From positions 2,009,424 to 2,073,423 of the forward strand of contig CAWIIQ010000001.1 in NCBI GenBank assembly GCA_963836185.1: a DNA stretch of 64,000 nucleotides, given 5' to 3'. Numbering within the stretch: the stretch's first letter is position 1; each line of letters starts with the position of its first letter. The notes beneath the pieces are model-generated. The model was not told where the DNA came from. It saw only the letters and a list, made by a program, of their open reading frames with translations, and made no database searches. The DNA is from Candidatus Krumholzibacteriia bacterium. Lineage in GTDB: Bacteria > Krumholzibacteriota > Krumholzibacteriia > Krumholzibacteriales > Krumholzibacteriaceae. Positions 1-64,000 of this stretch are shown here, in pieces. Both the position numbers and the translations under genes were made by a program.

Positions 1-1069
1 CGTCATAGAAATCTGCGATCTTGTCGAGCATCTCGTCGAGGGCACCTGTCTGCTCTCCTACGGAGATCATCTGGACCACCATGGGAGGGAAAACGCCGCA
101 GGACTTAAGCGGATCAGCTATCGTGTTACCCTCGCTGATACTCTGTCTCGTCTCCATGATCGCCTTCTCGAGGACCTTGTTTCCGGCCGTCCTGGCCGTG
201 ATCTCCAGTCCGTTGAGGATCGGCACACCACTGGCGATGAGGGTTCCGAGCGTACGGGTGAACCTCGCTACGGCTCCCTTACGGACGACGTTACCGAGGA
301 TCGGGAAGTTAAGAAGGATCTTGTCCATCCTGTAATGTCCGCCTTCAGTCGCGTAGTACCTCTTAAAGGCAACAACACTGCCTACCAGGAGCCCGGCGAG
401 CAGCCACCAGTTTGCTCGAAGGAAATCACTGAGCATCATCACGATCTTTGTCGGTAGCGGAAGGTCTCCACCGAAGTCGGTGAACATCTTCGCGAATGTT
501 GGAATGATGACCATCAGCATGAAGACCGTCGCGCCTGTGGCGACACAGAATACGATAGTCGGATAGGTCAGGGCGCCCTTTACCTTTCGCCTCAGCGCGT
601 CGGCCTTCTCGAGATAGACAGCCAGACGGTTGAGGATAAGATCGAGGATACCGCCGGCCTCGCCGGCATCGATCATGTTTACGAACAGTTCACCGAAACA
701 CTTATGCTTGCGCATCGCGTCGGCAAGTGTCGAGCCTGATTCGACGTCCGACATGACTTCCGTGACGATCGCCTTGAAGTTCGGCTTCTCGATCTGGCTC
801 GAAAGGATATCGAGACACTGGACCATCGGCAATCCCGCGTTGATCATCGTCGCGAACTGCCTCGTGAAGATCCCCATGTCCTTGACCGTGATCTTGTTGC
901 CGATCCCGAAGTTGATCTGGATATCCTTCGGCTTGTGGCGGATAGACGTGATTATGATCTTCCGCTTACGCAGGTGATTGATCAGCTCCTGCTTGTTTTC
1001 GCACTCATAGTCGCCGGAAAGGACTTCGCCCGTCGGCGTTCTTCCTTTCCAAAGGAATGTAGTCGCCAT
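1..1069 (-). CDS. pilC: Type IV pilus assembly / type II secretion platform protein PilC (GspF family), 3' partial at window edge
   Basis: Minus-strand translation from the ATG at 1069..1067 gives MATTFLWKGRTPTGEVLSGDYECE...LPMVQCLDILSSQIEKPNF...; this is the GspF/PilC polytopic platform protein. The ORF track shows only a spurious antisense ORF here. It lies immediately downstream of pilT and pilB. Confidence 0.75.
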   Translation of the reverse strand, partial: MATTFLWKGRTPTGEVLSGDYECENKQELINHLRKRKIIITSIRHKPKDIQINFGIGNKITVKDMGIFTRQFATMINAGLPMVQCLDILSSQIEKPNFKAIVTEVMSDVESGSTLADAMRKHKCFGELFVNMIDAGEAGGILDLILNRLAVYLEKADALRRKVKGALTYPTIVFCVATGATVFMLMVIIPTFAKMFTDFGGDLPLPTKIVMMLSDFLRANWWLLAGLLVGSVVAFKRYYATEGGHYRMDKILLNFPILGNVVRKGAVARFTRTLGTLIASGVPILNGLEITARTAGNKVLEKAIMETRQSISEGNTIADPLKSCGVFPPMVVQMISVGEQTGALDEMLDKIADFYD

Positions 1070-1087
1070 CGGTTTCCCCCTTAAAGA

Positions 1088-2197
1088 TTACTTCTTGAAC
1101 TGATAGTCGTGGGTACGATGATCCGTGCCGGAGTTCGGCCCTTCACCCATCATCTGCTGGAGCTCGACAGGATCGCTGCTCCTTCTGAGAGATTCTTCCT
1201 TCGTGATCTTCCTGTCGCAGAAGGCCTGGAACAAAGCCTGGTTCATCGTCTGCATCCCGAATTTATGTCCGGCCTGCATCAGGCCATATATCTGATGTAC
1301 TTTATCGTCCCGGATCGTCGCGCGTATCGCGGGCGTGCACACCATGACCTCGCAGACCATCGCCCTGCCCTTACCCGAGGCATGCGGAATGAGCTGCTGA
1401 GTCAATACGCCCTCGAGGACGAACGCGAGTTGGGCGCGGACCTGTCCCTGCTGGCTTGCGGGGAAGGTGTCGACTATCCTGTTTATAGATTCAAAGGTCG
1501 AGTTGGTATGCAGTGTCGCAAGAGCGAGATGGCCGGTCTCGGCGATAGTGAGTGCTGCCGCCATCGTCTCGTTGTCGCGCATCTCACCGATGAGGATGAC
1601 ATCGGGATCCTGCCTCAATACGTGCTTGAGAGCTGTGGCAAAGTTGTCAGTATCAGCCTTGACCTCGCGCTGATTCACGATGCAGTTCTTGTGCTGATGG
1701 ATATACTCGATCGGGTCCTCGATAGTGATAACATGGGCGTAGCGTTCCCTGTTGATTTTGTCGATCAGGCTGGCGAGAGTCGTCGATTTACCTGAGCCCG
1801 TCGGGCCTGTGACCAGGACGAGTCCCTTCTGTTTCTCAGCGAATGACTTCACGACGGGAGGAAGGCCGAGATCGTCGAATCCCAGGATCTCAAACGGGAT
1901 CTGCCGGATAGCGACGCTTGTTACGCCTCTCTGCTGGAATACATTCGCACGGAATCGCGACAGGCCCTGGACCCCGAACGAGAAATCGAGTTCCTTGTCA
2001 TTCTCGAATCTTTTCTGCTGTTCATCGGTAAGGACGCTGTATGCGATCTGCTTGCTGAACTCAGGAGTCACAACGGGATGCGAAGTCGCGTGCATCACAC
2101 CGTCTACTCTCAGCATCGGCGGGACTCCCGCCGTAATGTGAAGATCGCTCGCATTCTTGTCTATCATCTCCTGTAACAGGTCTCTGAGATTCAGCAT
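1088..2197 (-). CDS. pilT: Twitching motility ATPase PilT (type IV pilus retraction)
   Basis: 369 aa with a Walker A motif GPTGSGKSTT; the AIRQIPFEILGFDDLGLP and His-box regions are typical of PilT. The gene sits between pilB and pilC. Confidence 0.85.
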   Translation of the reverse strand: MLNLRDLLQEMIDKNASDLHITAGVPPMLRVDGVMHATSHPVVTPEFSKQIAYSVLTDEQQKRFENDKELDFSFGVQGLSRFRANVFQQRGVTSVAIRQIPFEILGFDDLGLPPVVKSFAEKQKGLVLVTGPTGSGKSTTLASLIDKINRERYAHVITIEDPIEYIHQHKNCIVNQREVKADTDNFATALKHVLRQDPDVILIGEMRDNETMAAALTIAETGHLALATLHTNSTFESINRIVDTFPASQQGQVRAQLAFVLEGVLTQQLIPHASGKGRAMVCEVMVCTPAIRATIRDDKVHQIYGLMQAGHKFGMQTMNQALFQAFCDRKITKEESLRRSSDPVELQQMMGEGPNSGTDHRTHDYQFKK

Positions 2198-2212
2198 ATC
2201 TTTCCTTCTTCC

Positions 2213-3919
2213 CTACTGATCTGTCGTCTCTCGGAGGACTTCTTCTACCGAGGTCCATCCGGCCTTGAGCTTCTCGATGCCGTCTGACCTGAGCGTAAGC
2301 ATGCCTTCCTTGACCGCCTGCTCCTTGATCTCCATTGACGAACATCTGTTGAGTATCATCTCTCTTATCTCGCTCGATATAGGCATGACCTCGTAAAGGC
2401 CGGTCCTGCCCTTATACCCGGTGTTGCTGCACTTCGGGCAGCCTACGGGTTCGAATACCTCGAATGGCGGTTCATCAGGCAAGCCGAGTTCGCGCATCAC
2501 CTCGGGATGAAGCATTTCTTTTTTCTTGCAGTTCTCACATAGCCGCCTTAGCAGCCTTTGAGCCTGGATCAAGTTCGTCGAGCTCGCTACGAGGAACGGC
2601 TCGACACCCATGTCGATCATTCGGTTGATCGTGCTGGCTGCATCATTCGTATGAAGAGTACTGAGCACAAGGTGACCTGTGAGCGCCGCCTTGACTGCGA
2701 TCGATCCTGTCTCGAGGTCACGGACCTCACCGACCATCACGATGTTCGGATCCTGGCGAAGGAACGCCTTCAGCGCGGACGCGAAGGTCAGCCCGATCTC
2801 CTCGTGCACGTTGACCTGGTTGATCCCTTCGAGGTTGTACTCGACCGGGTCCTCGGCGGTCATGATGTTGTGGTGCGGAAGGTTGATCTTGTGAAGAGCG
2901 GAATACAGAGTCGTCGTCTTTCCGCTACCGGTAGGACCGGTCACGAGCACCATTCCGTAAGGCGATTCGATCGCGTAGAGGAACTTCTCGAGAGCTTCGG
3001 GCTGAAACCCCAGCTTCGTGAGATCTATCTGGAGGTTGCTCTTGTCCAGGATTCGCATTACGATCTTCTCGCCGAAGATCGTGGGAAGTGTGCTTACACG
3101 AAGGTCGATCTTCTTGCTGCCAATCCTGATCTTTATACGGCCATCCTGCGGAACCCTTTTTTCGGCGATGTCCAGCTCGGCCATGATCTTCAGTCGTGAG
3201 GTTATCGCGCCTCTCATCTTTATCGGGGGCGACATCATCTCGTGCAGCTGTCCATCTATCCTGAAGCGCACCCTCATCGTTTTCTCGAATGCCTCGACAT
3301 GGATATCGCTGGCGCCCTTGTTCACCGCGTCCGATATGAGAGAGTTGACAAGCTTGACCACCGGGGCGTCCTCGTTCTGCGCCTCGGCGAGCCCCATGTC
3401 ATCATCCATCTCTTCGACTATCTCGAAGTCTTCATCCTCGATGTCACGCATCACTTCGGCCAGAGAGTCGGCCGAATCGTAAAAACGGTCGATCGCCCTC
3501 TTGATCGCCGTCTCAGTAGCGACTACCGGACGCACTTCAAGACCGGTGATGAACTTGATGTCATCGATAGCGAATATGTTGTCGGGATTGGCCATCGCCA
3601 GAGTCAGGACCCTGCCCTCCCTGGAAATGGGTACGACCTGGAACTTGGTCGCTACCTCTGACGGGATGAGCTCGACGGAATGTTCTTCCGCCTCGAGCTC
3701 GTCGAGGTCGACCGCGGGTACCTGGTACTGCTGCGAGAGGAACTCGGAGAAAGCTTTCTCCGAAATCGCTCCCGTCTTTACCAGGTTGTAGCCGAGGCTG
3801 CCGCCGGACTGCCCCTGCTCGGAAAGAGCAAGTTCGAGCTGGTCCTGGCTGATAAGACTCGACTCCATCAGCTGGTTGGCTATATTGTCACTCAAGGACT
3901 TCCTCCGCCCGGATTTCAA
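2213..3919 (-). CDS. pilB: Type IV pilus assembly ATPase PilB (GspE family)
   Basis: 568 aa with an N-terminal GspE_N domain, Walker A GPTGSGKTTT and a C-terminal Zn-finger CPKCSNTGYKGR. It is the first gene of the pilB-pilT-pilC cluster. Confidence 0.85.
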   Translation of the reverse strand: MKSGRRKSLSDNIANQLMESSLISQDQLELALSEQGQSGGSLGYNLVKTGAISEKAFSEFLSQQYQVPAVDLDELEAEEHSVELIPSEVATKFQVVPISREGRVLTLAMANPDNIFAIDDIKFITGLEVRPVVATETAIKRAIDRFYDSADSLAEVMRDIEDEDFEIVEEMDDDMGLAEAQNEDAPVVKLVNSLISDAVNKGASDIHVEAFEKTMRVRFRIDGQLHEMMSPPIKMRGAITSRLKIMAELDIAEKRVPQDGRIKIRIGSKKIDLRVSTLPTIFGEKIVMRILDKSNLQIDLTKLGFQPEALEKFLYAIESPYGMVLVTGPTGSGKTTTLYSALHKINLPHHNIMTAEDPVEYNLEGINQVNVHEEIGLTFASALKAFLRQDPNIVMVGEVRDLETGSIAVKAALTGHLVLSTLHTNDAASTINRMIDMGVEPFLVASSTNLIQAQRLLRRLCENCKKKEMLHPEVMRELGLPDEPPFEVFEPVGCPKCSNTGYKGRTGLYEVMPISSEIREMILNRCSSMEIKEQAVKEGMLTLRSDGIEKLKAGWTSVEEVLRETTDQ

Positions 3920-4346
3920 TCCTCACGAACCTGATGCAAATCCTCAACCACTCGATACAGTCGTGAGCGTTATTCTGCCCTAATAATTACTTCAGCCCTC
4001 AATTTCACATCTTTGACCGCAATAAGTATGCCACAGGCAGGCAGGCAGGATAACAGGATGAGAGACAACAGTTTTCAGGATGAAATCGAAGTGCGGGTCA
4101 TGCTTGAAAGGATCGATCGCGGAAAATTCGATTCCCCTGAAAAGACCTGTCTACAGCGGCTTACCGAAGAATTCGCCGACCGGGCCCGAATACGCCGCGG
4201 AGGCGCCGGCCTGGTGCAGCATGCAAGGGGATTCGCACAATGCATGGTAGTATTTACAGGAACGAGGCGCTGTACAGTGTCCAGAATCGTTTACCTCGTG
4301 TCGGATTTTCTGCCATCAGAAGAGGTTGCGGAGACGGCCGGATGCG

Positions 4347-6212
4347 TCAGTCGAAAAGACGCCAGTTTATTCCGAAGCGGTAGTGCGAGCCGGGCATATA
4401 CATCCCCGGCACAGTCTCGTACTGTTCATCGAGGATATTCTTCATCTCGAATCTCACCACTGCTCCAATCACGGTGAGCGAAACGGACAGATCGAGAAGC
4501 GTATAAGGGGCGAGCTCGACTCCGGAAAAGAGCCGGCTCCCTGTCTCGGAAGCGTAGATCCCGACAGTAAACAGCTCCGTCTTTTTAAACGACGGCCTGC
4601 TCAGCCATAGTCCGGCCCTCGCATAATACTCGGGGACGCCGGGCGTGATCTCTGCCCTGTCGGCGAACCAGTAGCCCCTGAGCTGCCAGTGGTAACTGAA
4701 AGAAGCGATACCTGTCGATCCCCCGCCCTTCAGCGAGGCTCGCAGCCCGATCACATCGTCGCTTCCTTCGGAAATATAAACAGCCGGATCTGAACCTTCG
4801 AGGATTATCCTGTTTCGCTCGAGCCTCGCGAAGATATCGGTCGTAAACGATGTCCCGTAGCCCAGCCCGAGAGAGATCTCGTCTGAGGTCTCATGCCCCA
4901 GGCCGGTGTTACCGGCGGTGCTGAACTGATCGCCTCCGGGAAGGTACTCGAGTTCAGGCTGGTAGAGCTCTTCGACGGTCGGTGTCCTGACACGCCTGGC
5001 CACGATAAGGGTCTGGTACAATCCCTTCTCATCTCCATGTGAGAGAGCCGCTTCACCGCCGGCGAAGAAACCCGATCCGGTCATCGTACCCGCTGAGACC
5101 CCGCCTCTCCAGCGCAGTGCTCCGGCATCGCCGCCCAGCGTCAGGCCTGCCTCGGCCCGGTCGACATCCGGTGAGAAAGGAGTGTTGATGAGCAGGTTCT
5201 CGAACGCCGCCCGCTCAGCCGAGACGAATCCTTTCGCGGCGATCGAGCCGGCAAGGCCATGCCACGTGACAGCTCCCCCGAAGACCAGCCCGGAGGTCAT
5301 GCCCGTCCTTCTCCGCATCTCGACAAACCGCTGTCTCAGGGAGACCTCGGCGCCGCCCCTGACGTACCTGATCTCCGAATCGAGGCCATCGTACCTGACA
5401 CTCTCCGGGGGCTGGGCCGGGTCGCGATAATATGGCCAGGCCCGCGTGCCGTTGTAGGTATCCTCAAACGTCCTCAACCGGACCAGCACCCTGTCGCCCG
5501 CTTTCCCCCTCAAGGTCAAGTCGAGCATTACTGATCTCGAGTTATATTCGCCAACCAGCGCTGTCTCGTCATCGACCACGGTTTCGAAAAAATCCTGCAT
5601 ATATTCATCATATGTGATCGTACCGTTTATAAAGGCGTCGGGTGACGAGAACCAGGCCTTGCGGGATTTCCGTCCGTTCGCTCCCCAGGTGAAATCACCA
5701 GCTGCGAAGGGAGGCTCCCTGCCCCCTTCCTCAAGGACGACATTTATCACTCCACCCGAGGCGGCCCGGCCTGTGAGCGATGGCGAGCTGCTGTAGATCA
5801 CCTCTACCCGGCGTACCCTCGACAGGGTCAGAAACCTAGCCAGTGGGTCCTCGTTGTAGGGATCGTTGTACGGTACGCCGTTGACGAGCAGATTCATCCC
5901 CTTGACCGTCCTGCCATCGATCGTGTACAGGGTCCTCGAGCCGGGCGGTCCATCCTGCAGGACGTTTACGCCGGGGAGATGCTCGATTATATCCTCGATC
6001 GTGTTTATGTCGAACCTGGCCAGATCTTCGGCAGTCATTACGAAGACCTCGCCGGGCAGCGCGAGCGTATCACCGGCGGCGGAAAGGTACGCCCCCCCAT
6101 ACCTCGACGCTTCGCTGCCTGATCCGGTCGCGGGAAAAGTAGCGGCCGCGGTGAGCAATAATAAGAATGACCCTGCGATGCGGGGCCGGACAAGATCCTT
6201 CAGACGTGTCAT
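4347..6212 (-). CDS. TonB-dependent outer-membrane receptor
   Basis: There is a signal peptide, a plug-domain motif (...IDGRTVKGMNLLVNGVPYNDP...) and a long beta-barrel ending in a C-terminal aromatic residue (...GINWRLFD). The start was trimmed to the internal Met (MTRLKDL...) relative to ORF 4347..6248. Confidence 0.7.
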   Translation of the reverse strand: MTRLKDLVRPRIAGSFLLLLTAAATFPATGSGSEASRYGGAYLSAAGDTLALPGEVFVMTAEDLARFDINTIEDIIEHLPGVNVLQDGPPGSRTLYTIDGRTVKGMNLLVNGVPYNDPYNEDPLARFLTLSRVRRVEVIYSSSPSLTGRAASGGVINVVLEEGGREPPFAAGDFTWGANGRKSRKAWFSSPDAFINGTITYDEYMQDFFETVVDDETALVGEYNSRSVMLDLTLRGKAGDRVLVRLRTFEDTYNGTRAWPYYRDPAQPPESVRYDGLDSEIRYVRGGAEVSLRQRFVEMRRRTGMTSGLVFGGAVTWHGLAGSIAAKGFVSAERAAFENLLINTPFSPDVDRAEAGLTLGGDAGALRWRGGVSAGTMTGSGFFAGGEAALSHGDEKGLYQTLIVARRVRTPTVEELYQPELEYLPGGDQFSTAGNTGLGHETSDEISLGLGYGTSFTTDIFARLERNRIILEGSDPAVYISEGSDDVIGLRASLKGGGSTGIASFSYHWQLRGYWFADRAEITPGVPEYYARAGLWLSRPSFKKTELFTVGIYASETGSRLFSGVELAPYTLLDLSVSLTVIGAVVRFEMKNILDEQYETVPGMYMPGSHYRFGINWRLFD

Positions 6213-6244
6213 ATATTGATATTGTGGGGCAGCATGCCCGCCGG

Positions 6245-7084
6245 TCAAGCCGAAAGTCCGGATGCAAGCCTGCGAAGTTCCCTTACTGAGTCGTACGGCA
6301 CCGGAATCTCGCCGATAGCGGCCTTTTTTGCCTCTTCAAAATGATAGTCCGATCCGCCGGTGCAGACCAGCCCGTGTCTGCCGGCCTCGCTGAGCGCGCG
6401 TCTCGTAATATCCTCAGAGTGATTGGGGTGCCAGGCTTCGATCCCGGTCACTCCGCTGCTGAAGATCCGGTCGCACAGCCGCCGCTTTCTTATGTTCGCG
6501 CCTGGGTGGGCCCACACGGCGACGCCGCCCGATCCCTTCACTATCGAAACGACATCTTCAAGGGGGAGTACCTTCTTGGGGACGTAGCATGAAGCTCCAT
6601 AACCGAGAAACCTGTCGAAAGCCTCCTGAAACTCGATCACGACACCTTTATTCAGCAGCACCTTCGCGACATGCGGCCTTCCGACCGTACCGGGCCCCGC
6701 TTCAGCCAGGATATCATCCAGTGTCACTGACACCCCGAGTTCCTGAAGCTTGACGGCGATCTTCGCCGCCCTCTCCGCCCTGCCCCTCTCGAGGTCCTCG
6801 AGGACGGCGGCCAGTCTCATATCGGAAAGACCGACGCAGTATCCGAGGATATGTATGTCTAGTTCCTCTTCCTTTACGCTGAACTCGATTCCGGTGACGA
6901 TTTCAACCCCCAGCGCCCTGCCCGCCTCGATCGCTTCTTCCTGCCCGGCGGCCGTATCGTGATCGGATATCGACACCGCTGAAAGTCCCGCATCGGCAGC
7001 AGCGCGCACGATAGACGCAGGGGACATCGCCCCGTCTGAATAGTACGAATGTATGTGAAGGTCGCAGGAAGAAATGGAGTTCAT
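6245..7084 (-). CDS. PHP-domain phosphoesterase (TrpH/YciV-like)
   Basis: The N-terminal HIHSYYSDG motif and multiple His/Asp metal ligands (SDHD, AHPG, GSDYH) are typical of the PHP family. Confidence 0.7.
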   Translation of the reverse strand: MNSISSCDLHIHSYYSDGAMSPASIVRAAADAGLSAVSISDHDTAAGQEEAIEAGRALGVEIVTGIEFSVKEEELDIHILGYCVGLSDMRLAAVLEDLERGRAERAAKIAVKLQELGVSVTLDDILAEAGPGTVGRPHVAKVLLNKGVVIEFQEAFDRFLGYGASCYVPKKVLPLEDVVSIVKGSGGVAVWAHPGANIRKRRLCDRIFSSGVTGIEAWHPNHSEDITRRALSEAGRHGLVCTGGSDYHFEEAKKAAIGEIPVPYDSVRELRRLASGLSA

Positions 7085-7093
7085 CCGGTTCTT

Positions 7094-8761
7094 TCAGCTT
7101 ACGGTGCTGTACTTCTTCATCTTTTCCGAGATCTCGCGGAAGGTCACGTCGACTATATAGACTTCCTCGAAATGCTCCCTCGCCTTGTCGGATTCTTCGA
7201 GCGCCTCGTACGCGAGACCGAGATTATAATGGATACCGAGGTTGTCCCCGCCCGTATTCATAGCGATCTCCAGCCCTCGGTTGAGCTGCTTGACCGCAAG
7301 CCGCGGATTGTCGAGAAGCAGGAAGCAGTGACCTATCATCTCGAGGCTTCTGAGCTGAAGCTGTTCGGACCTCGACGATATCTGCAGTTCCTTGATCGAC
7401 TCGTTGTAGAGGGCCATCTCGATGTAAGCCATGCCGAGATCGTAGTGACTCCTGAAATCATTCTCCTCCACATCGCTCGTGATCTCGCTCGTGATCTCCT
7501 CGGCGAGTTTCTCCGTATCGACCGTATCTGACTCAATGGCGGCGTCCTCGGCTTCGAGGATGTCGGAAAGATCGTCGTCGATTTCAGTGACGCCCGCGTC
7601 AGGTTCCTCTTCCGTATCGTCAGCGGGGACCTCATCGATGATATACTCCTCGGCCGCCTTCGGAACAGGAGCGGTTTCCACGACAGGCTCAGCCACAGGC
7701 TCGACCGGTATCTCGTACTCGTTCACGGGAGTCTCAACAACGGGCTCCGCCGGTATCTCATACTCGTTCACGGGAGCCTCAGCAGCGGGCTCTGCCGGTA
7801 TCTCATACTCGTTCACGGGAGCCTCAGCGGCGGGCTCCGCCGGTATCTCATACTCGTTCACGGGAGCCTCAGCGGCGGGCTCTGCCGGTATCTCATACTC
7901 GTTCACGGGAGCCTCAGCGGCGGGCTCGGTCCGGGATTCCTGCACGGGGGTCCCAGCGGCGGCCGGCACTTCCTCGACGACAGGTTCCTGCGCCGGGGCC
8001 TCCGCTTCAGCCGGATTGCTCCCCGCGGCCTCAGCGGCAGCGGAAGTATCGATCTCCTCCACGGTAAGATCAGGCTCTTCGTCGATATCTTCGTCATCTG
8101 CCAGCTCGATACACTCGCTGAGGATCTCCTCGATCCTTCCCTGTTCCTCGGCTGACAGCGCTCCCCGGAGAAGATCGAGCCTGCTCCGGTAGAAATCTGT
8201 CTTGTCACCGTCACCCTTACCGACGCTCCGGACGATAAGTTTCGCGAATATCTCTGCCGCCGCGATCTTCAGCCCGATCTGGGTAAGGACCTCGCCGGCC
8301 CTTGAGTGAAGCTCGTCATCTTCCGGCACGAGCTCCAGTGCCAGCTCCACCTTCGGGAGGACCATCTCCGGCCGCGCTCCGCCCTCGTCGACGGTTACCA
8401 TGTCGAAATACTGGATGAAGAGCCCGCAGGCCTCGCCGGTGAATTTCTGCTTTGCCTTGAGCTCTCCGAGCTTAAATATCGATTCGAGCCTGTTGGGGAC
8501 GACTCTGAGTATCTTCTTGCACACCGCTACGGCGTTGTTGTACAGGGCGACCTTTTCGTAATTGTCAACGGCCTTCTCGAAGGACGAGACGGCCTGCATC
8601 TTGTCATCAGCCTTCAGGTATATGTCGCCGAGCTCGTTGTAGAGGTTCGGATTGCGGGATTCGACCTGGAGGAGCTTCTTGTAAGCTTCGATCGCTTCAC
8701 TTACCTTGCCCTTCTTCAGGAAACCCTGAGCCTTCTGTCTGTACTGACTGGCCTTGCTCAC
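7094..8761 (-). CDS. TPR-repeat protein with a central acidic tandem-repeat region
   Basis: TPR-like helical repeats occur at both ends. The centre holds about 5 copies of a 16-aa unit (EAPVNEYEIPAEPAAE) encoded by a 48-bp tandem DNA repeat. Its start overlaps the hutI stop by 4 nt. Confidence 0.6.
   Translation of the reverse strand: MSKASQYRQKAQGFLKKGKVSEAIEAYKKLLQVESRNPNLYNELGDIYLKADDKMQAVSSFEKAVDNYEKVALYNNAVAVCKKILRVVPNRLESIFKLGELKAKQKFTGEACGLFIQYFDMVTVDEGGARPEMVLPKVELALELVPEDDELHSRAGEVLTQIGLKIAAAEIFAKLIVRSVGKGDGDKTDFYRSRLDLLRGALSAEEQGRIEEILSECIELADDEDIDEEPDLTVEEIDTSAAAEAAGSNPAEAEAPAQEPVVEEVPAAAGTPVQESRTEPAAEAPVNEYEIPAEPAAEAPVNEYEIPAEPAAEAPVNEYEIPAEPAAEAPVNEYEIPAEPVVETPVNEYEIPVEPVAEPVVETAPVPKAAEEYIIDEVPADDTEEEPDAGVTEIDDDLSDILEAEDAAIESDTVDTEKLAEEITSEITSDVEENDFRSHYDLGMAYIEMALYNESIKELQISSRSEQLQLRSLEMIGHCFLLLDNPRLAVKQLNRGLEIAMNTGGDNLGIHYNLGLAYEALEESDKAREHFEEVYIVDVTFREISEKMKKYSTVS
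7705..7930. repeat. 48-bp tandem repeat (~4.7 copies) inside the TPR gene
   Basis: The unit ccggtatctcatactcgttcacgggagcctcagcggcgggctc repeats head-to-tail in the plus-strand sequence; it is an in-frame multiple of 3. Confidence 0.85.
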
Positions 8762-10095
8762 AGCCCCACCTCGCTTCTCTCCCGGTACCCCTGGAGCTCC
8801 CAGGCCACTTCGCCATCCTTGAATACGACTGCGGCGTGGTTTTCACCCGCACGGGACGGTATCTCGCGATAGTCCTCCACATCGTAGATCACAAAATCAG
8901 CCTTCTTGCCCTTTTCCAGAGATCCCACTTCATCCGCCATACCGACTGCGCACGCGGCGTTGTATGTCGCGGCGACTATCGCCTCTGCCGGTACCATCCC
9001 CATCTGGGAACAGGCTATCGAAACGGCGAGCGGCATCGAATGCGAAGGCGCGCTCCCCGGGTTGAAATCAGTTGAAAGGGCGACCGCCACATCGGAATCG
9101 ATCATCTCCCTGGCGGGAGCGTAATGCCTCGAAGCAAGTCCGAAAGAGGTCGCCGGCAGGAGAACCGCTATCGTCGGACTTCCTGAGAGAGCGGCTATCC
9201 CGTCCGCGGTCACCTTTGTGAGATGCTCGACCGAGACGGCTCCCATCTCGACGGCGAGCTCTGTCCCGCCCAGCGCGTATATCTCGTCGGAATGCACTTT
9301 CAGGCCGAAGCCGTGCTTTTTTCCCGCCTCGAGTATCCGCCTCGTCTCTTCCACGTCGAAGACGCCTTTCTCACAGAACACGTCGATGTACCTGGCAAGC
9401 CCCGCTTCGGCTACCGCCGGCATCATCTCGTCTATCAGCTTGTCGATGTACGTGTCATCTTCCTTACCGCCGGGCGGCTTGTGATGAGCGCCCATGAAAG
9501 TCGCCACCACGTCAAGAGGAGTTCCCGCGCCGAGACGCGCGATCACCCGGAGCTGTTTCATCTCGCTCTCTAGATCGAGCCCGTATCCGCTCTTGATCTC
9601 GATCGTCGTGACGCCCTGCTCGAGCATCTTGAGGACCCGTCGCCTGCTCTTCTCGAACAGCCTGTCCTCGCCGGTCTCCCGTACTTCCCTGACGGAGCGC
9701 TTGATCCCGCCTCCGCGTTTGTCGATATCGAGGTAACTGTCTCCCCTGATCCTCGCCTCGTACTCGTCGGCCCTGTATCCGGCGAAGACGGCGTGCGTGT
9801 GAGGGTCGACCCAGCCGGGCATCACTACCCGGCCATCGGCGTATATCGTCGAAATTATCTCTGAGCCCCTGACAGCGGTCTTTACCTCGTCCTCCGTGCC
9901 CACCGCGACGATCCGACCGGCTGAGACGGCTATAGCGCCGCCTTTTACCAGGCCGGGATCTGCAAGATTTCTTCCCCTTCGTGGTCCCTTTTCGCCGCTT
10001 CGACAGGTTATCAGCTGTCCGGCGCCGAGGAGCACCAAATCGACAGAGTCAGGCAAGCGCCACTCCTTGCATAATCGAACCACAGTCCCGCCCAT
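8758..10095 (-). CDS. hutI: Imidazolonepropionase (histidine utilisation)
   Basis: Amidohydrolase fold with HTHAV...KVHSDE...DFNPGS metal-ligand motifs characteristic of HutI; it is adjacent to hutU. Confidence 0.8.
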   Translation of the reverse strand: MGGTVVRLCKEWRLPDSVDLVLLGAGQLITCRSGEKGPRRGRNLADPGLVKGGAIAVSAGRIVAVGTEDEVKTAVRGSEIISTIYADGRVVMPGWVDPHTHAVFAGYRADEYEARIRGDSYLDIDKRGGGIKRSVREVRETGEDRLFEKSRRRVLKMLEQGVTTIEIKSGYGLDLESEMKQLRVIARLGAGTPLDVVATFMGAHHKPPGGKEDDTYIDKLIDEMMPAVAEAGLARYIDVFCEKGVFDVEETRRILEAGKKHGFGLKVHSDEIYALGGTELAVEMGAVSVEHLTKVTADGIAALSGSPTIAVLLPATSFGLASRHYAPAREMIDSDVAVALSTDFNPGSAPSHSMPLAVSIACSQMGMVPAEAIVAATYNAACAVGMADEVGSLEKGKKADFVIYDVEDYREIPSRAGENHAAVVFKDGEVAWELQGYRERSEVGL

Positions 10096-10179
10096 ACGCG
10101 GGCAAAATGCATAAATCGTGTGTTGCGAAAGTGGTACCCGGTTTTGAACCGTTCCTGCCCGGCCGATGCGGAAGGGTAA

Positions 10180-11835
10180 TCATTTTCCCAGCATCGGAAG
10201 GTCGAGCCCTGCATCTTTCGCTTTTTCAATGGCTATCGTATAGCCGGCATCGGCGTGTCTTGCAACTCCTGTGCCAGGGTCATTATTGAGGCAACGCGCT
10301 AATTTTATACGGCCTTCCGGCGTTCCGTCGGCCACCACCGCGATACCGGCGTGGATCGATAATCCCATGCCCACACCACCCCCGTGATGGACCGAGACCC
10401 ATGCCGCTCCACTCGCGGTATTGAGCAGCGCGTTGAGGATCGGCCAGTCCGCCACCGCGTCGCTGCCGTCCTTCATAGCCTCAGTCTCCCGGTACGGTGA
10501 AGCGACCGACCCGCTGTCGAGATGATCGCGCCCGATGACGATCGGCGCGCTGATCTCCCCGCTGGCCACGAGGTCATGCATCGCGAGGCCCAGTCTTTCC
10601 CTCTCGCCGTACTCGAGCCAGCAGATCCTCGAAGGCAGTCCCTGGAAGGCGACCTGTTCGCGTGCCATCCTTATCCAGCGGCAGAGTGATTCGTTCTCGG
10701 GGAACATCTCGAGGACGAGGTCGTCGGTCCTCCAGATATCCTCCTTCTTTCCGGAAAGGGCGATCCATCGAAACGGCCCTTTGCCGGTGCAGAACATCGG
10801 TCTTATGAATGCGGGAACAAAACCGGGGAAATCGAAGGCGTTCTTCAGGCCGCCGGTCTCAGCCTGTCCGCGGATGTTGTTGCCGTAATCGAATACGATC
10901 GATCCCTTCGCCTGCAGGTCGAGCATCGCCTGGACATGGAGGACGATGGACTCGGTCGCCTCCTTGATGTACCTGTCGGGATTGCTCTCCCTCAGTCCCG
11001 CTGCCTCTTCGAGCGTGTATCCTCTAGGCACATATCCGTTGAGCGGATCGTGAGCGGAGGTCTGATCGGTGACAACGTCGATGACGATGTCTCTCTTCGC
11101 GAGCTCAGGGAAGACATCGGCCGCGTTCCCGACAAGGCCTATCGATAAAGGCTTTTTCGCCTTCACAGCTTCTTCCGCCTTCGCGAGGGCGGTGTCGAGG
11201 TCTGTCTCCATCACGTCGCAGTATTTTGTCTCGAGCCTTCTCTTGATCCGTTCGGGATCGACCTCGACTATGAGGCAGACGCCGCCGTTCATCGTCACGG
11301 CGAGAGGCTGAGCTCCGCTCATCCCGCCGAGTCCGCCTGAGAGGACGAACCTCCCTGCAAGGGTCCCTCCGAAATGCTGCCTGGCGCACTCGGAGAATGT
11401 CTCGTATGTCCCCTGCAGGATCCCCTGCGTGCCGATGTACATCCAGGAGCCGGCCGTCATCTGGCCGTACATCATCAGGTCCTTCGATTCGAGCTCCCAG
11501 AAGTGCTCCCACGTGGCCCACTTCGGAACGAGAAGGGAGTTGGCGAGCAGAACGCGCGGGGCGCCCTCATGGGTCGGGAATACCGCGACCGGCTTTCCCG
11601 ACTGGATCAGAAGGGTCTCGTCGTTACCGAGGCGCTTGAGGGTATCGATGATGGCGTAGTAGCAGTCCCAGTTCCTCGCCGCTTTCCCCCTGCCCCCGTA
11701 CACGACCAGCTCTGCGGGATTCTCCGCGTTCTCCGGGTCGAGGTTGTTCATGAGCATCCTCATCGCCGCTTCCTGGAACCATCCCTGGCAGGTGATATCA
11801 CTGCCGCGGGGAGCTCTGATTACTTCCGGACTCAT
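10180..11835 (-). CDS. hutU: Urocanate hydratase
   Basis: 551 aa with ...[11 protein letters not shown]...[27 protein letters not shown]..., a near-invariant urocanase signature. Confidence 0.9.
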
Positions 11836-11994
11836 TTCCAGTTACCTCCGAACAAGGTTTCGGTCAATCACGTAACGCTCTGTAATAATATGTGTTAAAT
11901 CATAATCTTGCGCCCGTTTGAACGGGAATCACTCTACACTATCCGCACCCCCGATGGCAACCGTAAATGGCGCCTGAGAACTGTAACCGTCCCT

Positions 11995-14322
11995 TTACAT
12001 CCCTTTCTTTTCAAACCATCCGGCCGCCGAGCCGGCGGCGTCACCGATCGAGGATACCTGCTTCGCCTTCACCGGCAGCGACGAAAGTACAGCGGGAGCG
12101 TACGACTTCGTTCCGAGACGGGGATCCATCAGGACCACCACCCCGCGGTCGTCCTTTCTCCTGATCAACCTCCCTACCCCCTGCCTCAGCCTCAGGATCG
12201 CCTCGGGAAGGGAAAGCATCGTAAATGGATTACCTCCATCTGCCTGCATCCTCTCGGACCTCGCCTCGATGACAGGCTCAGTCGGAACAGGAAAGGGGAG
12301 CTTGGGTATAACGAGGATCTCGAGCTCGCCGCCGGGAAAATCGACTCCCTCCCAGAAGGAGGCTACTCCGAGAAGAACCGCGCCCCCGGACGACCTGAAC
12401 GTCGACGCCAGCTCTTCCCTGCTCATGCCGCCCCCCTGCACGAGAAGGGTCCCGCTGAATCCGAGGTCTTCGAGCTCATCCCTCGTGGCAAGGCACATCC
12501 TGTACGAAGTGAAAAGGGCCATTATCCTCCGGCCCGTTGCTCCCGACAGGCCTGATATCATCCGGCCCACATTTCCGGCGAACGATTCGTCGTTAGGATC
12601 GCTGCCGCCGCCTGTCCTCATTATAAGGAGGTTCCTCTCGTAGTCGAAGGGTGAGCCCGCAACGAGGTTCACCGGCTCCTTCCCGGTCAGGCCTATCCCC
12701 AGCCTGTCCATCACGTAACCGAACGACCCGTTCTCGGCCAGCGTGGCAGAGGTGAAGACGGCCGTGGCGGTACGCTCCTCGAGATAGTCCGCAAAGCGCC
12801 TGTCGATCTCGAGGGGAGAGCCGCAGAGAGCGGCGACCCTGCCGCCCCCTGTCCATTCTATCCAGAAGACCCCGTCGGGATCTGAACCGTCCTGGAGGTA
12901 TCTCACCGATTCGGCCAGCCCCTCGAGCTCCTCGTCGATGAAGCGCAGTTCGTTCTGCATGACCATCATCGACTGGGGGACACTCACACTACAAAACAGT
13001 TTAAGTATCTCTCGTATTTCATTATTAATAAAGTAGAAGCGGTCAAATACATCGTCCGCTTCAGAGAACGTCCCTTCGCCGTACCGTGTTCTCGTCCCTG
13101 CCGCTCCACCACTCGAAAGTGCCGCTGCTGCCGAGAATATCGCCGCATAATCGGCCTCGAGCTCACCCTTCTTCCCCGAGAGGGCCTGCACCCTGCCCGC
13201 CCAGCTGGACGCCTCGTCTCCACCTCCGGCAGCCCCCAGTTCATGGACCAGCATCTTCCATCTCTGCGACAGGGGCGATACCGGCTCGATCTGCTCGAAT
13301 ATCCTCTCGAGTGTGTTCGACGATATCCTCGTCGAGAGGTTGTCCATCACGCATTTCTCGAGATGATGAGCCTCATCGAATATGACGCGGGTATACGGGC
13401 CGAGGACAGTCCCTCCCTGCCTGTAGTCCGTCATCAGCAGAGCATGGTTCACAAAGAGGATCGCCGACTCTGCCGCCCTCTTTCTCGCCGAGAGCAGCGG
13501 ACAGCCTCCGGCGTGTGAGCAGGCCTTCATCAGGCATCGTGGAGGTGCGCAGATCGAGCGAGCGGGAAAGGGCATGGCGGATGACGGGATCGACTCGGCA
13601 GTTCCCTCGGAGGCCAGTGCGGCGGCGAGCCCGAGCTTCAGGGCCCCCTCCGGGTCGTCGCCGGCGAGCCTTACCGTCCTGGAGACGAGCTTTCGCGAGC
13701 AGATATAGTTCTCCCTGCCCATCAGCCTCTCTACCGGCAGGCCCGGCCCGGTGAATGAACGGAGGATCGGAAGCTCCTTCTCGAGGAGCTGCTGCTGGAG
13801 ATTTCTCGTGTGGGTGGAGATGACGATCCGCTCGCCGGTCGCAGCAGAGAAGATGGCGGACGGAAGGAGATAGGCTAGGGATTTCCCCGTTCCTGTTCCA
13901 GCCTCTACGAACGAGATCTCGTCCCGCACGAGCGCGGTCATGACCGTCCTGGCCATCGCCGCCTGCCCTTCGCGCTTCTCACCGAGGATCTCCTGTATCC
14001 TGCCTATATCGCGGTCGATCGCCCTCTCGAGCTCGGCCGGGTCGATGCCGGCCTGCCGGGGCACCTGCCGCGGCGCCTCCCCGGAAAGATCCTCCTCGGC
14101 AGGCCCCTCAAAGAGGTCGTCCTTTCCAGAGGAGGAGATCACCGCCCGCTCGAGTATATCGATACCGGAAAAGGATATCTCGCGCGCGAAACGCAGCAGA
14201 AGAGCCGGCGGCACAGGGCCCGACGCTATCGCGGAGCTCAGACGCACCGGTGCGTCAGGCTCAAGAAGTGATTCCCTGTAGTCATGGGGTACAAGATCGA
14301 GAAATGCCTCTACGCCAGGCAT
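11995..14322 (-). CDS. dinG: ATP-dependent DNA helicase, DinG/Rad3-like family
   Basis: 775 aa with Walker A AGTGTGKSLAYLLP, a DEAH-like VIFDEAHHL box and the C-terminal helicase C_2 region. Confidence 0.75.
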   Translation of the reverse strand: MPGVEAFLDLVPHDYRESLLEPDAPVRLSSAIASGPVPPALLLRFAREISFSGIDILERAVISSSGKDDLFEGPAEEDLSGEAPRQVPRQAGIDPAELERAIDRDIGRIQEILGEKREGQAAMARTVMTALVRDEISFVEAGTGTGKSLAYLLPSAIFSAATGERIVISTHTRNLQQQLLEKELPILRSFTGPGLPVERLMGRENYICSRKLVSRTVRLAGDDPEGALKLGLAAALASEGTAESIPSSAMPFPARSICAPPRCLMKACSHAGGCPLLSARKRAAESAILFVNHALLMTDYRQGGTVLGPYTRVIFDEAHHLEKCVMDNLSTRISSNTLERIFEQIEPVSPLSQRWKMLVHELGAAGGGDEASSWAGRVQALSGKKGELEADYAAIFSAAAALSSGGAAGTRTRYGEGTFSEADDVFDRFYFINNEIREILKLFCSVSVPQSMMVMQNELRFIDEELEGLAESVRYLQDGSDPDGVFWIEWTGGGRVAALCGSPLEIDRRFADYLEERTATAVFTSATLAENGSFGYVMDRLGIGLTGKEPVNLVAGSPFDYERNLLIMRTGGGSDPNDESFAGNVGRMISGLSGATGRRIMALFTSYRMCLATRDELEDLGFSGTLLVQGGGMSREELASTFRSSGGAVLLGVASFWEGVDFPGGELEILVIPKLPFPVPTEPVIEARSERMQADGGNPFTMLSLPEAILRLRQGVGRLIRRKDDRGVVVLMDPRLGTKSYAPAVLSSLPVKAKQVSSIGDAAGSAAGWFEKKGM

Positions 14323-14343
14323 CGAGATCCTCCTCCGCCCCTG

Positions 14344-15618
14344 CTATTCCCTGCTGCGCTTCGTCCCCCTGATCGCGCAGAACTCCCCGCACATCGTGCA
14401 GAGGTCCTCCGATCCCGCGGGGCTCGCGTCGAACATCTCCCTCGCCTTCGGAGGATCGATACTCGAATCGAGAGCTGCCTGCCAGTCGAGCTTCGCCCTC
14501 GAGGTTGAGATCTTCCGGTCCCAGTCGGCCGCTCCGCGGACGCCCTTGGCGATATCTCCCGCATGGGCGGCGATCCTCGTGCCGATGACGCCGTCACGCA
14601 CATCCGCTACAGAAGGGAGCCTCAGATGCTCCGCCGGTGTGACATAGCAGAGGAAATCGGCACCGTGCCACGCCGCGACCGCACCGCCGATCGCTGCGGT
14701 GATGTGATCGTATCCGGGGGCGACATCTGTCACGAGCGGTCCGAGAACGTAGAAGGGCGCTCCTCCGCAGACCTTCTTCTGCAGCATCATGTTCGCGGGG
14801 ATCTCGTGGATAGGCACATGGCCGGGGCCCTCGACGAAAACGCTGACCCCCGCTTTTCTCGCCCTGTCGACCAGTTCCCCGATGACGAGCAGTTCGCCTA
14901 TCTGCGGACGGTCGGTCGAATCGGCGATCGCTCCGGGGCGCAGGCCGTCTCCGAGACTCAGCGCGAAGTCGTATTCGTGCGCGAGCTCGAGGAGCTCGTC
15001 GTAATATTCGTAGTACGGGTTCTCCTTTTCATTCTTCACGATCCACTGGAGAAGGAAGCAGCCTCCCCGGCTTACGACTCCGGCGGTCCTGCTCCTGGCC
15101 ACCTCTTCGGCGAGCCTGCGCACAAGGCCGCAATGTATAGTCATGAAATCGACGCCGTCTTTCGCCTGGCGCTCGACTACTCCGAGAAAATCTTTCTTCG
15201 TGCAGTCCGCTATCTCCCCGCCTCTTCTCGTCACCTCGACGACAGACTGGTATATCGGGACCGTCCCGACAGGGACTGTGCATTTCTCGAGGATCGTCCG
15301 CCTTATCGCGTCGATGTCTCCCCCAGTCGAGAGGTCCATCAGAGCGTCGGCTCCAGCCTCTATGGCGACTTCGAGCTTCTCCAGTTCTATCGCGGGATCG
15401 TCATGGTCCGGGCTCGTACCTATATTGGCGTTTACCTTTGTGCTCAGACCCTCGCCGATACCTATCACCCGGCTGTGAGAACGAGCGTACCCGTTGATCA
15501 CGACCCTCCCGTCGGCGACAAGGACCCTGAGCTCTTCGGGATCTATTCCTTCGAACCGCGCCACTTCCTTCAGTGCGGATGTTATCTCGCCCGCCCTGGC
15601 CTTTTCGACTTCCGTCAC
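14344..15618 (-). CDS. thiC: Phosphomethylpyrimidine synthase ThiC
   Basis: 424 aa with strong ThiC identity (...TKVNANIGTSPD..., a C-terminal CxxCGxxC Fe-S cluster motif), a GTG start and an AGGAGG RBS. Confidence 0.9.
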   Translation of the reverse strand: MTEVEKARAGEITSALKEVARFEGIDPEELRVLVADGRVVINGYARSHSRVIGIGEGLSTKVNANIGTSPDHDDPAIELEKLEVAIEAGADALMDLSTGGDIDAIRRTILEKCTVPVGTVPIYQSVVEVTRRGGEIADCTKKDFLGVVERQAKDGVDFMTIHCGLVRRLAEEVARSRTAGVVSRGGCFLLQWIVKNEKENPYYEYYDELLELAHEYDFALSLGDGLRPGAIADSTDRPQIGELLVIGELVDRARKAGVSVFVEGPGHVPIHEIPANMMLQKKVCGGAPFYVLGPLVTDVAPGYDHITAAIGGAVAAWHGADFLCYVTPAEHLRLPSVADVRDGVIGTRIAAHAGDIAKGVRGAADWDRKISTSRAKLDWQAALDSSIDPPKAREMFDASPAGSEDLCTMCGEFCAIRGTKRSRE

Positions 15619-15702
15619 GCGGAGCCTCCTCTCGTCATTCGTTCAAGGGCAATCTAGTATAATCTACAGGTCCTGCCCTTGCTACCAAGTTTTTTCGGAT
15701 GC

Positions 15703-17463
15703 TCAGAAGTTCTCGATAAGAGATATGTGGATCAGCATGCCGTCCAGTGCGACCTTCTCTCCCATTCCGAAGCTCAGCGCCACCGTGCCGAGCTTCGAGG
15801 AGGACATAAGACCGAACCCGAGCCCGTCGAGGAAGTTCCAGCCGGTGTCTTTCCTGTAATACACCCCGGCGTCGTAGAAAAGGAATATCCTCGAAGCCCC
15901 GCCGAACCTGTATTCGAAGTTGGCCCAGCCGATCTTCTCGCCGCGGAACTGGTTCTCGCGATATCCTCTCAGGCTCCTCGCCCCGCCGAGCGGGTACGTC
16001 TCTGCCGGCTGGACGGCATCTTTGGAGAAGACTCCCATCGAAACGAGCCGCATGTAGACCGACTGCCTGGAAAAGACAGGTATCTCAGTGTCCCCTTCGA
16101 CACTGTAAAGAAGCTGGCCATCGGTGTCAGTCACGTCGCCGGTGTATCCCTTCCGTAACGCTCCCTCCACCCTTAGAGCCAGATGGGCGCGCCCCGGCCA
16201 GATCGCCCTTGCTCCCGTGCGGAACCTGTGACGCACGCTCCTGTCAAGATCGGGATCGTTCTGCGGGATGTTGTTGTCCCATGAATAGCCGGCTGACAGC
16301 TCGCTGCCCGGACTCAAGCTGAGGCTCATGTCGAAGCCGACCATCGAGTAGTCGTACAGAGTATCGTAAACGTCCTGCCTCAACTCCGCGTCCAGTCCGG
16401 GAGGGAGCGAGAAAAAGAAATCCTCTGAGTACCTGAACTGGAGCGTCTGGAAACTCACTCCATCGTTGAGCCACCTGAAATCGACGTCCCTTCCGCTGCC
16501 CCCGATATTCCTCAGGGCGATGTCGACTGACCCGTTCGTGACATAGCCTTCGTCTTCTTTCTTGGCAAACCCGAATATTCCCTGGATCGAATTCCCCCGA
16601 TTCATCTCCTCGACGGGGATCCTCACATCCACCGTTCCGGGGCCGAGCCTTCTGACCTCGGGCTGGCCGACGCTGGAAAAGAGGCCGGAGGCCGAGAGAT
16701 AGCGCGGAGCCCGAGCCAGCTTCTCCTCGTCGAACCGCTCTCCCTCACCGAGTCTCGAGGTCTTAAGCGCCAGCGAGGTATCGGTCTTCGTGAGGCCGTC
16801 GAAAACGACTGTCTCCACTATCGATTCCTCGCCGCCGTATACGGCGAAGTTCAGATCTACGGTGTTCGACCCGGGATCGTATTCGAAACCGGTCATCCAG
16901 ACCTGGGCATAGGGATAGCCTGCATGATTAAGCTCACCCAGAAGCTCCTTCATCGCGCTCTCCAAGGCGACCGGATCGAACGGCATACCCTCGCCGGCTC
17001 CGAGCTTACCCACCAGCTCCGCTTCGGGGATGACTTCCGATCCTGTGACCGTGACGCCATCGATCCTCGTCAGGCTTCCTTCGGAGATCAGCATCGTTAT
17101 CTCTACTGACTCTCCCCTCACCACCGTGTCGACGGCGGCACGCGCGCCGAGCAGTCCAACGGAGAAGCACAGGGAATCGATCCTCCCGAGCTCGAGATCG
17201 AGGAGTGAATCGCTCAGCTGAGAGCCCTTCCTGAGATAGCTCCCGCGTCCGGCTGCCCCGACATCGATCAGCTCCAATCCTTCCCAGCGGACCTTCGATA
17301 TCCAGGGACGGACCACGGATGCGCTGTCCCCGACCTCCTGTGCGGAAGCGATGCCCCCTGCGGCGGACACACCTCCCCACGGGGCGGAGAGGACCGCCGT
17401 CGCGACGAGCGCGGCCGCCACGAACGCTCTAGAAGTAAGCGCGGCTTTCCAGCTTGAAAGCAT
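15703..17463 (-). CDS. Omp85/BamA-family outer-membrane protein (POTRA plus surface-antigen barrel)
   Basis: Signal peptide, POTRA-like N-terminal repeats and a C-terminal Bac_surface_Ag-type barrel (...GGARSLRGYRENQFRG...YDAGVYY...) ending in F. Confidence 0.7.
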   Translation of the reverse strand: MLSSWKAALTSRAFVAAALVATAVLSAPWGGVSAAGGIASAQEVGDSASVVRPWISKVRWEGLELIDVGAAGRGSYLRKGSQLSDSLLDLELGRIDSLCFSVGLLGARAAVDTVVRGESVEITMLISEGSLTRIDGVTVTGSEVIPEAELVGKLGAGEGMPFDPVALESAMKELLGELNHAGYPYAQVWMTGFEYDPGSNTVDLNFAVYGGEESIVETVVFDGLTKTDTSLALKTSRLGEGERFDEEKLARAPRYLSASGLFSSVGQPEVRRLGPGTVDVRIPVEEMNRGNSIQGIFGFAKKEDEGYVTNGSVDIALRNIGGSGRDVDFRWLNDGVSFQTLQFRYSEDFFFSLPPGLDAELRQDVYDTLYDYSMVGFDMSLSLSPGSELSAGYSWDNNIPQNDPDLDRSVRHRFRTGARAIWPGRAHLALRVEGALRKGYTGDVTDTDGQLLYSVEGDTEIPVFSRQSVYMRLVSMGVFSKDAVQPAETYPLGGARSLRGYRENQFRGEKIGWANFEYRFGGASRIFLFYDAGVYYRKDTGWNFLDGLGFGLMSSSKLGTVALSFGMGEKVALDGMLIHISLIENF

Positions 17464-20400
17464 GGACTGTCCTTACCTCTCCGGTGTAATCCTTTTCCCT
17501 GTACCCGTTGTAATTTATTCCGAAACTGATGAACTTCGTGAACCTGTACTGTCCCACGACTGTCCAGTCCTGCCTCAGGCCATCCTCGAGGAAGAAGAGA
17601 GGTTTGCCCTCACTCGCCTTCTCATCTGTCAAGGTCAGCCGCAGAAGGGCATTGACATGGATCCTCGTCCCGATCGATGCGTCGCAGGAGGGAGCGCCGA
17701 AGATCGAGACCTGCTCAGCCAGCGAGACTGCGTCCTTCCTCTCCTCCACGCCACCCTCCAGGGCGAGCCTGATCGATGGTCTCAGCTTCCAGGCCAGTAT
17801 CACCGAGCCCTCGAGGGATTCTACCCTGTACATCTGGCCAGCCGCCCCCGTGACCATTCGGGAACTCAACGAGGTCTGTCCCTGGAAAGTCAGGGTGAGC
17901 GAACTGACCGGGATCAGCTCGAACCTTCCCTGGATCTCCCTGCTGTATCTCTCTACAGAGACATCCTCGCTGCGGTTGTCCTCCTCATCCTCCCTGAAAT
18001 AGACCAGCCTGAGATTGTAACCCTTCACATCCCCGAGAAAACCCCACTCCGTCCTGAAACTGTTTTTTCCGTAGAGCGTCCACTCATCTCTCTGCAGGAC
18101 GGACGGGTCGAGAAGGTAGAGCTTCGCCAGCTCATCGCTGCGGGATCTCTCTACGACTGAGAAGAAGTTATCGACTGATACGTTCCTTCTGATCCACTGC
18201 CACGTTCCGGTATCCTCGGAGAGCATGAGAGACAGGCCGCGAACGCCGCTCCCGATACTGAGCTTCCATGAGAGCTCCACCGTCCGGACGGGGACCACGT
18301 CCTCGGCTGGAAGGAAGATGATCATGTAGTCGCCCCTGTTCTGCCCGACCTCGCTGCCATCCTCGTCGTAATCGCCCTGGTTGTCGCCGACGTATACGAC
18401 AGCCTTCTCTAGTTTTCTGTCGACTCCCGAGCTTATGCGGTAGCTCAGATCGTTCGTCATCGAGCCGGCCCACCATACATCCCTGTACCTGAGCCTCGCG
18501 AGATCGTTCCTCGCGTTCCCGCCAGTATCTTCATATCTGGTGTTTCGCCTGCTCGCAACAAGCTCCACTATCGACTCTCCCGAGGTGAACCCCCCGTCGA
18601 ACCTGATCTCGTCGTTCTCCCTCGACCTGAACCACTCCCCTCCCTCGTCCTCCATACTGTCGGTGTTCCTCATTGTATAAGAAAGCGTCCCCCTGAAACT
18701 TCCCGCTCCCCTCCTGGACACAGAGAAAATATTCTGATAGTAGAACCTGCCCGTATCGGGAGCGTCGGAATTAAACGACCGGTACCTTTCGGTATCGAAT
18801 ACGGCCCGCGGAAGGAGTTTCCAGAAACCGAACGCTCCATCCGCGTGCAGGTACCTCCTGTCCCGGCCGAGATCGTTCTTCGAATCGTAAGCCGCCGACT
18901 CCAGCCCGCGGTCGGCTTTGTCGCCGAAGGCCAGCGAAGCCTCGCCCTTCCTCGCCCCCGGCCCGTCCGTCCGCTCGAGCCTGTCATACCTTCCGGTGAC
19001 CTTCCATAACGTCTCACTCTCCCATAACAGGTTCAGGCCCGAGATCTTCTCCGTTCCCTGGAGGGGAATGTCTGAAAGGTTCCAGTTCCTGTAAAAATAC
19101 GCGCCCCTCGCCTGGTCGGGAGCGTGGAACCTCTCTTCGAGCGAGGAGTACTCTGCGAGCAGTGACAGCCTGGTAGAGCCTATCGACTGGTCCTTCACTC
19201 CGCCGCTGAGCCTGAGCGCCCCTCCTTCATTGTCGTCGTCATCGATACTGGACAGGACGTTCGCGTCGAAAATGGATATGTCCCCCTCCCCCGAGAAGAA
19301 GAGGCTCCCCTTCGCCGCGTCGATACCGAGGGAGATGACCTCCTTGCGCTCGGGCAGAGGGAGCGGTTTGCCGACGAGGTAATTACCGAGGCCGGGGCCG
19401 ATATACACATACTTCACCTCGCCCCTCCTGGTAAATCCATCGGTGACGTAGTCACCTTTCCCGTCTCCCGCTTCGTAGAAGTCTACGATGAACGTCCCCC
19501 CCTCCTCAACGAACTCGAAATGCTCGGGCAGCGTATCGGCTGGAACGAGGATATATGCATCGAGAGCGTTCTCGACCGGCGTTATCCCCTCACTGACCGC
19601 ACCCAGCGGATCGTCTCCCGCCCCGGCGATGATATCCTTCTCCTCGTCAGTTATCACGCCTCTCACCGGATCGTCGGGATCGTCTGATTCCCTGAAGTAG
19701 AATCCCCTCAGCGTAACCGCCCCACCCGCGAGAGGCGATGCCACGCCTCCAGTAAGCGTTGTCCTGCCGTACCCGTCCTCACCACTCTGGAATTCGACGA
19801 TGATCTCCGAATCGGCCGATATCGTCACCCTTTCGGTGAATGTGATCGTCCCCCTGCCGTAATCTATGACGTAGTGGTTCTCCGCGCCGCGAAGCATCTC
19901 CATGCCGTCGAGAAATACCTTTTCCGTGCCCGGCAGTATGATCACGCCATTGAAACGCCTCGCGTCAAGAAGCTCGTATGGCCCCTGGACACCCTCGATC
20001 CCGAAGAAATTCGATCTCTGGAACCTGCCCTTGGTTATCCCCCCCCCGGCGAAGAGTTCCTGGTTCCATGCGTTCACCTTCACCGAGGCACCCCGCAGCT
20101 CCCGCTCGAATCGAGAGAAACTCGACCAGTTGTTCCCGCTGATAAAATCGCCGAAGTTCGTCTCCGTATGCCGGCTCTTGACCTGAACGGCGACCTTGTC
20201 GAGCTGCTTGAGCTCTTCAGTGTTGCCCTGGGGCTGGACGGGAAGATTGTCGTCGGTCAGATATGCCCGGACCTCGAGGTCCTTCGCCAGCTTTCCCATC
20301 ATTGTCACCCGAAGACTCTGGTCGATGCCCAGGTCCTTGCCCGAGCCTCCCGAGAATCCGACAGTCTTGTTTCCGGAGAGCCTGAGCTTGTACGGATTGA

Positions 20401-20839
20401 CTTGCGATTCGCTCTTACGGTCCACAGTGGAGATCTCGGGCATCGTGACCTGGTACTCGGGACGTTCCCCCGGAAACCTCGATGCGAAGACGGGCGCGAA
20501 AGCGAACGGGTAGCGCTTCCACCTGACCTCGAGTATCTCGCCTCCTGAAGGAGGCTCGACAAGTATCAGCGAGCCCTTGAGTACATTTATCCTGTAATCC
20601 GTTTCCCTCCGAAGCGGCAGGCCATCGATGGTCAGCGAGTCGCTCCCCGCTATGATGAACGACACTCCGAGATCGATGCGGGTCATACCCTCGGAAAGAA
20701 CGATCCTCTTCGACTCTACATAGTGGTCGCGCACCGGCGCCATCACGCGCAGGTTCCCATCCTCCGTCGCCGAAGCCTGTCCGGCGGCCAGAAATGTCAG
20801 GAGAACGGCTGCCTGAAGTCGAAAGGAACTCATGGTCAT
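17429..20839 (-). CDS. Large (1136 aa) predicted outer-membrane beta-barrel protein of unknown function
   Basis: Cleavable signal peptide, alternating amphipathic beta-strand pattern throughout and a C-terminal ...FKLESRAYF OMP signature. It is translationally coupled to the NHL gene upstream and the Omp85 gene downstream. Confidence 0.45.
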   Translation of the reverse strand: MTMSSFRLQAAVLLTFLAAGQASATEDGNLRVMAPVRDHYVESKRIVLSEGMTRIDLGVSFIIAGSDSLTIDGLPLRRETDYRINVLKGSLILVEPPSGGEILEVRWKRYPFAFAPVFASRFPGERPEYQVTMPEISTVDRKSESQVNPYKLRLSGNKTVGFSGGSGKDLGIDQSLRVTMMGKLAKDLEVRAYLTDDNLPVQPQGNTEELKQLDKVAVQVKSRHTETNFGDFISGNNWSSFSRFERELRGASVKVNAWNQELFAGGGITKGRFQRSNFFGIEGVQGPYELLDARRFNGVIILPGTEKVFLDGMEMLRGAENHYVIDYGRGTITFTERVTISADSEIIVEFQSGEDGYGRTTLTGGVASPLAGGAVTLRGFYFRESDDPDDPVRGVITDEEKDIIAGAGDDPLGAVSEGITPVENALDAYILVPADTLPEHFEFVEEGGTFIVDFYEAGDGKGDYVTDGFTRRGEVKYVYIGPGLGNYLVGKPLPLPERKEVISLGIDAAKGSLFFSGEGDISIFDANVLSSIDDDDNEGGALRLSGGVKDQSIGSTRLSLLAEYSSLEERFHAPDQARGAYFYRNWNLSDIPLQGTEKISGLNLLWESETLWKVTGRYDRLERTDGPGARKGEASLAFGDKADRGLESAAYDSKNDLGRDRRYLHADGAFGFWKLLPRAVFDTERYRSFNSDAPDTGRFYYQNIFSVSRRGAGSFRGTLSYTMRNTDSMEDEGGEWFRSRENDEIRFDGGFTSGESIVELVASRRNTRYEDTGGNARNDLARLRYRDVWWAGSMTNDLSYRISSGVDRKLEKAVVYVGDNQGDYDEDGSEVGQNRGDYMIIFLPAEDVVPVRTVELSWKLSIGSGVRGLSLMLSEDTGTWQWIRRNVSVDNFFSVVERSRSDELAKLYLLDPSVLQRDEWTLYGKNSFRTEWGFLGDVKGYNLRLVYFREDEEDNRSEDVSVERYSREIQGRFELIPVSSLTLTFQGQTSLSSRMVTGAAGQMYRVESLEGSVILAWKLRPSIRLALEGGVEERKDAVSLAEQVSIFGAPSCDASIGTRIHVNALLRLTLTDEKASEGKPLFFLEDGLRQDWTVVGQYRFTKFISFGINYNGYREKDYTGEVRTVHAFKLESRAYF

Positions 20840-21756
20840 TTACCGGGGTAGTCTAGACGATATACGAGGATCGACCTCGTCTTGAGGTCGGCGACGTAAA
20901 GGCGGAAGTCCCATGAGACCGCCACCGCAGAGGGCCTGATATCTTCCCCTTCGCCTATCGTCAGCACGTGGTCGAGCGAAGGGGTAAATCCGTAGACCCG
21001 GCCCGATCCCGGGTCGGCCACAAAGAGATAACCGTCGAGCCCGCCGCAGACGTACCGGGGAGATCTCATCTCTTCCCCATCGGCGAGAAGAGCGTACCCC
21101 TCGAAACCTCCCGAGCCTCCCAGGATCTGCACGCGGGCATTCCCGAATTCCGCCACGGCGATCTTCTCATCACCGAACAGGGCGGCCTTTACCGGCTTCT
21201 CGAAACTGCCGTCCGCCCAGCCGTACTCCCCCGTCTTTATCTCCACATCGAGAAGGGGCGACCAGACTGTCAGGCTGTGATTCTCGAGATCGGTCGTAAG
21301 AAGCCGTCCGCCCGTGCTGCTCGTCAGGGAAGCGGGTTTCATCCTCTCATACTTGGAGAACTCGATAAGCACATCGAGCCAGGCTCCCTTGTATTCATAC
21401 CTCAGTATCCTGTTGCCCGCGTAATCGAGCACGTATACGAACGTGCCGTGCGCCGCTACGTCCAGGGGGTAGAATCCCGCATCGAGATCCGGCGCCTCGA
21501 ATTCGAGAGGGGTCCCATCGCGCGAATACCTGTATACCTTTCCCGCCATCGGGTCGGCGACAAGGATGAATCCCCTGTCATCGACAGAGAGGCCGAGCGG
21601 CTCGCGCAGTTTCCCCGCACCGATGACGATATCGAGCCGCTCCGCGCGGAGCGGCTCCGCCGCGGCGACTGAAGTGGAGTCATCCCCGGCACGCGCGCCG
21701 GCGGCCAGCGTGACTACGCAAAGCAGGATGCATGACGTTATCGAAGGAGTTTTCAT
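20836..21756 (-). CDS. NHL-repeat beta-propeller protein, secreted or lipoprotein
   Basis: Signal peptide followed by repeated YV.D..N.RI / LYVAD NHL-like blades; there is an ATGA overlap with the large OMP gene. Confidence 0.6.
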   Translation of the reverse strand: MKTPSITSCILLCVVTLAAGARAGDDSTSVAAAEPLRAERLDIVIGAGKLREPLGLSVDDRGFILVADPMAGKVYRYSRDGTPLEFEAPDLDAGFYPLDVAAHGTFVYVLDYAGNRILRYEYKGAWLDVLIEFSKYERMKPASLTSSTGGRLLTTDLENHSLTVWSPLLDVEIKTGEYGWADGSFEKPVKAALFGDEKIAVAEFGNARVQILGGSGGFEGYALLADGEEMRSPRYVCGGLDGYLFVADPGSGRVYGFTPSLDHVLTIGEGEDIRPSAVAVSWDFRLYVADLKTRSILVYRLDYPGK

Positions 21757-21787
21757 CTGACGTCCGTTTCCCCGCGACGGTGGATCG

Positions 21788-22582
21788 TCAGAACGGTTTG
21801 TTGACCGCGAAAAAGAATCCGCCCGGTCTCGGTCCCGCCTCGATCCTCACGGGAATGTTCGACGAGGTTTCGGCGTCATTCGCCGACTTCCGGGCAATAT
21901 AGACCGCGTCTACAGAGCTGACGACCCTGAGCGCGAAGAGATAAAAAGCCGAGTAAATCGCGTAGCGTTCGGCATCCTCGCTGTCGCCCCTGAGGGTGTT
22001 GAAGTTGTGCTGGGCCTCGGACGAGCTCCACCGCCACGACATCTCCGTCGTGATATAGTTATCGAGGTAATAGCTGTCCATCGCCTCCTGATCGGGGTAG
22101 TACAGGTCGCGGGCCTCGCGCCTGACATACTCGTTGTATCCACCGGGGCCGTCGCTGCTTATCCACCTGCCGACATTCTCGTAATAACTCTGGTCATACC
22201 CGGTGCCGTTGACACCCGCGTAAGCCTGGGCGTAATCATTGTAGGCGTCCTCTTTGGAATCAGACCTGTAGAGAGATGTCCCGAGCATCAGCCAGCCAGC
22301 GCCCTCCAGAGCGAAATATACATATGCCCTCTTCTTTCGCCCCATCCTGTACTGTCCCAGGCCGGGAAGCAGGAAACTCCACGCGCCCTCTGCGGCGGGA
22401 GAGTATGTCCCGACCGCGGGGGCGGTATCGTCTTCCTGGGGCAGACCTTCAGAGGCAAGGTGGTAGCCGTAGCCGCCGGCACCAGCCTCCGATGAAAGCT
22501 CTGTAGAGAATGATCCGGCTTTCAACGCTCCCGGGGAGGCTGTCACGATCACAAGCAGAAATATTGTAAGCTTCTTCATCAT
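21788..22582 (-). CDS. Secreted hypothetical protein, paralog A
   Basis: Signal peptide and a Y/W/D-rich sequence. It shares LLPGLGQY...EGAGW and C-terminal A.YLFALRVVSSVDAVY motifs with the adjacent gene. Confidence 0.5.
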   Translation of the reverse strand: MMKKLTIFLLVIVTASPGALKAGSFSTELSSEAGAGGYGYHLASEGLPQEDDTAPAVGTYSPAAEGAWSFLLPGLGQYRMGRKKRAYVYFALEGAGWLMLGTSLYRSDSKEDAYNDYAQAYAGVNGTGYDQSYYENVGRWISSDGPGGYNEYVRREARDLYYPDQEAMDSYYLDNYITTEMSWRWSSSEAQHNFNTLRGDSEDAERYAIYSAFYLFALRVVSSVDAVYIARKSANDAETSSNIPVRIEAGPRPGGFFFAVNKPF

Positions 22583-22589
22583 AATCTCC

Positions 22590-23510
22590 CTAGAAACGAT
22601 AATTGACCCCGACCGCGGAATACTCCAGTCCCGGCCGGAATTCGAGCGTCAGGCCCTTGTCGTCGTAAACGCCCTTGTTGTACCTGTAGGCGAGGTAGCC
22701 TGCATCGAGCATCGAGACGACACGGTTCAGTATCAGTGCCATCACGTAGCGGTCCGCCGTGAGAAGATAATCGTCACTCTCGGTACGCATCGCCCAGTAG
22801 CTCGTCCTGTTCGGGGTCCATGCTTCGACATTTTCGTAGTCCCCGTTCCAGTCGTCCCACCCGAAGGAAAAGGCGTCGTATTTTCCCATGTTCTCGTAAT
22901 ATTCCTCGTGATCGAGCTCTTTCGGGATATACACGAAGTAATAGTAATCCCCCTTGGCATCCTCGTTGTACTGCTGCCAGCTGTCGCATCCGCCGATCCC
23001 GTCGCAGTAGGGATGCTGCAGGAGGAACCTCTCCTCGCTCCAGTGCTCGTCACCGAACCTCTCGTACTCGGCTTTGATTTCCTTGCCCTTGTCATAGTTA
23101 TCCCGGTAAGAGTACCAGAAGAATATGTCCAGCCCGATGAATATCGGTGTCCTTATATAGTGTGAGAGCTTATTCGAGCCGGTGGCGACGTAAAGCTCGC
23201 CCATTCCGGGAATGATCACCGACGAAAGCATGGCGAGGCCGATGTTTCTGCTGGACCGCGTCGAGACGGCCGCACCCGCTTCCTGGGCCCCCGCTCTCTG
23301 CGCGGCGAGCTCCTCACGCGAGACCACGGGTGTCTCGAGCTTCGTTCCCGTAAGCCTCAGCGTCTCGGTCATCTCGTATTTCTCGAGATCGAACGCCCGG
23401 TGGTCAGTGTCTTTAGACGCGTCCGCGGCCGGAACAGGTGCGGCATGTGCCTGTGGCAGAAGGCCCGCGAGGAGCAGGGCAAGCAGGCAGCTGATGATAA
23501 AACGCATCAA
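22590..23510 (-). CDS. Secreted hypothetical protein, paralog B
   Basis: Signal peptide, an IIPGMGELY motif and C-terminal RYVMALILNRVVSMLDAGY; it is related to 21788..22582. Confidence 0.5.
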   Translation of the reverse strand: MMRFIISCLLALLLAGLLPQAHAAPVPAADASKDTDHRAFDLEKYEMTETLRLTGTKLETPVVSREELAAQRAGAQEAGAAVSTRSSRNIGLAMLSSVIIPGMGELYVATGSNKLSHYIRTPIFIGLDIFFWYSYRDNYDKGKEIKAEYERFGDEHWSEERFLLQHPYCDGIGGCDSWQQYNEDAKGDYYYFVYIPKELDHEEYYENMGKYDAFSFGWDDWNGDYENVEAWTPNRTSYWAMRTESDDYLLTADRYVMALILNRVVSMLDAGYLAYRYNKGVYDDKGLTLEFRPGLEYSAVGVNYRF

Positions 23511-23523
23511 TATCCTCCGGTCG

Positions 23524-26500
23524 TTAATTGACGATCGCGAACTTTTTCCTCGTCTCCACCGTCGTGCCGCCCGAGGTGACGACGATGCGGCAGAGATAGA
23601 TCCCTGACGCCTCTCCTGTCATACTCACGGCGAACTCGGCCTGGCCCCCGGACAACGGCATCGATTCTCCGAGGACCTTCTCTCCCTCGATAGTGAATAT
23701 ATCGAGAGTGGCCTCTCCCTCATCGGGTGCTGTAAAGTGGAAAGCCACCCGGTCCCCGTTCGAGGGACTGGGGTATATCACGAGGTTCTGCTCGAGGTCG
23801 GCCCACTGCGGCTGCTCGATGGTGAATCCGGATGACGGCTCGACCCATGAGTCACGGTCCGCGCCGCCGTAGACCGAGGTCCACGATCCCCGCATACCGA
23901 ACGCTCCGAATGGAGTCTGCTGCCATCTCGCCCTGCCGCTTTCGGGCCTCCAGGCCCCGAATCCGCTATCTTCCTTGTTGAAGACGAGATCGATCCATGA
24001 AAAGTATTCCGTATCGGTAAGATCGACCGGCTCGATGAATGTACCGGCGAGCTTTCTCGGCCATCCCTGTTCCAGTTCGCCCTCATGATCTATCATATAC
24101 ATGATTCCCGCGTCCGTCCCCGCCAGGATCCACGCCCCGGTCGAATTGGAGGCAGTCACGGGCGGCACTGTTATGTTTACCGTTACGGGAAGCTGATAGA
24201 CTCCGTTATTAAGGTCCCTCGGCCACCCCGTGATATTCGCTCCCGACGGATCGATGACGTATATCGAGCTCCCGTCCGTACAGACCAGATCGAGTTTTCC
24301 GTCGCCGTTAATATCCTGTACAGCAGGGGGATAAGGTATCGAGCTTCCGAGACTTCTTTCGCTGATCATGCCGTCCATACCGTAGAGGAGGACCCTCCCC
24401 GTAGATGCCGTAATGATCCATATCTCGGCCACTCCAATTCCCGGAACGATATCTCCTCCGGCGAGAAATATCTCTCCCGAAAGATCCGAATGCGAAAGCG
24501 CGATGTCGCCCGAGATGTATCTGCAATATTCAAGTCCTTCGTCGGTGATCGGGCAGCTTATCAACCGGGCACCTGAACAGCCTTCTCCCGTGCATTCGAT
24601 CAATGCGATGACCGCGATCGCCTCACCGGACCTGTCCTTCTCGACGACGAGGTTCCCTGTGACGCTGTAACCTGAAGGAAGAGAAGCCGGATAACCGACT
24701 TCAAGCCCGTCCGTATCTATCATGTAGATCAGCCCGTCCTTTTCGGCGGCGATCACGTAGACGCCGTGCGAAGTACCGACCGGCACGGGGAACGCTGCCA
24801 GCGTATCGAGCATGACGGGCCAGGAGGGGCACTCTGTCCAGTCATCCACGCTGAGCGCATGGATCGATCCATCCTTCTGAGAGGCCAGGACAGCTCCCGA
24901 GGCGCTGCCGTTGCATCCGGTGAAATCCTGAATATGAGCCGCTGGAGTCATCGCCGGCCCGCCGAGATCGAAGACAGGCGACGGGTTCCCGGGCAGCCAG
25001 CCTTTGCCTGTATCGTCTATGATCAGTGAGTTTTCCTGTCCGGCCAGGGGCAATACCCCGAAAATCGCCGGAGTGAAGCCCCCGGGGATCATCTTCGTCT
25101 CGGATCTCTCCTGGCAGCCGGCTCCGAATGTCATCAGCGTATCCCTGCCGGTTACATTCTCGAGGCTCAGGCCGCTTCTCACCTGCCAGTTGCTCCAGGC
25201 CGGCGGAAGGGTCTCGTCGTTCATCTCCGTACTGTTTCCATCGTAGAACGCGTCGTCGTACCAGCCCATCCCGAACCTCGAAGTCGGATCGCCGAGATCG
25301 ACGACACCGTTAGCCTCGATTAGCGCGACGCCGAAGGGCCAGCGGGAGTTGACCTCGTTGTCCTCCCACCTGCGCTCGATGAAGTACTCGTCGACGTGCC
25401 AGACAAGCAGCCCCGGCCCCCATTCGGGCCCGGGGTACGGCTCCTCGGTCGGGAGCAGGTAGTCGTACCCGTTCGTGTATTCCCAGTCGATCTCTTCGGG
25501 GAAGCCGGCCCCGCAGTTCATGCAGTTGCCCGGCCCCAGAATAACGCCCGTGACCTCGTCGGTCACGAACCCGGTGTAGAGCCCGTCGAGCTCGGCTGCC
25601 CTGTTCTCGATGAGCCAGTACTCGTCGGCTGACATCTCGACTCGTACGCCCCTCGAGGGGCATTTGCCCGAAGCGGACAGGGAGATCGCGTCATCGAAGG
25701 TGCCTATCGTATCCACGCTCATCCATCCGAGGAAATATTTCGACCACGCGCTGAGCCCGCCGGGCATGAACCCTTCCGCGTAGTACTCTCCACCTTCCGC
25801 GTCGACGAGGATAGCGCCGAGCTGGCCGCCGCTGTCCATATTGTCGAACACGCCGATGGACGCGTAATTCGTATAGGTGTCGTAGAGATCGGGAAGTCCG
25901 AGCTGGTGCCCGAACTCGTGGGCAAGGACCGCGGCGATCCCGCCGTTGTAGCCATCCTGTATCGCCGTCTCGGGGACCACAGACATCTCGGTGATCACAT
26001 ACCCGTCCTCGATGATTATCTCGTCGCCATCGCCCAGCCTCGCGTAGAAGGACGGCACGTCGTTGGGGCTGTTCCCGAGGACGTCGCTCTGCAGATTAGC
26101 CCCGGCGTGCGCCAGCACGATCGCGTCGTAGTCGCTGAGCCTGACGGGGTATCCATCCGCCCGCAGGGAATCGTCGCACGCGATGATGGCGTCGTGAACA
26201 AAATTCACAAGACTCTCGATAGTCCAGTATCCGCCCTTTCCCGGGCCGTAGTCGGCCAGGTCGGAAAGCTTGTAACTCCCGTTCTCGCCGGAAGGAATAA
26301 TATCCCAGTTTATCTCGGTGGCCCCGCACGATTGGAAATCCCAGTAACGTGCCATGGCGTCCATATGTGAATCGAAGTATGCCCTGTTGTGTGGAGTCGG
26401 ATCGATGATAGAGGTCCCTGCCTCAGTGAGATCGAAGTCTCCACCTGTCCTCATGCTCGTAAGGCTGCCCGACCTGTCGGTCTCGAACGACACCCTGATC

Positions 26501-26793
26501 ACTACGACGTTCCATGTATCGGCAGGCGCGGCAGGACCCTGAAGCATCCTTCTTTCCGCGGCGTCTCTCGTTCGCCTCAGCCCCATGATCGACGGACGGT
26601 CGAAGCCGAATATCCTGGCCCCGGTCACAGCTCCATCGGGAAGGACCGATTCGCGCCCGGTGCTGTACAGCCCTCCGGCATGCCGTTCCAGAACCGGTAC
26701 GGAACGGTCATCGGCCCCGAGCGCGCCCGCCTGAAGGACGGCTGTCAAGCACAGGATTATTACACCGGCAGGCTTTCTTATACGGTCAGCCAT
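23524..26793 (-). CDS. M6-family (InhA-like) zinc metalloprotease with a T9SS C-terminal sorting domain
   Basis: HEFGHQLGLPDLYD is the M6 HExxH...D/LYD signature. It is 1089 aa with a signal peptide and a C-terminal ~80-aa Ig-like CTD (...GIYLCRIVVTSGGTTVETRKKFAIVN). Confidence 0.7.
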   Translation of the reverse strand: MADRIRKPAGVIILCLTAVLQAGALGADDRSVPVLERHAGGLYSTGRESVLPDGAVTGARIFGFDRPSIMGLRRTRDAAERRMLQGPAAPADTWNVVVIRVSFETDRSGSLTSMRTGGDFDLTEAGTSIIDPTPHNRAYFDSHMDAMARYWDFQSCGATEINWDIIPSGENGSYKLSDLADYGPGKGGYWTIESLVNFVHDAIIACDDSLRADGYPVRLSDYDAIVLAHAGANLQSDVLGNSPNDVPSFYARLGDGDEIIIEDGYVITEMSVVPETAIQDGYNGGIAAVLAHEFGHQLGLPDLYDTYTNYASIGVFDNMDSGGQLGAILVDAEGGEYYAEGFMPGGLSAWSKYFLGWMSVDTIGTFDDAISLSASGKCPSRGVRVEMSADEYWLIENRAAELDGLYTGFVTDEVTGVILGPGNCMNCGAGFPEEIDWEYTNGYDYLLPTEEPYPGPEWGPGLLVWHVDEYFIERRWEDNEVNSRWPFGVALIEANGVVDLGDPTSRFGMGWYDDAFYDGNSTEMNDETLPPAWSNWQVRSGLSLENVTGRDTLMTFGAGCQERSETKMIPGGFTPAIFGVLPLAGQENSLIIDDTGKGWLPGNPSPVFDLGGPAMTPAAHIQDFTGCNGSASGAVLASQKDGSIHALSVDDWTECPSWPVMLDTLAAFPVPVGTSHGVYVIAAEKDGLIYMIDTDGLEVGYPASLPSGYSVTGNLVVEKDRSGEAIAVIALIECTGEGCSGARLISCPITDEGLEYCRYISGDIALSHSDLSGEIFLAGGDIVPGIGVAEIWIITASTGRVLLYGMDGMISERSLGSSIPYPPAVQDINGDGKLDLVCTDGSSIYVIDPSGANITGWPRDLNNGVYQLPVTVNITVPPVTASNSTGAWILAGTDAGIMYMIDHEGELEQGWPRKLAGTFIEPVDLTDTEYFSWIDLVFNKEDSGFGAWRPESGRARWQQTPFGAFGMRGSWTSVYGGADRDSWVEPSSGFTIEQPQWADLEQNLVIYPSPSNGDRVAFHFTAPDEGEATLDIFTIEGEKVLGESMPLSGGQAEFAVSMTGEASGIYLCRIVVTSGGTTVETRKKFAIVN

Positions 26794-26822
26794 CAGTTGA
26801 AGAATTGCCTTTCCCAGGGTTA

Positions 26823-27818
26823 TCAGAAGTTAACACCAAGGGACCAGCGGTGGACTCTCGCGAGCTCCTCCGCCTGTGGAACACTGGCCCAGTCTATCCT
26901 TACACGGTCATTGAATACGAATCCGAGACCATACGTCATCGCCTTGATATTTCCATCCTGGTCATGGATGTACCCGAGACGCAGCGCGATCAGGTTCGTA
27001 TAGAGGAATTCCGTTCCGATGTGATACGTATTGGAACGATCCCATTCGACCATGGGCCTGTTGATCTCCCCTGTGATGAACCACTTGCCGACATCGCTCC
27101 AGACAGGGGCCCACGCGAGGCTCGCCCTGAGGTTACTCGGCAGAGGGGCAGCCTGGTCCCTGTTCATGTATGTTATCGAAGGCCCGAGGTTCGAGACAGC
27201 CAGGCCGAGGCTCATCCTTCTGATCTTGGCGCTGCTGATGCCGAAATCGGGGATCTTCCACAAGGCGCCGAAATCAACGGCTACAGAGCTTCCCGTTCCC
27301 TCGGTCCCTTCCAGCGTGGCCCATGCGGGCGCCAGGCTGACATAGATGAACTTCAGGTTCATCCCGAGCGACAGCTGGTTGCCGAGTTTCACCGCACCGC
27401 CGATCATGGGAGCGATCTCCCACGATGAGGCGGTCCCGAGCTCCTCGGGAGTCGTACCAGTCACGGTCCATTCTCCGTATGTGAGGTACTGGATGGCGAA
27501 TCCGATCGTCCCGATCCCCTTTATCTTGTAGATACCACCGATATATTCGAAGAAGACATCTGAGGCGAGATCAGGGACGAGCTGGGAATGCATAAGGTCG
27601 ATCGCATGGTGCTCGGCAAACGCCATTCCAGCGGGGTTCCACCACATCGCGGTCGCGTCATCGGCAATCGCCCCGAAGCTCTGTCCCATCCCGTTGGCTC
27701 TCGCTCCGGGAGGGATGATGAGGCTTCCCGCTCCCGACTCCCCCTGCGCGAATGCCGCGGAAGAGGCAGTGACGATAACGAACAATGAGATGATTATCAA
27801 CCTTATCGATTTTACCAT
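26823..27818 (-). CDS. porV: T9SS outer-membrane protein PorV (LptO)-like
   Basis: Signal peptide followed by GARANGMGQSFGAIADDATAMWWNPAGMAF, which resembles the PorV N-terminal signature, then a beta-barrel with a terminal F. It is immediately downstream of a C25 peptidase, matching the porU-porV arrangement. Confidence 0.55.
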   Translation of the reverse strand: MVKSIRLIIISLFVIVTASSAAFAQGESGAGSLIIPPGARANGMGQSFGAIADDATAMWWNPAGMAFAEHHAIDLMHSQLVPDLASDVFFEYIGGIYKIKGIGTIGFAIQYLTYGEWTVTGTTPEELGTASSWEIAPMIGGAVKLGNQLSLGMNLKFIYVSLAPAWATLEGTEGTGSSVAVDFGALWKIPDFGISSAKIRRMSLGLAVSNLGPSITYMNRDQAAPLPSNLRASLAWAPVWSDVGKWFITGEINRPMVEWDRSNTYHIGTEFLYTNLIALRLGYIHDQDGNIKAMTYGLGFVFNDRVRIDWASVPQAEELARVHRWSLGVNF

Positions 27819-27942
27819 AATCCGGATTCTCCTTTTTGTTGGCCTTCTTAGTAAATTAAGTATCTGAAAACTTCCCGGTCAAGCGATTAAGGCTGAGCCG
27901 GGAAACACTTTCCGTTGTGATAAATAATATTTTCACAAATGG

Positions 27943-30900
27943 TTATCTGAGATGGACCACCTTTCCCCTGACCGTTTCGCTGCGGTTGTAGGAATCCCTG
28001 AAAGAGACCTCGAGAACGTATATATAGGTACCGTTCGCTATCTGGTCCCCGATAAAATCCCTTCCTTCCCAGTAGATCGAGTTAAAACCCTCTTCGGCGG
28101 CCATTTCGGCGTTCCAGATCTCGACCCCCGAGAGGTTATATACACGCAGGAGGACGTCGGCCCTGCTGCTCAGCTGAAATACGAAGTTCGTCGATTCCGT
28201 AAAAGGATTGGGCATATTGAAGACGTCGCTGACCGTGTACAGACCCTCCTCGACTACCTCGAAGACGAGTGTGTCGCTCGCGGATTCACCGAGGTTATCG
28301 AAGGCCCGCACGATCACGGAATGCTCACCGGGCTCGAAACCGGTATGAAGAGGGTAGTCGACGCGCCCGGTCGTCGATGAACCATGCTCATATTCAAAGT
28401 ATTCAGTAACGAAGATCGGGTAGCCGCTGCGGTCGAATTCAAAGTAGATCGAGTTCTGCGGCTCCGTACCGAGGATCGCGATACCGTCGCTGTCGGCTAT
28501 ATCAGCCACGAGGATAGCTCCTCTCTTGACCTTGGTCGCCTGGCCGGAGAAGTACATGTCGATATCGGGGGGGCCTTCGTTCGGCGGCACCGTACCCGAC
28601 GTGACTATCGCGAGCGTATCGACCGCGCCTGTCCCGTCGTCCCCCATTTCGCTTACATAGGATCGGACCCTCGCCCTCGGCCCCGTCCTGCACCTTACCG
28701 GCACTACGAAATCGAGATCGAACCTCCCGGCTGTAACATCTACCGAGCCTCTGAAGATATCCTTGCCGGGAAGCCTGTAATCGAGTTTCGTGGGGGTGCC
28801 CCAGTGGACGATATCCCTGCTGATCATCTCCATCGATTCCTGCACGACTATCTCAGCCGTGCCGTTGAATGTCGAAAGGAGTTCTCCGCCCTCGGTCACC
28901 CTGCCGTTTAGCGTATACCTGCCGCCCGTGCCCATAGTATCGATCGGGGCGATCTCATGCTCGACCATACGATGCGGCAGAGAAAGCGTCATCGCCGGAT
29001 CGCCGAGCAGGATGTACTTGGCGTTGTTGCTCGTATACATGAAGGTCTCATCATCGGTCTTTGCCATCATGAGAGCAGTGCCGACCGGCTCTGTCGCTGT
29101 GCTGTCCCCACCGGTGAACAGGTAGTCGAAATAGATATAGTTCAGTTCCCTGTTAGGGATAAGTATCGTGGGAGCGACTCCCGCGATCACCGCTATCGCT
29201 CCGCCCTCTTCGAGGACCGTGATCTCCTGCCCCATACTCCTGTGGAACGGGGATTCGAGATCACCGACGGTACAGGAGAAAGCGAGAAAGAGCGGCTGCA
29301 TGTCTCCGTTGACAAACGAATACAGATCTGACATCTGCAGCACTCTTTCATCGGAAAGCTGCTGCGGAGACCCGTGCCCCGCGTAGTTGACGACGAGGGC
29401 TCCGCGCGACCATGCCTCTATCATGTCGCTTGTAGCGCCCGGTTTCAGGTCGCCGACAAAAGGATAATTGGTCAGGTATATTTTGCTGTAGTCGACGAAT
29501 CTCGGGATCGGCCCATCGTCGGCCGTCATCCATTCGGCGTCCCACGTGAAGTAGAAATCGTTATCGGTACTCGTCGAGAACTCATCGTCCGCGACGACGA
29601 TCACCCGGTTCCTCCACGTCCCCATCTCCATATCCGATTCGTACCTTATCAATCGATCGACCCACAGGTCGGCAGCCCTCCGGGTCAGCACGGGCATCCT
29701 TCCTATGGCCACGTCGATCATCCTGTCGTAGCCGGCGTCGAGCTTGACGAGGAAATCGTCATCTTCGACACCCTGGTCCTCGTAATTCACGTTGATGTAG
29801 ACAGGCACGAAATCGTTCCCGCGGCCCAGAATATCCCTGGCGTCGTATGTACAGTTACCGATCAGCAGCGCGTAATCGATGACAGGCGCCCCGCCCTCGC
29901 TGAAATTGTCATAGAGGAATTTCAGATAGTTCCTGACGGCCAGGGGATCCTTCATTCCGCCGGAGAAGTTGTTGTAGACATCCTCGATATCTACCGCTCT
30001 TACTACGGGATCTGCCGAATAGGGAAGATTGTCCCTGCGGTGCGTGGCCAGGCGGTTGGCCGCTTCCCGGAAATTGCGGTGATAGACTATGATCATGTCG
30101 GGCGGCGTCTCGTCCCTCAAGGAGGGAAAGACTCCGGGCGCCATGCTTTCGATAATGATCGACGGGGTGAGGATACTCGAGGCCGCTGACGCGTGATAGT
30201 GCAGGGGAACCGCGCCGAGCATATCTTCGAAGACTATCTCGCCCTGGGAGTTCTGCCATCCGGTAAGCAGCACCGGCCCCGCGTGGTCCGTGACCTCGAA
30301 GAGGAATATCTCCTCCGCCTCCGGGAATCCGTTGATCGTAATCGCCGCGGTACGCATATCAGAGGGCGCGAAGAAATCGAGCCGTCCATCGAGCGCCTTG
30401 AGGTATCTTTCGTAGAACAGGTCGAACCAGAGGACATACATCACGTCTTCCGATGTCTTGACCAGTCTGAACTGGTTTTCTCCTTCCACTATCGAGCTCA
30501 GCGCAGTCTCGACAGTGTCCGGCCTGAAATCGGTGTATACTATCCAGCTCATGTGGCCGGCATGTTCCCCGTTCACATAGCAGTCCGCTTCATTGAGGTT
30601 ATTGTTGTATATGTACGGGCCGTAGCCAAGCGTCCTGACCATCCCGCCGCCGCCGGCGATATCTACGCACTGGAACCTTTCGATGAAGTTGGTCGTGCCC
30701 TCGTTCAGGCGCCTCCAGTACCAGAAATCGTCCGTGTGTATCGGATCGTAGAGAGCGTCCCGCTCGACATGGATACGATGGCTGTATGTATTGACTTCGA
30801 GGTCCGCTGAACCGGCCGGCGCTACATCACGGCTCTGCACCCTCGAGGGCTGCCCCTCGAACGATCCGCCCCAGCTCATCCAGTAGACGCTGTTTTCACA

Positions 30901-31629
30901 GTACATGTGCTTGTAGAAGCGAATATCACCGGTCGAAGGATCGAGGTGGTCGCTCCATCCTTCGGCCCCGAGGCCGTAGAAGATGAAATACTCACCTGGC
31001 ATCATCGAACCGGTATTGGCCCCTGAGTAGTGAAGCTCGACTTCGGTGAGATGGTAATCCTCCTCGAAGCTGCCGCCGTAACGTATGCTGTCGGGCTGCT
31101 GCAGCGGGCCTGAAGTGAATATGCGGACTGTCGCGGGATCTATCGTCTGCGGATTGACACCGGCGCCTGTCAGGTCCTCATAAGAGATCCTGTAGAGTCC
31201 AGCGCCTTCCATCGTCAGCTTCAGCCATTTGTCCGACAGAGAGAACTCGAAGGGTGTCCTGTCCGCCGGAGCAGCGAGAGCCGGCCTCTCCTCCGATCCG
31301 GTCCATCTGCCCGCCCCGATGACATACCGGTCCTCCGGTCCCGGGACCGAACGCTTCGCGGAAACAGGTCTCGATGGAGCCCACGACAGCCTGACTGTTA
31401 TCCTCTCCGAGTGAAGCAGGCTTCCGTTTCCCGCATCGGCGATCACCGGGTATATATCTACGAGTGCCAGCCTTCTCTTCCTCATCGTCTCGACCGACGC
31501 GAGTACGGCAAAATCCCTCGGCGCCGCCGGAACGGACTCTCCCCCCGGTAAGACTTCAGGCACGACGCCTTCGACAGGCACGGCATCGCTGCCGAGTACC
31601 TGAAGCCTTATTCCGCGGTCAGCCGGCAC
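27943..31629 (-). CDS. porU: C25 (gingipain-like) cysteine peptidase with a T9SS CTD; candidate PorU
   Basis: 1228 aa; the C25 catalytic His region (...ALVVNYAGHGSPQ...) and Cys region (...LAFSCTVGDLE...) are present, plus a C-terminal sorting domain. It is upstream of porV. Confidence 0.5.
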   Translation of the reverse strand: MPADRGIRLQVLGSDAVPVEGVVPEVLPGGESVPAAPRDFAVLASVETMRKRRLALVDIYPVIADAGNGSLLHSERITVRLSWAPSRPVSAKRSVPGPEDRYVIGAGRWTGSEERPALAAPADRTPFEFSLSDKWLKLTMEGAGLYRISYEDLTGAGVNPQTIDPATVRIFTSGPLQQPDSIRYGGSFEEDYHLTEVELHYSGANTGSMMPGEYFIFYGLGAEGWSDHLDPSTGDIRFYKHMYCENSVYWMSWGGSFEGQPSRVQSRDVAPAGSADLEVNTYSHRIHVERDALYDPIHTDDFWYWRRLNEGTTNFIERFQCVDIAGGGGMVRTLGYGPYIYNNNLNEADCYVNGEHAGHMSWIVYTDFRPDTVETALSSIVEGENQFRLVKTSEDVMYVLWFDLFYERYLKALDGRLDFFAPSDMRTAAITINGFPEAEEIFLFEVTDHAGPVLLTGWQNSQGEIVFEDMLGAVPLHYHASAASSILTPSIIIESMAPGVFPSLRDETPPDMIIVYHRNFREAANRLATHRRDNLPYSADPVVRAVDIEDVYNNFSGGMKDPLAVRNYLKFLYDNFSEGGAPVIDYALLIGNCTYDARDILGRGNDFVPVYINVNYEDQGVEDDDFLVKLDAGYDRMIDVAIGRMPVLTRRAADLWVDRLIRYESDMEMGTWRNRVIVVADDEFSTSTDNDFYFTWDAEWMTADDGPIPRFVDYSKIYLTNYPFVGDLKPGATSDMIEAWSRGALVVNYAGHGSPQQLSDERVLQMSDLYSFVNGDMQPLFLAFSCTVGDLESPFHRSMGQEITVLEEGGAIAVIAGVAPTILIPNRELNYIYFDYLFTGGDSTATEPVGTALMMAKTDDETFMYTSNNAKYILLGDPAMTLSLPHRMVEHEIAPIDTMGTGGRYTLNGRVTEGGELLSTFNGTAEIVVQESMEMISRDIVHWGTPTKLDYRLPGKDIFRGSVDVTAGRFDLDFVVPVRCRTGPRARVRSYVSEMGDDGTGAVDTLAIVTSGTVPPNEGPPDIDMYFSGQATKVKRGAILVADIADSDGIAILGTEPQNSIYFEFDRSGYPIFVTEYFEYEHGSSTTGRVDYPLHTGFEPGEHSVIVRAFDNLGESASDTLVFEVVEEGLYTVSDVFNMPNPFTESTNFVFQLSSRADVLLRVYNLSGVEIWNAEMAAEEGFNSIYWEGRDFIGDQIANGTYIYVLEVSFRDSYNRSETVRGKVVHLR

Positions 31630-31852
31630 TTCTATCAGAAATCTTTTAACGGGAAGGACGGGAAGGCCCGGGATCCTCTCCTGTGTGAAACCCGGGATAC
31701 GAACTTCAGCTGCGCCCGGCAGTGATCACTGGACGGCCCGTAATAAACTCTATCGTGATGCCGGCATCGTCCTCTGAGACGATGCGCCAGTCTGCCGCCC
31801 CGGCGGCGGCCGGAACGAGCAGCGATGATTAGAAGCAGTATCGGAAGCCTCT

Positions 31853-32263
31853 TCATCCGTTCCTCCTGATCATCCATACTATGACGATGGCGGTAAACGC
31901 GACCTGGACAGCGACGCTCCACGCGCCTGTCTCCCTCCCATGCCTGAGAAGTCCCTTCCTGTGACCTGGGAAGATCATCTGGTCCCGGCGGATCTTTCCC
32001 GTCTTCTGGAGCAGGTTCTCGAGATCGGGCAGAACGGCGAAGAGCCCGCAGAGCACGATCGCCGTACTGAAGGCTCCACCCGCGAAAAGAACGATCATCG
32101 CGACGAGCCACAGCACGATCTCCAGGCGGTAATCCTCGAAGTCCTTGTGAGGGATCATATCGAGCAGCAGATGGCTGCCGAGGCCGATAAAAGGTGCCGC
32201 CAACGGAACCGGTATCAGCGATCCGGCCAGCGCTCCGGCGGCAAAATGAGTAAATACGCTCAC
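31853..32263 (-). CDS. DUF457 membrane-bound metal-dependent hydrolase (YdjM-like)
   Basis: VSVFTHFAAGALAGS...GSHLLLDMIPH is the DUF457 signature. The GTG start has a GGAGG RBS 8 nt upstream. The ORF-track N-terminal extension (to 32380) overlaps the Trm112-like gene and is non-coding in this frame. Confidence 0.55.
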   Translation of the reverse strand: MSVFTHFAAGALAGSLIPVPLAAPFIGLGSHLLLDMIPHKDFEDYRLEIVLWLVAMIVLFAGGAFSTAIVLCGLFAVLPDLENLLQKTGKIRRDQMIFPGHRKGLLRHGRETGAWSVAVQVAFTAIVIVWMIRRNG

Positions 32264-32286
32264 GGACTGTGCCTCCGCGGGGGAAA

Positions 32287-32457
32287 TCAGTCGTCGAGAG
32301 GGAGTGCCCGCTCGACGAGCATTATGGGAATATCCTCCTCGATGGGATATCTCACGGCGCAACTCTCGCAGATCAGCCATGAGCCATCCTCACTGAGGAT
32401 GACCTTCTCCTTGCAGCCGGGACAGGCAAGAATATCGAGCAGATCTTTTTTGACCAT
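32287..32457 (-). CDS. Trm112-like / UPF0434 (YcaR) zinc-ribbon protein, 56 aa; absent from the ORF track
   Basis: Minus-strand ATG at 32457 gives MVKKDLLDILACPGCKEKVILSEDGSWLICESCAVRYPIEEDIPIMLVERALPLDD*. The CPxC...CxxC zinc-ribbon and YPI.DGIP.ML motif match the Trm112p/UPF0434 family. Confidence 0.65.
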   Translation of the reverse strand: MVKKDLLDILACPGCKEKVILSEDGSWLICESCAVRYPIEEDIPIMLVERALPLDD

Positions 32458-32641
32458 CGTTCTCTTCCCCTCAAGGAAAAATCCCTGACAAAGACGGAAA
32501 AATCCAACTTCCCATCAGGGACCTGCAGCACAGAAGCAAATTTTCAGTGGGGATCGATGCTCCCCACTCCTCAAGCTGGCTGTATAATTATAAGAAAAAT
32601 CAGGCCTTCAGGTCAAGTCGATAATCGATACAGGCTCTCCG

Positions 32642-33595
32642 TCACTCCTCGAAAGCCCCCATTTCGGAGAATTTCTGCCTCCGCCTCTCTAGAAGAAGAT
32701 CAGCCTGGATATCCTCGATCTTTGCCAGTTCGGCGAGGAACTCATCCCGGATGCGCTCCGCTGTCCCCTCAGGGTCCCTGTGGGCCGCTCCTTTCGATTC
32801 CTCGATCATTCTGTCGATGACATTGAGCTTGAGGCAGTCACCGGCAGTGAGCCGAAGGGCCTCGGCCGCGTCAGGCGCCTTATCCCGGCTCTTCCACAGA
32901 ATCGCGGCGCACCCTTCGGGTGAGATCACCGAGTATATGGAATGCTCCAGCATAAGCACGCTGTCACCGACAGCGAGGGCAAGGGCGCCGCCGCTGCCCC
33001 CCTCCCCGATGATCACTACTACTATCGGAGTATCTATATCGAACACCTGCTGCAGGTTGTCGGCGATCGCCCTCGGCTGGCCCCTCTCCTCGGCATCCAC
33101 GCCGGGGTATGCACCGGGGGTATCGACGATCGAGAGTATCGGCATACCGAACTTCTCGGCCGTTTTCATCAGGCGCAGAGCTTTCCTGAATCCCTCGGGG
33201 CTGGCCATTCCGAAGTTACGGGTTATCTTCTCCTTCGTATTGCGGCCCTTCTCGTGGGCGACGATCATGACCTTTCGTCCACCGATCACGGCGATCCCGC
33301 CGACCACTGCCGGATCGTCCCGGAAGAGGCGGTCGCCATGAAGCTCCTCGAACTCCCCGCCTATCAGCCTGATATAATCGACGGCCGTCGGCCGCATCGG
33401 ATGCCTGGCGAGCTGGACCTGCTCCCAGGCGGAGAGGTCCCTGTATACCTTCTCCTCGAGATCCGCCAGCTTCTGCTCGAGACCGGCGATCTCTCCGGCG
33501 GAGGACTTTCCCTCCTTCTTGAGCCTGTCTATCCTGCCCTGAAGCTCATAGACCGGTTTTTCGAATTCCAGGATCCTCGCTTCATTCTGTTCCAT
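32642..33595 (-). CDS. accA: Acetyl-CoA carboxylase carboxyltransferase alpha subunit
   Basis: 317 aa with ...ARHPMRPTAVDYI...IDTPGAYPGVDAEERGQ..., the canonical AccA sequence. Confidence 0.9.
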   Translation of the reverse strand: MEQNEARILEFEKPVYELQGRIDRLKKEGKSSAGEIAGLEQKLADLEEKVYRDLSAWEQVQLARHPMRPTAVDYIRLIGGEFEELHGDRLFRDDPAVVGGIAVIGGRKVMIVAHEKGRNTKEKITRNFGMASPEGFRKALRLMKTAEKFGMPILSIVDTPGAYPGVDAEERGQPRAIADNLQQVFDIDTPIVVVIIGEGGSGGALALAVGDSVLMLEHSIYSVISPEGCAAILWKSRDKAPDAAEALRLTAGDCLKLNVIDRMIEESKGAAHRDPEGTAERIRDEFLAELAKIEDIQADLLLERRRQKFSEMGAFEE

Positions 33596-33609
33596 CGGAT
33601 CACATCTTT

Positions 33610-34383
33610 CTAGAACCAGTTCATGTAAACGATCTCTACCGAGCGAGCCACACCGCTCTCCGGAATATAGTTGCCGAGCAGGTCCTTGAACAGGAGCCTG
33701 ATCCTCAGGTTCTCTCCGTATTCGAACCTCACTCCGCAGTCCAGATATCCCCTCCCCTTCGTCCTTGAAGTCGGGACATCCGGGTCGTTATCATCGAAAG
33801 CCGCCGTATAATCAAGCAGCAGCGTAAGCCCGTGAACGACGGTAAAAGATGATCCTGCGAAGACATCTATGCCGCTCTCGTCACGGTCCTCGAACGAATA
33901 ATTGATCCCCCCGTGCAGCCCGATATTGATGCGGGCATCGAAGTTCCTGCTAAGCACGGCGTATGCCCCGAGCGACTTGCGCTCGTACCTGTCGTCCTCA
34001 TCTATGTAGTATCCCTCGCCCTGCGTATCGATACCGAGCGCCAGCGCCGGCCCGGCGAGGCCCTCCTCGATCAACCTGAACCTGACCTGGAACCCGGGAA
34101 GATCATTCAGCTCTATATCACCCCGTCCTATGAAGTTCTGAAGCCCGAAGGACAGGCCGAGCATCACCCTGTCCCAGAATCCTACCCCCATGCCGAAGAG
34201 GAGCGCGTTCTCGGGGCCGAGCCTGCCCTCGAACATATACGATCCGTGACCTATCAGCCCGGCAGTCGGTGTGGAGACCACCTTCAGATCCTCGAGCAGC
34301 TGCGCCTCGGCGCCGGCCGCGGCCATCATCACGACAGCGATCACCGTCAGAGTCAGGACGACGGGCCTACGAGACTTCCACAT
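33610..34383 (-). CDS. Small outer-membrane beta-barrel protein (hypothetical)
   Basis: Signal peptide, alternating hydrophobic beta-strands and a C-terminal ...VYMNWF. Confidence 0.45.
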   Translation of the reverse strand: MWKSRRPVVLTLTVIAVVMMAAAGAEAQLLEDLKVVSTPTAGLIGHGSYMFEGRLGPENALLFGMGVGFWDRVMLGLSFGLQNFIGRGDIELNDLPGFQVRFRLIEEGLAGPALALGIDTQGEGYYIDEDDRYERKSLGAYAVLSRNFDARINIGLHGGINYSFEDRDESGIDVFAGSSFTVVHGLTLLLDYTAAFDDNDPDVPTSRTKGRGYLDCGVRFEYGENLRIRLLFKDLLGNYIPESGVARSVEIVYMNWF

Positions 34384-37300
34384 GTTCCACCCCCGATATA
34401 CTCTTCAGTTCACCGATAAGATCGAGGCCGGGGGATACTCCCATCGCCCTTGGCCTGACCTTCCTCTCGCCATCTCCATTGAGCTTCACGTGAAGCACCA
34501 CCGACTTCTCGCCCGAATACCGGGCTATTGCGTCCCTCATTGTCTCGAGCTCAGCTTCACCGAGCTTCTCTCCATCCACTTTCAGGTGCACCGTGCGGGC
34601 GAGATACCTGAGCGATTCATCGATCGTGTATACCTTGTCGGCAATGATCTTCGTATCGCTTCCATCCCTGATCGTGATCTTCCCCGGTATTACTACGAGG
34701 TTGTCCTTCTCCAGCCTCTCCCTGCTCGTGCGGAAGGAGCTGGCGAAAACGATCACCTCGTACGAGCCGTTGAAATCCTCCAGCGTGACAAAAGCCATCG
34801 CCTGGCCCTTCCGGTCGTTGATGATCCTCAGGTCGATCACCATGCCGGCCAGGACTACCTGTTCCTTGTCCTTCTTCTCCTGCAGCGTGGTGCTGTCGAC
34901 CGAGAGAAGGGGCCCGAGGATATCGCGATACTTGTCGAGCGGATGTCCAGAGAAGTAGAACCCGAGCGATTCCTTCTCCCTGTGGAGCCGCTCGCTCTCC
35001 TCCCATTCCGGGATGTCGTCCAGTAGCACCGTCTCGACGTCGGAAGTGCCCTCGCCGAGAAGCAGCGGCACCTGTCCCTTGTCCCTCTCCGATTGCCTGC
35101 GCTGCGCCCGCGCGATGACGCGGTCGAGAGAGACCATCTTCTGCGCCCTGTTTCCAGGCAGGGAATCCATCGCCCCGCTCTGGATGAGGTTGTCGATGAC
35201 ACGGCGGTTTACCTGCCTGAGATCGATACGGTTGCAGAAATCGAACAGGTCGTTGAATGGACCGTTCTCCAGCCTCTCCTTCACGACGCTGTCGATCGCC
35301 TTCTCCCCGACATTCTTTATCGCGGCGAGGCCGTACGTTATCGCTCCGCCGGCCAGCCCGAAGACCGTGCCCCCCGAATTGATGTCGGGCGGGTCGACGA
35401 GGAGATCGAGGTTCCTGCATTCGTCGAGAAGGATGATCAGCCTGTCCGTATTGCCCATGTCGCTCGTCATTGCGGCGGCCATGAATGCCGCCGTATGATG
35501 CGTCTTGAGATAGGCAGTCTGCATCGAGACCATCGCGTAGGCGGCCGAATGCGACTTGTTGAACCCGTACCCGGCAAAGAATGCCATCAGCTCGAAGACC
35601 TTCTTTGCCGTCTTCTGCGGTATGCCGCGCTCCACGGATCCGGAGATGAAAGCCTTGCGCTGCTTCTCCATCTCTTTGACCTTTTTCTTTCCCATCGCGC
35701 GACGCAGGATATCGGCCTGTCCGAGTGTAAAACCGGCCATATCGCTCGCGATGCGCATGACCTGCTCCTGGTAGAGGATCACGCCATATGTCTCCTCGAG
35801 TATAGGTTCGAGAAGCTTGTGGTCGTAACGGATCTTCTTGCGGCCGTGCTTGCGCTCGATGTAATCGTCCACGACTCCTCCGCCGAGAGGGCCGGGACGG
35901 TAAAGCGCGTTGACGGCGGTGATGTCACCGAAGACTGTCGGTACCATCTTGCGAAGCAGGTCCCGCATCCCGGATGACTCGAGCTGGAAGAGGGCGACGG
36001 TCTGCCCCTTCTGAAGGAGTTCGAAAGTCTCCGGATCATCGATCGGTATCTCATCGATATCTATCGCGATACCTTCATGTTTCTTTATCAGAGCGATAGT
36101 GTTCTCGAGATGGGAGAGGGTCTTGAGCCCCAGGATATCTATCTTCAGCAGCCCGATGCTCTCGAGGATCTTCATCTCGTACTGCGTCGTTACTTCGCCC
36201 TTGCTCGAACGATAAAGGGGCACATGATCGACGAGCCTCGTCGGAGTGATCACGAGCCCGGCCGCGTGCGTCGACGCGTGACGTGCCAGTCCCTCGAGAC
36301 GCAGCGACAGGTCGATGAGACGCTTTATCTGCGGTTCGCTCCTGTATTTTGCCTTTATCTCGGGCACTTCCTCCATGGCCTCGGTCAAGCGTAGTACCCG
36401 GCACCGGCGGTATCATCTTGGCGAGTTTGTCGACATCGCCGTACGGTATCTTCAGGACCCTGCCGACATCCCTCACCACTGCCCTCGCCGCCATCCTCCC
36501 GAAGGTGATTATCTGGCAGACATTCTCCTTCCCGTACTTCTCTACGACATGATCGATGACCTCCTGGCGCTTCTCGTCGCAGAAGTCTATATCTATATCC
36601 GGCATGGAGATACGCTCAGGATTTAAGAACCTCTCGAATAGAAGCCCGTTCTCCAGCGGATTGATGTTCGTGATCCCGAGGGCGTAGCAGACGAGGCTCC
36701 CGGCCGCCGAACCCCTTCCCGGGCCGACCGGGATATTCATCTCCTTGGCGGCGTGCACGATATCCCAGACGATAAGGAAGTACCCGGCGAAGTCCATCTT
36801 GTTGATCACGTCGAGCTCGTACCTGACCCTCTCCCTCGCCTCTTCGGTCACCTCGGGAAGACGATCGGGAAGGTACCCCTCGACAAGGTGGCTCAGATAT
36901 TCCTCCGGGCTCTTGAACGGCTCGGGGATCGGGAAGACGGGAAGCTGCGTCCCCTTGTCGGTCAGCTCGAATTCGCACTTCGCCGCGATCTCGAGCGTAT
37001 TCGAAAGCGCGTCGGGATAATCGGCGAAGAGTTTATGCATCTCTTCGGGAGACTTGAAGTATGTCTCGGGGTGCGAGCGCATCCCCCTCGCCGGATCCTC
37101 GAGGTCCTTGCCCGTCTGAAGGCAGAGCAGGACGTCGTGCGCCTCATGGTCGTCGGCCTTGCAGTAATGACAGTCGTTCGTCGCGACGATCGGCAGATCG
37201 AGTTCCCGGGCCAGCTCGACGAGTTTCGGGATCAGTTCGATCTCCTCGGGGATACCATGGTTCTGAAGCTCGATGTAGAAGTCGCCCGGCGCGAAGATCG

Positions 37301-37799
37301 ATGCCAGCCGCTTGGCCAGCTGGGCCGCTTCATCCCTGCGGCCGTCCCTCAGAAGCCTCGGGATCGACCCCTGCAGGCAGGCAGAAAGGCCTATGAGCCC
37401 CTCCGATTTCTGCTCGAGAAGCTCGAGGTCTATCCTCGGCTTGTAATAGAATCCTTCCGTGTAGGCGATCGACGAAAGCTCGAGAAGGTTCCTGTACCCG
37501 GTCTCATTCCTGGCGAGGAGGACGAGATGTTCGTTTCTCGCCTGTCCCCTGGCCGCCGTCTTCTGCAGATGGCCCGCCCTGGCGACATATGTCTCCATGC
37601 CTACGATCGGTTTTATCCCCGCCGCTTTCGCCTCGCGGAAGAAGGGGATCGCTCCGAAGAGATTACCGTGGTCGGTGAGCGCGACCGCTTCCATACCCAT
37701 ATCCACGGCGGTCGATACGAGGTCCTTGATACGGAACGCCCCGTCGAGCAGGCTGTACTCCGAATGATTATGAAGATGAAGAAATCCTGCGCCGGCCAT
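34367..37799 (-). CDS. dnaE: DNA polymerase III alpha subunit DnaE, interrupted by a single frameshift near 36390-36410
   Basis: ORF 36075..37799 encodes the PHP plus polymerase core up to ...DKLAKMIPPVPGTTL, then reads junk. ORF 34367..36388 continues at ...TEAMEEVPEIKAKYRSEPQIKRLIDLSLRLEGLARHASTHAAGLVITPT, which matches DnaE. The two parts are in different frames and are rejoined by removing 1 nt. Confidence 0.8.
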
Positions 37800-37821
37800 T
37801 CTGCCTCTACCTCCCCGCCGC

Positions 37822-40083
37822 CTATTCTAGCACAAATCCGAATTCACCTGCACTCCTGTTTCCGGCCCGGTCGCTGACCTCTATCGTAAGGACCGTATGC
37901 CCCGCCGGGAAAGAGGCTGGAACAGGGATTATGAGCCTTTTTCTGAAGCCGTCCCACTCGCAGACGACCCACTCCCCGCCGAGCCTCGCCTCGGCGGTCC
38001 ATGGATCGACTCCCGTTCCATCCTCGGTCACGGGAACCGAGCAGAAATACGGCTTGAAGAAACCGCTCCCCTCGTGGTTCTTCTCGATCGCGACATGCTC
38101 GATCACCGGCGGGATCCCGTCCCTGAGGTAGATGTACCTCCCCGGCCTGTCGACCGATACGTACCCGCCATCCAGCGCAGGGACACCCACGCATTTCCAG
38201 CCCTTCTCTTCTTCCCAGATAAAGAGCCCCGCATTCGAATCAGGTTCGCAGTAGAGGCGCATCCCCTTAGAGAGGTTCTCCCTGGCGAAGTACAGGTCGA
38301 AGGAGCTGCTGACCGGCTTAAGTCCCGCGGGGATCGTTCCCCGCATGGGGACCTCTTTGACCCTCAGCACAGTGGCGCCGCGCAGCGACGGCCCCTCCAA
38401 CTTTGCCTCGAGCGTATCGGAAAGTGTGAACCGGGCGCTTCCGCCCGAGCGGATGGTGAATATCCTCGCCCCCATCGCGGTGTGGATGGGGAATCCCCCG
38501 TAGCTTATCCCCGCAAATGTAAATATGGTATGCCCGGAATCGATAATATCCGGCCCTGCCATCGCGACATATTTCTTCGGACCTGTCTGGTAGATCTCCA
38601 TAGGGCTGTCTCCGGCAGCTATAATGGGCTCTGCCGCCAGTATGGCATCGGTCTGCACATAGAGGGATACCCCCTGGCCCGATACAAATGGGAAAAGGGC
38701 CGCGAAAGCCATCTCCCTGTCAGACGAATTCCGCGGAGAAGCGAACCACCTGCTGACTTTCGCCCCCTCGTCATCGACAGCGTCTATCCTGAAGACCGCG
38801 CCCGCGCTGTCGGTCACACCCGTCCTGAAATACTGTCCCTCGCGCCGGGCACCGAGCTCTGTCCATCCGACTCCGCCGTCGAAGGATTCAAATACACTGA
38901 TATCTACATCGCCGCCGTCCGGGTCCCCGGCCGAGACGACGACTTCCGCCGCGGCCTCGAGCCTGCGGGCCATGGTTATCTCCGGAAGGTCATGTATGTA
39001 AAAATGGAATATCGCGCTCGACATGTTGCCCGCCGCGTCCCTTACCTTCAGGAGCCCGACGTGAAGCCCCTTCTGAAGGGTCATCCCTGATTCCCTCTGC
39101 CCCGTATGCACGATGCCGGCCCCGGACCTGTCGCCCCTCGTCAACCCGCGCACGGGATAGAGCCTCAGGTAGCGGCCCGCCGGCCCCTCGCCCCTGACAT
39201 GATACTCGGCTGATATCTCGCCCGACTGCGAATATGAAAATAGTTCGTTTCTGACCGTGTAGAGGGCCTGCCCGTCTATTGCCAGCTCTATAGAAACAGG
39301 CGCCATCCTGTACCTGCCGTAACCCTGCTCATCCCATGTGGAAAGAGCGAAGCCGAACTCTCCATCGAGATGAAGTGTGTCGGGCAGGATGAACCTCTTC
39401 GCGCCTGACGCCCTGAAATATCTCACTACCGGCAGGGGGCCGTCTTCAGTCACGCTTCCACCGCCGAGGGGGACTACCTCTAGGCCCGACACGATCGGAG
39501 GTACGATGTCGGGCAGTGAATAGATGTCGATGAGTGGATTAAGCGGTCTTTCGGCCTCGTCGCGCAGCTCGAAGTGCAGGTGCGGCGCGCTCGTCCCGGT
39601 CTCTCCGGAGAAGGCGACCGTATCGCCTACCTCGTAAGAATACGCCCCGTCGGGCAGCCGGAAGTCGCACCAGTTCGTCTCCCTGCGCACCCTGTAGTGC
39701 CACGCCAGCGAATCGACGGTCCTGTTGAACTGGTCGAGATGGGCGTATACGGCGGTGCGCCCGTCGGCGAGCTTGATGTAGAGCGCCTTACCATACCCGG
39801 CGGCGCCTACCTTGACCCTGACAGCCTGCCCTTCCGATACGGCGAGGCACGGCATCCCGACAGCCCCGTACGAGCGAAGATCGATACCGGCATGATAGTG
39901 GCCGTCCCTGTATTCGCTGAAGCTCGAACTGAGGCGCCTGTTGCCGTGAAGGGGCCACAGGTAGACCTCGCCGTGAACCGGCTCCGGCAGCGCCGGAAGC
40001 AGCGCCGCAGCTAGAAAGGCGACCACGGAAAGCTGCGAAAACAGCCCCCCGCGCAGGTTATAAGACACTCTCTTTCCAGACAT
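37822..40083 (-). CDS. M23-family (LytM-like) peptidase with a large C-terminal extension
   Basis: Signal peptide and an M23 domain with HYHAGIDL...GETGTSAPHLHFELRDE (HxxxD, HxH) near the N-terminus, followed by ~550 aa of beta-rich sequence. Confidence 0.65.
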   Translation of the reverse strand: MSGKRVSYNLRGGLFSQLSVVAFLAAALLPALPEPVHGEVYLWPLHGNRRLSSSFSEYRDGHYHAGIDLRSYGAVGMPCLAVSEGQAVRVKVGAAGYGKALYIKLADGRTAVYAHLDQFNRTVDSLAWHYRVRRETNWCDFRLPDGAYSYEVGDTVAFSGETGTSAPHLHFELRDEAERPLNPLIDIYSLPDIVPPIVSGLEVVPLGGGSVTEDGPLPVVRYFRASGAKRFILPDTLHLDGEFGFALSTWDEQGYGRYRMAPVSIELAIDGQALYTVRNELFSYSQSGEISAEYHVRGEGPAGRYLRLYPVRGLTRGDRSGAGIVHTGQRESGMTLQKGLHVGLLKVRDAAGNMSSAIFHFYIHDLPEITMARRLEAAAEVVVSAGDPDGGDVDISVFESFDGGVGWTELGARREGQYFRTGVTDSAGAVFRIDAVDDEGAKVSRWFASPRNSSDREMAFAALFPFVSGQGVSLYVQTDAILAAEPIIAAGDSPMEIYQTGPKKYVAMAGPDIIDSGHTIFTFAGISYGGFPIHTAMGARIFTIRSGGSARFTLSDTLEAKLEGPSLRGATVLRVKEVPMRGTIPAGLKPVSSSFDLYFARENLSKGMRLYCEPDSNAGLFIWEEEKGWKCVGVPALDGGYVSVDRPGRYIYLRDGIPPVIEHVAIEKNHEGSGFFKPYFCSVPVTEDGTGVDPWTAEARLGGEWVVCEWDGFRKRLIIPVPASFPAGHTVLTIEVSDRAGNRSAGEFGFVLE

Positions 40084-40229
40084 ATCCCGTGGAAACTACC
40101 ACCGCCGGGACACAGGTGTCAACGCCGTTAAAAGATTTGCAAGCAGACAACATATTTGCTACCTTAATAGACTATGACTGAATGATTTCTGGATATTCGA
40201 CAAGTTTCGAAAGGACAGGGTAGCGGCAG

Positions 40230-42035
40230 ATGCTTAAACAATTGCGAGAGAATACGAAAACGATCCTGTGGATCGTCGTGGTGGCATTTGTGGTCTCGAT
40301 CTTCGCCGTATGGGGTATGAACTACAGGAGCGGAGGCAGCGGGCAGCCCGGTGAAGAAAGCAATATCATCGGCTCGGTCGACGGCATCGAGCTGACCAGG
40401 CAGACTTACCAGAATAATACTCAGGAACTGTACAACAATATCAGGGCGCAGCGCGGAGATGAATACAGGCTGAGTGACTCCGAGGGATACATGCTCAGGG
40501 AGCAGGCCTGGGAGATGGGGATCCAGAAGGCGCTCATCGCCCGCGAGATCGACAGGTTCGGTATCACCGTCACCGATAACGAACTCGTGGCGTTCCTGCG
40601 CCGCAACCCCCACCCTTCCCTCAGGCAGATGTTCACTGACGAAGAGGGCAACTTCGACTACCAGGCTTACCTTCAGGCCCTGTCAAATCCAGACGCGGAC
40701 TGGACAGAGCTCGAACGATGGGGCCGATCGATCATACCCGAGCTGAAGCTCGAGACGATGCTCTCCTCGCAGATCCATGTTTCGGACAGGGAGATCCGCG
40801 AGAGGTTCAACAGGCAGAACACGAGGATCAACGCCCGTTACGTCAAGGTCCCCTTTGTCGAGGAGGACCCCCCGTATGAGCCGTCCGACGCAGAGATATC
40901 GGTCCTGTTCGAGAAAAAGAAGGATGACTTCCTGACTCCCGAGAAGAGGGCGCTGAGGATGATCCGTATCGAGAAGGCCGCTACCGATCTCGATGAGCTC
41001 GATATCTTCGAGAGGATGAAAGAGCTTCGTGAAGAGCTCATGGACAACTATGAATTCTCCGAAGCCGCATTGCAGGAATCGGACGATTACAACACTGCCC
41101 AGAAAGGCGGAGACCTCGGATTCTTCGGCCGGGGCGTAATGGACTCTCTCTTTACCGAGACGGCATTCGCCCTCGAGGTCGGAGAGATCAGTGAGCCGGT
41201 AAAAACGCAATACGGATATCATCTGATAAAGTTGGATGAGAAGACAGTCGAGGAAGGTGTGGAGAAGGTAAAGGCGAGCCATATCCTGATGCGGGTCGAG
41301 CCTGGATACGACACGATCGATTCACTGCGCACCCTGATCTCCGACCTGCGTGAGACGATCATCGAAAAGGGCCTCCCGGAAGCGGCCGCGGACTTCGGCC
41401 TCGAAGTCTCCGAGCCCGAACCTTTCGTCCAGGGCGCCTTCATCAAGGATCACGGCTATCTACCGCGTATCGTGAACTTCGCTTTCAATAACGATATCGG
41501 CAAGGTCAGCAATACGCTGGAGACCGAGCAGTATGTCTATATAGTCGAGGTCATCGATATCATCGATGAGTCGACGATGCCGCTCGAAGAGGCAAGGCCC
41601 GTGCTCGTGGAGCAGATCAGAACGGAGCGCAAGGAGAACGCGGCGCTGGCAACGGCTAAAGAGCTCCGCGAAAAAGCCGTCACAGGCGGAGACTTCGAGG
41701 CCGCGGCGCATTCGTTCGAGCTCGAGGTCGAAGAAACGACTCCGTTCACCGTCGAACAGACGATCCCGGGAATAGGGATGGGAACCGGATTCGCCGTAGC
41801 GGCCTACGAGCTGCAGACCGGAAGGATCAGCCCCCCCGTCAAGGGTTACGATGAGTGGTTCGTCCTCCAGGTGACCGACCGCCAGCCGGGCGAGCCTTCA
41901 GAGCTCGCCGCGCAGAGACAGGCGATCATGCAGCAGATCAGGCAGGAAAGCTCATCGCGCTTCCTCGCCCTCTGGTACGACAAGCTGCGCCAGGACGCCG
42001 AAGTCGTCGATAACCGCGAGAGCACACTGAACTAG
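40230..42035 (+). CDS. ppiD: Periplasmic chaperone / PpiC-type peptidyl-prolyl isomerase (PpiD/SurA-like)
   Basis: N-terminal membrane anchor, a chaperone domain and a parvulin domain (...AQKGGDLGFFGRGVMDSLFTETAFALEVGEISEPVKTQYGYHLIKL...). It is the only large plus-strand gene and is divergent from M23/dnaE. Confidence 0.7.
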   Translation: MLKQLRENTKTILWIVVVAFVVSIFAVWGMNYRSGGSGQPGEESNIIGSVDGIELTRQTYQNNTQELYNNIRAQRGDEYRLSDSEGYMLREQAWEMGIQKALIAREIDRFGITVTDNELVAFLRRNPHPSLRQMFTDEEGNFDYQAYLQALSNPDADWTELERWGRSIIPELKLETMLSSQIHVSDREIRERFNRQNTRINARYVKVPFVEEDPPYEPSDAEISVLFEKKKDDFLTPEKRALRMIRIEKAATDLDELDIFERMKELREELMDNYEFSEAALQESDDYNTAQKGGDLGFFGRGVMDSLFTETAFALEVGEISEPVKTQYGYHLIKLDEKTVEEGVEKVKASHILMRVEPGYDTIDSLRTLISDLRETIIEKGLPEAAADFGLEVSEPEPFVQGAFIKDHGYLPRIVNFAFNNDIGKVSNTLETEQYVYIVEVIDIIDESTMPLEEARPVLVEQIRTERKENAALATAKELREKAVTGGDFEAAAHSFELEVEETTPFTVEQTIPGIGMGTGFAVAAYELQTGRISPPVKGYDEWFVLQVTDRQPGEPSELAAQRQAIMQQIRQESSSRFLALWYDKLRQDAEVVDNRESTLN

Positions 42036-42141
42036 ATACCGTAAGGATAATATAGAGAAAGCCGGCCGGTGAAAACCGGCCGGCTAAAGTCCACTCATCG
42101 CTTTCCGCATCGCGTCATCCCAGACCCCCCCGAACAGCACC

Positions 42142-42903
42142 CTAGAACTTCACTCCCGCTACGAGATATGAGATCTCAGCGTCAGGATTGAGGATGAATG
42201 CCAGGGACAACGGCAGCGAGAAACTATCTGTCATCTTTATGCTACGCTGCGCGCTGACACCGACATTGATGACGGCAAATTCCCCTGCGCTGTAAACGTC
42301 GGGATTCTCCCTGTTTCCGCCTGCCGCACCGAAGAATACCGTAAGCCCGGTCTCCCCCGCGGTGAAAGGGTAGTCGATCTGGAAGTAGGTGCTGTTACCG
42401 GCATCGTTGTAAACGCCGACATACCCCGAGATGGTCATGGGGAATGACTTCGGCCCGGTAAGGGAAAGGCCGAGTTCAAGAGTATGGGCGCCGGGGTCGG
42501 GATCGCCGTTCGCATCGACCGCGTCATGATCGTTGAAATTGAATATGTCTATGCCGAGATATGGCAGGTAGTAATCGGTAAGGACCGCTCCGATCGATGC
42601 GCTGTTCTCGAACTCATAAGAATACCCCAGCCAGAAATCGATCTCGTTAAAGCTCTCTGCCTGTGTCGAGAGGGAATAAGCACCCCAGACACCGAGCTCG
42701 AAACCGAAGTAAGAACAGGAGAGTGCGGGCTGTATAGATGGAGAGTCCCCGAAATCCATGCCGCGCCAGACATACCTGCTGTATAGATCCACACCGGTAT
42801 CAACGGTGAATTTCTCCGAAGCCGCGGCCCCGAAGCTCTGGATGGTCAGCAGCAACACTACTGGAAAAATATATTTTCTCGACATAGGTCTTCTTCTCAT
42901 CAC
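42142..42903 (-). CDS. Small outer-membrane beta-barrel protein (hypothetical porin-like)
   Basis: Signal peptide, beta-strand periodicity and a C-terminal ...LVAGVKF. Confidence 0.45.
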   Translation of the reverse strand: MMRRRPMSRKYIFPVVLLLTIQSFGAAASEKFTVDTGVDLYSRYVWRGMDFGDSPSIQPALSCSYFGFELGVWGAYSLSTQAESFNEIDFWLGYSYEFENSASIGAVLTDYYLPYLGIDIFNFNDHDAVDANGDPDPGAHTLELGLSLTGPKSFPMTISGYVGVYNDAGNSTYFQIDYPFTAGETGLTVFFGAAGGNRENPDVYSAGEFAVINVGVSAQRSIKMTDSFSLPLSLAFILNPDAEISYLVAGVKF

Positions 42904-43298
42904 TTCTCTTTCCTGTTTTCAGCGATCGCCTCATAGATCAGTATCGCCGTCAGCGAGCCCAGGGCGCTCGCCACAATATCGTACAGATCATACTGCGTGC
43001 TGGCTCCCCACATCGGCCTCAATTCCTCGACAGTCAACACCAGGAATACCATTATGGATCCTGAATAGACAAAAAGGCGGCCGCGATCCGGTTTCCTTGA
43101 AAGTACCCCGTTGACGGCAGCGAGACTTATCAGGAATGCGGCGAGAAAATTGGGAAGGCTTCCTGTGATGATCCCCAGAACAGGAGTATGCCCGTATGCG
43201 GGCCGCAAGAACTCCTTGTTGAATGTCACCAGCAGAAACAGCGCCGCGAAGAGGATAACGTTTGTCGCAAGGAGTCTTCTTCTGCTTTTCCAGTCCAT
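42900..43298 (-). CDS. Small inner-membrane protein (hypothetical)
   Basis: Trimmed to the internal start MDWKSRRRLLATNVILFAALFLLV...; four predicted TM helices. The longer ORF-track version overlaps the next gene. Confidence 0.4.
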   Translation of the reverse strand: MDWKSRRRLLATNVILFAALFLLVTFNKEFLRPAYGHTPVLGIITGSLPNFLAAFLISLAAVNGVLSRKPDRGRLFVYSGSIMVFLVLTVEELRPMWGASTQYDLYDIVASALGSLTAILIYEAIAENRKEK

Positions 43299-43300
43299 AA

Positions 43301-43795
43301 TCACCCCATCTGAAAACCCGGCATCCGTAGCACGAACCATATCACGGCCCCGTGGATCACCATCCCGGTAATCACGGCAAAAACTACAGCCCCCGGCGAC
43401 ATCAGGCGCCGCGACTTGATCACAACGATGAGACCCAGCGGAATGTACAGTATTACCCCGGTCAGCACGCCGGGGACAAACGAACGGGTCATCACACATA
43501 TGGCGGCATGCCATACACCGTTAGCCGCGAAGATCGTCGCTCCACTCACTACAGGCCACCGCCAGGCCGTCCATCTCATCGAGGCCCATGCGGCGACGCA
43601 CAGAATGACCGCGCCTACAAGGTTGCTGCCGAGAAACTCGGCAAGGGACCAGTCGACTCCTCCTCCGGCTGCCATCCATTCCATCAGGCCATCTCCCCCG
43701 AATGCCTCTTCCACCACATGGACGATGAACGCCGCCGGCATAAGCCAGACCCATGCTCCCAACCTGTCACCGGTATTCTTATCGCTGGAGATCAT
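43301..43795 (-). CDS. HXXEE-domain membrane protein
   Basis: The IVHVVEEAFGG motif lies in a polytopic membrane protein. Confidence 0.45.
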   Translation of the reverse strand: MISSDKNTGDRLGAWVWLMPAAFIVHVVEEAFGGDGLMEWMAAGGGVDWSLAEFLGSNLVGAVILCVAAWASMRWTAWRWPVVSGATIFAANGVWHAAICVMTRSFVPGVLTGVILYIPLGLIVVIKSRRLMSPGAVVFAVITGMVIHGAVIWFVLRMPGFQMG

Positions 43796-44256
43796 CTATC
43801 CGACCAGACAGCCAGCTCATTACCGTTCGGATCTTTGAAGTGAAAGCGCCGCCCTCCAGGGAACTCGAAAATCTCAACGATGATCTTCCCGCCGTTTTCC
43901 CTGATCTGTGCCTCGATCCCTTCTAGATCGGTGGAATAGATCACTACCAGCGGATTGCCGGCCGGCACTTTCGCCGTCGTGGTGAACCCGCCTGTTATCC
44001 GCCCGTCGGTAAAGCTCACGTAGTCCGGTCCGTAGTCGGTGAACTCCCAGCCGAAGACCTCCGAGTAGAACCGTTTGATCTCTGCTATATCCGTAGCCGG
44101 AAACTCGACGTAGTCGACCCGGCGGTCATGTTCTTCCTGGCTCATCAGTTCATCTCCCTTTGAGGTCTCACTGTCACTTCCCGGACCTTCCGCGCATGCG
44201 AGAAAAGCCGACATCGTACATGCCAGCGCGCAGAGGACAAAGATCTTAGTAGCCAT
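43792..44256 (-). CDS. VOC/glyoxalase-family lipoprotein
   Basis: Lipobox LACA; VOC-fold motifs ...VEFPATDIAEIKRFYSEVFGWEF...FKDPNGNELAVW. Confidence 0.6.
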   Translation of the reverse strand: MATKIFVLCALACTMSAFLACAEGPGSDSETSKGDELMSQEEHDRRVDYVEFPATDIAEIKRFYSEVFGWEFTDYGPDYVSFTDGRITGGFTTTAKVPAGNPLVVIYSTDLEGIEAQIRENGGKIIVEIFEFPGGRRFHFKDPNGNELAVWSDR

Positions 44257-44275
44257 GATAATAATCTCCTATACT

Positions 44276-44794
44276 TTAATATCGTCCCTCAAGAAGCTCG
44301 AGCCATTCACGGGAGCACCGGGGGACATACTCTTCGATGCTTCTCCGTTCCGTCCACTCCTGAATATCTTTCCGCATAGCTGCCTCCGTACACAGAAAGG
44401 GCTCCCCGGGCCGGATGCCTACGCGCCACAGGTCAAGCCTGTCAGAGTCCCAGCAGGTCCGGACCGTGACGCTCCCCTCTGTAAGACCGCTCGTATGATG
44501 GACACAGGCATATTTCAGTTCCTCCATCTGGGCATCGGAAAGGTCCAGTTTCGCTCTGAGCTCTTCAGCCAGCCCTGCTCCGCGGCTTCCGTGGCCGGGA
44601 TCTTGCCCCTCCCCTTCGCGGCGGGCGTCGTGAAAAAGAGCGAAGCATTCTATGACAGCCGGATCGGCCCCGTTATCCGCCGCGATCCTCATCCCTGTCT
44701 CGAGTACCCGCCCCCAGTGGGAGACTCCGTGTGTTCCCGTTAACGGAAGGGAATATCCCAGCAGTATCTCAAGGATCACGTCAGGCTTGACCAA
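44276..44794 (-). CDS. Hypothetical protein (possible metal-dependent phosphohydrolase-like)
   Basis: 172-aa ORF with good codon usage and an H..G...FHD...HH pattern; no confident family assignment. Confidence 0.35.
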   Translation of the reverse strand: MVKPDVILEILLGYSLPLTGTHGVSHWGRVLETGMRIAADNGADPAVIECFALFHDARREGEGQDPGHGSRGAGLAEELRAKLDLSDAQMEELKYACVHHTSGLTEGSVTVRTCWDSDRLDLWRVGIRPGEPFLCTEAAMRKDIQEWTERRSIEEYVPRCSREWLELLEGRY

Positions 44795-44814
44795 TGCCGC
44801 TTGTCCCCCTTGCG

Positions 44815-45423
44815 CTAAATCTTCTTTACGACATACTCCAGCGCTTTTTTCCTTGGGCCGTCATGGCCCCTCTGCGGATAGCCGAGCGGGATGACTGCCA
44901 TAAACTCACCTCTCGCTTCTCCCAGAAAAGAGAGGACCTCATCCTTGATCAGATACAGTATGCCGAGCCACACACTCCCCAGCCCGAGCGAGGTCGCCGC
45001 GAGCAGAAGATTCTCTACCGCCGCTGCGGAACTCTGTATCTCCATCGTCCGGAAAAAATCTCCAGATTGATCGTGATCAATATTGAACAACTCGATCCCA
45101 TGGCGGATAAGCGTACCCGTGTTCATCACAGCGATAACGACCGGTGCGCTGAGAATGGTACGCGCCGCCATACGCAGGATCGCCGATGACGGCTTTGGGA
45201 AGTCGGAGGCTTTCCGGGAAACGAGTCGGGCCAGCTGCTGTCTCTTTTCATCCCGGATGACGATGAACCGCCAGGATTGTTTGTTGTGCGCCGAAGGCGC
45301 CTGGTTGGCGGCGTCAAGGACAGCCTGGATATGTGAGTCTTCGACAGGCCTGTCCTGAAACTGGCGTATACTCCGCCTTAGATAGATCATCTTCAATGTC
45401 TCGTTCGCGGAATTGTCTTCCAT
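44815..45423 (-). CDS. Nitroreductase-family protein
   Basis: ...RRSIRQFQDRPVEDSHIQAVLDAANQAPSAHNKQSWRFIVI... is the classic nitroreductase signature. The start was trimmed to MEDNSANE...; the ORF-track N-terminal 61 aa are Arg-rich junk. Confidence 0.7.
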   Translation of the reverse strand: MEDNSANETLKMIYLRRSIRQFQDRPVEDSHIQAVLDAANQAPSAHNKQSWRFIVIRDEKRQQLARLVSRKASDFPKPSSAILRMAARTILSAPVVIAVMNTGTLIRHGIELFNIDHDQSGDFFRTMEIQSSAAAVENLLLAATSLGLGSVWLGILYLIKDEVLSFLGEARGEFMAVIPLGYPQRGHDGPRKKALEYVVKKI

Positions 45424-45445
45424 ACCCTTCTCTCCGGGGCGATAC

Positions 45446-46186
45446 CTATCCCGTTTCTTTTTCGCGTATTCTATCGATCGTCTCCTGTACCCCCGGCGTT
45501 TTCGATGAGATCCGTGTCGACGCTCCCTTCGCAAACCGGAAATCGCAGAGGGAACAGCCGTCTGCAAGCGTCTGCGTGCGGATAAGGCCCCAGCCCATTG
45601 CTTCACTCAAAGCGATGTCCGACATGCAGACGTACGGGGCGAACTCCTCTCCCCCGTGTTCCCTGACAAAGTCGTAGTTGCCGCACCCGATGTAATTGAC
45701 GCCGTAGTCGAACCCGTCTCCATCGCCTACGAGATACTCGATCTCAAAGTCACCGAACCGGGCCCCCTGCGGCTGCCGTGCCCGCTTCGCCACGATCATC
45801 TTGACTAACCGGGAAAACATGAACCACCCCATAAGCGAGCGCTTCCACTTCGGGATTTCCGTCAGCCTCAGGCGCAGGGCCTCGTGGCACAGTTCCCACG
45901 CCTCCCCGGGCGGCCTGCCATATTTCTTCATCGCTTTGTAGGCTGCAAGCTCCTGGGCGGAAATAAGAAGAAAACTGTTGAGCATCCCCGCTCGCGGTCC
46001 CTTTATGAAAGGGATCTCAGGGATAAGTTTCTCATATTCCATCCGGGCATCACTCCGCAGCGTGCCGGCTGAATCTTCGCCATACCTGTCAATAAGTGAG
46101 GATTTTATCAGCTCGCAGGTCCTGTCGAAATCCTTAAGGAGTTTTTTTCTTCGCGCGTCATAGTAACCGACTATCTGATCCGGCAT
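45446..46186 (-). CDS. L-2-amino-thiazoline-4-carboxylic acid hydrolase-like (ATC_hydrolase family) protein
   Basis: 246 aa with a C-terminal Cys-rich segment (...YIGCGNYDF...YVCMSDI...DGCSLCDFRF) resembling ATC-hydrolase-family proteins. Confidence 0.4.
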   Translation of the reverse strand: MPDQIVGYYDARRKKLLKDFDRTCELIKSSLIDRYGEDSAGTLRSDARMEYEKLIPEIPFIKGPRAGMLNSFLLISAQELAAYKAMKKYGRPPGEAWELCHEALRLRLTEIPKWKRSLMGWFMFSRLVKMIVAKRARQPQGARFGDFEIEYLVGDGDGFDYGVNYIGCGNYDFVREHGGEEFAPYVCMSDIALSEAMGWGLIRTQTLADGCSLCDFRFAKGASTRISSKTPGVQETIDRIREKETG

Positions 46187-46227
46187 ACCATCTACCTCTA
46201 ATCACTCAGGTCTCAAATGAAACGGAC

Positions 46228-46719
46228 CTACTTGAAACGATCATCCGATTCACGTTCCGATACGGTCTTCCTTGCCTGTTCAAGCCATCCCGTGCGGATG
46301 ACCTTAGGGCTGTCAAACTCCGGCACGTACGGTTTGATGTCAAGCAGCGGGGTCCCGTCAAGGATATCAACGTTCTGGATGTACAGCACGCCGTTTTCGA
46401 CCCTGTCCAGCTGAACAACGGAAAGACCAATCTGGTTCGGACGCTTCGGAGCCCGGGTGGCAAAGAGTCCCCGCAGCTCCGAATCCATGAAAGGAACGAC
46501 ATGTAGGTTAAAGCCGCTGCTGCGGTCAAAATAAAAGAGAAGGATGATGTGTGAGAAGCCATCGAGATCTTTCAGCCCCGCCCGATACTCCTCGAATACC
46601 TCGACCGTGCCGTGAATATCTGCCGCGCCGGCTGGTTGCACAGGCATCCCCTCCGGCACGTTGAAAGGTGTGTGTATGATCCCGATAGGCTTTACTTCAA
46701 TCCTCATCGACTCCAGCAT
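46228..46719 (-). CDS. tsaA: tRNA (adenine37-N6)-methyltransferase TrmO/TsaA (YaeB family)
   Basis: ...PIGIIHTPF...GFSHIILLFYFDRS...RPNQIGLSVVQL...LDGTPLLDIKPYVP... is the YaeB/TsaA signature. Confidence 0.8.
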   Translation of the reverse strand: MLESMRIEVKPIGIIHTPFNVPEGMPVQPAGAADIHGTVEVFEEYRAGLKDLDGFSHIILLFYFDRSSGFNLHVVPFMDSELRGLFATRAPKRPNQIGLSVVQLDRVENGVLYIQNVDILDGTPLLDIKPYVPEFDSPKVIRTGWLEQARKTVSERESDDRFK

Positions 46720-48137
46720 ACTGTCCTTTCCATACGATTCCGTCCTTTATAACGGTCTTTCCTCCCAGGAGCGCTTCAGGGCTTTTGAGCGGACTCTCAT
46801 CGAAGATAACGAAGTGAGCTCTCTTACCCGGTTCGATCGATCCGAACCTGCTCGAGATCTCCATCACCTTCGCGCTTCCGTACGTGGCGATCTGAAGAAC
46901 GGATGCCATTGAAAGGCCCGCGTCATGCAGCAGAAGCATCTCGGAAAGAACGGCCATTCCCGGATCCACCGTGTCCGACCCGATGGCCAGCTGGACACCT
47001 TCCCTGTGCATGAGCGCCACGTACGAAGCCATCACGGCGTAGCCGCGTCTCGCGCGCTCCAGGTCCTCGCCGGCCCAGGCCGACGTATCGTCGAAATCGC
47101 CGATCGGGGGCGAATCGATCACTGTCAACCCCAGAGGCTTCGCGATGGCATGAAGGGTCGGTGTCACAGTAGCGCGGCTTTTCGACAGCCTCCTGATAAG
47201 CGCTGTCATGATCTCGTTCTCTTCGCCGATCTCGTTGAACTGCTCGGCAGTCGCCATGAAGAAGGCGCCGCGAGTGTCGCCCTCCAGGATCTCATGGATA
47301 GAGCGCAGGATGATAGCCTGAGCGGCCTCTCCCCCGAGAACTTCGGGAGCGAGAGTGAAGGCGTGCTCAAAATGTCTCAACCCGAGATCCAGCGCAGCTC
47401 CGATCGTGAAGATACCGCGGTCGATGTGCGCGAAAGGGACCATGTCGAGCTCGAGCGCCTCTCCCAGCGCGGCCCGGAACTCGGGCTCCCGGAGCCGCCA
47501 GTAGAGCTTAATATACCTGAATCCGGCGTCGTGGTACTGCCGGACCCGCTGCGCAGCCTCCAGCGTGTCTCGCACGACCGCGTGGCCCTGATACGGTGTG
47601 CGCCCCTCCTCGTGTGAGACAAGAGCTCCACCGCATGGAAAGAAGTCCGGAGCGGAGGGGTCAGGTTCCATCCAGGCCTTCATCAGCGGCAGATAGCTCT
47701 CGCTCGACCCGGCATCCCGCACGACCGTCACGCCGAAAGGCAGATAAGCCTCCGAGAATACGCGGCGGTATCCGTGCTATGGAGTCGGGCGCCATGTTCA
47801 GGTCCGCGATTCCGCCGCCGCCGGCGTTGAACGATGTGGCCAGAACATCGATGAGGTGACCGTGGGTATCTATAAGTCCAGGTGTGAGCAGCCGCCCTCC
47901 GGCATCGATCACACGGCGGGCCCGCGAGCCCTCAAGCGACTCCGATCTCTGCACGTCCCTGATGACCCCGTCGACGACGGAGACCGCCACCCCTTCCATC
48001 ACGACGCCTCTGCGGGCATCAAAAAGCGTTGCGTTGGTTATAAGCAGATCGACATCGGCCGATGCCGCGTCGCAGGCGGCAAAAAGCAGGATTGCGATCA
48101 CCACTGATACTGACCTTCGCACCATACTTCTCTTCAT
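46697..48137 (-). CDS. Amidohydrolase-family protein (secreted), interrupted by a frameshift near 47740-47760
   Basis: The N-terminus (signal peptide, GLIDTHGH metal site) lies in ORF 47661..48884 and the C-terminus in ORF 46697..47731 (...AYLPFGVTVVRDAGS...HAGLSMASVLQIATYGSAKV...). The frames differ by 1 nt within a GC-rich ccgccgcg stretch. Confidence 0.6.
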
Positions 48138-48175
48138 CGCGATTTTATCAAGGTCGGCTCTGGTGCAGCGTCTCG

Positions 48176-48884
48176 TCAGACCTTCTGCATATGCACGCAG
48201 GTGAGCTGATGTTTTTCTTCCGCGGTGACTTTCTTCGGGGGTATGATCTGGTTCGCCCACCGTCCAATGCTCCCCTTCCCAGAACTGCCAGTACTCCTGC
48301 TCTATAACTGCGCCCCCATTATCCCTGACCCATTTATCCAGCTCACTTCGCGAGAATGATTGCGTGATATACGGTGAATCCTGGCCGTAGCTTGAACCGG
48401 GCAGTTCATATACGTTTCTCACATAGCTTCTTTCGCTGTACGGACATGTCAATATGATATGACCACCGGGATTCAACAGGGAAAACATGTTCCGGACAGC
48501 GCTGTCCGGGTTTTGGATATGTTCAAGCACGCTTACACACGTGATCAGGTCAAACGTGTCCGACAGATGAGTCTTGACGATGTCGTCGTCGATGATGTGA
48601 TAGTGCCGATTAAACATTCCAGAGGGCCAGTAGTCGCTGACATTATCCGCTGCCGTAACAAGGCATCCGCAATTGCGCATCAGGTGCGGAAGTGCGGTCA
48701 GGCCGGTACCCACATCCAGGACCGTACGCGGATAGATCTCCCCAAGTTTCCTGAAGACGAAACTGAACTCGACCGGCCTCTCGTTGAATCGCGTGAAAGT
48801 CTGGGTCCTGAATTCTTTTTTGCATTTCCACCGCGGATACGTATTGAGCAGGTATTTAACAGCGTTTTCTGCTGACTTCAGCAT
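48176..48884 (-). CDS. Class I SAM-dependent methyltransferase (probable 1-nt indel at the G5 run 48237-48241 removes its stop)
   Basis: VLDVGTGLTA (motif I) and ...LLNPGGHIILTCPY... are present. In the assembled frame there is no stop before the amidohydrolase. Shifting frame at ccccc/ggggg gives ...EPDHTPKKVTAEEKHQLTCVHMQKV* ending about 40 nt before the amidohydrolase start. Confidence 0.55.
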
Positions 48885-48920
48885 CTGGACTCTCCTTATG
48901 TGGCCGCATTAGTTCATTCC

Positions 48921-49292
48921 CTATCGATATGTATACCCGAACGGAGTCAGAGAAAGCACAGCCAGTTTGATGTGCTGCTTCGCGAATGGTATCCCAATTA
49001 TAGTTATCGCGCACAGGACCCCGAAGATCACGTGTGTAGCCGCGATGTATATCCCCCCACACAGTATCCAGAGGATGTTCATTATGATAGACAGAGCACC
49101 CGGAGAAGGCTTGTTGAGAGATATCTCTTTGCCAAAGGGGAGAAGTGAGAGAAACGCCAGTTTCATCACCTGTATACCGAAGGGTATCCCGATGATCGTA
49201 AGGCAGAGCACCAGGCCGCCGATGAGATACTCGAGGAACAGGAAGATCCCTCCTCCAAGCAAGATCCACAGTATGTTTCCGATCAGGCTCAT
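48921..49292 (-). CDS. yccF: YccF-like inner-membrane protein (two DUF307 repeats)
   Basis: Two internal repeats (...NILWILLGGGIFLFLEYLIGGLVLCLTIIGIPFGIQVMKLA... and ...NILWILCGGIYIAATHVIFGVLCAITIIGIPFAKQHIKLA...) match the YccF architecture. Confidence 0.7.
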   Translation of the reverse strand: MSLIGNILWILLGGGIFLFLEYLIGGLVLCLTIIGIPFGIQVMKLAFLSLLPFGKEISLNKPSPGALSIIMNILWILCGGIYIAATHVIFGVLCAITIIGIPFAKQHIKLAVLSLTPFGYTYR

Positions 49293-49319
49293 GATCCCTT
49301 CCTCCTCTAAACAGTGAAC

Positions 49320-49733
49320 TTAATACAGCTTCCTGATCCTTGCCGAACAGATCGGAGCAAGAGATGTTGTAATCAGCACAAGCGCCCAGACTCTCCCACT
49401 GATCAGATCGTAATCCGAGAACAGCCTCTCCCACGAATGCCCGAACAGGTAGTGTCCCGCAAGGAACTCGAATGAGACTGTCATCAGCAACCATAATATC
49501 CCGATTAGTATCGCTTTGCCATTACTATCAGGCGCTATCCACCTGATCAGCAGCCACGCCACAAGAAAAATGAGAGCGCACAGGGTTACAGTGCTGATTA
49601 CATGGCCGGCGTATTCACCACTGACAGGAGCAATGAACGTGTTTCTGAGTATCCCGTTCAGAGTCGCTACGACCGACAGAATCAGCCAGACGATTATTGC
49701 TCGAAAATACAATTCAAAGTCCTCTTCAGACAA
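49320..49733 (-). CDS. Small inner-membrane protein (hypothetical)
   Basis: 137 aa with four predicted TM helices. Confidence 0.4.
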   Translation of the reverse strand: MSEEDFELYFRAIIVWLILSVVATLNGILRNTFIAPVSGEYAGHVISTVTLCALIFLVAWLLIRWIAPDSNGKAILIGILWLLMTVSFEFLAGHYLFGHSWERLFSDYDLISGRVWALVLITTSLAPICSARIRKLY

Positions 49734-49849
49734 GGCACGTCGTCTATCAGGTAACTATGCTCGATGAGGGGCAGGCTGACATATGAACAGATCACAAGCA
49801 GACAACATAGTGCCGTTGTGATAAGCAGACGCACAGTTGTCCTCTCTTT

Positions 49850-50200
49850 CTAGTCATCATCAAGTCCAAGCCACTTCCTGGCTTCTTCGATATTTCTGAA
49901 GACTTCGACTGTCAATGGTGAGTCCCGCAGTTCTGCGATCGTCTGATACATCCTCGCGAATCCGTACAGCAGGTCCGTACCAGCCACTATCGCCGATCTC
50001 ATCCCGGCCAGTTTCTCGCTATTGGCAGTGTCTATCTGGATATTGCGCTCAAGAGAACTTGACGAGCCCTGGACCTCCTCGATGCCGGACAGATCGACCA
50101 GTTCCCGCACTCCCGGCTTGATCCGGGAATCAGCCGCGACAGCCTCCCCCTGATCCCTCAGGTCCTTGTCGGTCACTACACCGAAGAGGCGCGTATACAT
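49850..50200 (-). CDS. Hypothetical small protein, paralog of 53210..53608
   Basis: Shares ...LVDL...ARMY...L...VF....EA..WLGL with the second copy. Confidence 0.4.
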   Translation of the reverse strand: MYTRLFGVVTDKDLRDQGEAVAADSRIKPGVRELVDLSGIEEVQGSSSSLERNIQIDTANSEKLAGMRSAIVAGTDLLYGFARMYQTIAELRDSPLTVEVFRNIEEARKWLGLDDD

Positions 50201-50455
50201 GACGTTCTTCTCTTCTCATACGTATACTCTACAGACATCTCTCACCTCTAAGATAGATGTTTTCATTCTGTTATATCTCCAATCAAATTCTCGACCAGGT
50301 GCTCAAAGGTGGTCGGATCGACACCGATTCCACCCCGAAACGGGTCACTCAGTGCCAGAATACTGTAAGTCATCTCAATCGCATGACCAAACACAAAAAT
50401 GATTATACCTTTCTCTGTCATATTGTAGTGAATCTCCCCGAACAGCTCATCAACA

Positions 50456-50842
50456 CTAGTACATGGGGTTTTCATTCACTCTTGTCTTTGGAATCTGCTG
50501 CATCGAGTCCCAATGCTCGACGATTTTGCCGTGTTCATCAAACCGGAAGAAATCCATCGTCACATACTCATCGCCTCCGGGCCATACCTGGTGAGTGTGA
50601 AGCGCAACCAGATCGCCTTCTGCAACCGATCGCACAAATTCAATCGACTTTTCAGGATACTCTGATGCCATTCTCTCGAAGTATTCGATGAACGGCTCTG
50701 GCCCGTTGCCGACCAGCGGATTGTGCTGGATGTATTCTGCGCCCACGTACTTCTCGACAGCTTCTCGAGGAGACCCTTCATAGGCGGTCTTATAGAACGC
50801 GATGGCATTTCTCTTGTTTGCTTCAATATCCTGAGTCACCAT
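50456..50842 (-). CDS. SnoaL-like / NTF2-fold protein
   Basis: ...KRNAIAFYKTAYEGSPREAVEKYVGAEYIQHNP...GDLVALHTHQ...EHGKIVEHWD... is the SnoaL-like polyketide cyclase fold. Trimmed to MVTQDIE. Confidence 0.6.
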   Translation of the reverse strand: MVTQDIEANKRNAIAFYKTAYEGSPREAVEKYVGAEYIQHNPLVGNGPEPFIEYFERMASEYPEKSIEFVRSVAEGDLVALHTHQVWPGGDEYVTMDFFRFDEHGKIVEHWDSMQQIPKTRVNENPMY

Positions 50843-51306
50843 ACCCTCCAATGCATGATTGCCGAGAATAGTAATTTCGCACACCGGGGGTCAACAGGAG
50901 AAGGATGCATCAAGAATCCGTCGACAGCTGTGACATATTGGATTGGGCTTCTAAGACCAATCAGGAATCCTTGAACGGTCAACCAGGCTGCGAGCGTCAC
51001 ACCGAGCACCAGCGTTCCTGTCCATGCCCAATGATATGTTTTCGACGGGAATACAGACGCTGCCCATTTCCATCGGGGACAGACCAATAGCCCATAAATC
51101 AGTGCCAAAGTCGCTGTTCCCATAATAACCAGTAAGAATAGACCCGGCAGATGGTAATCAGATACTGGCAATTGGGGCAGTAACTCATTCAGCTGAAGCG
51201 ATCTTCCCGAAGGATCGACCAGCATGGCAATGCCGCCATACAATCCACCCACACAGAGCAGAAGAAGCAGAAAAAGGATTACCCAGATGGTCAAGGGGCG
51301 GCGCAT
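50836..51306 (-). CDS. Membrane protein (hypothetical)
   Basis: 156 aa, four TM helices. Confidence 0.35.
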   Translation of the reverse strand: MRRPLTIWVILFLLLLLCVGGLYGGIAMLVDPSGRSLQLNELLPQLPVSDYHLPGLFLLVIMGTATLALIYGLLVCPRWKWAASVFPSKTYHWAWTGTLVLGVTLAAWLTVQGFLIGLRSPIQYVTAVDGFLMHPSPVDPRCAKLLFSAIMHWRVW

Positions 51307-51510
51307 GCATGTATCCCCTGTTATATTTGACTTTTCTTTTTATTTCCGCCAGTATAGTCAGTCACAGGTAATCGAATAATTTGTAATTATATAAGTAACA
51401 TATGCCATTTCCATACTACAACAATCTAAGCGCGACCAAGAAAGAGTATTTACAGGAAAAGCGATGCCATAGATAGCATTCCTGTCAAGGATCCGGACCG
51501 CATACACCCT

Positions 51511-52002
51511 GTGGCCATTAAACTCAAGAAGTCCCTTGAGGAGAATAAGCGCCGCGATGTAGCTAAGCATGCCTCTGAACTCTGCCGCCTGGTATGCAAG
51601 GGCCTCGACACAGAAGCACTCAGCGTAAAAATAAGCTCGAAGCGCCCATCAAGCGATACTGAAGAACTGCATGGCTTATATGAGTGGGCAGAGGGGGAAA
51701 CTCCTGTGCTTACTGTCTGGATGAAGACCGCCGTCAAGGGACAGGTGGTAGCGTTCAAATCATTCATCAGGACGGTACTTCACGAACTCTGTCATCATTT
51801 GGACTACACTCACTTCGATCTTGATGACTCTTTCCACACAGAAGGCTTTTTTAAAAGAGAATCTTCTCTCTACAAACAAATAGTCCCCATGGAGCTTCAA
51901 AAAAGTAAGCCAGATAAAAAGAAAGCCCCCCAAAAGAAGGCTGAAAGGCAAAAAAGTAAAGAGCCGGAACAAATGGATCTTTTTAACGCTTGCTTCGCCT
52001 GA
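51511..52002 (+). CDS. HExxH zinc-metallopeptidase-like protein (DUF45/SprT-like), possibly N-terminally truncated
   Basis: ...VAFKSFIRTVLHELCHHLDYTHFDLDDSFHTEGFF... carries an HExxH...H motif in a YgjP/SprT-like context. It starts with GTG and has no upstream ATG in frame. It is on the plus strand, opposite the surrounding genes, with AT-rich DNA upstream. Confidence 0.4.
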   Translation: MAIKLKKSLEENKRRDVAKHASELCRLVCKGLDTEALSVKISSKRPSSDTEELHGLYEWAEGETPVLTVWMKTAVKGQVVAFKSFIRTVLHELCHHLDYTHFDLDDSFHTEGFFKRESSLYKQIVPMELQKSKPDKKKAPQKKAERQKSKEPEQMDLFNACFA

Positions 52003-52035
52003 AAAGTCGTTTCGTGCAGACCAGGCGCCCGCGGG

Positions 52036-52605
52036 TTATTGCTCCCGCGCTGCTTTCCGAAACAACCAGGCCGACAAAAGCCACAGCGCGGCGAAGAACC
52101 CGGTCGATACCAGGATATCCAGCGGCCAGGTCGGCCCCGTGGAGCCGAATCCGGCGATCAGCGCGATCACGGCGACCAACACCTGAGCGAGCGCCGTCGC
52201 GAACAACGCGCGTGCCATTCCATGGGGCCGGAAGCGCGCGATGATGGCACCGATGATTCCGACGGCGAGCACCCCGCCATACATCAAGTTGGCGTCGTCG
52301 TGCTCAGTCCCGATGATGCCAACGGCACCGTTCACCCAGACGAGGATAAATGCTGCCGCGAGCGCAACGCCGACGGCGGATCGGTACGCGGTATTGCCTG
52401 TCTTCCTCGCTGCCAGCTCATAGGTGACACCAGCGCCGACCAGGAGGGCGCCGAGGACAGCGAAATCGGTCACATCCCAGACGACTTGATCGGTGACCTG
52501 CATCGCGAACAGGGGCAGCAGCATTATGAGCGCTGCGGCGGCCCAGGCTGCTATCCTCCATCGGTTCCGGCGCCGTCTGCCACCGTTTTCCGTGTTTCCT
52601 GTCAT
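52036..52605 (-). CDS. Membrane protein (hypothetical)
   Basis: 189 aa, 5-6 TM helices, Arg-rich N-terminus. Confidence 0.4.
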   Translation of the reverse strand: MTGNTENGGRRRRNRWRIAAWAAAALIMLLPLFAMQVTDQVVWDVTDFAVLGALLVGAGVTYELAARKTGNTAYRSAVGVALAAAFILVWVNGAVGIIGTEHDDANLMYGGVLAVGIIGAIIARFRPHGMARALFATALAQVLVAVIALIAGFGSTGPTWPLDILVSTGFFAALWLLSAWLFRKAAREQ

Positions 52606-52752
52606 CGCCTTGCCTCCGGTGATGCGTCTTGGCAGCCAGTCGCCATAAATGCCTCGTGAAACACCATGATGCCTTGTGGAATATTTTCACCTAACGGCAA
52701 GGCAAGGAATACTTCCTGTGGGATTCCTTCGTAAACCAACTCAGGATAATTT

Positions 52753-53175
52753 TTAAAAACCGAACTGTTTATAATAATTCGGATCACCGACAAGAGCGCA
52801 ACCCTGGGCGCCTAACTTTTTAAGCTGAGACAACCCTTCGTTAACAAGTGATTTCCCGATGCCTTGCTTTTGATACTCCGGCAAAACTGAAACCGGACCG
52901 AGGCCATACCAGCCTGTAGCGCCGTCAGAAATTGTTACAGGTGAAAAAGCAATATGCCCGATGACTTGCCCATCATTTTCTGCCACAAGGGAGATAGTCA
53001 AAACACCAGCTGCACGCAACGCATTTATTATGAAATGTTTAGTCTGGTTGCTGACTTGGACCGTCTCGAAGGCAGCTATTGTTACCTGGGTTATTGCCTC
53101 AATACCTGCGATCGTTTCTTTTCTAATAATCATTTCCATACTCCGGTTCCATTTCATAATTCTACCAGGATCCAT
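52753..53175 (-). CDS. GNAT-family N-acetyltransferase (start uncertain; possibly the Met at 53133)
   Basis: ...IGHIAFSPV...LGPVSVLPEYQKQGIGKSLVNEGLSQLKKLGAQGCALVGDPNYY... is the GNAT A/B motif. Confidence 0.65.
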   Translation of the reverse strand: MDPGRIMKWNRSMEMIIRKETIAGIEAITQVTIAAFETVQVSNQTKHFIINALRAAGVLTISLVAENDGQVIGHIAFSPVTISDGATGWYGLGPVSVLPEYQKQGIGKSLVNEGLSQLKKLGAQGCALVGDPNYYKQFGF

Positions 53176-53209
53176 AATCGTCGTGGCCGGAGCTCTGAGT
53201 CATCTTGAA

Positions 53210-53608
53210 TCATGAATTGTTCAGATCCTCTGGCAAGCCCAGCCATGCCAGGGCGGCGTCCATGGCACGGAATACCACAAAATTCCAATGCACAGAATCG
53301 GCAAGCACTTCATACATTCTGGCCAGACTGAAGGAGAGATCCTTTGTAGCCACAACGGCTACTTTTGTGCTTACTGTAATGCCGGTGAGTTTCTCTTCCA
53401 CTGATTCAGCAAAACGAAGAAGTGCTTCAGGGCTCCTGGAGCTGCTGTGTGTTTCCCGTAAGTCAACCAACATGTTCATCGGTGGTTTGAATGTATCGCT
53501 TTCAAAGAATGCTTTGTAGAAGGCAAGAAACTCGTCGTCCGGCACTCGCCCGGTATGCACAAAAACAACCAGTTTGTATTCCGGTCTGACATGAGATTCA
53601 ATGGTCAT
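53210..53608 (-). CDS. Hypothetical small protein, paralog of 49850..50200
   Basis: 132 aa with the shared C-terminal SLARMYEVLADS...VVFRAMDAALAWLGLPED motif. Confidence 0.4.
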   Translation of the reverse strand: MTIESHVRPEYKLVVFVHTGRVPDDEFLAFYKAFFESDTFKPPMNMLVDLRETHSSSRSPEALLRFAESVEEKLTGITVSTKVAVVATKDLSFSLARMYEVLADSVHWNFVVFRAMDAALAWLGLPEDLNNS

Positions 53609-53974
53609 AAGTCCTCCTTATATGATCCTGACTTCGTAGAGTATTTCATTTCCTCGCCACAAGAATTACTTCACCGCAATATTTCCTTAGTCCTGGAAAT
53701 AAGGCCAGCAAGATATTATCTGTTTTCTTTACAAGATACAGAAACCAACGAATGGGTGGAAATGTTAATCCGTTTCTAAAAATACGCTTACTCATAAAGA
53801 AAAGAGACATCAATTCAATGCTGTACATCAATCTTATAAGTCCTGGAGTCAAACGGCAGGCTGTCTTTTTATTCTATGTCGTGCTCTTCACTTTCAATGC
53901 GTTCCCATTCCTCAGGAGATATATGGCTATTTTTTGTCATCTTGTGATTCCTTTCTTGATCTTTTTACATTCGA

Positions 53975-54085
53975 TCCATTGTTCAGTTTCAGATGCGAAG
54001 ACGATTGCCCGGCCCGTGCCCCGCAGTCGCCGTGACAGACAAGACAGGCAGCTGAAGGCAGAAGCTGGATGACTTCATTTCCTCT
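53975..54085 (-). other. attC-like site (core conserved, ends degenerate)
   Basis: ...gttcagtttcagatgcgaag...gtgccccgcagtcgccgtgacagacaagac...cagctgaagg... shares the central core with the other attC copies. Confidence 0.4.
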
Positions 54086-54827
54086 CAACAGATCTTGCTA
54101 CAACGGCGAACTCATCAGCATCAGGATCATAAACCTTACCAGCAACATCACCCCAGATTTCAATTACCTGTAGCCCACAACTATCGAATTCGCTCTTGAC
54201 CTCTGATGGTTCAAAGCACTGAAGCCAATTGAAGACCTGACGCGTACGTTCCCTTTCGACTATGGTGTACTTGTCCAGTAATACTCGCTCTTTATCATAT
54301 TTGAACTTATTGAGAAATCCATAATATTCATCCGGAGACCAGAATCCGTTGAGAAGATTCAACTCGTAGGTTGCACTCTCTTTGCGTCGGTCGAACATGT
54401 GTTCGAATAGACATCGAGAAGAACAGCTCCCCCATCAGCCAGTAACATACGGTATTTATTCAACATTAAAGAACGCTGATCACGATTGAGCGCGCAAAAG
54501 TCACACATGATCATTATGATCAGATCAAAGCGAGCAATCTGTGTCATAGCTTAGATAGTCCGCCTCGACGTATTCGATATCCAGATTTTCATCTGCAGCC
54601 TTATCGCGGGCATATCGAAGCGAGTTGGCCGAAAAGTCAATTCCCGTGACTTTTGCACCGGCCTGAGCGAGGCGCTGTGCATATAACCCAGGCCCACATC
54701 CGAAATCTGCCACTCTGGATTCAGCAGTAAGCCCGAAATGCGACACGATCCACTCCACAGAACGTTCAATAAAAACAGGATTCCTCGATGCTGCCTCTAT
54801 ATTCTCATTCAGATGATACGAGAGCAT
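54075..54827 (-). pseudogene. SAM-dependent methyltransferase cassette gene, fragmented into three ORFs by two frame disruptions
   Basis: ORFs 54525..54827 (motif I VADFGCGPGLYA), 54359..54547 (LIIMIMCDFCAL) and 54075..54398 (C-terminal) are consecutive pieces of one methyltransferase in three frames. Confidence 0.6.
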
Positions 54828-54934
54828 CTGTTCCGATGTGTATGGATCGGTCCATAACTCTTGTGTTGTGTACTCCGAAAACGGTTCTAGGCCGTCTATT
54901 TACTTCATGTAAAAATTCGTACAATTGGATCTCC

Positions 54935-55010
54935 CTTAATCGCAGCTAAAGTTCAGCTTAAGCAGCAGCGAGAAGCGCCGACAACAAGCTATGATCTAAA
55001 AACCTTTCTG
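54935..55010 (-). other. Degenerate attC-like element
   Basis: ccttaatcgcagctaaagttcagcttaagcagcagcg resembles the left arm (cctaacgtgagcttcagctgcgg) of the attC family. Confidence 0.25.
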
Positions 55011-55036
55011 TCTGTGTCTCCAACAAGGGGCAGCCG

Positions 55037-56525
55037 TCACTTGATCTTCTTGGCCGGAATCTCCATGCCTTGGTAAAAGATGACCAGGCCGGTCACGGTG
55101 CCATCAGAATCTCGGCTGAAGGTGAAGTAATACGGCTTTCCGTCAATGAAGAATTCCGTCTCGGAGACGGCCATCACGTCGTCCCAGTAGTTCCCGTCCC
55201 CGGACCCGACCAGACGTCCATCCTCAACCTTCAGGAAGATAGAATCCCCTGGCTGCACTTCATACTGCCCGGTGACGGCATCGAAGATCGAGGGATCGAT
55301 CTTGACGGTCTTCCGCTCCGGCTCGGGTGTCGGTGGCGGAACCGAAGGGTCGAACGGCTGATACCCCAGCCATGTGAAGGGCGAACTCTGGTCACCGATC
55401 ACTCGCTCGACGATCAGGTGAGCGATGCTCTCGAAGTTGGAACTATTGCTCAGGAGGACAACCCCGATCTTCTTGTCCAGGTAGGTGACCGTGTAGTTCT
55501 CCCAGCCGACATCGTGACCCGTGTGGAAGAACGCCCGCCCGAACTCGGTTTCGAACAGGCCCCACCCAAGTCCCCAGGCGAGATGAATGGTCTTGTTATC
55601 CTCCGTTGTTTCGCCCGCCAACGGGCCGAACATTCTTTTGGACAGCACCGGGACCTGAGGCGCGAACATCTGATCGATCGAATCCTGCTCGAGACCCTCG
55701 CCACTCAGAACAGCAAGGAGTAGCCTCGCAAAGTCCGAGGCGGTGGTCAGCAAGGATCCGGCTGCGCTCGGTTTCGCGCCCCGGCTCTTCTTGATCCGTT
55801 TCTGTCGTTCCGTGTGCCCGTCGGCGTGGTTCGTTTCGAAAGCCGGCTCCCAGACATAGCTTGTGTGCGACATGTTCAACGGCATAAACAGACTCTCCCG
55901 GGCCAGTACATCCAGGGGCTTGCCCGTTATGTTCTCGACAACCATCTGCAGAAAGTGGAAACCCTTCGCCGCTGTAGCTGAACCGTTCGCCCGGTGGAAA
56001 GACGAACGTGAGTTCGCCTCCCTCCTACAGCAGGCGGAAATTGGGCCAGCCCGTGGTATGCGTCAACACACGGCGGGCCGTAATCTCCCGCATCCGAGGG
56101 TCATCCCTCAGATCCTCCCACTTCGGATACTCGCCGATGGGCCTGTCAAGGTAATCAACAAGGGGGCGATCCAACTCCAGCAATCCGTTCTCGACCAACT
56201 GCATGACCAGACAGGCAAAAGTCGGCTTGCTGAACGAGAGCCCGGGGAACACCGTCTCCCGATCCGGGACAAGTCCCGACGTACGGCTCTTCAGGCCCCA
56301 CTCGTGCTCGTAGACTACATCGCCGTCGTTGATGATCGCCATCTGAAGGCCCATCACGCCGGCGTTATCCATCACCGCCGCGACATACTCTTCTATTTCA
56401 CCTACGGAGACGTAGCTGTCGTCGATCCGCCTGATCTGCTGCCTGCCTGCATCGACCGTGCGCGAGTCGCATGCCCATAACATCGCAGTGACAAGCAGCA
56501 TGGGAATAAGGAGCATGGCTCTCAT
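55037..56525 (-). pseudogene. Beta-lactamase/transpeptidase-family serine hydrolase cassette gene, disrupted (in-frame TAG at ~56025 plus a 1-nt frameshift at ~55950)
   Basis: The N-terminal part has lipobox LWAC and SFSK (SxxK); the middle has ...PGERFSYSGEGF (the YxN-type motif region) in an unannotated frame; the C-terminal part has ...NITGKPLDVLARESLF... and HTG (KTG-like). The three pieces are separated by a TAG stop and a +1 shift. Confidence 0.6.
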
Positions 56526-56559
56526 GAATTCTTTCTCCGATCCGAAACGAGCGGGATTA

Positions 56560-56670
56560 CACTTTCGACAGCACATCGTTCAGCTTCAGCTGCGGTCGCC
56601 AGGCTGGCGCGGTGGGTGCCCCGCAGCCGCCGTGACAGCCAAGACCGCCAGTTGCATGCGAGGGTTAGGC
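56560..56670 (-). other. attC site
   Basis: cgttcagcttcagctgcggtcgccaggctggcgcggtgggtgccccgcagccgccgtgacagccaagaccgccagttgcatgcgagggttaggc; the R''-side GTTAGGC is at 56664..56670. Confidence 0.55.
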
Positions 56671-56674
56671 CTAC

Positions 56675-57118
56675 TTAAACCCTCTTGGGACGGAGAAACG
56701 CTACAACACCAAACGTTATTCCAACAAGAATATCCACTGCCGCACAGATAAATAGAATTGTCGATATACTTTGCATCGACGGGCCGTGAGATCGGTATGC
56801 TGAGGCCGCGTCGACAAGCGCTAATCCCAACATCAGAACAACGAATCCGACTACAACAAGACCAGATGTCGAGGCCCAACTTCGTTCCTTTGACACAATA
56901 ACTATAACCGCACAAGCAGTTGCTGCAACTAGGGTTAAACTAAAATTCACCCAGAATGCCGGCACGGCTCTATTTGGATTGGCACCAGGAGAGTTGTCAG
57001 ACTTGATCCCTGGGATCACACTCAGCGCCAATAATATGGCAACCAAGACGAGAAGAATCGTACAGCCCAGCAGCATTCGTCTGCTCGACTTGAGGTTCAT
57101 CTTCATAATTTCCTCCAA
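56675..57118 (-). CDS. Cassette-encoded membrane protein (hypothetical)
   Basis: 147 aa, 4 TM helices, flanked by attC sites. Confidence 0.45.
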   Translation of the reverse strand: MEEIMKMNLKSSRRMLLGCTILLVLVAILLALSVIPGIKSDNSPGANPNRAVPAFWVNFSLTLVAATACAVIVIVSKERSWASTSGLVVVGFVVLMLGLALVDAASAYRSHGPSMQSISTILFICAAVDILVGITFGVVAFLRPKRV

Positions 57119-57141
57119 ATCATGATCTCATTCCCAACTGG

Positions 57142-57237
57142 GCCAAACGTCTGTTTCAGCTGCGACAAGGCTGGCGAGCCGGTTGCCCTGCAAGCGGCAT
57201 GATAGTCGCAGTCGTCAGCTGCATGCGATAGTTAGGT
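57142..57237 (-). other. attC site
   Basis: gccaaacgtctgtttcagctgcgacaaggctggcgagccggttgccctgcaagcggcatgatagtcgcagtcgtcagctgcatgcgatagttaggt. Confidence 0.55.
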
Positions 57238-57255
57238 TGTGTGTCTCCATCTCTT

Positions 57256-57849
57256 TTACCTGCGATCGTGTATACGTGGCACGAACCGCGGAACCTTTTT
57301 TTTGTACTCAATATATCTCGTGCCGAAACGAGCCGTAAGTTCACGTTCCTCAAGCACTGCTATGACGAAGATCATCACCACGTAGACGCCCCACAGAAGG
57401 TAGAGTATCAGGTAGTTGGTCAGAAGTGCCATCGCCGCAATCGCTAAAGTCATCGCGACGAACCTTGGATGCCTCATGTGCGAGTACACTCCATCCTCCA
57501 CGAGGTTTCCAGGTTCATCCGGGGAGATCTCTGACAGTCCGAATGCCATCGTCTTAGGAACCCGGCGGTAGACCAGAATGTTGAGGTACGAAGAGCCCGC
57601 TATAAGAATACACGACACACAAGCCAACGGCCAGCGGAAGCCGTATCGAACGTGTAAGAGTGGATTGCGTACCAAATACATGCCCAGCATGACCAAGATA
57701 GTAGATGCGGCAACAATGAGCATGCTCCCGGTTGATCCCAGGCGCCGCCAGAATGAGACTAAAGAATGCAGCAGCACCCACGCTATCAGAGTTGCTGGAA
57801 CAGTGATGAGCGTAAGGAGCGCAAGGTAGTAGAGCACACTATCCTGCAT
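57256..57849 (-). CDS. Isoprenylcysteine carboxyl methyltransferase (ICMT)/PEMT-family membrane methyltransferase (cassette)
   Basis: ...DGVYSHMRHPRFVAMTL... and a C-terminal EE...T..FG..Y..Y motif in a polytopic membrane protein. Confidence 0.6.
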   Translation of the reverse strand: MQDSVLYYLALLTLITVPATLIAWVLLHSLVSFWRRLGSTGSMLIVAASTILVMLGMYLVRNPLLHVRYGFRWPLACVSCILIAGSSYLNILVYRRVPKTMAFGLSEISPDEPGNLVEDGVYSHMRHPRFVAMTLAIAAMALLTNYLILYLLWGVYVVMIFVIAVLEERELTARFGTRYIEYKKKVPRFVPRIHDRR

Positions 57850-57891
57850 CGGCTTTTATACCTCTCAAATGCCAGTTCGCCATGTGTCGCA

Positions 57892-57980
57892 ACCTAACGT
57901 TGGCTCCACCTGCAAAGACGATTGGCGCGGACAGTGCGCAAGCAGGGTACGTGACAAACGGCTTTGTGGGTGCAAGCTCT
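57892..57980 (-). other. Degenerate attC-like site
   Basis: Begins acctaacgttgg and contains the palindrome ccacctgcaaag...ctttgtgggtg. Confidence 0.3.
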
Positions 57981-57982
57981 TG

Positions 57983-58624
57983 TCAGGTCGTTTCCTTCGC
58001 TCCTTCGAGATAGACGGCGTCCATCGAAAAATCTTCCACCGGCTCGACAACACATCGGATGATCGCGAACCCGGCTTCTTGTGCCCATGTCGCCATTTCG
58101 TTGCTGCAGTATCTGAGAGCAACAATGTCCGACTCGTCTCCGTAGTCGATAGCCCCGCTGCCCTCCCACGTCGCGACAACAAGCTGCCCACCGGGTCCCA
58201 GGATCCGATACCACTCACGGAAGGCCAACTCAACACCCTCGGAATCCAGGTGGTGCAGTGCAAAGAAATTCAGGACCGCGCTGCTTGATCCGAGACCAAC
58301 TGCGGACAGGTCGCGCATGTCACCGACGACAAGCTGCGCATTAGGCCCGAGCTTCTCCCCAGCAATTGATACCATGCGCGGCGACAGATCTATTCCCAAG
58401 AGCGGGCGATTACTATCGTAGCGCTCGTGGTACATGGAGAGCATATGCCCCGAGCCACAGGCGGTATCGACAACTGCGCCCGGTATATTCGCAATGCGAT
58501 CACGCAGGCGCCCCAAAATGTCGGCATAGACTGGAAGGCCTATTTCCGCGTCCATCATCTGCGCGTACGAGTCCGCCGTTTCCTCATATATTTTGCGTAC
58601 TTCATTTGTGGGCGATGGCTGCAT
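57983..58624 (-). CDS. Class I SAM-dependent methyltransferase (cassette)
   Basis: VVDTACGSGHM (motif I), LGIDLSPRMV, VVGDMRD and LGPGGQLVV motifs. The ATG follows the attC R' box by 13 nt. Confidence 0.7.
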   Translation of the reverse strand: MQPSPTNEVRKIYEETADSYAQMMDAEIGLPVYADILGRLRDRIANIPGAVVDTACGSGHMLSMYHERYDSNRPLLGIDLSPRMVSIAGEKLGPNAQLVVGDMRDLSAVGLGSSSAVLNFFALHHLDSEGVELAFREWYRILGPGGQLVVATWEGSGAIDYGDESDIVALRYCSNEMATWAQEAGFAIIRCVVEPVEDFSMDAVYLEGAKETT

Positions 58625-58637
58625 GATTTTCCAGTCG

Positions 58638-58733
58638 ACCTAACGTCAGCTTCAGCTGCGACAAGGCTGGCGGGCCGGTTGCTCCGCAAGCGGCATGACA
58701 GCCGTAGTCGCCAGCTGCAAGCAGTGGTTAAGT
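58638..58733 (-). other. attC site
   Basis: acctaacgtcagcttcagctgcgacaaggctggcgggccggttgctccgcaagcggcatgacagccgtagtcgccagctgcaagcagtggttaagt, with RYYYAAC/GTTRRRY ends. Confidence 0.6.
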
Positions 58734-58739
58734 GGTGCC

Positions 58740-58958
58740 CTAATTCTTGGACTGGCGCACGCACCACATGATCGCAAGCACTGCGCCTAGAACGCATCCG
58801 GCCCCGAACACCATGCCTAAAAAGACGGCGTGAGGTAAAGTAAGCCGCCAGAACAATACGTTAGTTTCCACAGGCTGAAAGTTCTGCAAGACGATTATGG
58901 CACCAAGTACACCTAATACGATCGCAACGATCATCTTGGCGCGTGATGGTCCTGTCAT
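58740..58958 (-). CDS. Small two-TM membrane protein (cassette)
   Basis: 72 aa, AGGAGG RBS, two hydrophobic helices. Confidence 0.45.
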   Translation of the reverse strand: MTGPSRAKMIVAIVLGVLGAIIVLQNFQPVETNVLFWRLTLPHAVFLGMVFGAGCVLGAVLAIMWCVRQSKN

Positions 58959-58993
58959 ATTCCCCTCCTATTTGAGGCCCATAGTAAATATCC

Positions 58994-59056
58994 ACTTAAC
59001 GCTCCCCCTCAGCGGCGCGCCGCAAGCGGCGCGTCCGCTGCAGCGGGTTGTTAGGC
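58994..59056 (-). other. Short attC site variant (63 bp)
   Basis: acttaacgctccccctcagcggcgcgccgcaagcggcgcgtccgctgcagcgggttgttaggc; the arms cagcggcgcgccgc / gcggcgcgTccgctg pair with one extrahelical T. Confidence 0.5.
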
Positions 59057-59100
59057 CGCACCGCCACTGCGGGAACTTGGCAGCGTGATTTCGCCATTCC

Positions 59101-59646
59101 TCAGTTCTCTTGCATCGCTCCAAATCCCGTATCGTCCGCCTCGTGCATGTCGGGGACGTTGATGGCGTGCTCGCCCAGCCATTGGTTCACCTCGACTCGC
59201 TGGAAGCGTCCCTTGGCCCCGACAAGGAACCGGATCAGCTGACCGGGTTTGGCTGGCAGTACCCGGCCTTCCTTCACCACGATGGTGCCGTTGACGATCA
59301 CAAAGGGGATGCCGACCGGCGGCAGCCCGTTCTCGCCCTCCTTGTAGGTCGCGCGGGCAGCGACGGTGGACGGGTCAAACAGCGTCAGATCGGCAACCTC
59401 CCCGACCTGCACGCGTCCGCGCTCCTTCATCGCATCCAGCCCGGTGTCCCCCAGGTGCTTGGCGGTCCAGTAGCTCAACTGCGCCAGGGTGAACCCTTGC
59501 CTTCTTGCATAAGCGTGGCCATCATCAGGGCAAAAACCATGAAACCTATTCCTCACGACGGAAAATCCGGTGCTGCATGCTAAGGAACGCCGGCTTTCCA
59601 GACTTGTCACGCAGCAACTGACCAACCGTTCCCCGGAAGGGACCAT
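59101..59646 (-). pseudogene. C-terminal fragment of a D-aminoacylase/amidohydrolase-family gene (cassette remnant)
   Basis: ...LAQLSYWTAKHLGDTGLDAMKERGRVQVGEVADLTLFDPSTVAARATY...PFVIVNGTIVVKEG... corresponds to only the C-terminal ~130 aa of this family. The ORF's 5' end overlaps the upstream gene by 100 nt. Confidence 0.45.
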
Positions 59647-60985
59647 CTGTCATGATAACCATGTCTTTACCCGCGCTACTCATCGAAATCGGGGGAGGGT
59701 TCTCATAAACTTTCATTCCTCCTAATGGTTTGTATAAACGCTCAGCCATGAGCTGGTCGTTGTCAAAATAGAGTTTGTAGTCTTCATTATCCCCTAACCA
59801 AAGACCTTCGAAAGGTTCAAGGGAACTACGATCTGCAGTGATTGCAACTAAGGGTATTTTCTCAATATCTAAATACTTTTTGAGAGCCAGTGCGATTACC
59901 GCATCGTACACCTCAATACCACGGTCGCTGTTCGTAAGAACAACAATCCCAAATTTCTTATCCGGTGCAAACAGCATCTTGGCGGTAGCCCCTCCCGACC
60001 GACCGGCATGAAAAACGGTTCGCACACCGCCGATATCCTCAACGAACCACGCAACGCCGGTGTGTTCACTCAGCTCGCCTTCGACCAAGGGACTGTGCGC
60101 CAGGTCCAGCAACTTTGGAGACAACAGTTGACTGCCGTCCTTGTCCTTACCGTCAAACTGAAATTGCATCCACTTCATCATATCACTGACATTACTGAGT
60201 ATGGCTCCGGCCGGATAGACGCTGCGCGGAAAAGGCGCAAAGCTGACCTGAGGTTCGGACGTCCCGTCATATACTCCGGCATGGCCAACAGCAAAGCGGT
60301 CTGCCATTAGTTCCGCCATGAAGAAGGAGGTGTGCGTCATGCCCAGGGGCAGAAACAACTCGTCCTTAACTTTTTGTTCATAAGATTTTGCACGGCTTAC
60401 GCCTTGAATGAGACGTCCTGCAATGATGTAGTTGTTATTGTTGTAGGCCCAGACCTCGCCATAAGGTGTGCGTTGTGGTAGGAATCGAAAAGACCGCACG
60501 GCCTTCTCCAAGGCATCTTCCCCCGAACTGGGATCCTCAAAGTAGTCGCCTTGCCAGCCAGTCCGGTGCTGGAAAAGGTCGATGACCTTCGCCTTTTCTG
60601 AAGCCTCTCTATCCAGGACCGAAAACTCCGGGAGATACTTCCGAACCGGGGCTTCGAGGTCGAGCTCTCCGCGTTCTGCCATTTTAAGAACCACCGTGGC
60701 CGTAAAGGGCTTTGTCGTGGAACCGATATAAAACACGGTGTTTTCAGTGACAGCCTGAGGATCGTCAAGATTGGTAATGCCGATGCCGGCCATTTGGACC
60801 TTGCCATCGTGAATGATCCCAATGGCTATACCTGGGACTTTGATCTCGTCCATGAGCCGCTGAGCTTCGCTCTTGATTTCCTCAAACCTCGTGTCCAGGT
60901 TTTCCTGTGCAAATGCCTGTTGGACTGTCATCAATGACGAGACTATTACAGTAAAAAACAGTGCCATGTTTCGTTTCATTGTCAT
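59546..60985 (-). CDS. Beta-lactamase/esterase-family serine hydrolase (class C / EstB-like), secreted (cassette)
   Basis: Signal peptide MTMKRNMALFFTVIVSSLMTVQQAFA, SxxK as GSTTKPF, a YNNNNY (YxN) region and HAG (KTG-like). The start was trimmed to the Met with an AAGGAGA RBS; the ORF-track extension to 61120 is read-through of the attC. Confidence 0.65.
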   Translation of the reverse strand: MTMKRNMALFFTVIVSSLMTVQQAFAQENLDTRFEEIKSEAQRLMDEIKVPGIAIGIIHDGKVQMAGIGITNLDDPQAVTENTVFYIGSTTKPFTATVVLKMAERGELDLEAPVRKYLPEFSVLDREASEKAKVIDLFQHRTGWQGDYFEDPSSGEDALEKAVRSFRFLPQRTPYGEVWAYNNNNYIIAGRLIQGVSRAKSYEQKVKDELFLPLGMTHTSFFMAELMADRFAVGHAGVYDGTSEPQVSFAPFPRSVYPAGAILSNVSDMMKWMQFQFDGKDKDGSQLLSPKLLDLAHSPLVEGELSEHTGVAWFVEDIGGVRTVFHAGRSGGATAKMLFAPDKKFGIVVLTNSDRGIEVYDAVIALALKKYLDIEKIPLVAITADRSSLEPFEGLWLGDNEDYKLYFDNDQLMAERLYKPLGGMKVYENPPPISMSSAGKDMVIMTDGPFRGTVGQLLRDKSGKPAFLSMQHRIFRREE

Positions 60986-61035
60986 CTTGGGTTCTCCTTC
61001 TTTGATGTTGCTCTGGTTTGGGTCTTTCTCTTTTA

Positions 61036-61132
61036 GCCTAACGTGAGCTTCAGCTGCGGGCGCCGGCTGGCGCGGCGGGTGCTCAGCAGCCGCCGTGACG
61101 ACCAAGACCGTCAGCTGCAAGCAGAGTTAGGA
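61036..61132 (-). other. attC site
   Basis: gcctaacgtgagcttcagctgcgggcgccggctggcgcggcgggtgctcagcagccgccgtgacgaccaagaccgtcagctgcaagcagagttagga. The TAA stop of ORF 61127..61855 lies inside the R'' box. Confidence 0.65.
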
Positions 61133-61855
61133 TGTTGCCTTTTCTATTCTCACACCCTTTATCAGAAGCCACAGACAAAGTGACAGTTCTCCGACAAGTG
61201 GTGCAATATATATTGGTGCTATGCCCCCTGTATAGTCTGGCCAGAGAAATAGCGTAAAGCTACCAATCACATACCCTATTCCCGCAGCATACATGAGAAT
61301 GCCTAATATCTTTGGGAAATACTCAGAATTGGACAGCAAATAGCCAAGAAACAGACAATGAAGACCAAAGAACACTAGGCCAAGATCATACCCATGTTTG
61401 TGAATATTCAGGAACATCAAAGCTATTGAATTTAGCTGTGATGAGTCAAGAGAACTGAGATAGTCAGTGCCTTTGAGAACAATCAAAGCCGCAAAGTAAT
61501 TCAGCAGGTTCACACCATAGATCGCTGTTCCAGTCAGCCTGAATCCCGCTGAAACGAGGGAACCTGTTTTGCTCACAGACCTAAGCAGAATATACAGCAT
61601 TATGGCTACAACCACATCACAGAGGAATATTACCAGGTCACAGGCGAAACCAACTCGAAACAAACTTTCAGAAGCTAGAATGTTGTTTGCAGTCGCAGCA
61701 GCATCACCATGCACGATCAGGCTTCCCCGGACGAATACTTCGCTGAAGAGGCCAAAACCGATGATTATCAAGTATAAGACACCTGTGATCCGGGCATATG
61801 TCACAGTGGACATCTCAGATAGACGTGTCATCATATCCCCCTCCTTCCAATCCAT
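61127..61855 (-). CDS. Cassette-encoded polytopic membrane protein (hypothetical)
   Basis: 242 aa, ~7 TM helices. The ATG is 5 nt after the R' GTTAGG of the upstream attC. Confidence 0.5.
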   Translation of the reverse strand: MDWKEGDMMTRLSEMSTVTYARITGVLYLIIIGFGLFSEVFVRGSLIVHGDAAATANNILASESLFRVGFACDLVIFLCDVVVAIMLYILLRSVSKTGSLVSAGFRLTGTAIYGVNLLNYFAALIVLKGTDYLSSLDSSQLNSIALMFLNIHKHGYDLGLVFFGLHCLFLGYLLSNSEYFPKILGILMYAAGIGYVIGSFTLFLWPDYTGGIAPIYIAPLVGELSLCLWLLIKGVRIEKATS

Positions 61856-61859
61856 ATCA

Positions 61860-61957
61860 TCCTAACGTGAGCTTCAGCTGCGGTCGCCGGCTGGCGCGGC
61901 GGGTGCCCCGCAGTCGCTGTGACAGACAAGACCGTCAGCTGCAAGCGTGGGTTAGAC
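61860..61957 (-). other. attC site (first in the array, nearest attI)
   Basis: cctaacgtgagcttcagctgcggtcgccggctggcgcggcgggtgccccgcagtcgctgtgacagacaagaccgtcagctgcaagcgtgggttagac. Confidence 0.65.
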
Positions 61958-61989
61958 CGTTCTTTTATCTCATACTTCTGTCAACTAGG

Positions 61990-62394
61990 TTAAAACTTCT
62001 GAACCCTAAAATTGAGCGTTCCACTGTATTGACTAAGCACAAGGCGAATCTGCCAGGTACCGGAAGATCCGGTTAACGTTGTATCATTCAAGCTTGGTAC
62101 AAGGATCTTGTCGTAAACAGTCACGTCTCCTGCATCTTTGATTATCAGTCGCGCTGTTCCGTACGTAGTTGAAGTCGAGTGATTGACTGTGGCCTGTGTT
62201 CCAGTGTTGTTCCAATCATAGGGTAGAGTAGCAGTCCGGTTTATGACTCCGGTTGCTTGCAATTGAAAATTGTCAGTCACATTTGTCACTTCAGGTTGAA
62301 ATGGAGCCAGAGGATCATCGGAACATTGGTAAAATGTAGGAACACCGATAACGACGAGCAGGAATATTACTGTTTTAAAAGTGATGCGTTTCAT
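61990..62394 (-). CDS. First cassette: small secreted lipoprotein (hypothetical)
   Basis: Signal peptide with a lipobox (...TFYQCSDD), 134 aa. The ATG is 24 nt downstream of the attI core GTTAGAC. Confidence 0.5.
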   Translation of the reverse strand: MKRITFKTVIFLLVVIGVPTFYQCSDDPLAPFQPEVTNVTDNFQLQATGVINRTATLPYDWNNTGTQATVNHSTSTTYGTARLIIKDAGDVTVYDKILVPSLNDTTLTGSSGTWQIRLVLSQYSGTLNFRVQKF

Positions 62395-62500
62395 TGGATT
62401 CCTTTCTATTCTAGCTCTAGCGGTCTAACGTTATGTCTGTTGAACTAGGGTATTGGATATGACTGCGTGGGTGACTATGTATCCAATTTCTAGTTCTGGT
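62395..62500 (-). other. Candidate attI site
   Basis: The GTTRRRY core GTTAGAC (plus 62423..62429, read on the minus strand) sits between the intI stop and the first cassette. The adjacent inverted repeat ggtATTGGATAtgactgcgtgggtgactatgTATCCAATtt is a plausible IntI binding region. Confidence 0.4.
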
Positions 62501-62607
62501 TTATTATCTCATCAGTTTCCCAAAAATCAACAGCTTATCTGAAATACCTGGTGTGGCGGGTCAGGGATAGGCTGCAATATCTGTTTCGTAAATACTTTTT
62601 CTTATTG

Positions 62608-63640
62608 CTACATATCATCCAGAGGGCTCCTAACTCCCCTCCCTCCCCGGTTCAGGACGTGCGTGTAGATCATCGTCGCAGTGACATCCCGGTGCCCCAG
62701 GAGTTCCTGGATAGTCCTTATATCGTAGCCGTTCTCGAGAAGACGCGTCGCGAAGGAATGCCTGAAGGTATGGCAGGTCGCGTGCTTCGCAATTCCGGCG
62801 GCACGGACAGCTTCTTTTACCGCTCTCTGGAGGACCGTCTCATGCAGGTGGTGACGCCTGTACTCACCCGTCTCACCATCCCTGTAGAACCTCGTAGCCG
62901 GGAACACCCACTGCCATCCCCATTCCCGTGATGCTCCGGGGTATTTTCGGCTCAACGCATCGGGCAGGGCGACCGAACCGCGTCCCCTCTTGATATCTTT
63001 CCCGTGCTGTTCCCGGACCCGGGAGAGATGTTCCCTGAGACGATCCTTCAGGGTGAGCGGGAGAAGTGTCATCCTGTCCTTGTTCCCCTTCCCGCTCCTG
63101 ACTGTGATCTCGCCTCGCTCGAAATCAAGGTCCTTTATCCTCAGCCCGGCGCATTCCGGCAGTCTCATTCCCGAACCATAGAGCAGCGACGCCATAAGTC
63201 GCGGGGTCCCCTGCATGCGGCTCAGGACTTCCCGCGCTTCGCTATGAGTCAGGACGACCGGGAGCTTCTGAGGCCTCTTCGCCCTAACGATGCCGTCGAG
63301 CCATCCGAGATCGATTTTCAGCACATCCTTGTAGAGAAACAGTATCGCGCTTAGAGCCTGGTTCTGGGTGGAAGCGCTCACCTTTCTCTCCGTCGCAAGG
63401 TGCGAGAGGAACCGGGTCACATCTTCCTCTCCAAGTTCCAGGGATGTCTTTCCCGTTGAAGATGATGAATCGCTTGATCCATCTCCTGTACGAATCCTCC
63501 GTCCTGCGGCTGTAATGTCTGCCTTGATGGCATACTGACCTGGTCGAGGAGTCTGATCAGTTCCAGGAGTTTGATCTGGGCGATCTGAGTGGATCCGGGG
63601 ATCTTTTCTCGCGGACATACGACAGGCCTGTATCCGGCAT
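62608..63640 (-). CDS. intI: Integron integrase IntI (tyrosine recombinase); the N-terminal ~70 codons are disrupted by several 1-nt homopolymer indels
   Basis: The C-terminal 270 aa align near-colinearly with IntI1 (...[24 protein letters not shown]...[10 protein letters not shown]...[22 protein letters not shown]...[25 protein letters not shown] (the IntI-specific patch)...HTFRHSFAT...[23 protein letters not shown]...). The expected N-terminal motifs ([32 protein letters not shown]) are present but spread over three frames. The true ATG at 63640 has an AGGAGAG RBS. Confidence 0.8.
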
Positions 63641-63721
63641 CTTCTCTCTCCTGGTTGTAGTGGAGTCCCCCGACAGGAAGATTTTATTCTTTGTATGGTC
63701 GCACGTCAAGGAGCGGATAAG

Positions 63722-64000
63722 TCAGAAACAGGACGATCCATGAAAAAGGCCGGATGAAATATACCATCCGGCCTTTTCATTTGCTTTACTGAACCTCGAG
63801 GCTCTCAGCCCTGCTTGTCGTCCTCGTCTTCTGTGATCTCTTTCGTCTGTCGCCTGGATCTCGTCCTTCACGTCGGCTGAGGCTTTCTTGAACTTGCGCA
63901 TCGATTTTCCGATGGCCTCCGCCACTTCGGGGAGCCTGCGCGGCCCGAAGAAGATAAGGATGATGGCGAGGATGATCAGAAGCTCGGACCAGCCGAGCGG
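63722..64000 (-). CDS. tatA: Sec-independent translocase TatA/E-family protein, 5' partial at window edge
   Basis: ...LGWSELLIILAIILIFFGPRRLPEVAEAIGKSMRKFKKASADVKDEI... is the TatA TM helix plus amphipathic helix signature. Confidence 0.6.
   Translation of the reverse strand, partial: PLGWSELLIILAIILIFFGPRRLPEVAEAIGKSMRKFKKASADVKDEIQATDERDHRRRGRQAGLRASRFSKANEKAGWYISSGLFHGSSCF

Follow-up and report, generated by a model that had tools for sequence, protein, structure and literature searches.

The 64-kb stretch of DNA analysed here (the window) carries a recombinase gene next to a series of repeats, and it raises the question of whether the two form an integron, of what kind, and whether the integrase is still intact. 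From our data, the locus is a true chromosomal integron (a platform for gene capture) of an ordinary kind, in an uncultured Krumholzibacteriota-like host, and its full description as a sedentary chromosomal integron with the "inverted integrase" configuration, in a Krumholzibacteriota-like bacterium, is very probably correct. Along the minus strand, tatA and intI are followed by a 178-nt spacer with a candidate Pc and attI, then by seven attC-bounded cassettes and two decayed ones. The elements upstream of the array are:

63681..63709, minus strand: candidate intI promoter, TTGACG-17-TAAAAT (consensus scan, 10/12)
62608..63640, minus strand: intI, integron integrase (TIGR02249; match to VchIntIA, PDB 2a3v)
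62503..62530, minus strand: candidate Pc in the intI-attI spacer, TTGATT-16-TG-GATAAT (consensus scan, 9/12, extended -10)
62427..62487, minus strand: attI, a conserved block of ~61 nt (ATTGGATACATAGTCACCCACGCAGTCATATCCAATACCCTAGTTCAACAGACATAACGTT) ending in GTT at 62429-62427 (conservation in relatives)

The identity of the integrase is demonstrated by several lines of comparison, confirming the earlier note, which had placed an integron integrase with the IntI-specific patch at these coordinates. In the profile search, TIGR02249 (integron integrase) scored 418.5 bits (cutoff 265), and the patch was found in the ORF. The match to VchIntIA (8e-76) runs unbroken through the IntI additional domain and the IntI-specific patch, being aligned without gaps over query residues 205-250. 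Moreover, the Pfam catalytic domain occupies 200 residues for 167 profile positions, and this excess of ~33-35 aa agrees with the IntI insertion of ~35 aa. None of the catalytic residues (R, K, HxxR, H, and Y) is missing in the alignment to VchIntIA, as judged by inspection, and the motifs GSGMRL, GKGNKDR, HTFRHS, LGHRD, and IYTHV line up with their VchIntIA counterparts. XerC and XerD were rejected as identities, with scores of 143 (cutoff 335) and 134 (cutoff 330), respectively, and matches broken into two stretches. Membership of the class 1 integrases was likewise rejected (IntI1 equivalog NF011946, 325.9 versus a cutoff of 435); hence the term "IntI1-like", used in the earlier note, is acceptable only in a loose sense, given 57% identity to annotated IntI1 over 275 aa and a score below the equivalog cutoff.

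Regarding the repeats, two covariance models were used. R1 was seeded with the window copies and matched eight of the nine repeat centres listed before, all on the plus strand; R2 was built from 68 distinct attC sites located beside IntI homologs of other genomes, with no window sequence among them, although these sites had been recruited by the window-seeded model, so that R2 is not entirely independent of the window and the modelled structure is favoured in its alignment. R2 identified seven attC sites in the window (E-values from 1e-3 to 7e-12), all on the plus strand and between 56.5 and 62 kb, and beyond these it gave no match at E<=1e-3 anywhere in the 64 kb. The sites and their remnants are:

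61860-61957, plus strand: attC a (R2 match 61858-61961)
61036-61132, plus strand: attC b (R2 match 61034-61136)
58994-59056, plus strand: attC c, short, 63 nt (R2 match 58992-59060)
58638-58733, plus strand: attC d (R2 match 58636-58737)
57892-57988, plus strand: attC e (R2 match 57890-57992; 25.3 bits, E ~1e-3)
57142-57237, plus strand: attC f (R2 match 57140-57241)
56574-56670, plus strand: attC g (R2 match 56569-56674; 39 bits)
near 54936-54975: attC half-site h, the 5' half of a site only, read by eye
53972-54074: relic attC i, R boxes and hairpin lost (R2 11 bits, E = 2.3)

Consequently, the nine proposed centres reduce to seven intact sites, with a decayed relic near 54030 and a half-site near 54970, and the estimate of about ten attC-delimited cassettes was too high, there being seven bona fide attC sites plus two relics. 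The relic is related in sequence to the other copies and yet shows no fold (z = 0.02), while the half-site was matched by neither the window-seeded model nor R2 and does not fold.

The structure and strand asymmetry of the seven sites are clear: all form bottom-strand hairpins of canonical geometry with AAC/GTT triplets and extrahelical bases. Of the two outcomes that the earlier note had named as speaking against an integron, a Xer-like recombinase and repeats that do not fold like attC, neither was observed. The plus-strand folds have z-scores from -1.8 (site g) to -5.1, five of the seven being at or below -3.3, and they are 3.5-10 kcal/mol better than the minus-strand folds in six sites, the short site c being tied. 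In the R2 alignment, 92% of cells are paired (22-41% with slid partners), compensatory changes occur in 23 of 31 pairs, and there is almost no variation in the AAC/GTT columns. The window sites have C as their first extrahelical base, where attC sites usually carry G. One-sided bulges lie at positions 16 and 23 with a 6-bp stem between them in six of the seven sites, a spacing that corresponds to the described attC geometry (PMC5027507). Lengths are 96-98 nt apart from site c, and pairwise identity is only 34-81%, so the sites are heterogeneous, contrary to the near-identity that had been stated. The RYYYAAC...GTTRRRY pattern, formerly attributed to every copy, is complete in sites c and d and reaches 6/7 in one box in a, b, e, and f. 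In site e, GAC stands in place of AAC in R'' (ACCTGAC) and the second bulge is lacking, and the R' of site g is AACGATG, so that, having lost its GTT triplet, this junction is probably fixed. Similarly, the overlap of stop codons with R'' applies to sites b and e, the stops of the other five lying 5-45 nt upstream.

The seven attC-bounded cassettes measure 356-2042 bp, with every ORF on the minus strand, and are followed by two decayed ones:

61866..62428, minus strand: cassette 1 (563 bp), ORF 61990-62394, 134 aa, no family match in the profile search; attC a
61042..61865, minus strand: cassette 2 (824 bp), DUF4386 protein, ORF 61127-61855; attC b, TAA stop inside R''
59000..61041, minus strand: cassette 3 (2042 bp), beta-lactamase-family serine hydrolase, 59546-60988 (PF00144, 1.5e-66); attC c
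59101-59646, minus strand: second ORF of cassette 3, after the hydrolase, 3' fragment of an amidohydrolase gene (match limited to profile positions 430-513 of 517)
58644..58999, minus strand: cassette 4 (356 bp), LapA-domain membrane protein, 72 aa, 58740-58958; attC d
57898..58643, minus strand: cassette 5 (746 bp), SAM-dependent methyltransferase, 213 aa, 57983-58624; attC e, TGA stop inside R''
57148..57897, minus strand: cassette 6 (750 bp), PEMT/ICMT-family membrane methyltransferase, 197 aa, 57256-57849; attC f
56574..57147, minus strand: cassette 7, membrane protein, 147 aa, 56675-57118; attC g
54936..56573, minus strand: decayed cassette 8, beta-lactamase-family gene, ORFs 56025-56576 and 55037-55945; half-site h
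53972..54935, minus strand: decayed cassette 9, methyltransferase, ORFs 54525-54827, 54359-54547, and 54075-54398; relic i

The distal end of the array has decayed. The gene of cassette 8 is split by an in-frame stop and a frameshift, its two Pfam halves covering profile positions 2-109 and 154-313 of 329, and the methyltransferase of cassette 9 is divided into three ORFs by two frameshifts.

At the opposite end, the attI junction is evident from comparison with related loci. The attI block, 118-178 nt beyond the intI stop codon, is ~90-100% conserved across four of them (the window, L081, L083, and L084) and ends in AACGTT, directly after whose GTT the four part. The window and L081 are identical through ...CATAACGTT and unrelated directly past it, and L083 and L084 have the same block and the same breakpoint. 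Both hexamers of the candidate intI promoter are identical in L081, and in L081, L083, and L084 most of the hexamer positions of the candidate Pc are conserved; both candidates are predicted to function as such from consensus matches only (sigma-70-like for Pc), and the host phylum may follow other promoter rules.

Both intI and every cassette ORF are on the minus strand, with intI co-directional with the cassettes and pointing at attI, a feature overlooked in the earlier note. This is the known "inverted integrase" arrangement and not the canonical divergent geometry; it has been described before (PMC4889954; PMC3607928), in a group reported to be paraphyletic (PMC4889954), and we found the same co-directional layout at 20 other IntI loci. 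Furthermore, the order tatA-intI-attI is common to the window, L081, L083, and L084, while L085 ends inside attI, and L083, L084, and L085 share the order folB-folK-...-panB-panC-ispD-HIT-LytR_C-DUF4321-tatA-intI-cassettes. The contigs of L083 and L084 continue beyond intI, and there the attC matches follow the gene on the strand opposite to it, just as they do in the window. The chromosomal position has thus been kept while the cassettes following the same attI differ in content among the four genomes, and this shared order supports a sedentary chromosomal integron, in agreement with the earlier note. More than 19 attC sites is one criterion for such integrons (PMC4889954); the window array, with 7-8 sites, falls well below this number and also lacks the homogeneity expected. 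The non-proteobacterial host proposed earlier is likewise upheld, since the urocanase is 85-96% identical to proteins of Krumholzibacteria MAGs, with best matches in Krumholzibacteriota.

Two other readings of the locus deserve consideration, and both appear highly improbable. Under one of them there is no integron, only an Xer-like or phage-type recombinase beside REP-like palindromes or transcription terminators; the repeats are indeed GC-rich hairpins placed after ORFs, as terminators would be, but they have no T-tracts, their AAC/GTT triplets do not vary, their bulges are one-sided and at fixed positions, and the sites found by R1 adjoin IntI homologs in many different phyla and keep a constant orientation to intI, besides the recombinase passing the IntI model and failing the Xer models. 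The other would make the locus a recently acquired mobile class 1-like integron on a transposon or plasmid. Identity to IntI1 and the presence of a cassette for a beta-lactamase-family protein speak for it; however, the integrase falls short of the class 1 equivalog cutoff, the protein of cassette 3 scored 106 with the class C beta-lactamase model (cutoff 415), and the attC sites are long and family-specific. Moreover, no tni, qacEdelta1/sul1, or transposase was found among the cassette or flank ORFs, and housekeeping genes flank the locus, whose tatA-intI junction is shared by four related genomes.

A weightier question is the state of intI itself, which is not one open frame, a point absent from the earlier note. 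The gene extends from an ancestral ATG at 63640-63638 to a stop codon at 62608, whereas the longest ORF covers 62608..63618, and the conserved N-terminal IntI segments are spread over three frames. Relative to the intact, 92%-identical ortholog (P0001/L081), the first ~200 nt contain at least five frameshifts, namely four deletions of 1 nt, near 63532, 63519, 63447, and 63443, and a linker shorter by 40 nt, a difference not divisible by three. The catalytic part (62608-63441; 834 nt, 277 codons) is intact, with neither indel nor stop, and its dN/dS of 0.13 at a dS of 0.23 places the catalytic two-thirds of the gene under purifying selection. In the same contig, the essential gene dnaE is likewise frameshifted, and the neighbouring tatA carries a 1-nt insertion.

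If the frameshifts are real, this would be a dead integron, with its attC array next to a pseudogene of intI, and a step toward a CALIN, in which no cassette capture or shuffling would occur unless another integrase acted in trans. We consider this a serious possibility that falls somewhat short of an even chance. It agrees with the number and out-of-frame nature of the deletions, with the true decay of the distal cassettes and the loss of parts of sites g, h, and i, with a frameshift density much higher in the accessory region than in core genes, and with known cases of intI pseudogenes beside arrays (PMC4889954). On the other hand, the selection acting on the catalytic part, the intact attI and proximal attC sites, and the confinement of at least five indels to the first 28% of the gene, which is unlikely under neutral decay (~0.3^4 to 0.3^5), argue against it; three of the four deletions shorten a homopolymer, and the defects in dnaE and tatA suggest that assembly indel errors exist. 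We therefore lean slightly toward a local assembly error over true inactivation, which, if real, would be very recent. With its reading frame broken in the present sequence, intI cannot be taken to be active.

With a functional integrase, the sedentary chromosomal integron would be expected to recombine by the established IntI mechanism. IntI would bind the folded attC bottom strand, here the plus strand of the window, and cleave it between A and C of 5'-AAC; the cut strand would be exchanged with attI at G/TT (62429-62427), and new cassettes would therefore land beside Pc in sense orientation. Excision would take place by attC x attC recombination. The different cassettes found after the same attI in the four genomes are indirect evidence of such recombination. 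Expression of the cassettes would depend on the spacer promoter, on transcripts reading through from intI, or on the two together.

Among known systems, class 1 integrons share with this locus the recombinase family, catalytic motifs, GTT triplet, and cassette organisation, and differ from it in the window's sub-cutoff IntI, long attC sites, conserved chromosomal synteny, and inverted intI; the window has neither a Tn402 context nor recognised resistance cassettes. In a plasmid collection, the closest IntI (61% identity) was that of the megaplasmid integron of Gemmatirosa kalamazoonensis, also from outside the Proteobacteria but in Gemmatimonadota, and noted as a large array (PMC9024848). If the frameshifts are real, the locus resembles a CALIN with an intI pseudogene: its attC cluster would adjoin a disrupted intI, a situation reported for 15 of 279 CALINs (PMC4889954), and it would differ by the intact attI and catalytic two-thirds of intI. 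The Vibrio cholerae superintegron is similarly sedentary and chromosomal, with lineage-specific long attC sites folding into bottom-strand hairpins with extrahelical bases, and with an integrase matching ours, additional domain included. However, it holds >100 cassettes versus 7-9 here, its VCRs are highly homogeneous, their first extrahelical base is G and not C, VCR2 has three bulges versus two, and its intI points the other way with respect to the array. In this context, the chromosomal integron of Treponema denticola, with the inverted integron-integrase group, offers the comparison by layout: although its host belongs to Spirochaetota, it is also chromosomal and non-proteobacterial, and its array, as here, comes after the intI stop codon (PMC3607928; PMC4889954).

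The locus is a genuine integron, of a known kind and a well-resolved example from a candidate phylum, at which every integron-defining feature testable in silico was found with the sole exception of an uninterrupted intI frame. The tyrosine recombinase encoded at 62608-63640 on the minus strand carries the IntI-specific patch quoted in the earlier note, and it scored 418.5 bits against the integron integrase model (NCBIfam TIGR02249, cutoff 265), compared with 143 bits for XerC (cutoff 335) and 134 bits for XerD (cutoff 330). Among solved structures, the best match was VchIntIA (2a3v; 8e-76), aligned without a break across the IntI additional domain and with the catalytic R, K, HxxR, H and Y motifs kept; moreover, the match to the Pfam catalytic domain took up 200 residues against 167 profile positions, consistent with the IntI insertion. 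The enzyme is thus an integron integrase and neither a Xer recombinase nor a class 1 integrase. The label "IntI1-like" in the earlier note is right only in a loose sense, since the class-1 equivalog model (NF011946) gave 326 bits (cutoff 435) and identity to annotated IntI1 was 57%. The closest plasmid-borne IntI, from a Gemmatirosa kalamazoonensis megaplasmid, was 61% identical, and the named IntI relatives came from Krumholzibacteria, Gemmatimonadota and Eisenbacteria.

Repeat finding recovered the attC family in the window, and a covariance model derived from its copies there (R1, alignment A1), run with filters off, placed eight sites in the 64 kb, all on the plus strand and with no other match, and 107 sites in 81 loci encoding IntI homologs. 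An alignment (A2) of 73 of these 107 foreign sites (68 distinct) had 92% of cells paired, versus 22-41% with partners slid, compensatory changes in 23 of 31 pairs and almost invariant AAC and GTT columns, figures to be read with the fit of this alignment to the model in mind. Those foreign sites alone were used to build R2, a second model, which returned seven window sites (E 7e-12 to 1e-3), here lettered a to g from attI; the copy at 53972-54074 (site i) reached only 11 bits (E = 2.3), and nothing was matched near 54970 or anywhere in the 64 kb beyond these. Of the 8-10 sites proposed at the outset, seven are therefore retained, the 54.0-kb copy is a decayed relic, and the copy near 54970, with no fold and no model match, was ruled out as an attC site. 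An Rfam gathering scan of the whole window matched no family and speaks neither for nor against the attC reading.

When the sites were folded as single-stranded DNA, the plus strand was more stable than the minus strand by 3.5-10 kcal/mol in all seven intact sites except the short site c, a tie, with plus-strand z-scores of -1.8 to -5.1, whereas the 54.0-kb and 54.97-kb copies folded no better than shuffles. The plus strand is the attC bottom strand, in agreement with the location of all cassette ORFs on the minus strand. Once pairing of the AAC/GTT triplets was imposed, a common bulge pattern emerged on the plus-strand 3' arm in six of the seven sites: a true single base, always C, at position 16 counted from the 3' end (site b: 15), then a 6-bp stem and another bulge at position 23 (site b: 22), which is T in a, b, c and f and C in d and g. 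The RYYYAAC and GTTRRRY boxes, ascribed to every copy in the earlier note, were complete in only two sites.

Boxes of the attC sites, top strand
Sites c and d: RYYYAAC and GTTRRRY perfect
Sites a, b and f: one degenerate box position missed
Site e: ACCTGAC, because a TGA stop lies within R''
Site g: GTT of R' gone (AACGATG)
Site i: both boxes gone

Pairwise identity in the window was just 34-81%, with subfamilies a/b/g, d/f, e and short c, so that the copies are far from the near-identity first ascribed to them. Across related arrays, attC sequences 89-96% identical to one another were seen at 10728-10829 and 11475-11576 of contig L084, 11689-11772 of L083 and 56583-56675 of the window, and the cassette ORFs of these arrays differ despite the attC likeness.

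Both intI and the cassettes lie on the same strand, and the array begins 178 nt past the stop of intI. In the spacer, 171 of 181 positions are identical between the window and L081, a related contig with tatA-intI, with only two differences in the last 128, and all similarity is lost directly after CAGACATAACGTT. In the more distant L083 and L084 (IntI 79-85% identical), a block of about 61 nt ends in the same ACGTT and divergence follows at once; the shared block and the divergence point therefore set the attI crossover at GTT 62429-62427.

Features of the locus
63709-63681: candidate promoter upstream of intI, sigma-70-like match, conserved in L081
62608-63640, minus strand: intI
62530-62503: candidate promoter in the intI-attI spacer, sigma-70-like match with extended -10, conserved in L081
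62427-62487, minus strand: attI
Cassette 1 (from attI), 563 bp: 134-aa protein, no family match
Cassette 2, 824 bp: DUF4386 protein
Cassette 3, 2042 bp: beta-lactamase-family serine hydrolase and 3' amidohydrolase fragment
Cassette 4, 356 bp: LapA-domain peptide
Cassette 5, 746 bp: SAM methyltransferase
Cassette 6, 750 bp: PEMT/ICMT-type methyltransferase
Cassette 7, about 574 bp: membrane protein
Cassette 8, decayed: beta-lactamase-family pseudogene with in-frame stop and frameshift
Cassette 9, decayed: methyltransferase interrupted by two frameshifts

The layout is not the canonical divergent one, but the inverted integron-integrase arrangement, a co-directional group first seen in Treponema (PMC3607928, PMC4889954). 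This layout was the commoner in our locus set, with 20 loci (Acidobacteriota, Eisenbacteria, Gemmatimonadota, Coriobacteriia and others) versus about eight classical upstream ones, mostly proteobacterial. No recognised resistance gene is carried by the locus, and the cassette 3 hydrolase scored 106 bits against the class C model (cutoff 415). The eroded copies h, near 54970, and i bound cassettes 8 and 9.

A short ORF (53646-53852) immediately to the left of the final attC relic ends in ...GEVILVARK, resembling the C-terminus of the broken methyltransferase cassette at 54075-54398 (...FAVVARSVERK), with a DNA repeat (D7) matching at 72%; it may be the remnant of a duplicated cassette. Further left, 46000-53970 has a GC content of 0.43-0.51, versus 0.55-0.62 elsewhere, and small accessory genes mostly on the minus strand (GNAT, SnoaL-like, YccF-like and membrane proteins), and two SpoIIAA-like paralogs (49850-50200 and 53210-53608) are 33% identical. 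Although the region looks cassette-like, extension of the array into it is unsupported, neither R1 nor R2 finding any attC left of 53972 with filters off; the region may represent an older stretch of the array that has eroded, or just an island of accessory genes. At 46697-48884 on the minus strand, a methyltransferase ORF continues into the beginning of an amidohydrolase (signal peptide and N-terminal part), whose remainder lies in another frame (46697-47731); this is apparently a further gene of the accessory region that is frameshifted or fused.

Upstream, the order ...folB-folK-dNK-panB-panC-ispD-HIT-LytR_C-DUF4321-tatA-intI is conserved in L083, L084 and L085, and past intI both L083 and L084 carry co-oriented small genes, with attC matches downstream on the opposite strand. 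The conserved order and downstream attC sites therefore place the integron at a fixed chromosomal site in the lineage, with differing cassette content. Although the array is small, comparison with these relatives indicates the behaviour of a sedentary chromosomal integron, as the earlier note had proposed; the locus is not mobile. The non-proteobacterial host was likewise supported, the urocanase of the window being 85-96% identical to Krumholzibacteria/Krumholzibacteriota MAG proteins.

Three-frame translation of 63380-63730 spread the conserved IntI N-terminal segments over three frames: in order, a 12-letter segment in the first, a 13-letter one in the second and YAIKA in the third, then a 24-letter segment in the first, RHPWNL in the second and the remainder of the protein in the third. 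The closest database homolog (P0001, 358 aa, encoded on L081) is continuous through all of them. Against L081 (DNA about 92% identical), the window has four single-base deletions (about 63532, 63519, 63447 and 63443), three of which contract homopolymers, and its linker rich in proline, serine and threonine is shorter by 40 nt. Neither phase variation nor programmed frameshifting was accepted as an explanation, since at least five separate indels in differing sequence contexts cannot form one switch. At 63560-63600, the frame containing LLDQVS reads 13 residues where relatives have a single KLL(D/E)(Q/L)V motif, apparently a short tandem duplication within the variable linker near the N-terminus.

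That the frameshifts are a local assembly error is only slightly more likely than that they are real: the indels are clustered, and the catalytic part is strongly constrained, the 834 nt from 63441 to the stop codon having zero indels, zero stops and a dN/dS of 0.13 at dS = 0.23 versus L081. Furthermore, lesions also affect tatA and dnaE. In tatA (63722-64000, minus strand), immediately upstream of intI, one nucleotide inserted near 63850 in comparison with L081 exchanges the usual acidic C-terminus (...EDEDDKQG*) for a long aberrant tail running through the terminator hairpin at 63744-63777. The DNA polymerase III alpha gene dnaE (34367-37799, minus strand) is broken up into a pair of overlapping ORFs, one with PHP and NTPase positions 1-182, the other with NTPase 174-260 and the finger, HhH and OB domains, by a single frameshift at about 36.1-36.4 kb; because the gene is essential, the split points to an assembly indel error, which bears on the reading of intI. 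Real inactivation of intI is almost as likely, the distal cassettes being truly decayed. For eight consecutive core genes at 7-22 kb, lengths agreed exactly or closely with those in a related MAG (four identical, three differing by 1-13 residues, urocanase by 24). An indel error rate from the alignment with L082, the closest core-genome relative, was dropped because at only about 80% identity its gaps are alignment noise, leaving it usable only for these gene lengths. The one scan of metagenomes for a degenerate attI pattern yielded L084 alone and no independent copy of the frameshifted intI.

Many phyla are known to carry integrons (PMC8618304, PMC9024848); a 2021 review (PMC8618304) does not list Krumholzibacteriota among them, and our literature search found no paper describing integrons in this phylum. 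In Krumholzibacteria MAGs, integron integrases are already labelled as such by automatic annotation. A bolder reading, possible but less likely than not, is that this lineage-wide sedentary chromosomal integron is the first to be described from Krumholzibacteriota, tatA-anchored, with a reverse-oriented integrase and a C-first attC family, caught at integrase inactivation, the N-terminal DNA-binding region shattered by clustered frameshifts and the catalytic domain, attI and proximal attC sites intact. The locus alters no concept, and reverse orientation has been described before. Its attI is experimentally usable, the junction being set to the nucleotide by comparison with relatives, and together with the C-first attC sites it could test how far the substrate rules of IntI reach beyond Proteobacteria. 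In brief, the attC family keeps the canonical geometry and departs from it in one respect, a C as first extrahelical base where G is usual, and its sequences suggest a lineage-specific attC type, as are the VCRs of Vibrio.

Follow-up and report, generated by a model that had tools for sequence, protein, structure and literature searches.

Integrons in which the integrase gene lies on the same strand as the cassettes, referred to as reverse or inverted-integrase integrons, have already been described (PMC4909258, PMC3607928, PMC6557892). The reverse chromosomal integron of Treponema denticola ATCC 35405 goes back to Coleman et al. 2004, as cited in all three of these papers. Inverted-integrase integrons are also on record for Chlorobium phaeobacteroides, Blastopirellula marina and Kuenenia stuttgartiensis (PMC3607928, PMC6557892), the layout being listed for the first two in PMC6557892, and the Chlorobiaceae and Kuenenia taxa cluster with Treponema integrases (PMC3607928). 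Among IntegronFinder users the inverted-integrase integron is one of two standard types (bioRxiv 10.1101/2025.02.12.637893). The classical cassette promoter (Pc) is located in intI or attI and faces the integrase promoter (PintI), which results in transcriptional interference (class 1; PMC8876359).

Here we analyzed a stretch of 64,000 nucleotides (hereafter, the window) and found an element that is very probably a sedentary chromosomal integron of this reverse type. Since the layout is already in the literature, the window integron belongs to a known type and is not a new kind.

Integrase gene

The integrase gene, intI, occupies positions 62608..63640 of the minus strand, from a homologue-supported ATG (63640..63638) to a stop codon at 62610..62608. 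Its product scores 418.5 bits with TIGR02249 (cutoff 265, profile positions 39-315), matches the Pfam profiles PF00589 and PF13495, and can be aligned continuously with VchIntIA (PDB 2a3v; 258 bits), including the IntI-specific extra segment. The same alignment shows that the catalytic R, K, HxxR, H and Y are all in place. The protein is a tyrosine recombinase of the IntI subfamily carrying the segment specific to it. Identity with IntI1, the class 1 integrase, is ruled out by the NF011946 equivalog model (325.9 bits against a cutoff of 435).

attC sites and cassettes

Covariance models placed at least eight attC sites between 53972 and 61959, the minus strand being the top strand in all of them. 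Model R1 was built from seven attC sites of the window, and the broader model R2 from 18 sites of seven other genomes. The eight sites score 24-106 bits with R1 and 37-72 bits with R2, each of them far better on the minus strand. A search combining regular expressions and folding returned mostly noise, and the covariance models were used instead. According to direct-repeat and folding searches, the family consists of G+C-rich imperfect palindromes of about 100 nt that follow minus-strand ORFs. The array thus fits the attC definition, which asks for two or more imperfect palindromes in one orientation, with RYYYAAC...GTTRRRY boxes and unpaired bases on one arm. The attC models agree with the first-pass annotation, which had assigned intI and all cassette ORFs to the minus strand and whose coordinates were correct throughout.

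The strand assignment can be approached through the folded structures. Plus strands of five sites, folded as single-stranded DNA, have z-scores of -3 to -5.4 (attC1-4) and -1.7 (attC6). A T bulges from the 3′ arm, and so does a C located 6 nt closer to the R box. By definition, extrahelical bases belong to the R''-L'' arm, located 3′ on the bottom strand (PMC2727003); accordingly, the plus strand is the recombinogenic bottom strand, and the ORF-sense top strand is the minus strand. In cassettes 1, 2, 3, 4 and 6, all 7 of 7 positions of the attC R'' box are reverse-complementary to the 7-mer with which the cassette begins; in cassette 1, GTCTAAC (61957) pairs with GTTAGAC (62429..62423). This rule is strand-symmetric and fixes the cassette boundaries but not the orientation, and was therefore dropped as a proof of the latter. 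Orientation follows instead from the arm that bears the unpaired bases, the strand of the ORFs, the asymmetry at the attI end and the behaviour of the models in classical loci. As a side observation, the bottom strand has C, where G is usual, as the unpaired base closest to the R box. Classical relatives show both variants, C in L038 and L056 and G in L018 and L075, and the identity of the first unpaired base is non-essential (PMC2727003), so that we rejected the idea of this C being special.

All cassettes lie on the minus strand. Cassette 1 (563 bp, 61866..62428) consists of an ORF at 61990-62394 and attC1 (61860-61957; R1 match 61858-61959). The ORF starts with ATG at 62394 and encodes 134 aa with a lipoprotein-like signal and no Pfam match; the same cassette is present in the independent contig L085. 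Cassette 2 (824 bp, 61042..61865) encodes a DUF4386 protein (61127-61855) followed by attC2 (61036-61132; R1 match 61034-61134), and cassette 3 (2042 bp, 59000..61041) a beta-lactamase-family protein and a 181-aa ORF, followed by attC3 (58994-59056; R1 match 58992-59058), which is of a short, 63-nt type. A LapA-domain protein and attC4 (58638-58733; R1 match 58636-58735) make up cassette 4 (356 bp, 58644..58999). Cassettes 5-7 (56580..58643) contain two methyltransferase-type genes and one further gene, with attC5 at 57890-57990, attC6 at 57140-57239 and attC7, which has a decayed R' box, at 56569-56672. In the most distal recognisable site, 53972..54072, both R boxes are decayed, and no attC was detected beyond 53972 on the distal side. 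The array holds two beta-lactamase-family (PF00144) genes, one of full length (59546-61041, in cassette 3) and one split into two ORFs that cover profile positions 2-109 and 154-313 (55037-56576).

The zone 42000-54000 contains small minus-strand ORFs, including GNAT, SpoIIAA-like, nitroreductase and glyoxalase proteins and pieces of methyltransferases and amidohydrolases, and no detectable attC. These ORFs may be old cassettes that have lost their sites, or may be associated with another type of attC. The G+C content is lower, 0.49-0.51, at 48-56 kb.

Disrupted 5′ part of intI

The first-pass annotation had recognised the integrase correctly but read it as one intact ORF, missing its frame breaks. 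As sequenced, the catalytic part (62608-63441, 277 aa) is in a single frame, while the first ~230 nt contain at least five frame breaks between 63443 and 63604. The product begins in one frame (MPDTGL..., 63640), passes to a second at LLDQVSM and to a third at AIKA, returns to the first and continues in the third from LELGEEDV onward. Comparison with the related loci L001, L002 and L003 locates single-base deletions at 63533/2, 63521/0, 63450/49 and 63444/3 and, in the variable N-terminal extension, larger gaps of 34 nt at 63604/3, 4 nt at 63579/8 and 2 nt at 63555/4. The neighbouring housekeeping gene tatA has one extra base near 63850, which shifts its last 14 codons: frame 0 reads up to ...DEIQA and frame 1 continues as QTKEITEDEDDKQG*, TatA being intact in L001, L002 and L003. 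Altogether, about seven indels relative to these loci, at least six of them frame-shifting, fall into 63430-63860, across intI and tatA. The region looks like a patch of poor consensus.

Because the frame is broken as sequenced, the window copy of the integrase may be inactive. A true pseudogene next to a decaying remnant of an array, with a layout that is real but no longer working, is the alternative that survives best, and we regard it as a tentative but serious possibility. Besides the frame breaks of intI, it would account for the state of the distal array, with its decayed attC boxes, split beta-lactamase-family gene and truncated methyltransferase. Against it, all four single-nucleotide changes in intI are deletions within 90 nt, and the peptide pieces are near-identical to intact homologues. 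The indel in adjacent tatA, a housekeeping gene, favours consensus error over a true pseudogene, and the remaining 830 nt of intI as well as ~40 kb of long ORFs elsewhere in the window are unbroken. The independent contig L085 (ENA ERZ25039514 contig_67476), which covers window positions 62439-58984 with the first cassettes in the same order and 99.2% identity, differs by 6 indels (gap openings) in 3.45 kb, and the contig names are of long-read style. Moreover, the proximal attC sites and their boxes are perfect, and L001 has a different first cassette at the same junction. Taken together, the balance in our view tips slightly towards a local consensus error and away from a true intI pseudogene. 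In L085 itself, the DUF4386 gene is split by an indel.

attI and the cassette junction

The recombination site could be delimited by aligning the region between the intI stop and the first cassette in the window and in three related loci, L001, L002 and L003. The attI site spans 62423..62488 on the minus strand, adjoining intI at 120-185 nt beyond its stop codon, and the related loci keep this spacing to intI (about 180 nt). It comprises an inverted repeat, ATTGGATA (62452-62459) and TATCCAAT (62480-62487), whose halves are 20 nt apart, and two boxes, GTTCAAC and the core GTTAGAC (62423-62429, read 62429..62423). From the inverted repeat to GTT (62488..62427), a block of the form ATTGGATA-N20-TATCCAAT...ACGTT is invariant in the four loci at 49 of its 62 nt, the window being 90% identical to L002 and 84% to L003. 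Conservation amounts to 41/122 invariant positions in the 122 nt upstream of the block (58% identity to L002 and 51% to L003) and to 2/32 in the 32 nt beyond GTT. Although the flanks of L001 are 93-98% identical to the window, only 11 of 19 positions match past GTT. A block that is conserved up to GTT and divergent after it points to a common attI to which different first cassettes were joined at G|TT. Comparison maps the crossover point between G62429 and T62428, in agreement with the 7/7 complementarity to the R'' box. GTTAGAC, proposed from the sequence as a putative attI core, is accordingly the recombination junction, and the inverted repeat noted beside it is a conserved part of attI.

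By a rough estimate, the chance of an 8-bp inverted repeat in about 180 nt is about 0.1. The repeat is nevertheless real, because it is invariant in four loci in which the neighbouring intergenic sequence is only 51-58% identical; it would be the place where IntI binds. A scan of metagenomes with the attI pattern matched only the L003 contig. On the minus strand, a repeated motif occurs as GCAGCCTATCC (about 62545-62556), soon past the intI stop, and as GCAGTCATATCC (62463-62474), beside the palindrome, and both copies are kept in L001-L003. By analogy with DR1 and DR2 of attI1, they may be accessory integrase-binding repeats.

One could argue that GTTAGAC is not attI but an R' box remaining from an attC that was lost, and that the integrase stands beside the array by chance, as the 7-mer fits the generic GTTRRRY consensus found at every cassette boundary. 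This reading is very unlikely: attC structure was not detected to the right of GTTAGAC, the 62 nt on that side are conserved across loci whose first cassettes differ, as is characteristic of attI, and the distance of about 180 nt from intI is conserved as well.

Promoters and the upstream side of intI

The first-pass annotation had considered a second, divergent attI/Pc region beyond the 5′ end of intI, with cassettes continuing to the right. No second attI, attC array or integron-like element was found there; the R1/R2 scan of the window yielded no attC to the right of intI, where only tatA and its putative terminator are found. The 3′ part of tatA, which runs off the window, occupies 63805..64000 of the minus strand. 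A G+C-rich hairpin with a 13-pair stem (63744..63777), located between tatA and intI, is likely the tatA terminator, and an equivalent hairpin is present in L003 at 9883-9914. An Rfam search yielded only a sub-threshold lncRNA match attributable to chance.

On the minus strand between 61800 and 64000, the promoter scan detected two sigma-70-like sites. The PintI candidate, TTGACG-17-TAAAAT (63681..63709), matches the consensus at 10 of 12 positions; TTGACG is invariant in the four-locus alignment A1, and L002 and L003 have TTGACG-18-TA(C/T)GAT in the corresponding position. Inspection by eye of the surroundings of PintI revealed no LexA box of the E. coli type. Between this candidate and the intI start, the stretch GTCGGGGGAC..CA.TA.AACCA (63650-63674; A1 columns 88-112) is invariant in the four loci. 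Its leader element GTCGGGGGAC (63665..63674, minus strand, A1 columns 88-98) may be a regulator site.

The second site, TTGATT-16-(TG)GATAAT at 62530..62503 (9/12 with TG), is the one recovered by the search for -35/-10 elements suggested for the minus strand of 62400-62700, and is a Pc candidate directed towards attI and the cassettes. Its conservation is partial, as the aligned sites in L002 and L003 deviate from the consensus and were not recovered by the strict scan. A Pc inside the 3′ end of intI had been envisaged, but no sigma-70-like site is present there, and the sole cassette-facing site is located past the intI stop. No minus-strand terminator was predicted between intI and the first cassette, so that read-through from intI is conceivable.

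Based on these features, intI would be transcribed in the direction of attI, from its own promoter immediately past the tatA terminator. The integrase would join the folded attC bottom strand (the plus strand) to double-stranded attI at G|TT (62429|62428), placing incoming cassettes at position 1 with their ORFs on the minus strand. Transcription of the cassettes would start at a promoter in the spacer between intI and attI, result from read-through of intI, or combine the two. Regarding replication, plus-strand GC skew is negative in all 16 bins of 4 kb (window 1-64000), and the minus strand carries nearly all long ORFs. It is therefore probably the leading strand, and the leading-strand template would contain the attC bottom strands. 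Most sedentary chromosomal integrons (25/30) have the same replication arrangement (PMC5371416).

A bolder proposal is that PintI, intI, attI and the cassettes form an operon-like unit, with the long attI and GTCGGGGGAC serving as binding sites of a novel regulation and the cassettes being co-induced. The invariant attI is indeed long, with a pair of 8-bp palindrome halves around a 20-nt spacer plus the repeated GCAGYC(A)TATC motif; we nonetheless consider the proposal improbable. If it were true, first-position cassettes would be co-induced with the integrase by read-through, and the attI and GTCGGGGGAC sites would serve a regulatory scheme not seen in classical integrons.

Distribution of the layout among related integrases

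L002 and L003, the two closest intact relatives, share the one-strand order tatA-intI-cassettes: each has a PF02416 (TatA_B_E) gene immediately upstream of intI, and the same attC family downstream on the same strand. In both loci, the 10 kb upstream of intI encode FolB, HPPK, PanB, PanC, HIT, LytR_C, DUF4321 and TatA, housekeeping genes that are all on the intI strand and have no attC match or attI-like boundary among them. The tatA-intI synteny does not continue in the next relatives, L005-L009. The nearest named relatives of the window IntI come from MAGs of Ca. Krumholzibacteria, Eisenbacteria, Acidobacteriota and Gemmatimonadota, Ca. Krumholzibacteria being the closest.

A scan of one genome per species yielded 80 loci with related integrases (55-73% identity); of these and the loci analyzed above, 40 could be classified with R2. 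In 21 loci, including the window, L002 and L003, attC sites are located downstream of intI on the intI strand; the other 19 are classical, with attC upstream of intI on the opposite strand. The only off-pattern match is one extra upstream plus-strand hit in L011. That R2 matches the opposite strand upstream of intI in the classical loci provides a cross-check of the strand assignment. In-frame stops interrupt the intI match in two loci of classical layout, L020 (Acidobacteria gp4 MAG) and L062 (Comamonas sp.), whose integrases are possible pseudogenes.

In a neighbour-joining tree rooted with VchIntIA and computed without support values and without the T. denticola IntI, all 21 co-oriented loci (21/21) and none of the classical ones (0/19) belong to one IntI clade, in which the layout would be inherited. 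The hosts in this clade are mostly Acidobacteriota, Vicinamibacteria, Eisenbacteria, Gemmatimonadales and similar MAGs. The clade also holds a Kuenenia stuttgartiensis locus (L057) and a Chlorobiaceae locus (L030), the latter having duplicated intI fragments and no attC matches, which leaves it outside the classified loci. In L030, a second, partial intI 3′ end with its downstream region is found at 10036-10458, about 3.2 kb after the first copy.

Several lines of evidence, namely, the strand of attC, the junction and the synteny with L002 and L003, agree in placing attI 3′ of intI and the attC top strand on the intI strand, as the first-pass annotation had suggested. It had assigned this layout to a minority of chromosomal integrons; the type is a known one, but "minority" does not fit, as all classifiable loci of the IntI clade are co-oriented. 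That a classical integron had its intI flipped in the genome or by the assembler, a one-off event that the break of L085 at 10 nt to the right of the attI junction might hint at as assembly trouble, is exceedingly unlikely given identical order and strand in L002 and L003/L004 from three other data sets, the same layout in 18 further genomes of the clade and a spacer between the intI stop and attI that is alignable along its whole length.

Comparison with known systems

The window integron leaves the understanding of how integrons work unchanged. What it adds to reverse integrons, whose attI and Pc are poorly characterised, is a cleanly delimited attI with a crossover point mapped by comparison. 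Within this IntI clade, co-orientation is the norm and not an oddity. The host lineage is uncultured and related to Ca. Krumholzibacteria and Eisenbacteria, two phyla absent from a 2021 list of integron hosts (PMC8618304).

Comparison with T. denticola and with the Chlorobi-type genomes, drawn at the outset, turned out to be apt, as the same layout is found in the papers describing them. As far as the T. denticola integron is portrayed in the citing papers, it shares with the window the order intI, Pc, attI, cassettes and a GTT junction carried by the R box of attI; in both, the first ORF follows intI after a spacer of a few hundred nt, which measures 271 bp in one clone and 213 nt in the window. 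The likeness is one of described layout. The window differs in coming from another phylum, in its attC family (about 100 nt, G+C-rich) and in its broken intI frame. In the Chlorobium/Blastopirellula/Kuenenia type, intI and attC are on the same strand, as in the window, and the likeness to L030 (Chlorobiaceae) and L057 (Kuenenia) consists of placement in the same neighbour-joining clade only.

With classical integrons (class 1 and the V. cholerae superintegron with VchIntIA), the window shares the integrase family with its specific insertion, the attC anatomy (R''/L''/L'/R', with unpaired bases on the R''-L'' arm), the G|TT crossover and ORFs on the top strand. The difference resides in the arrangement. 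In classical integrons, intI is divergent from the cassettes and attI is located 5′ of intI, whereas in the window intI and the cassettes are co-oriented and attI is 3′ of intI. Since intI and the cassettes are co-directional, interference between convergent PintI and Pc is impossible in the window integron.
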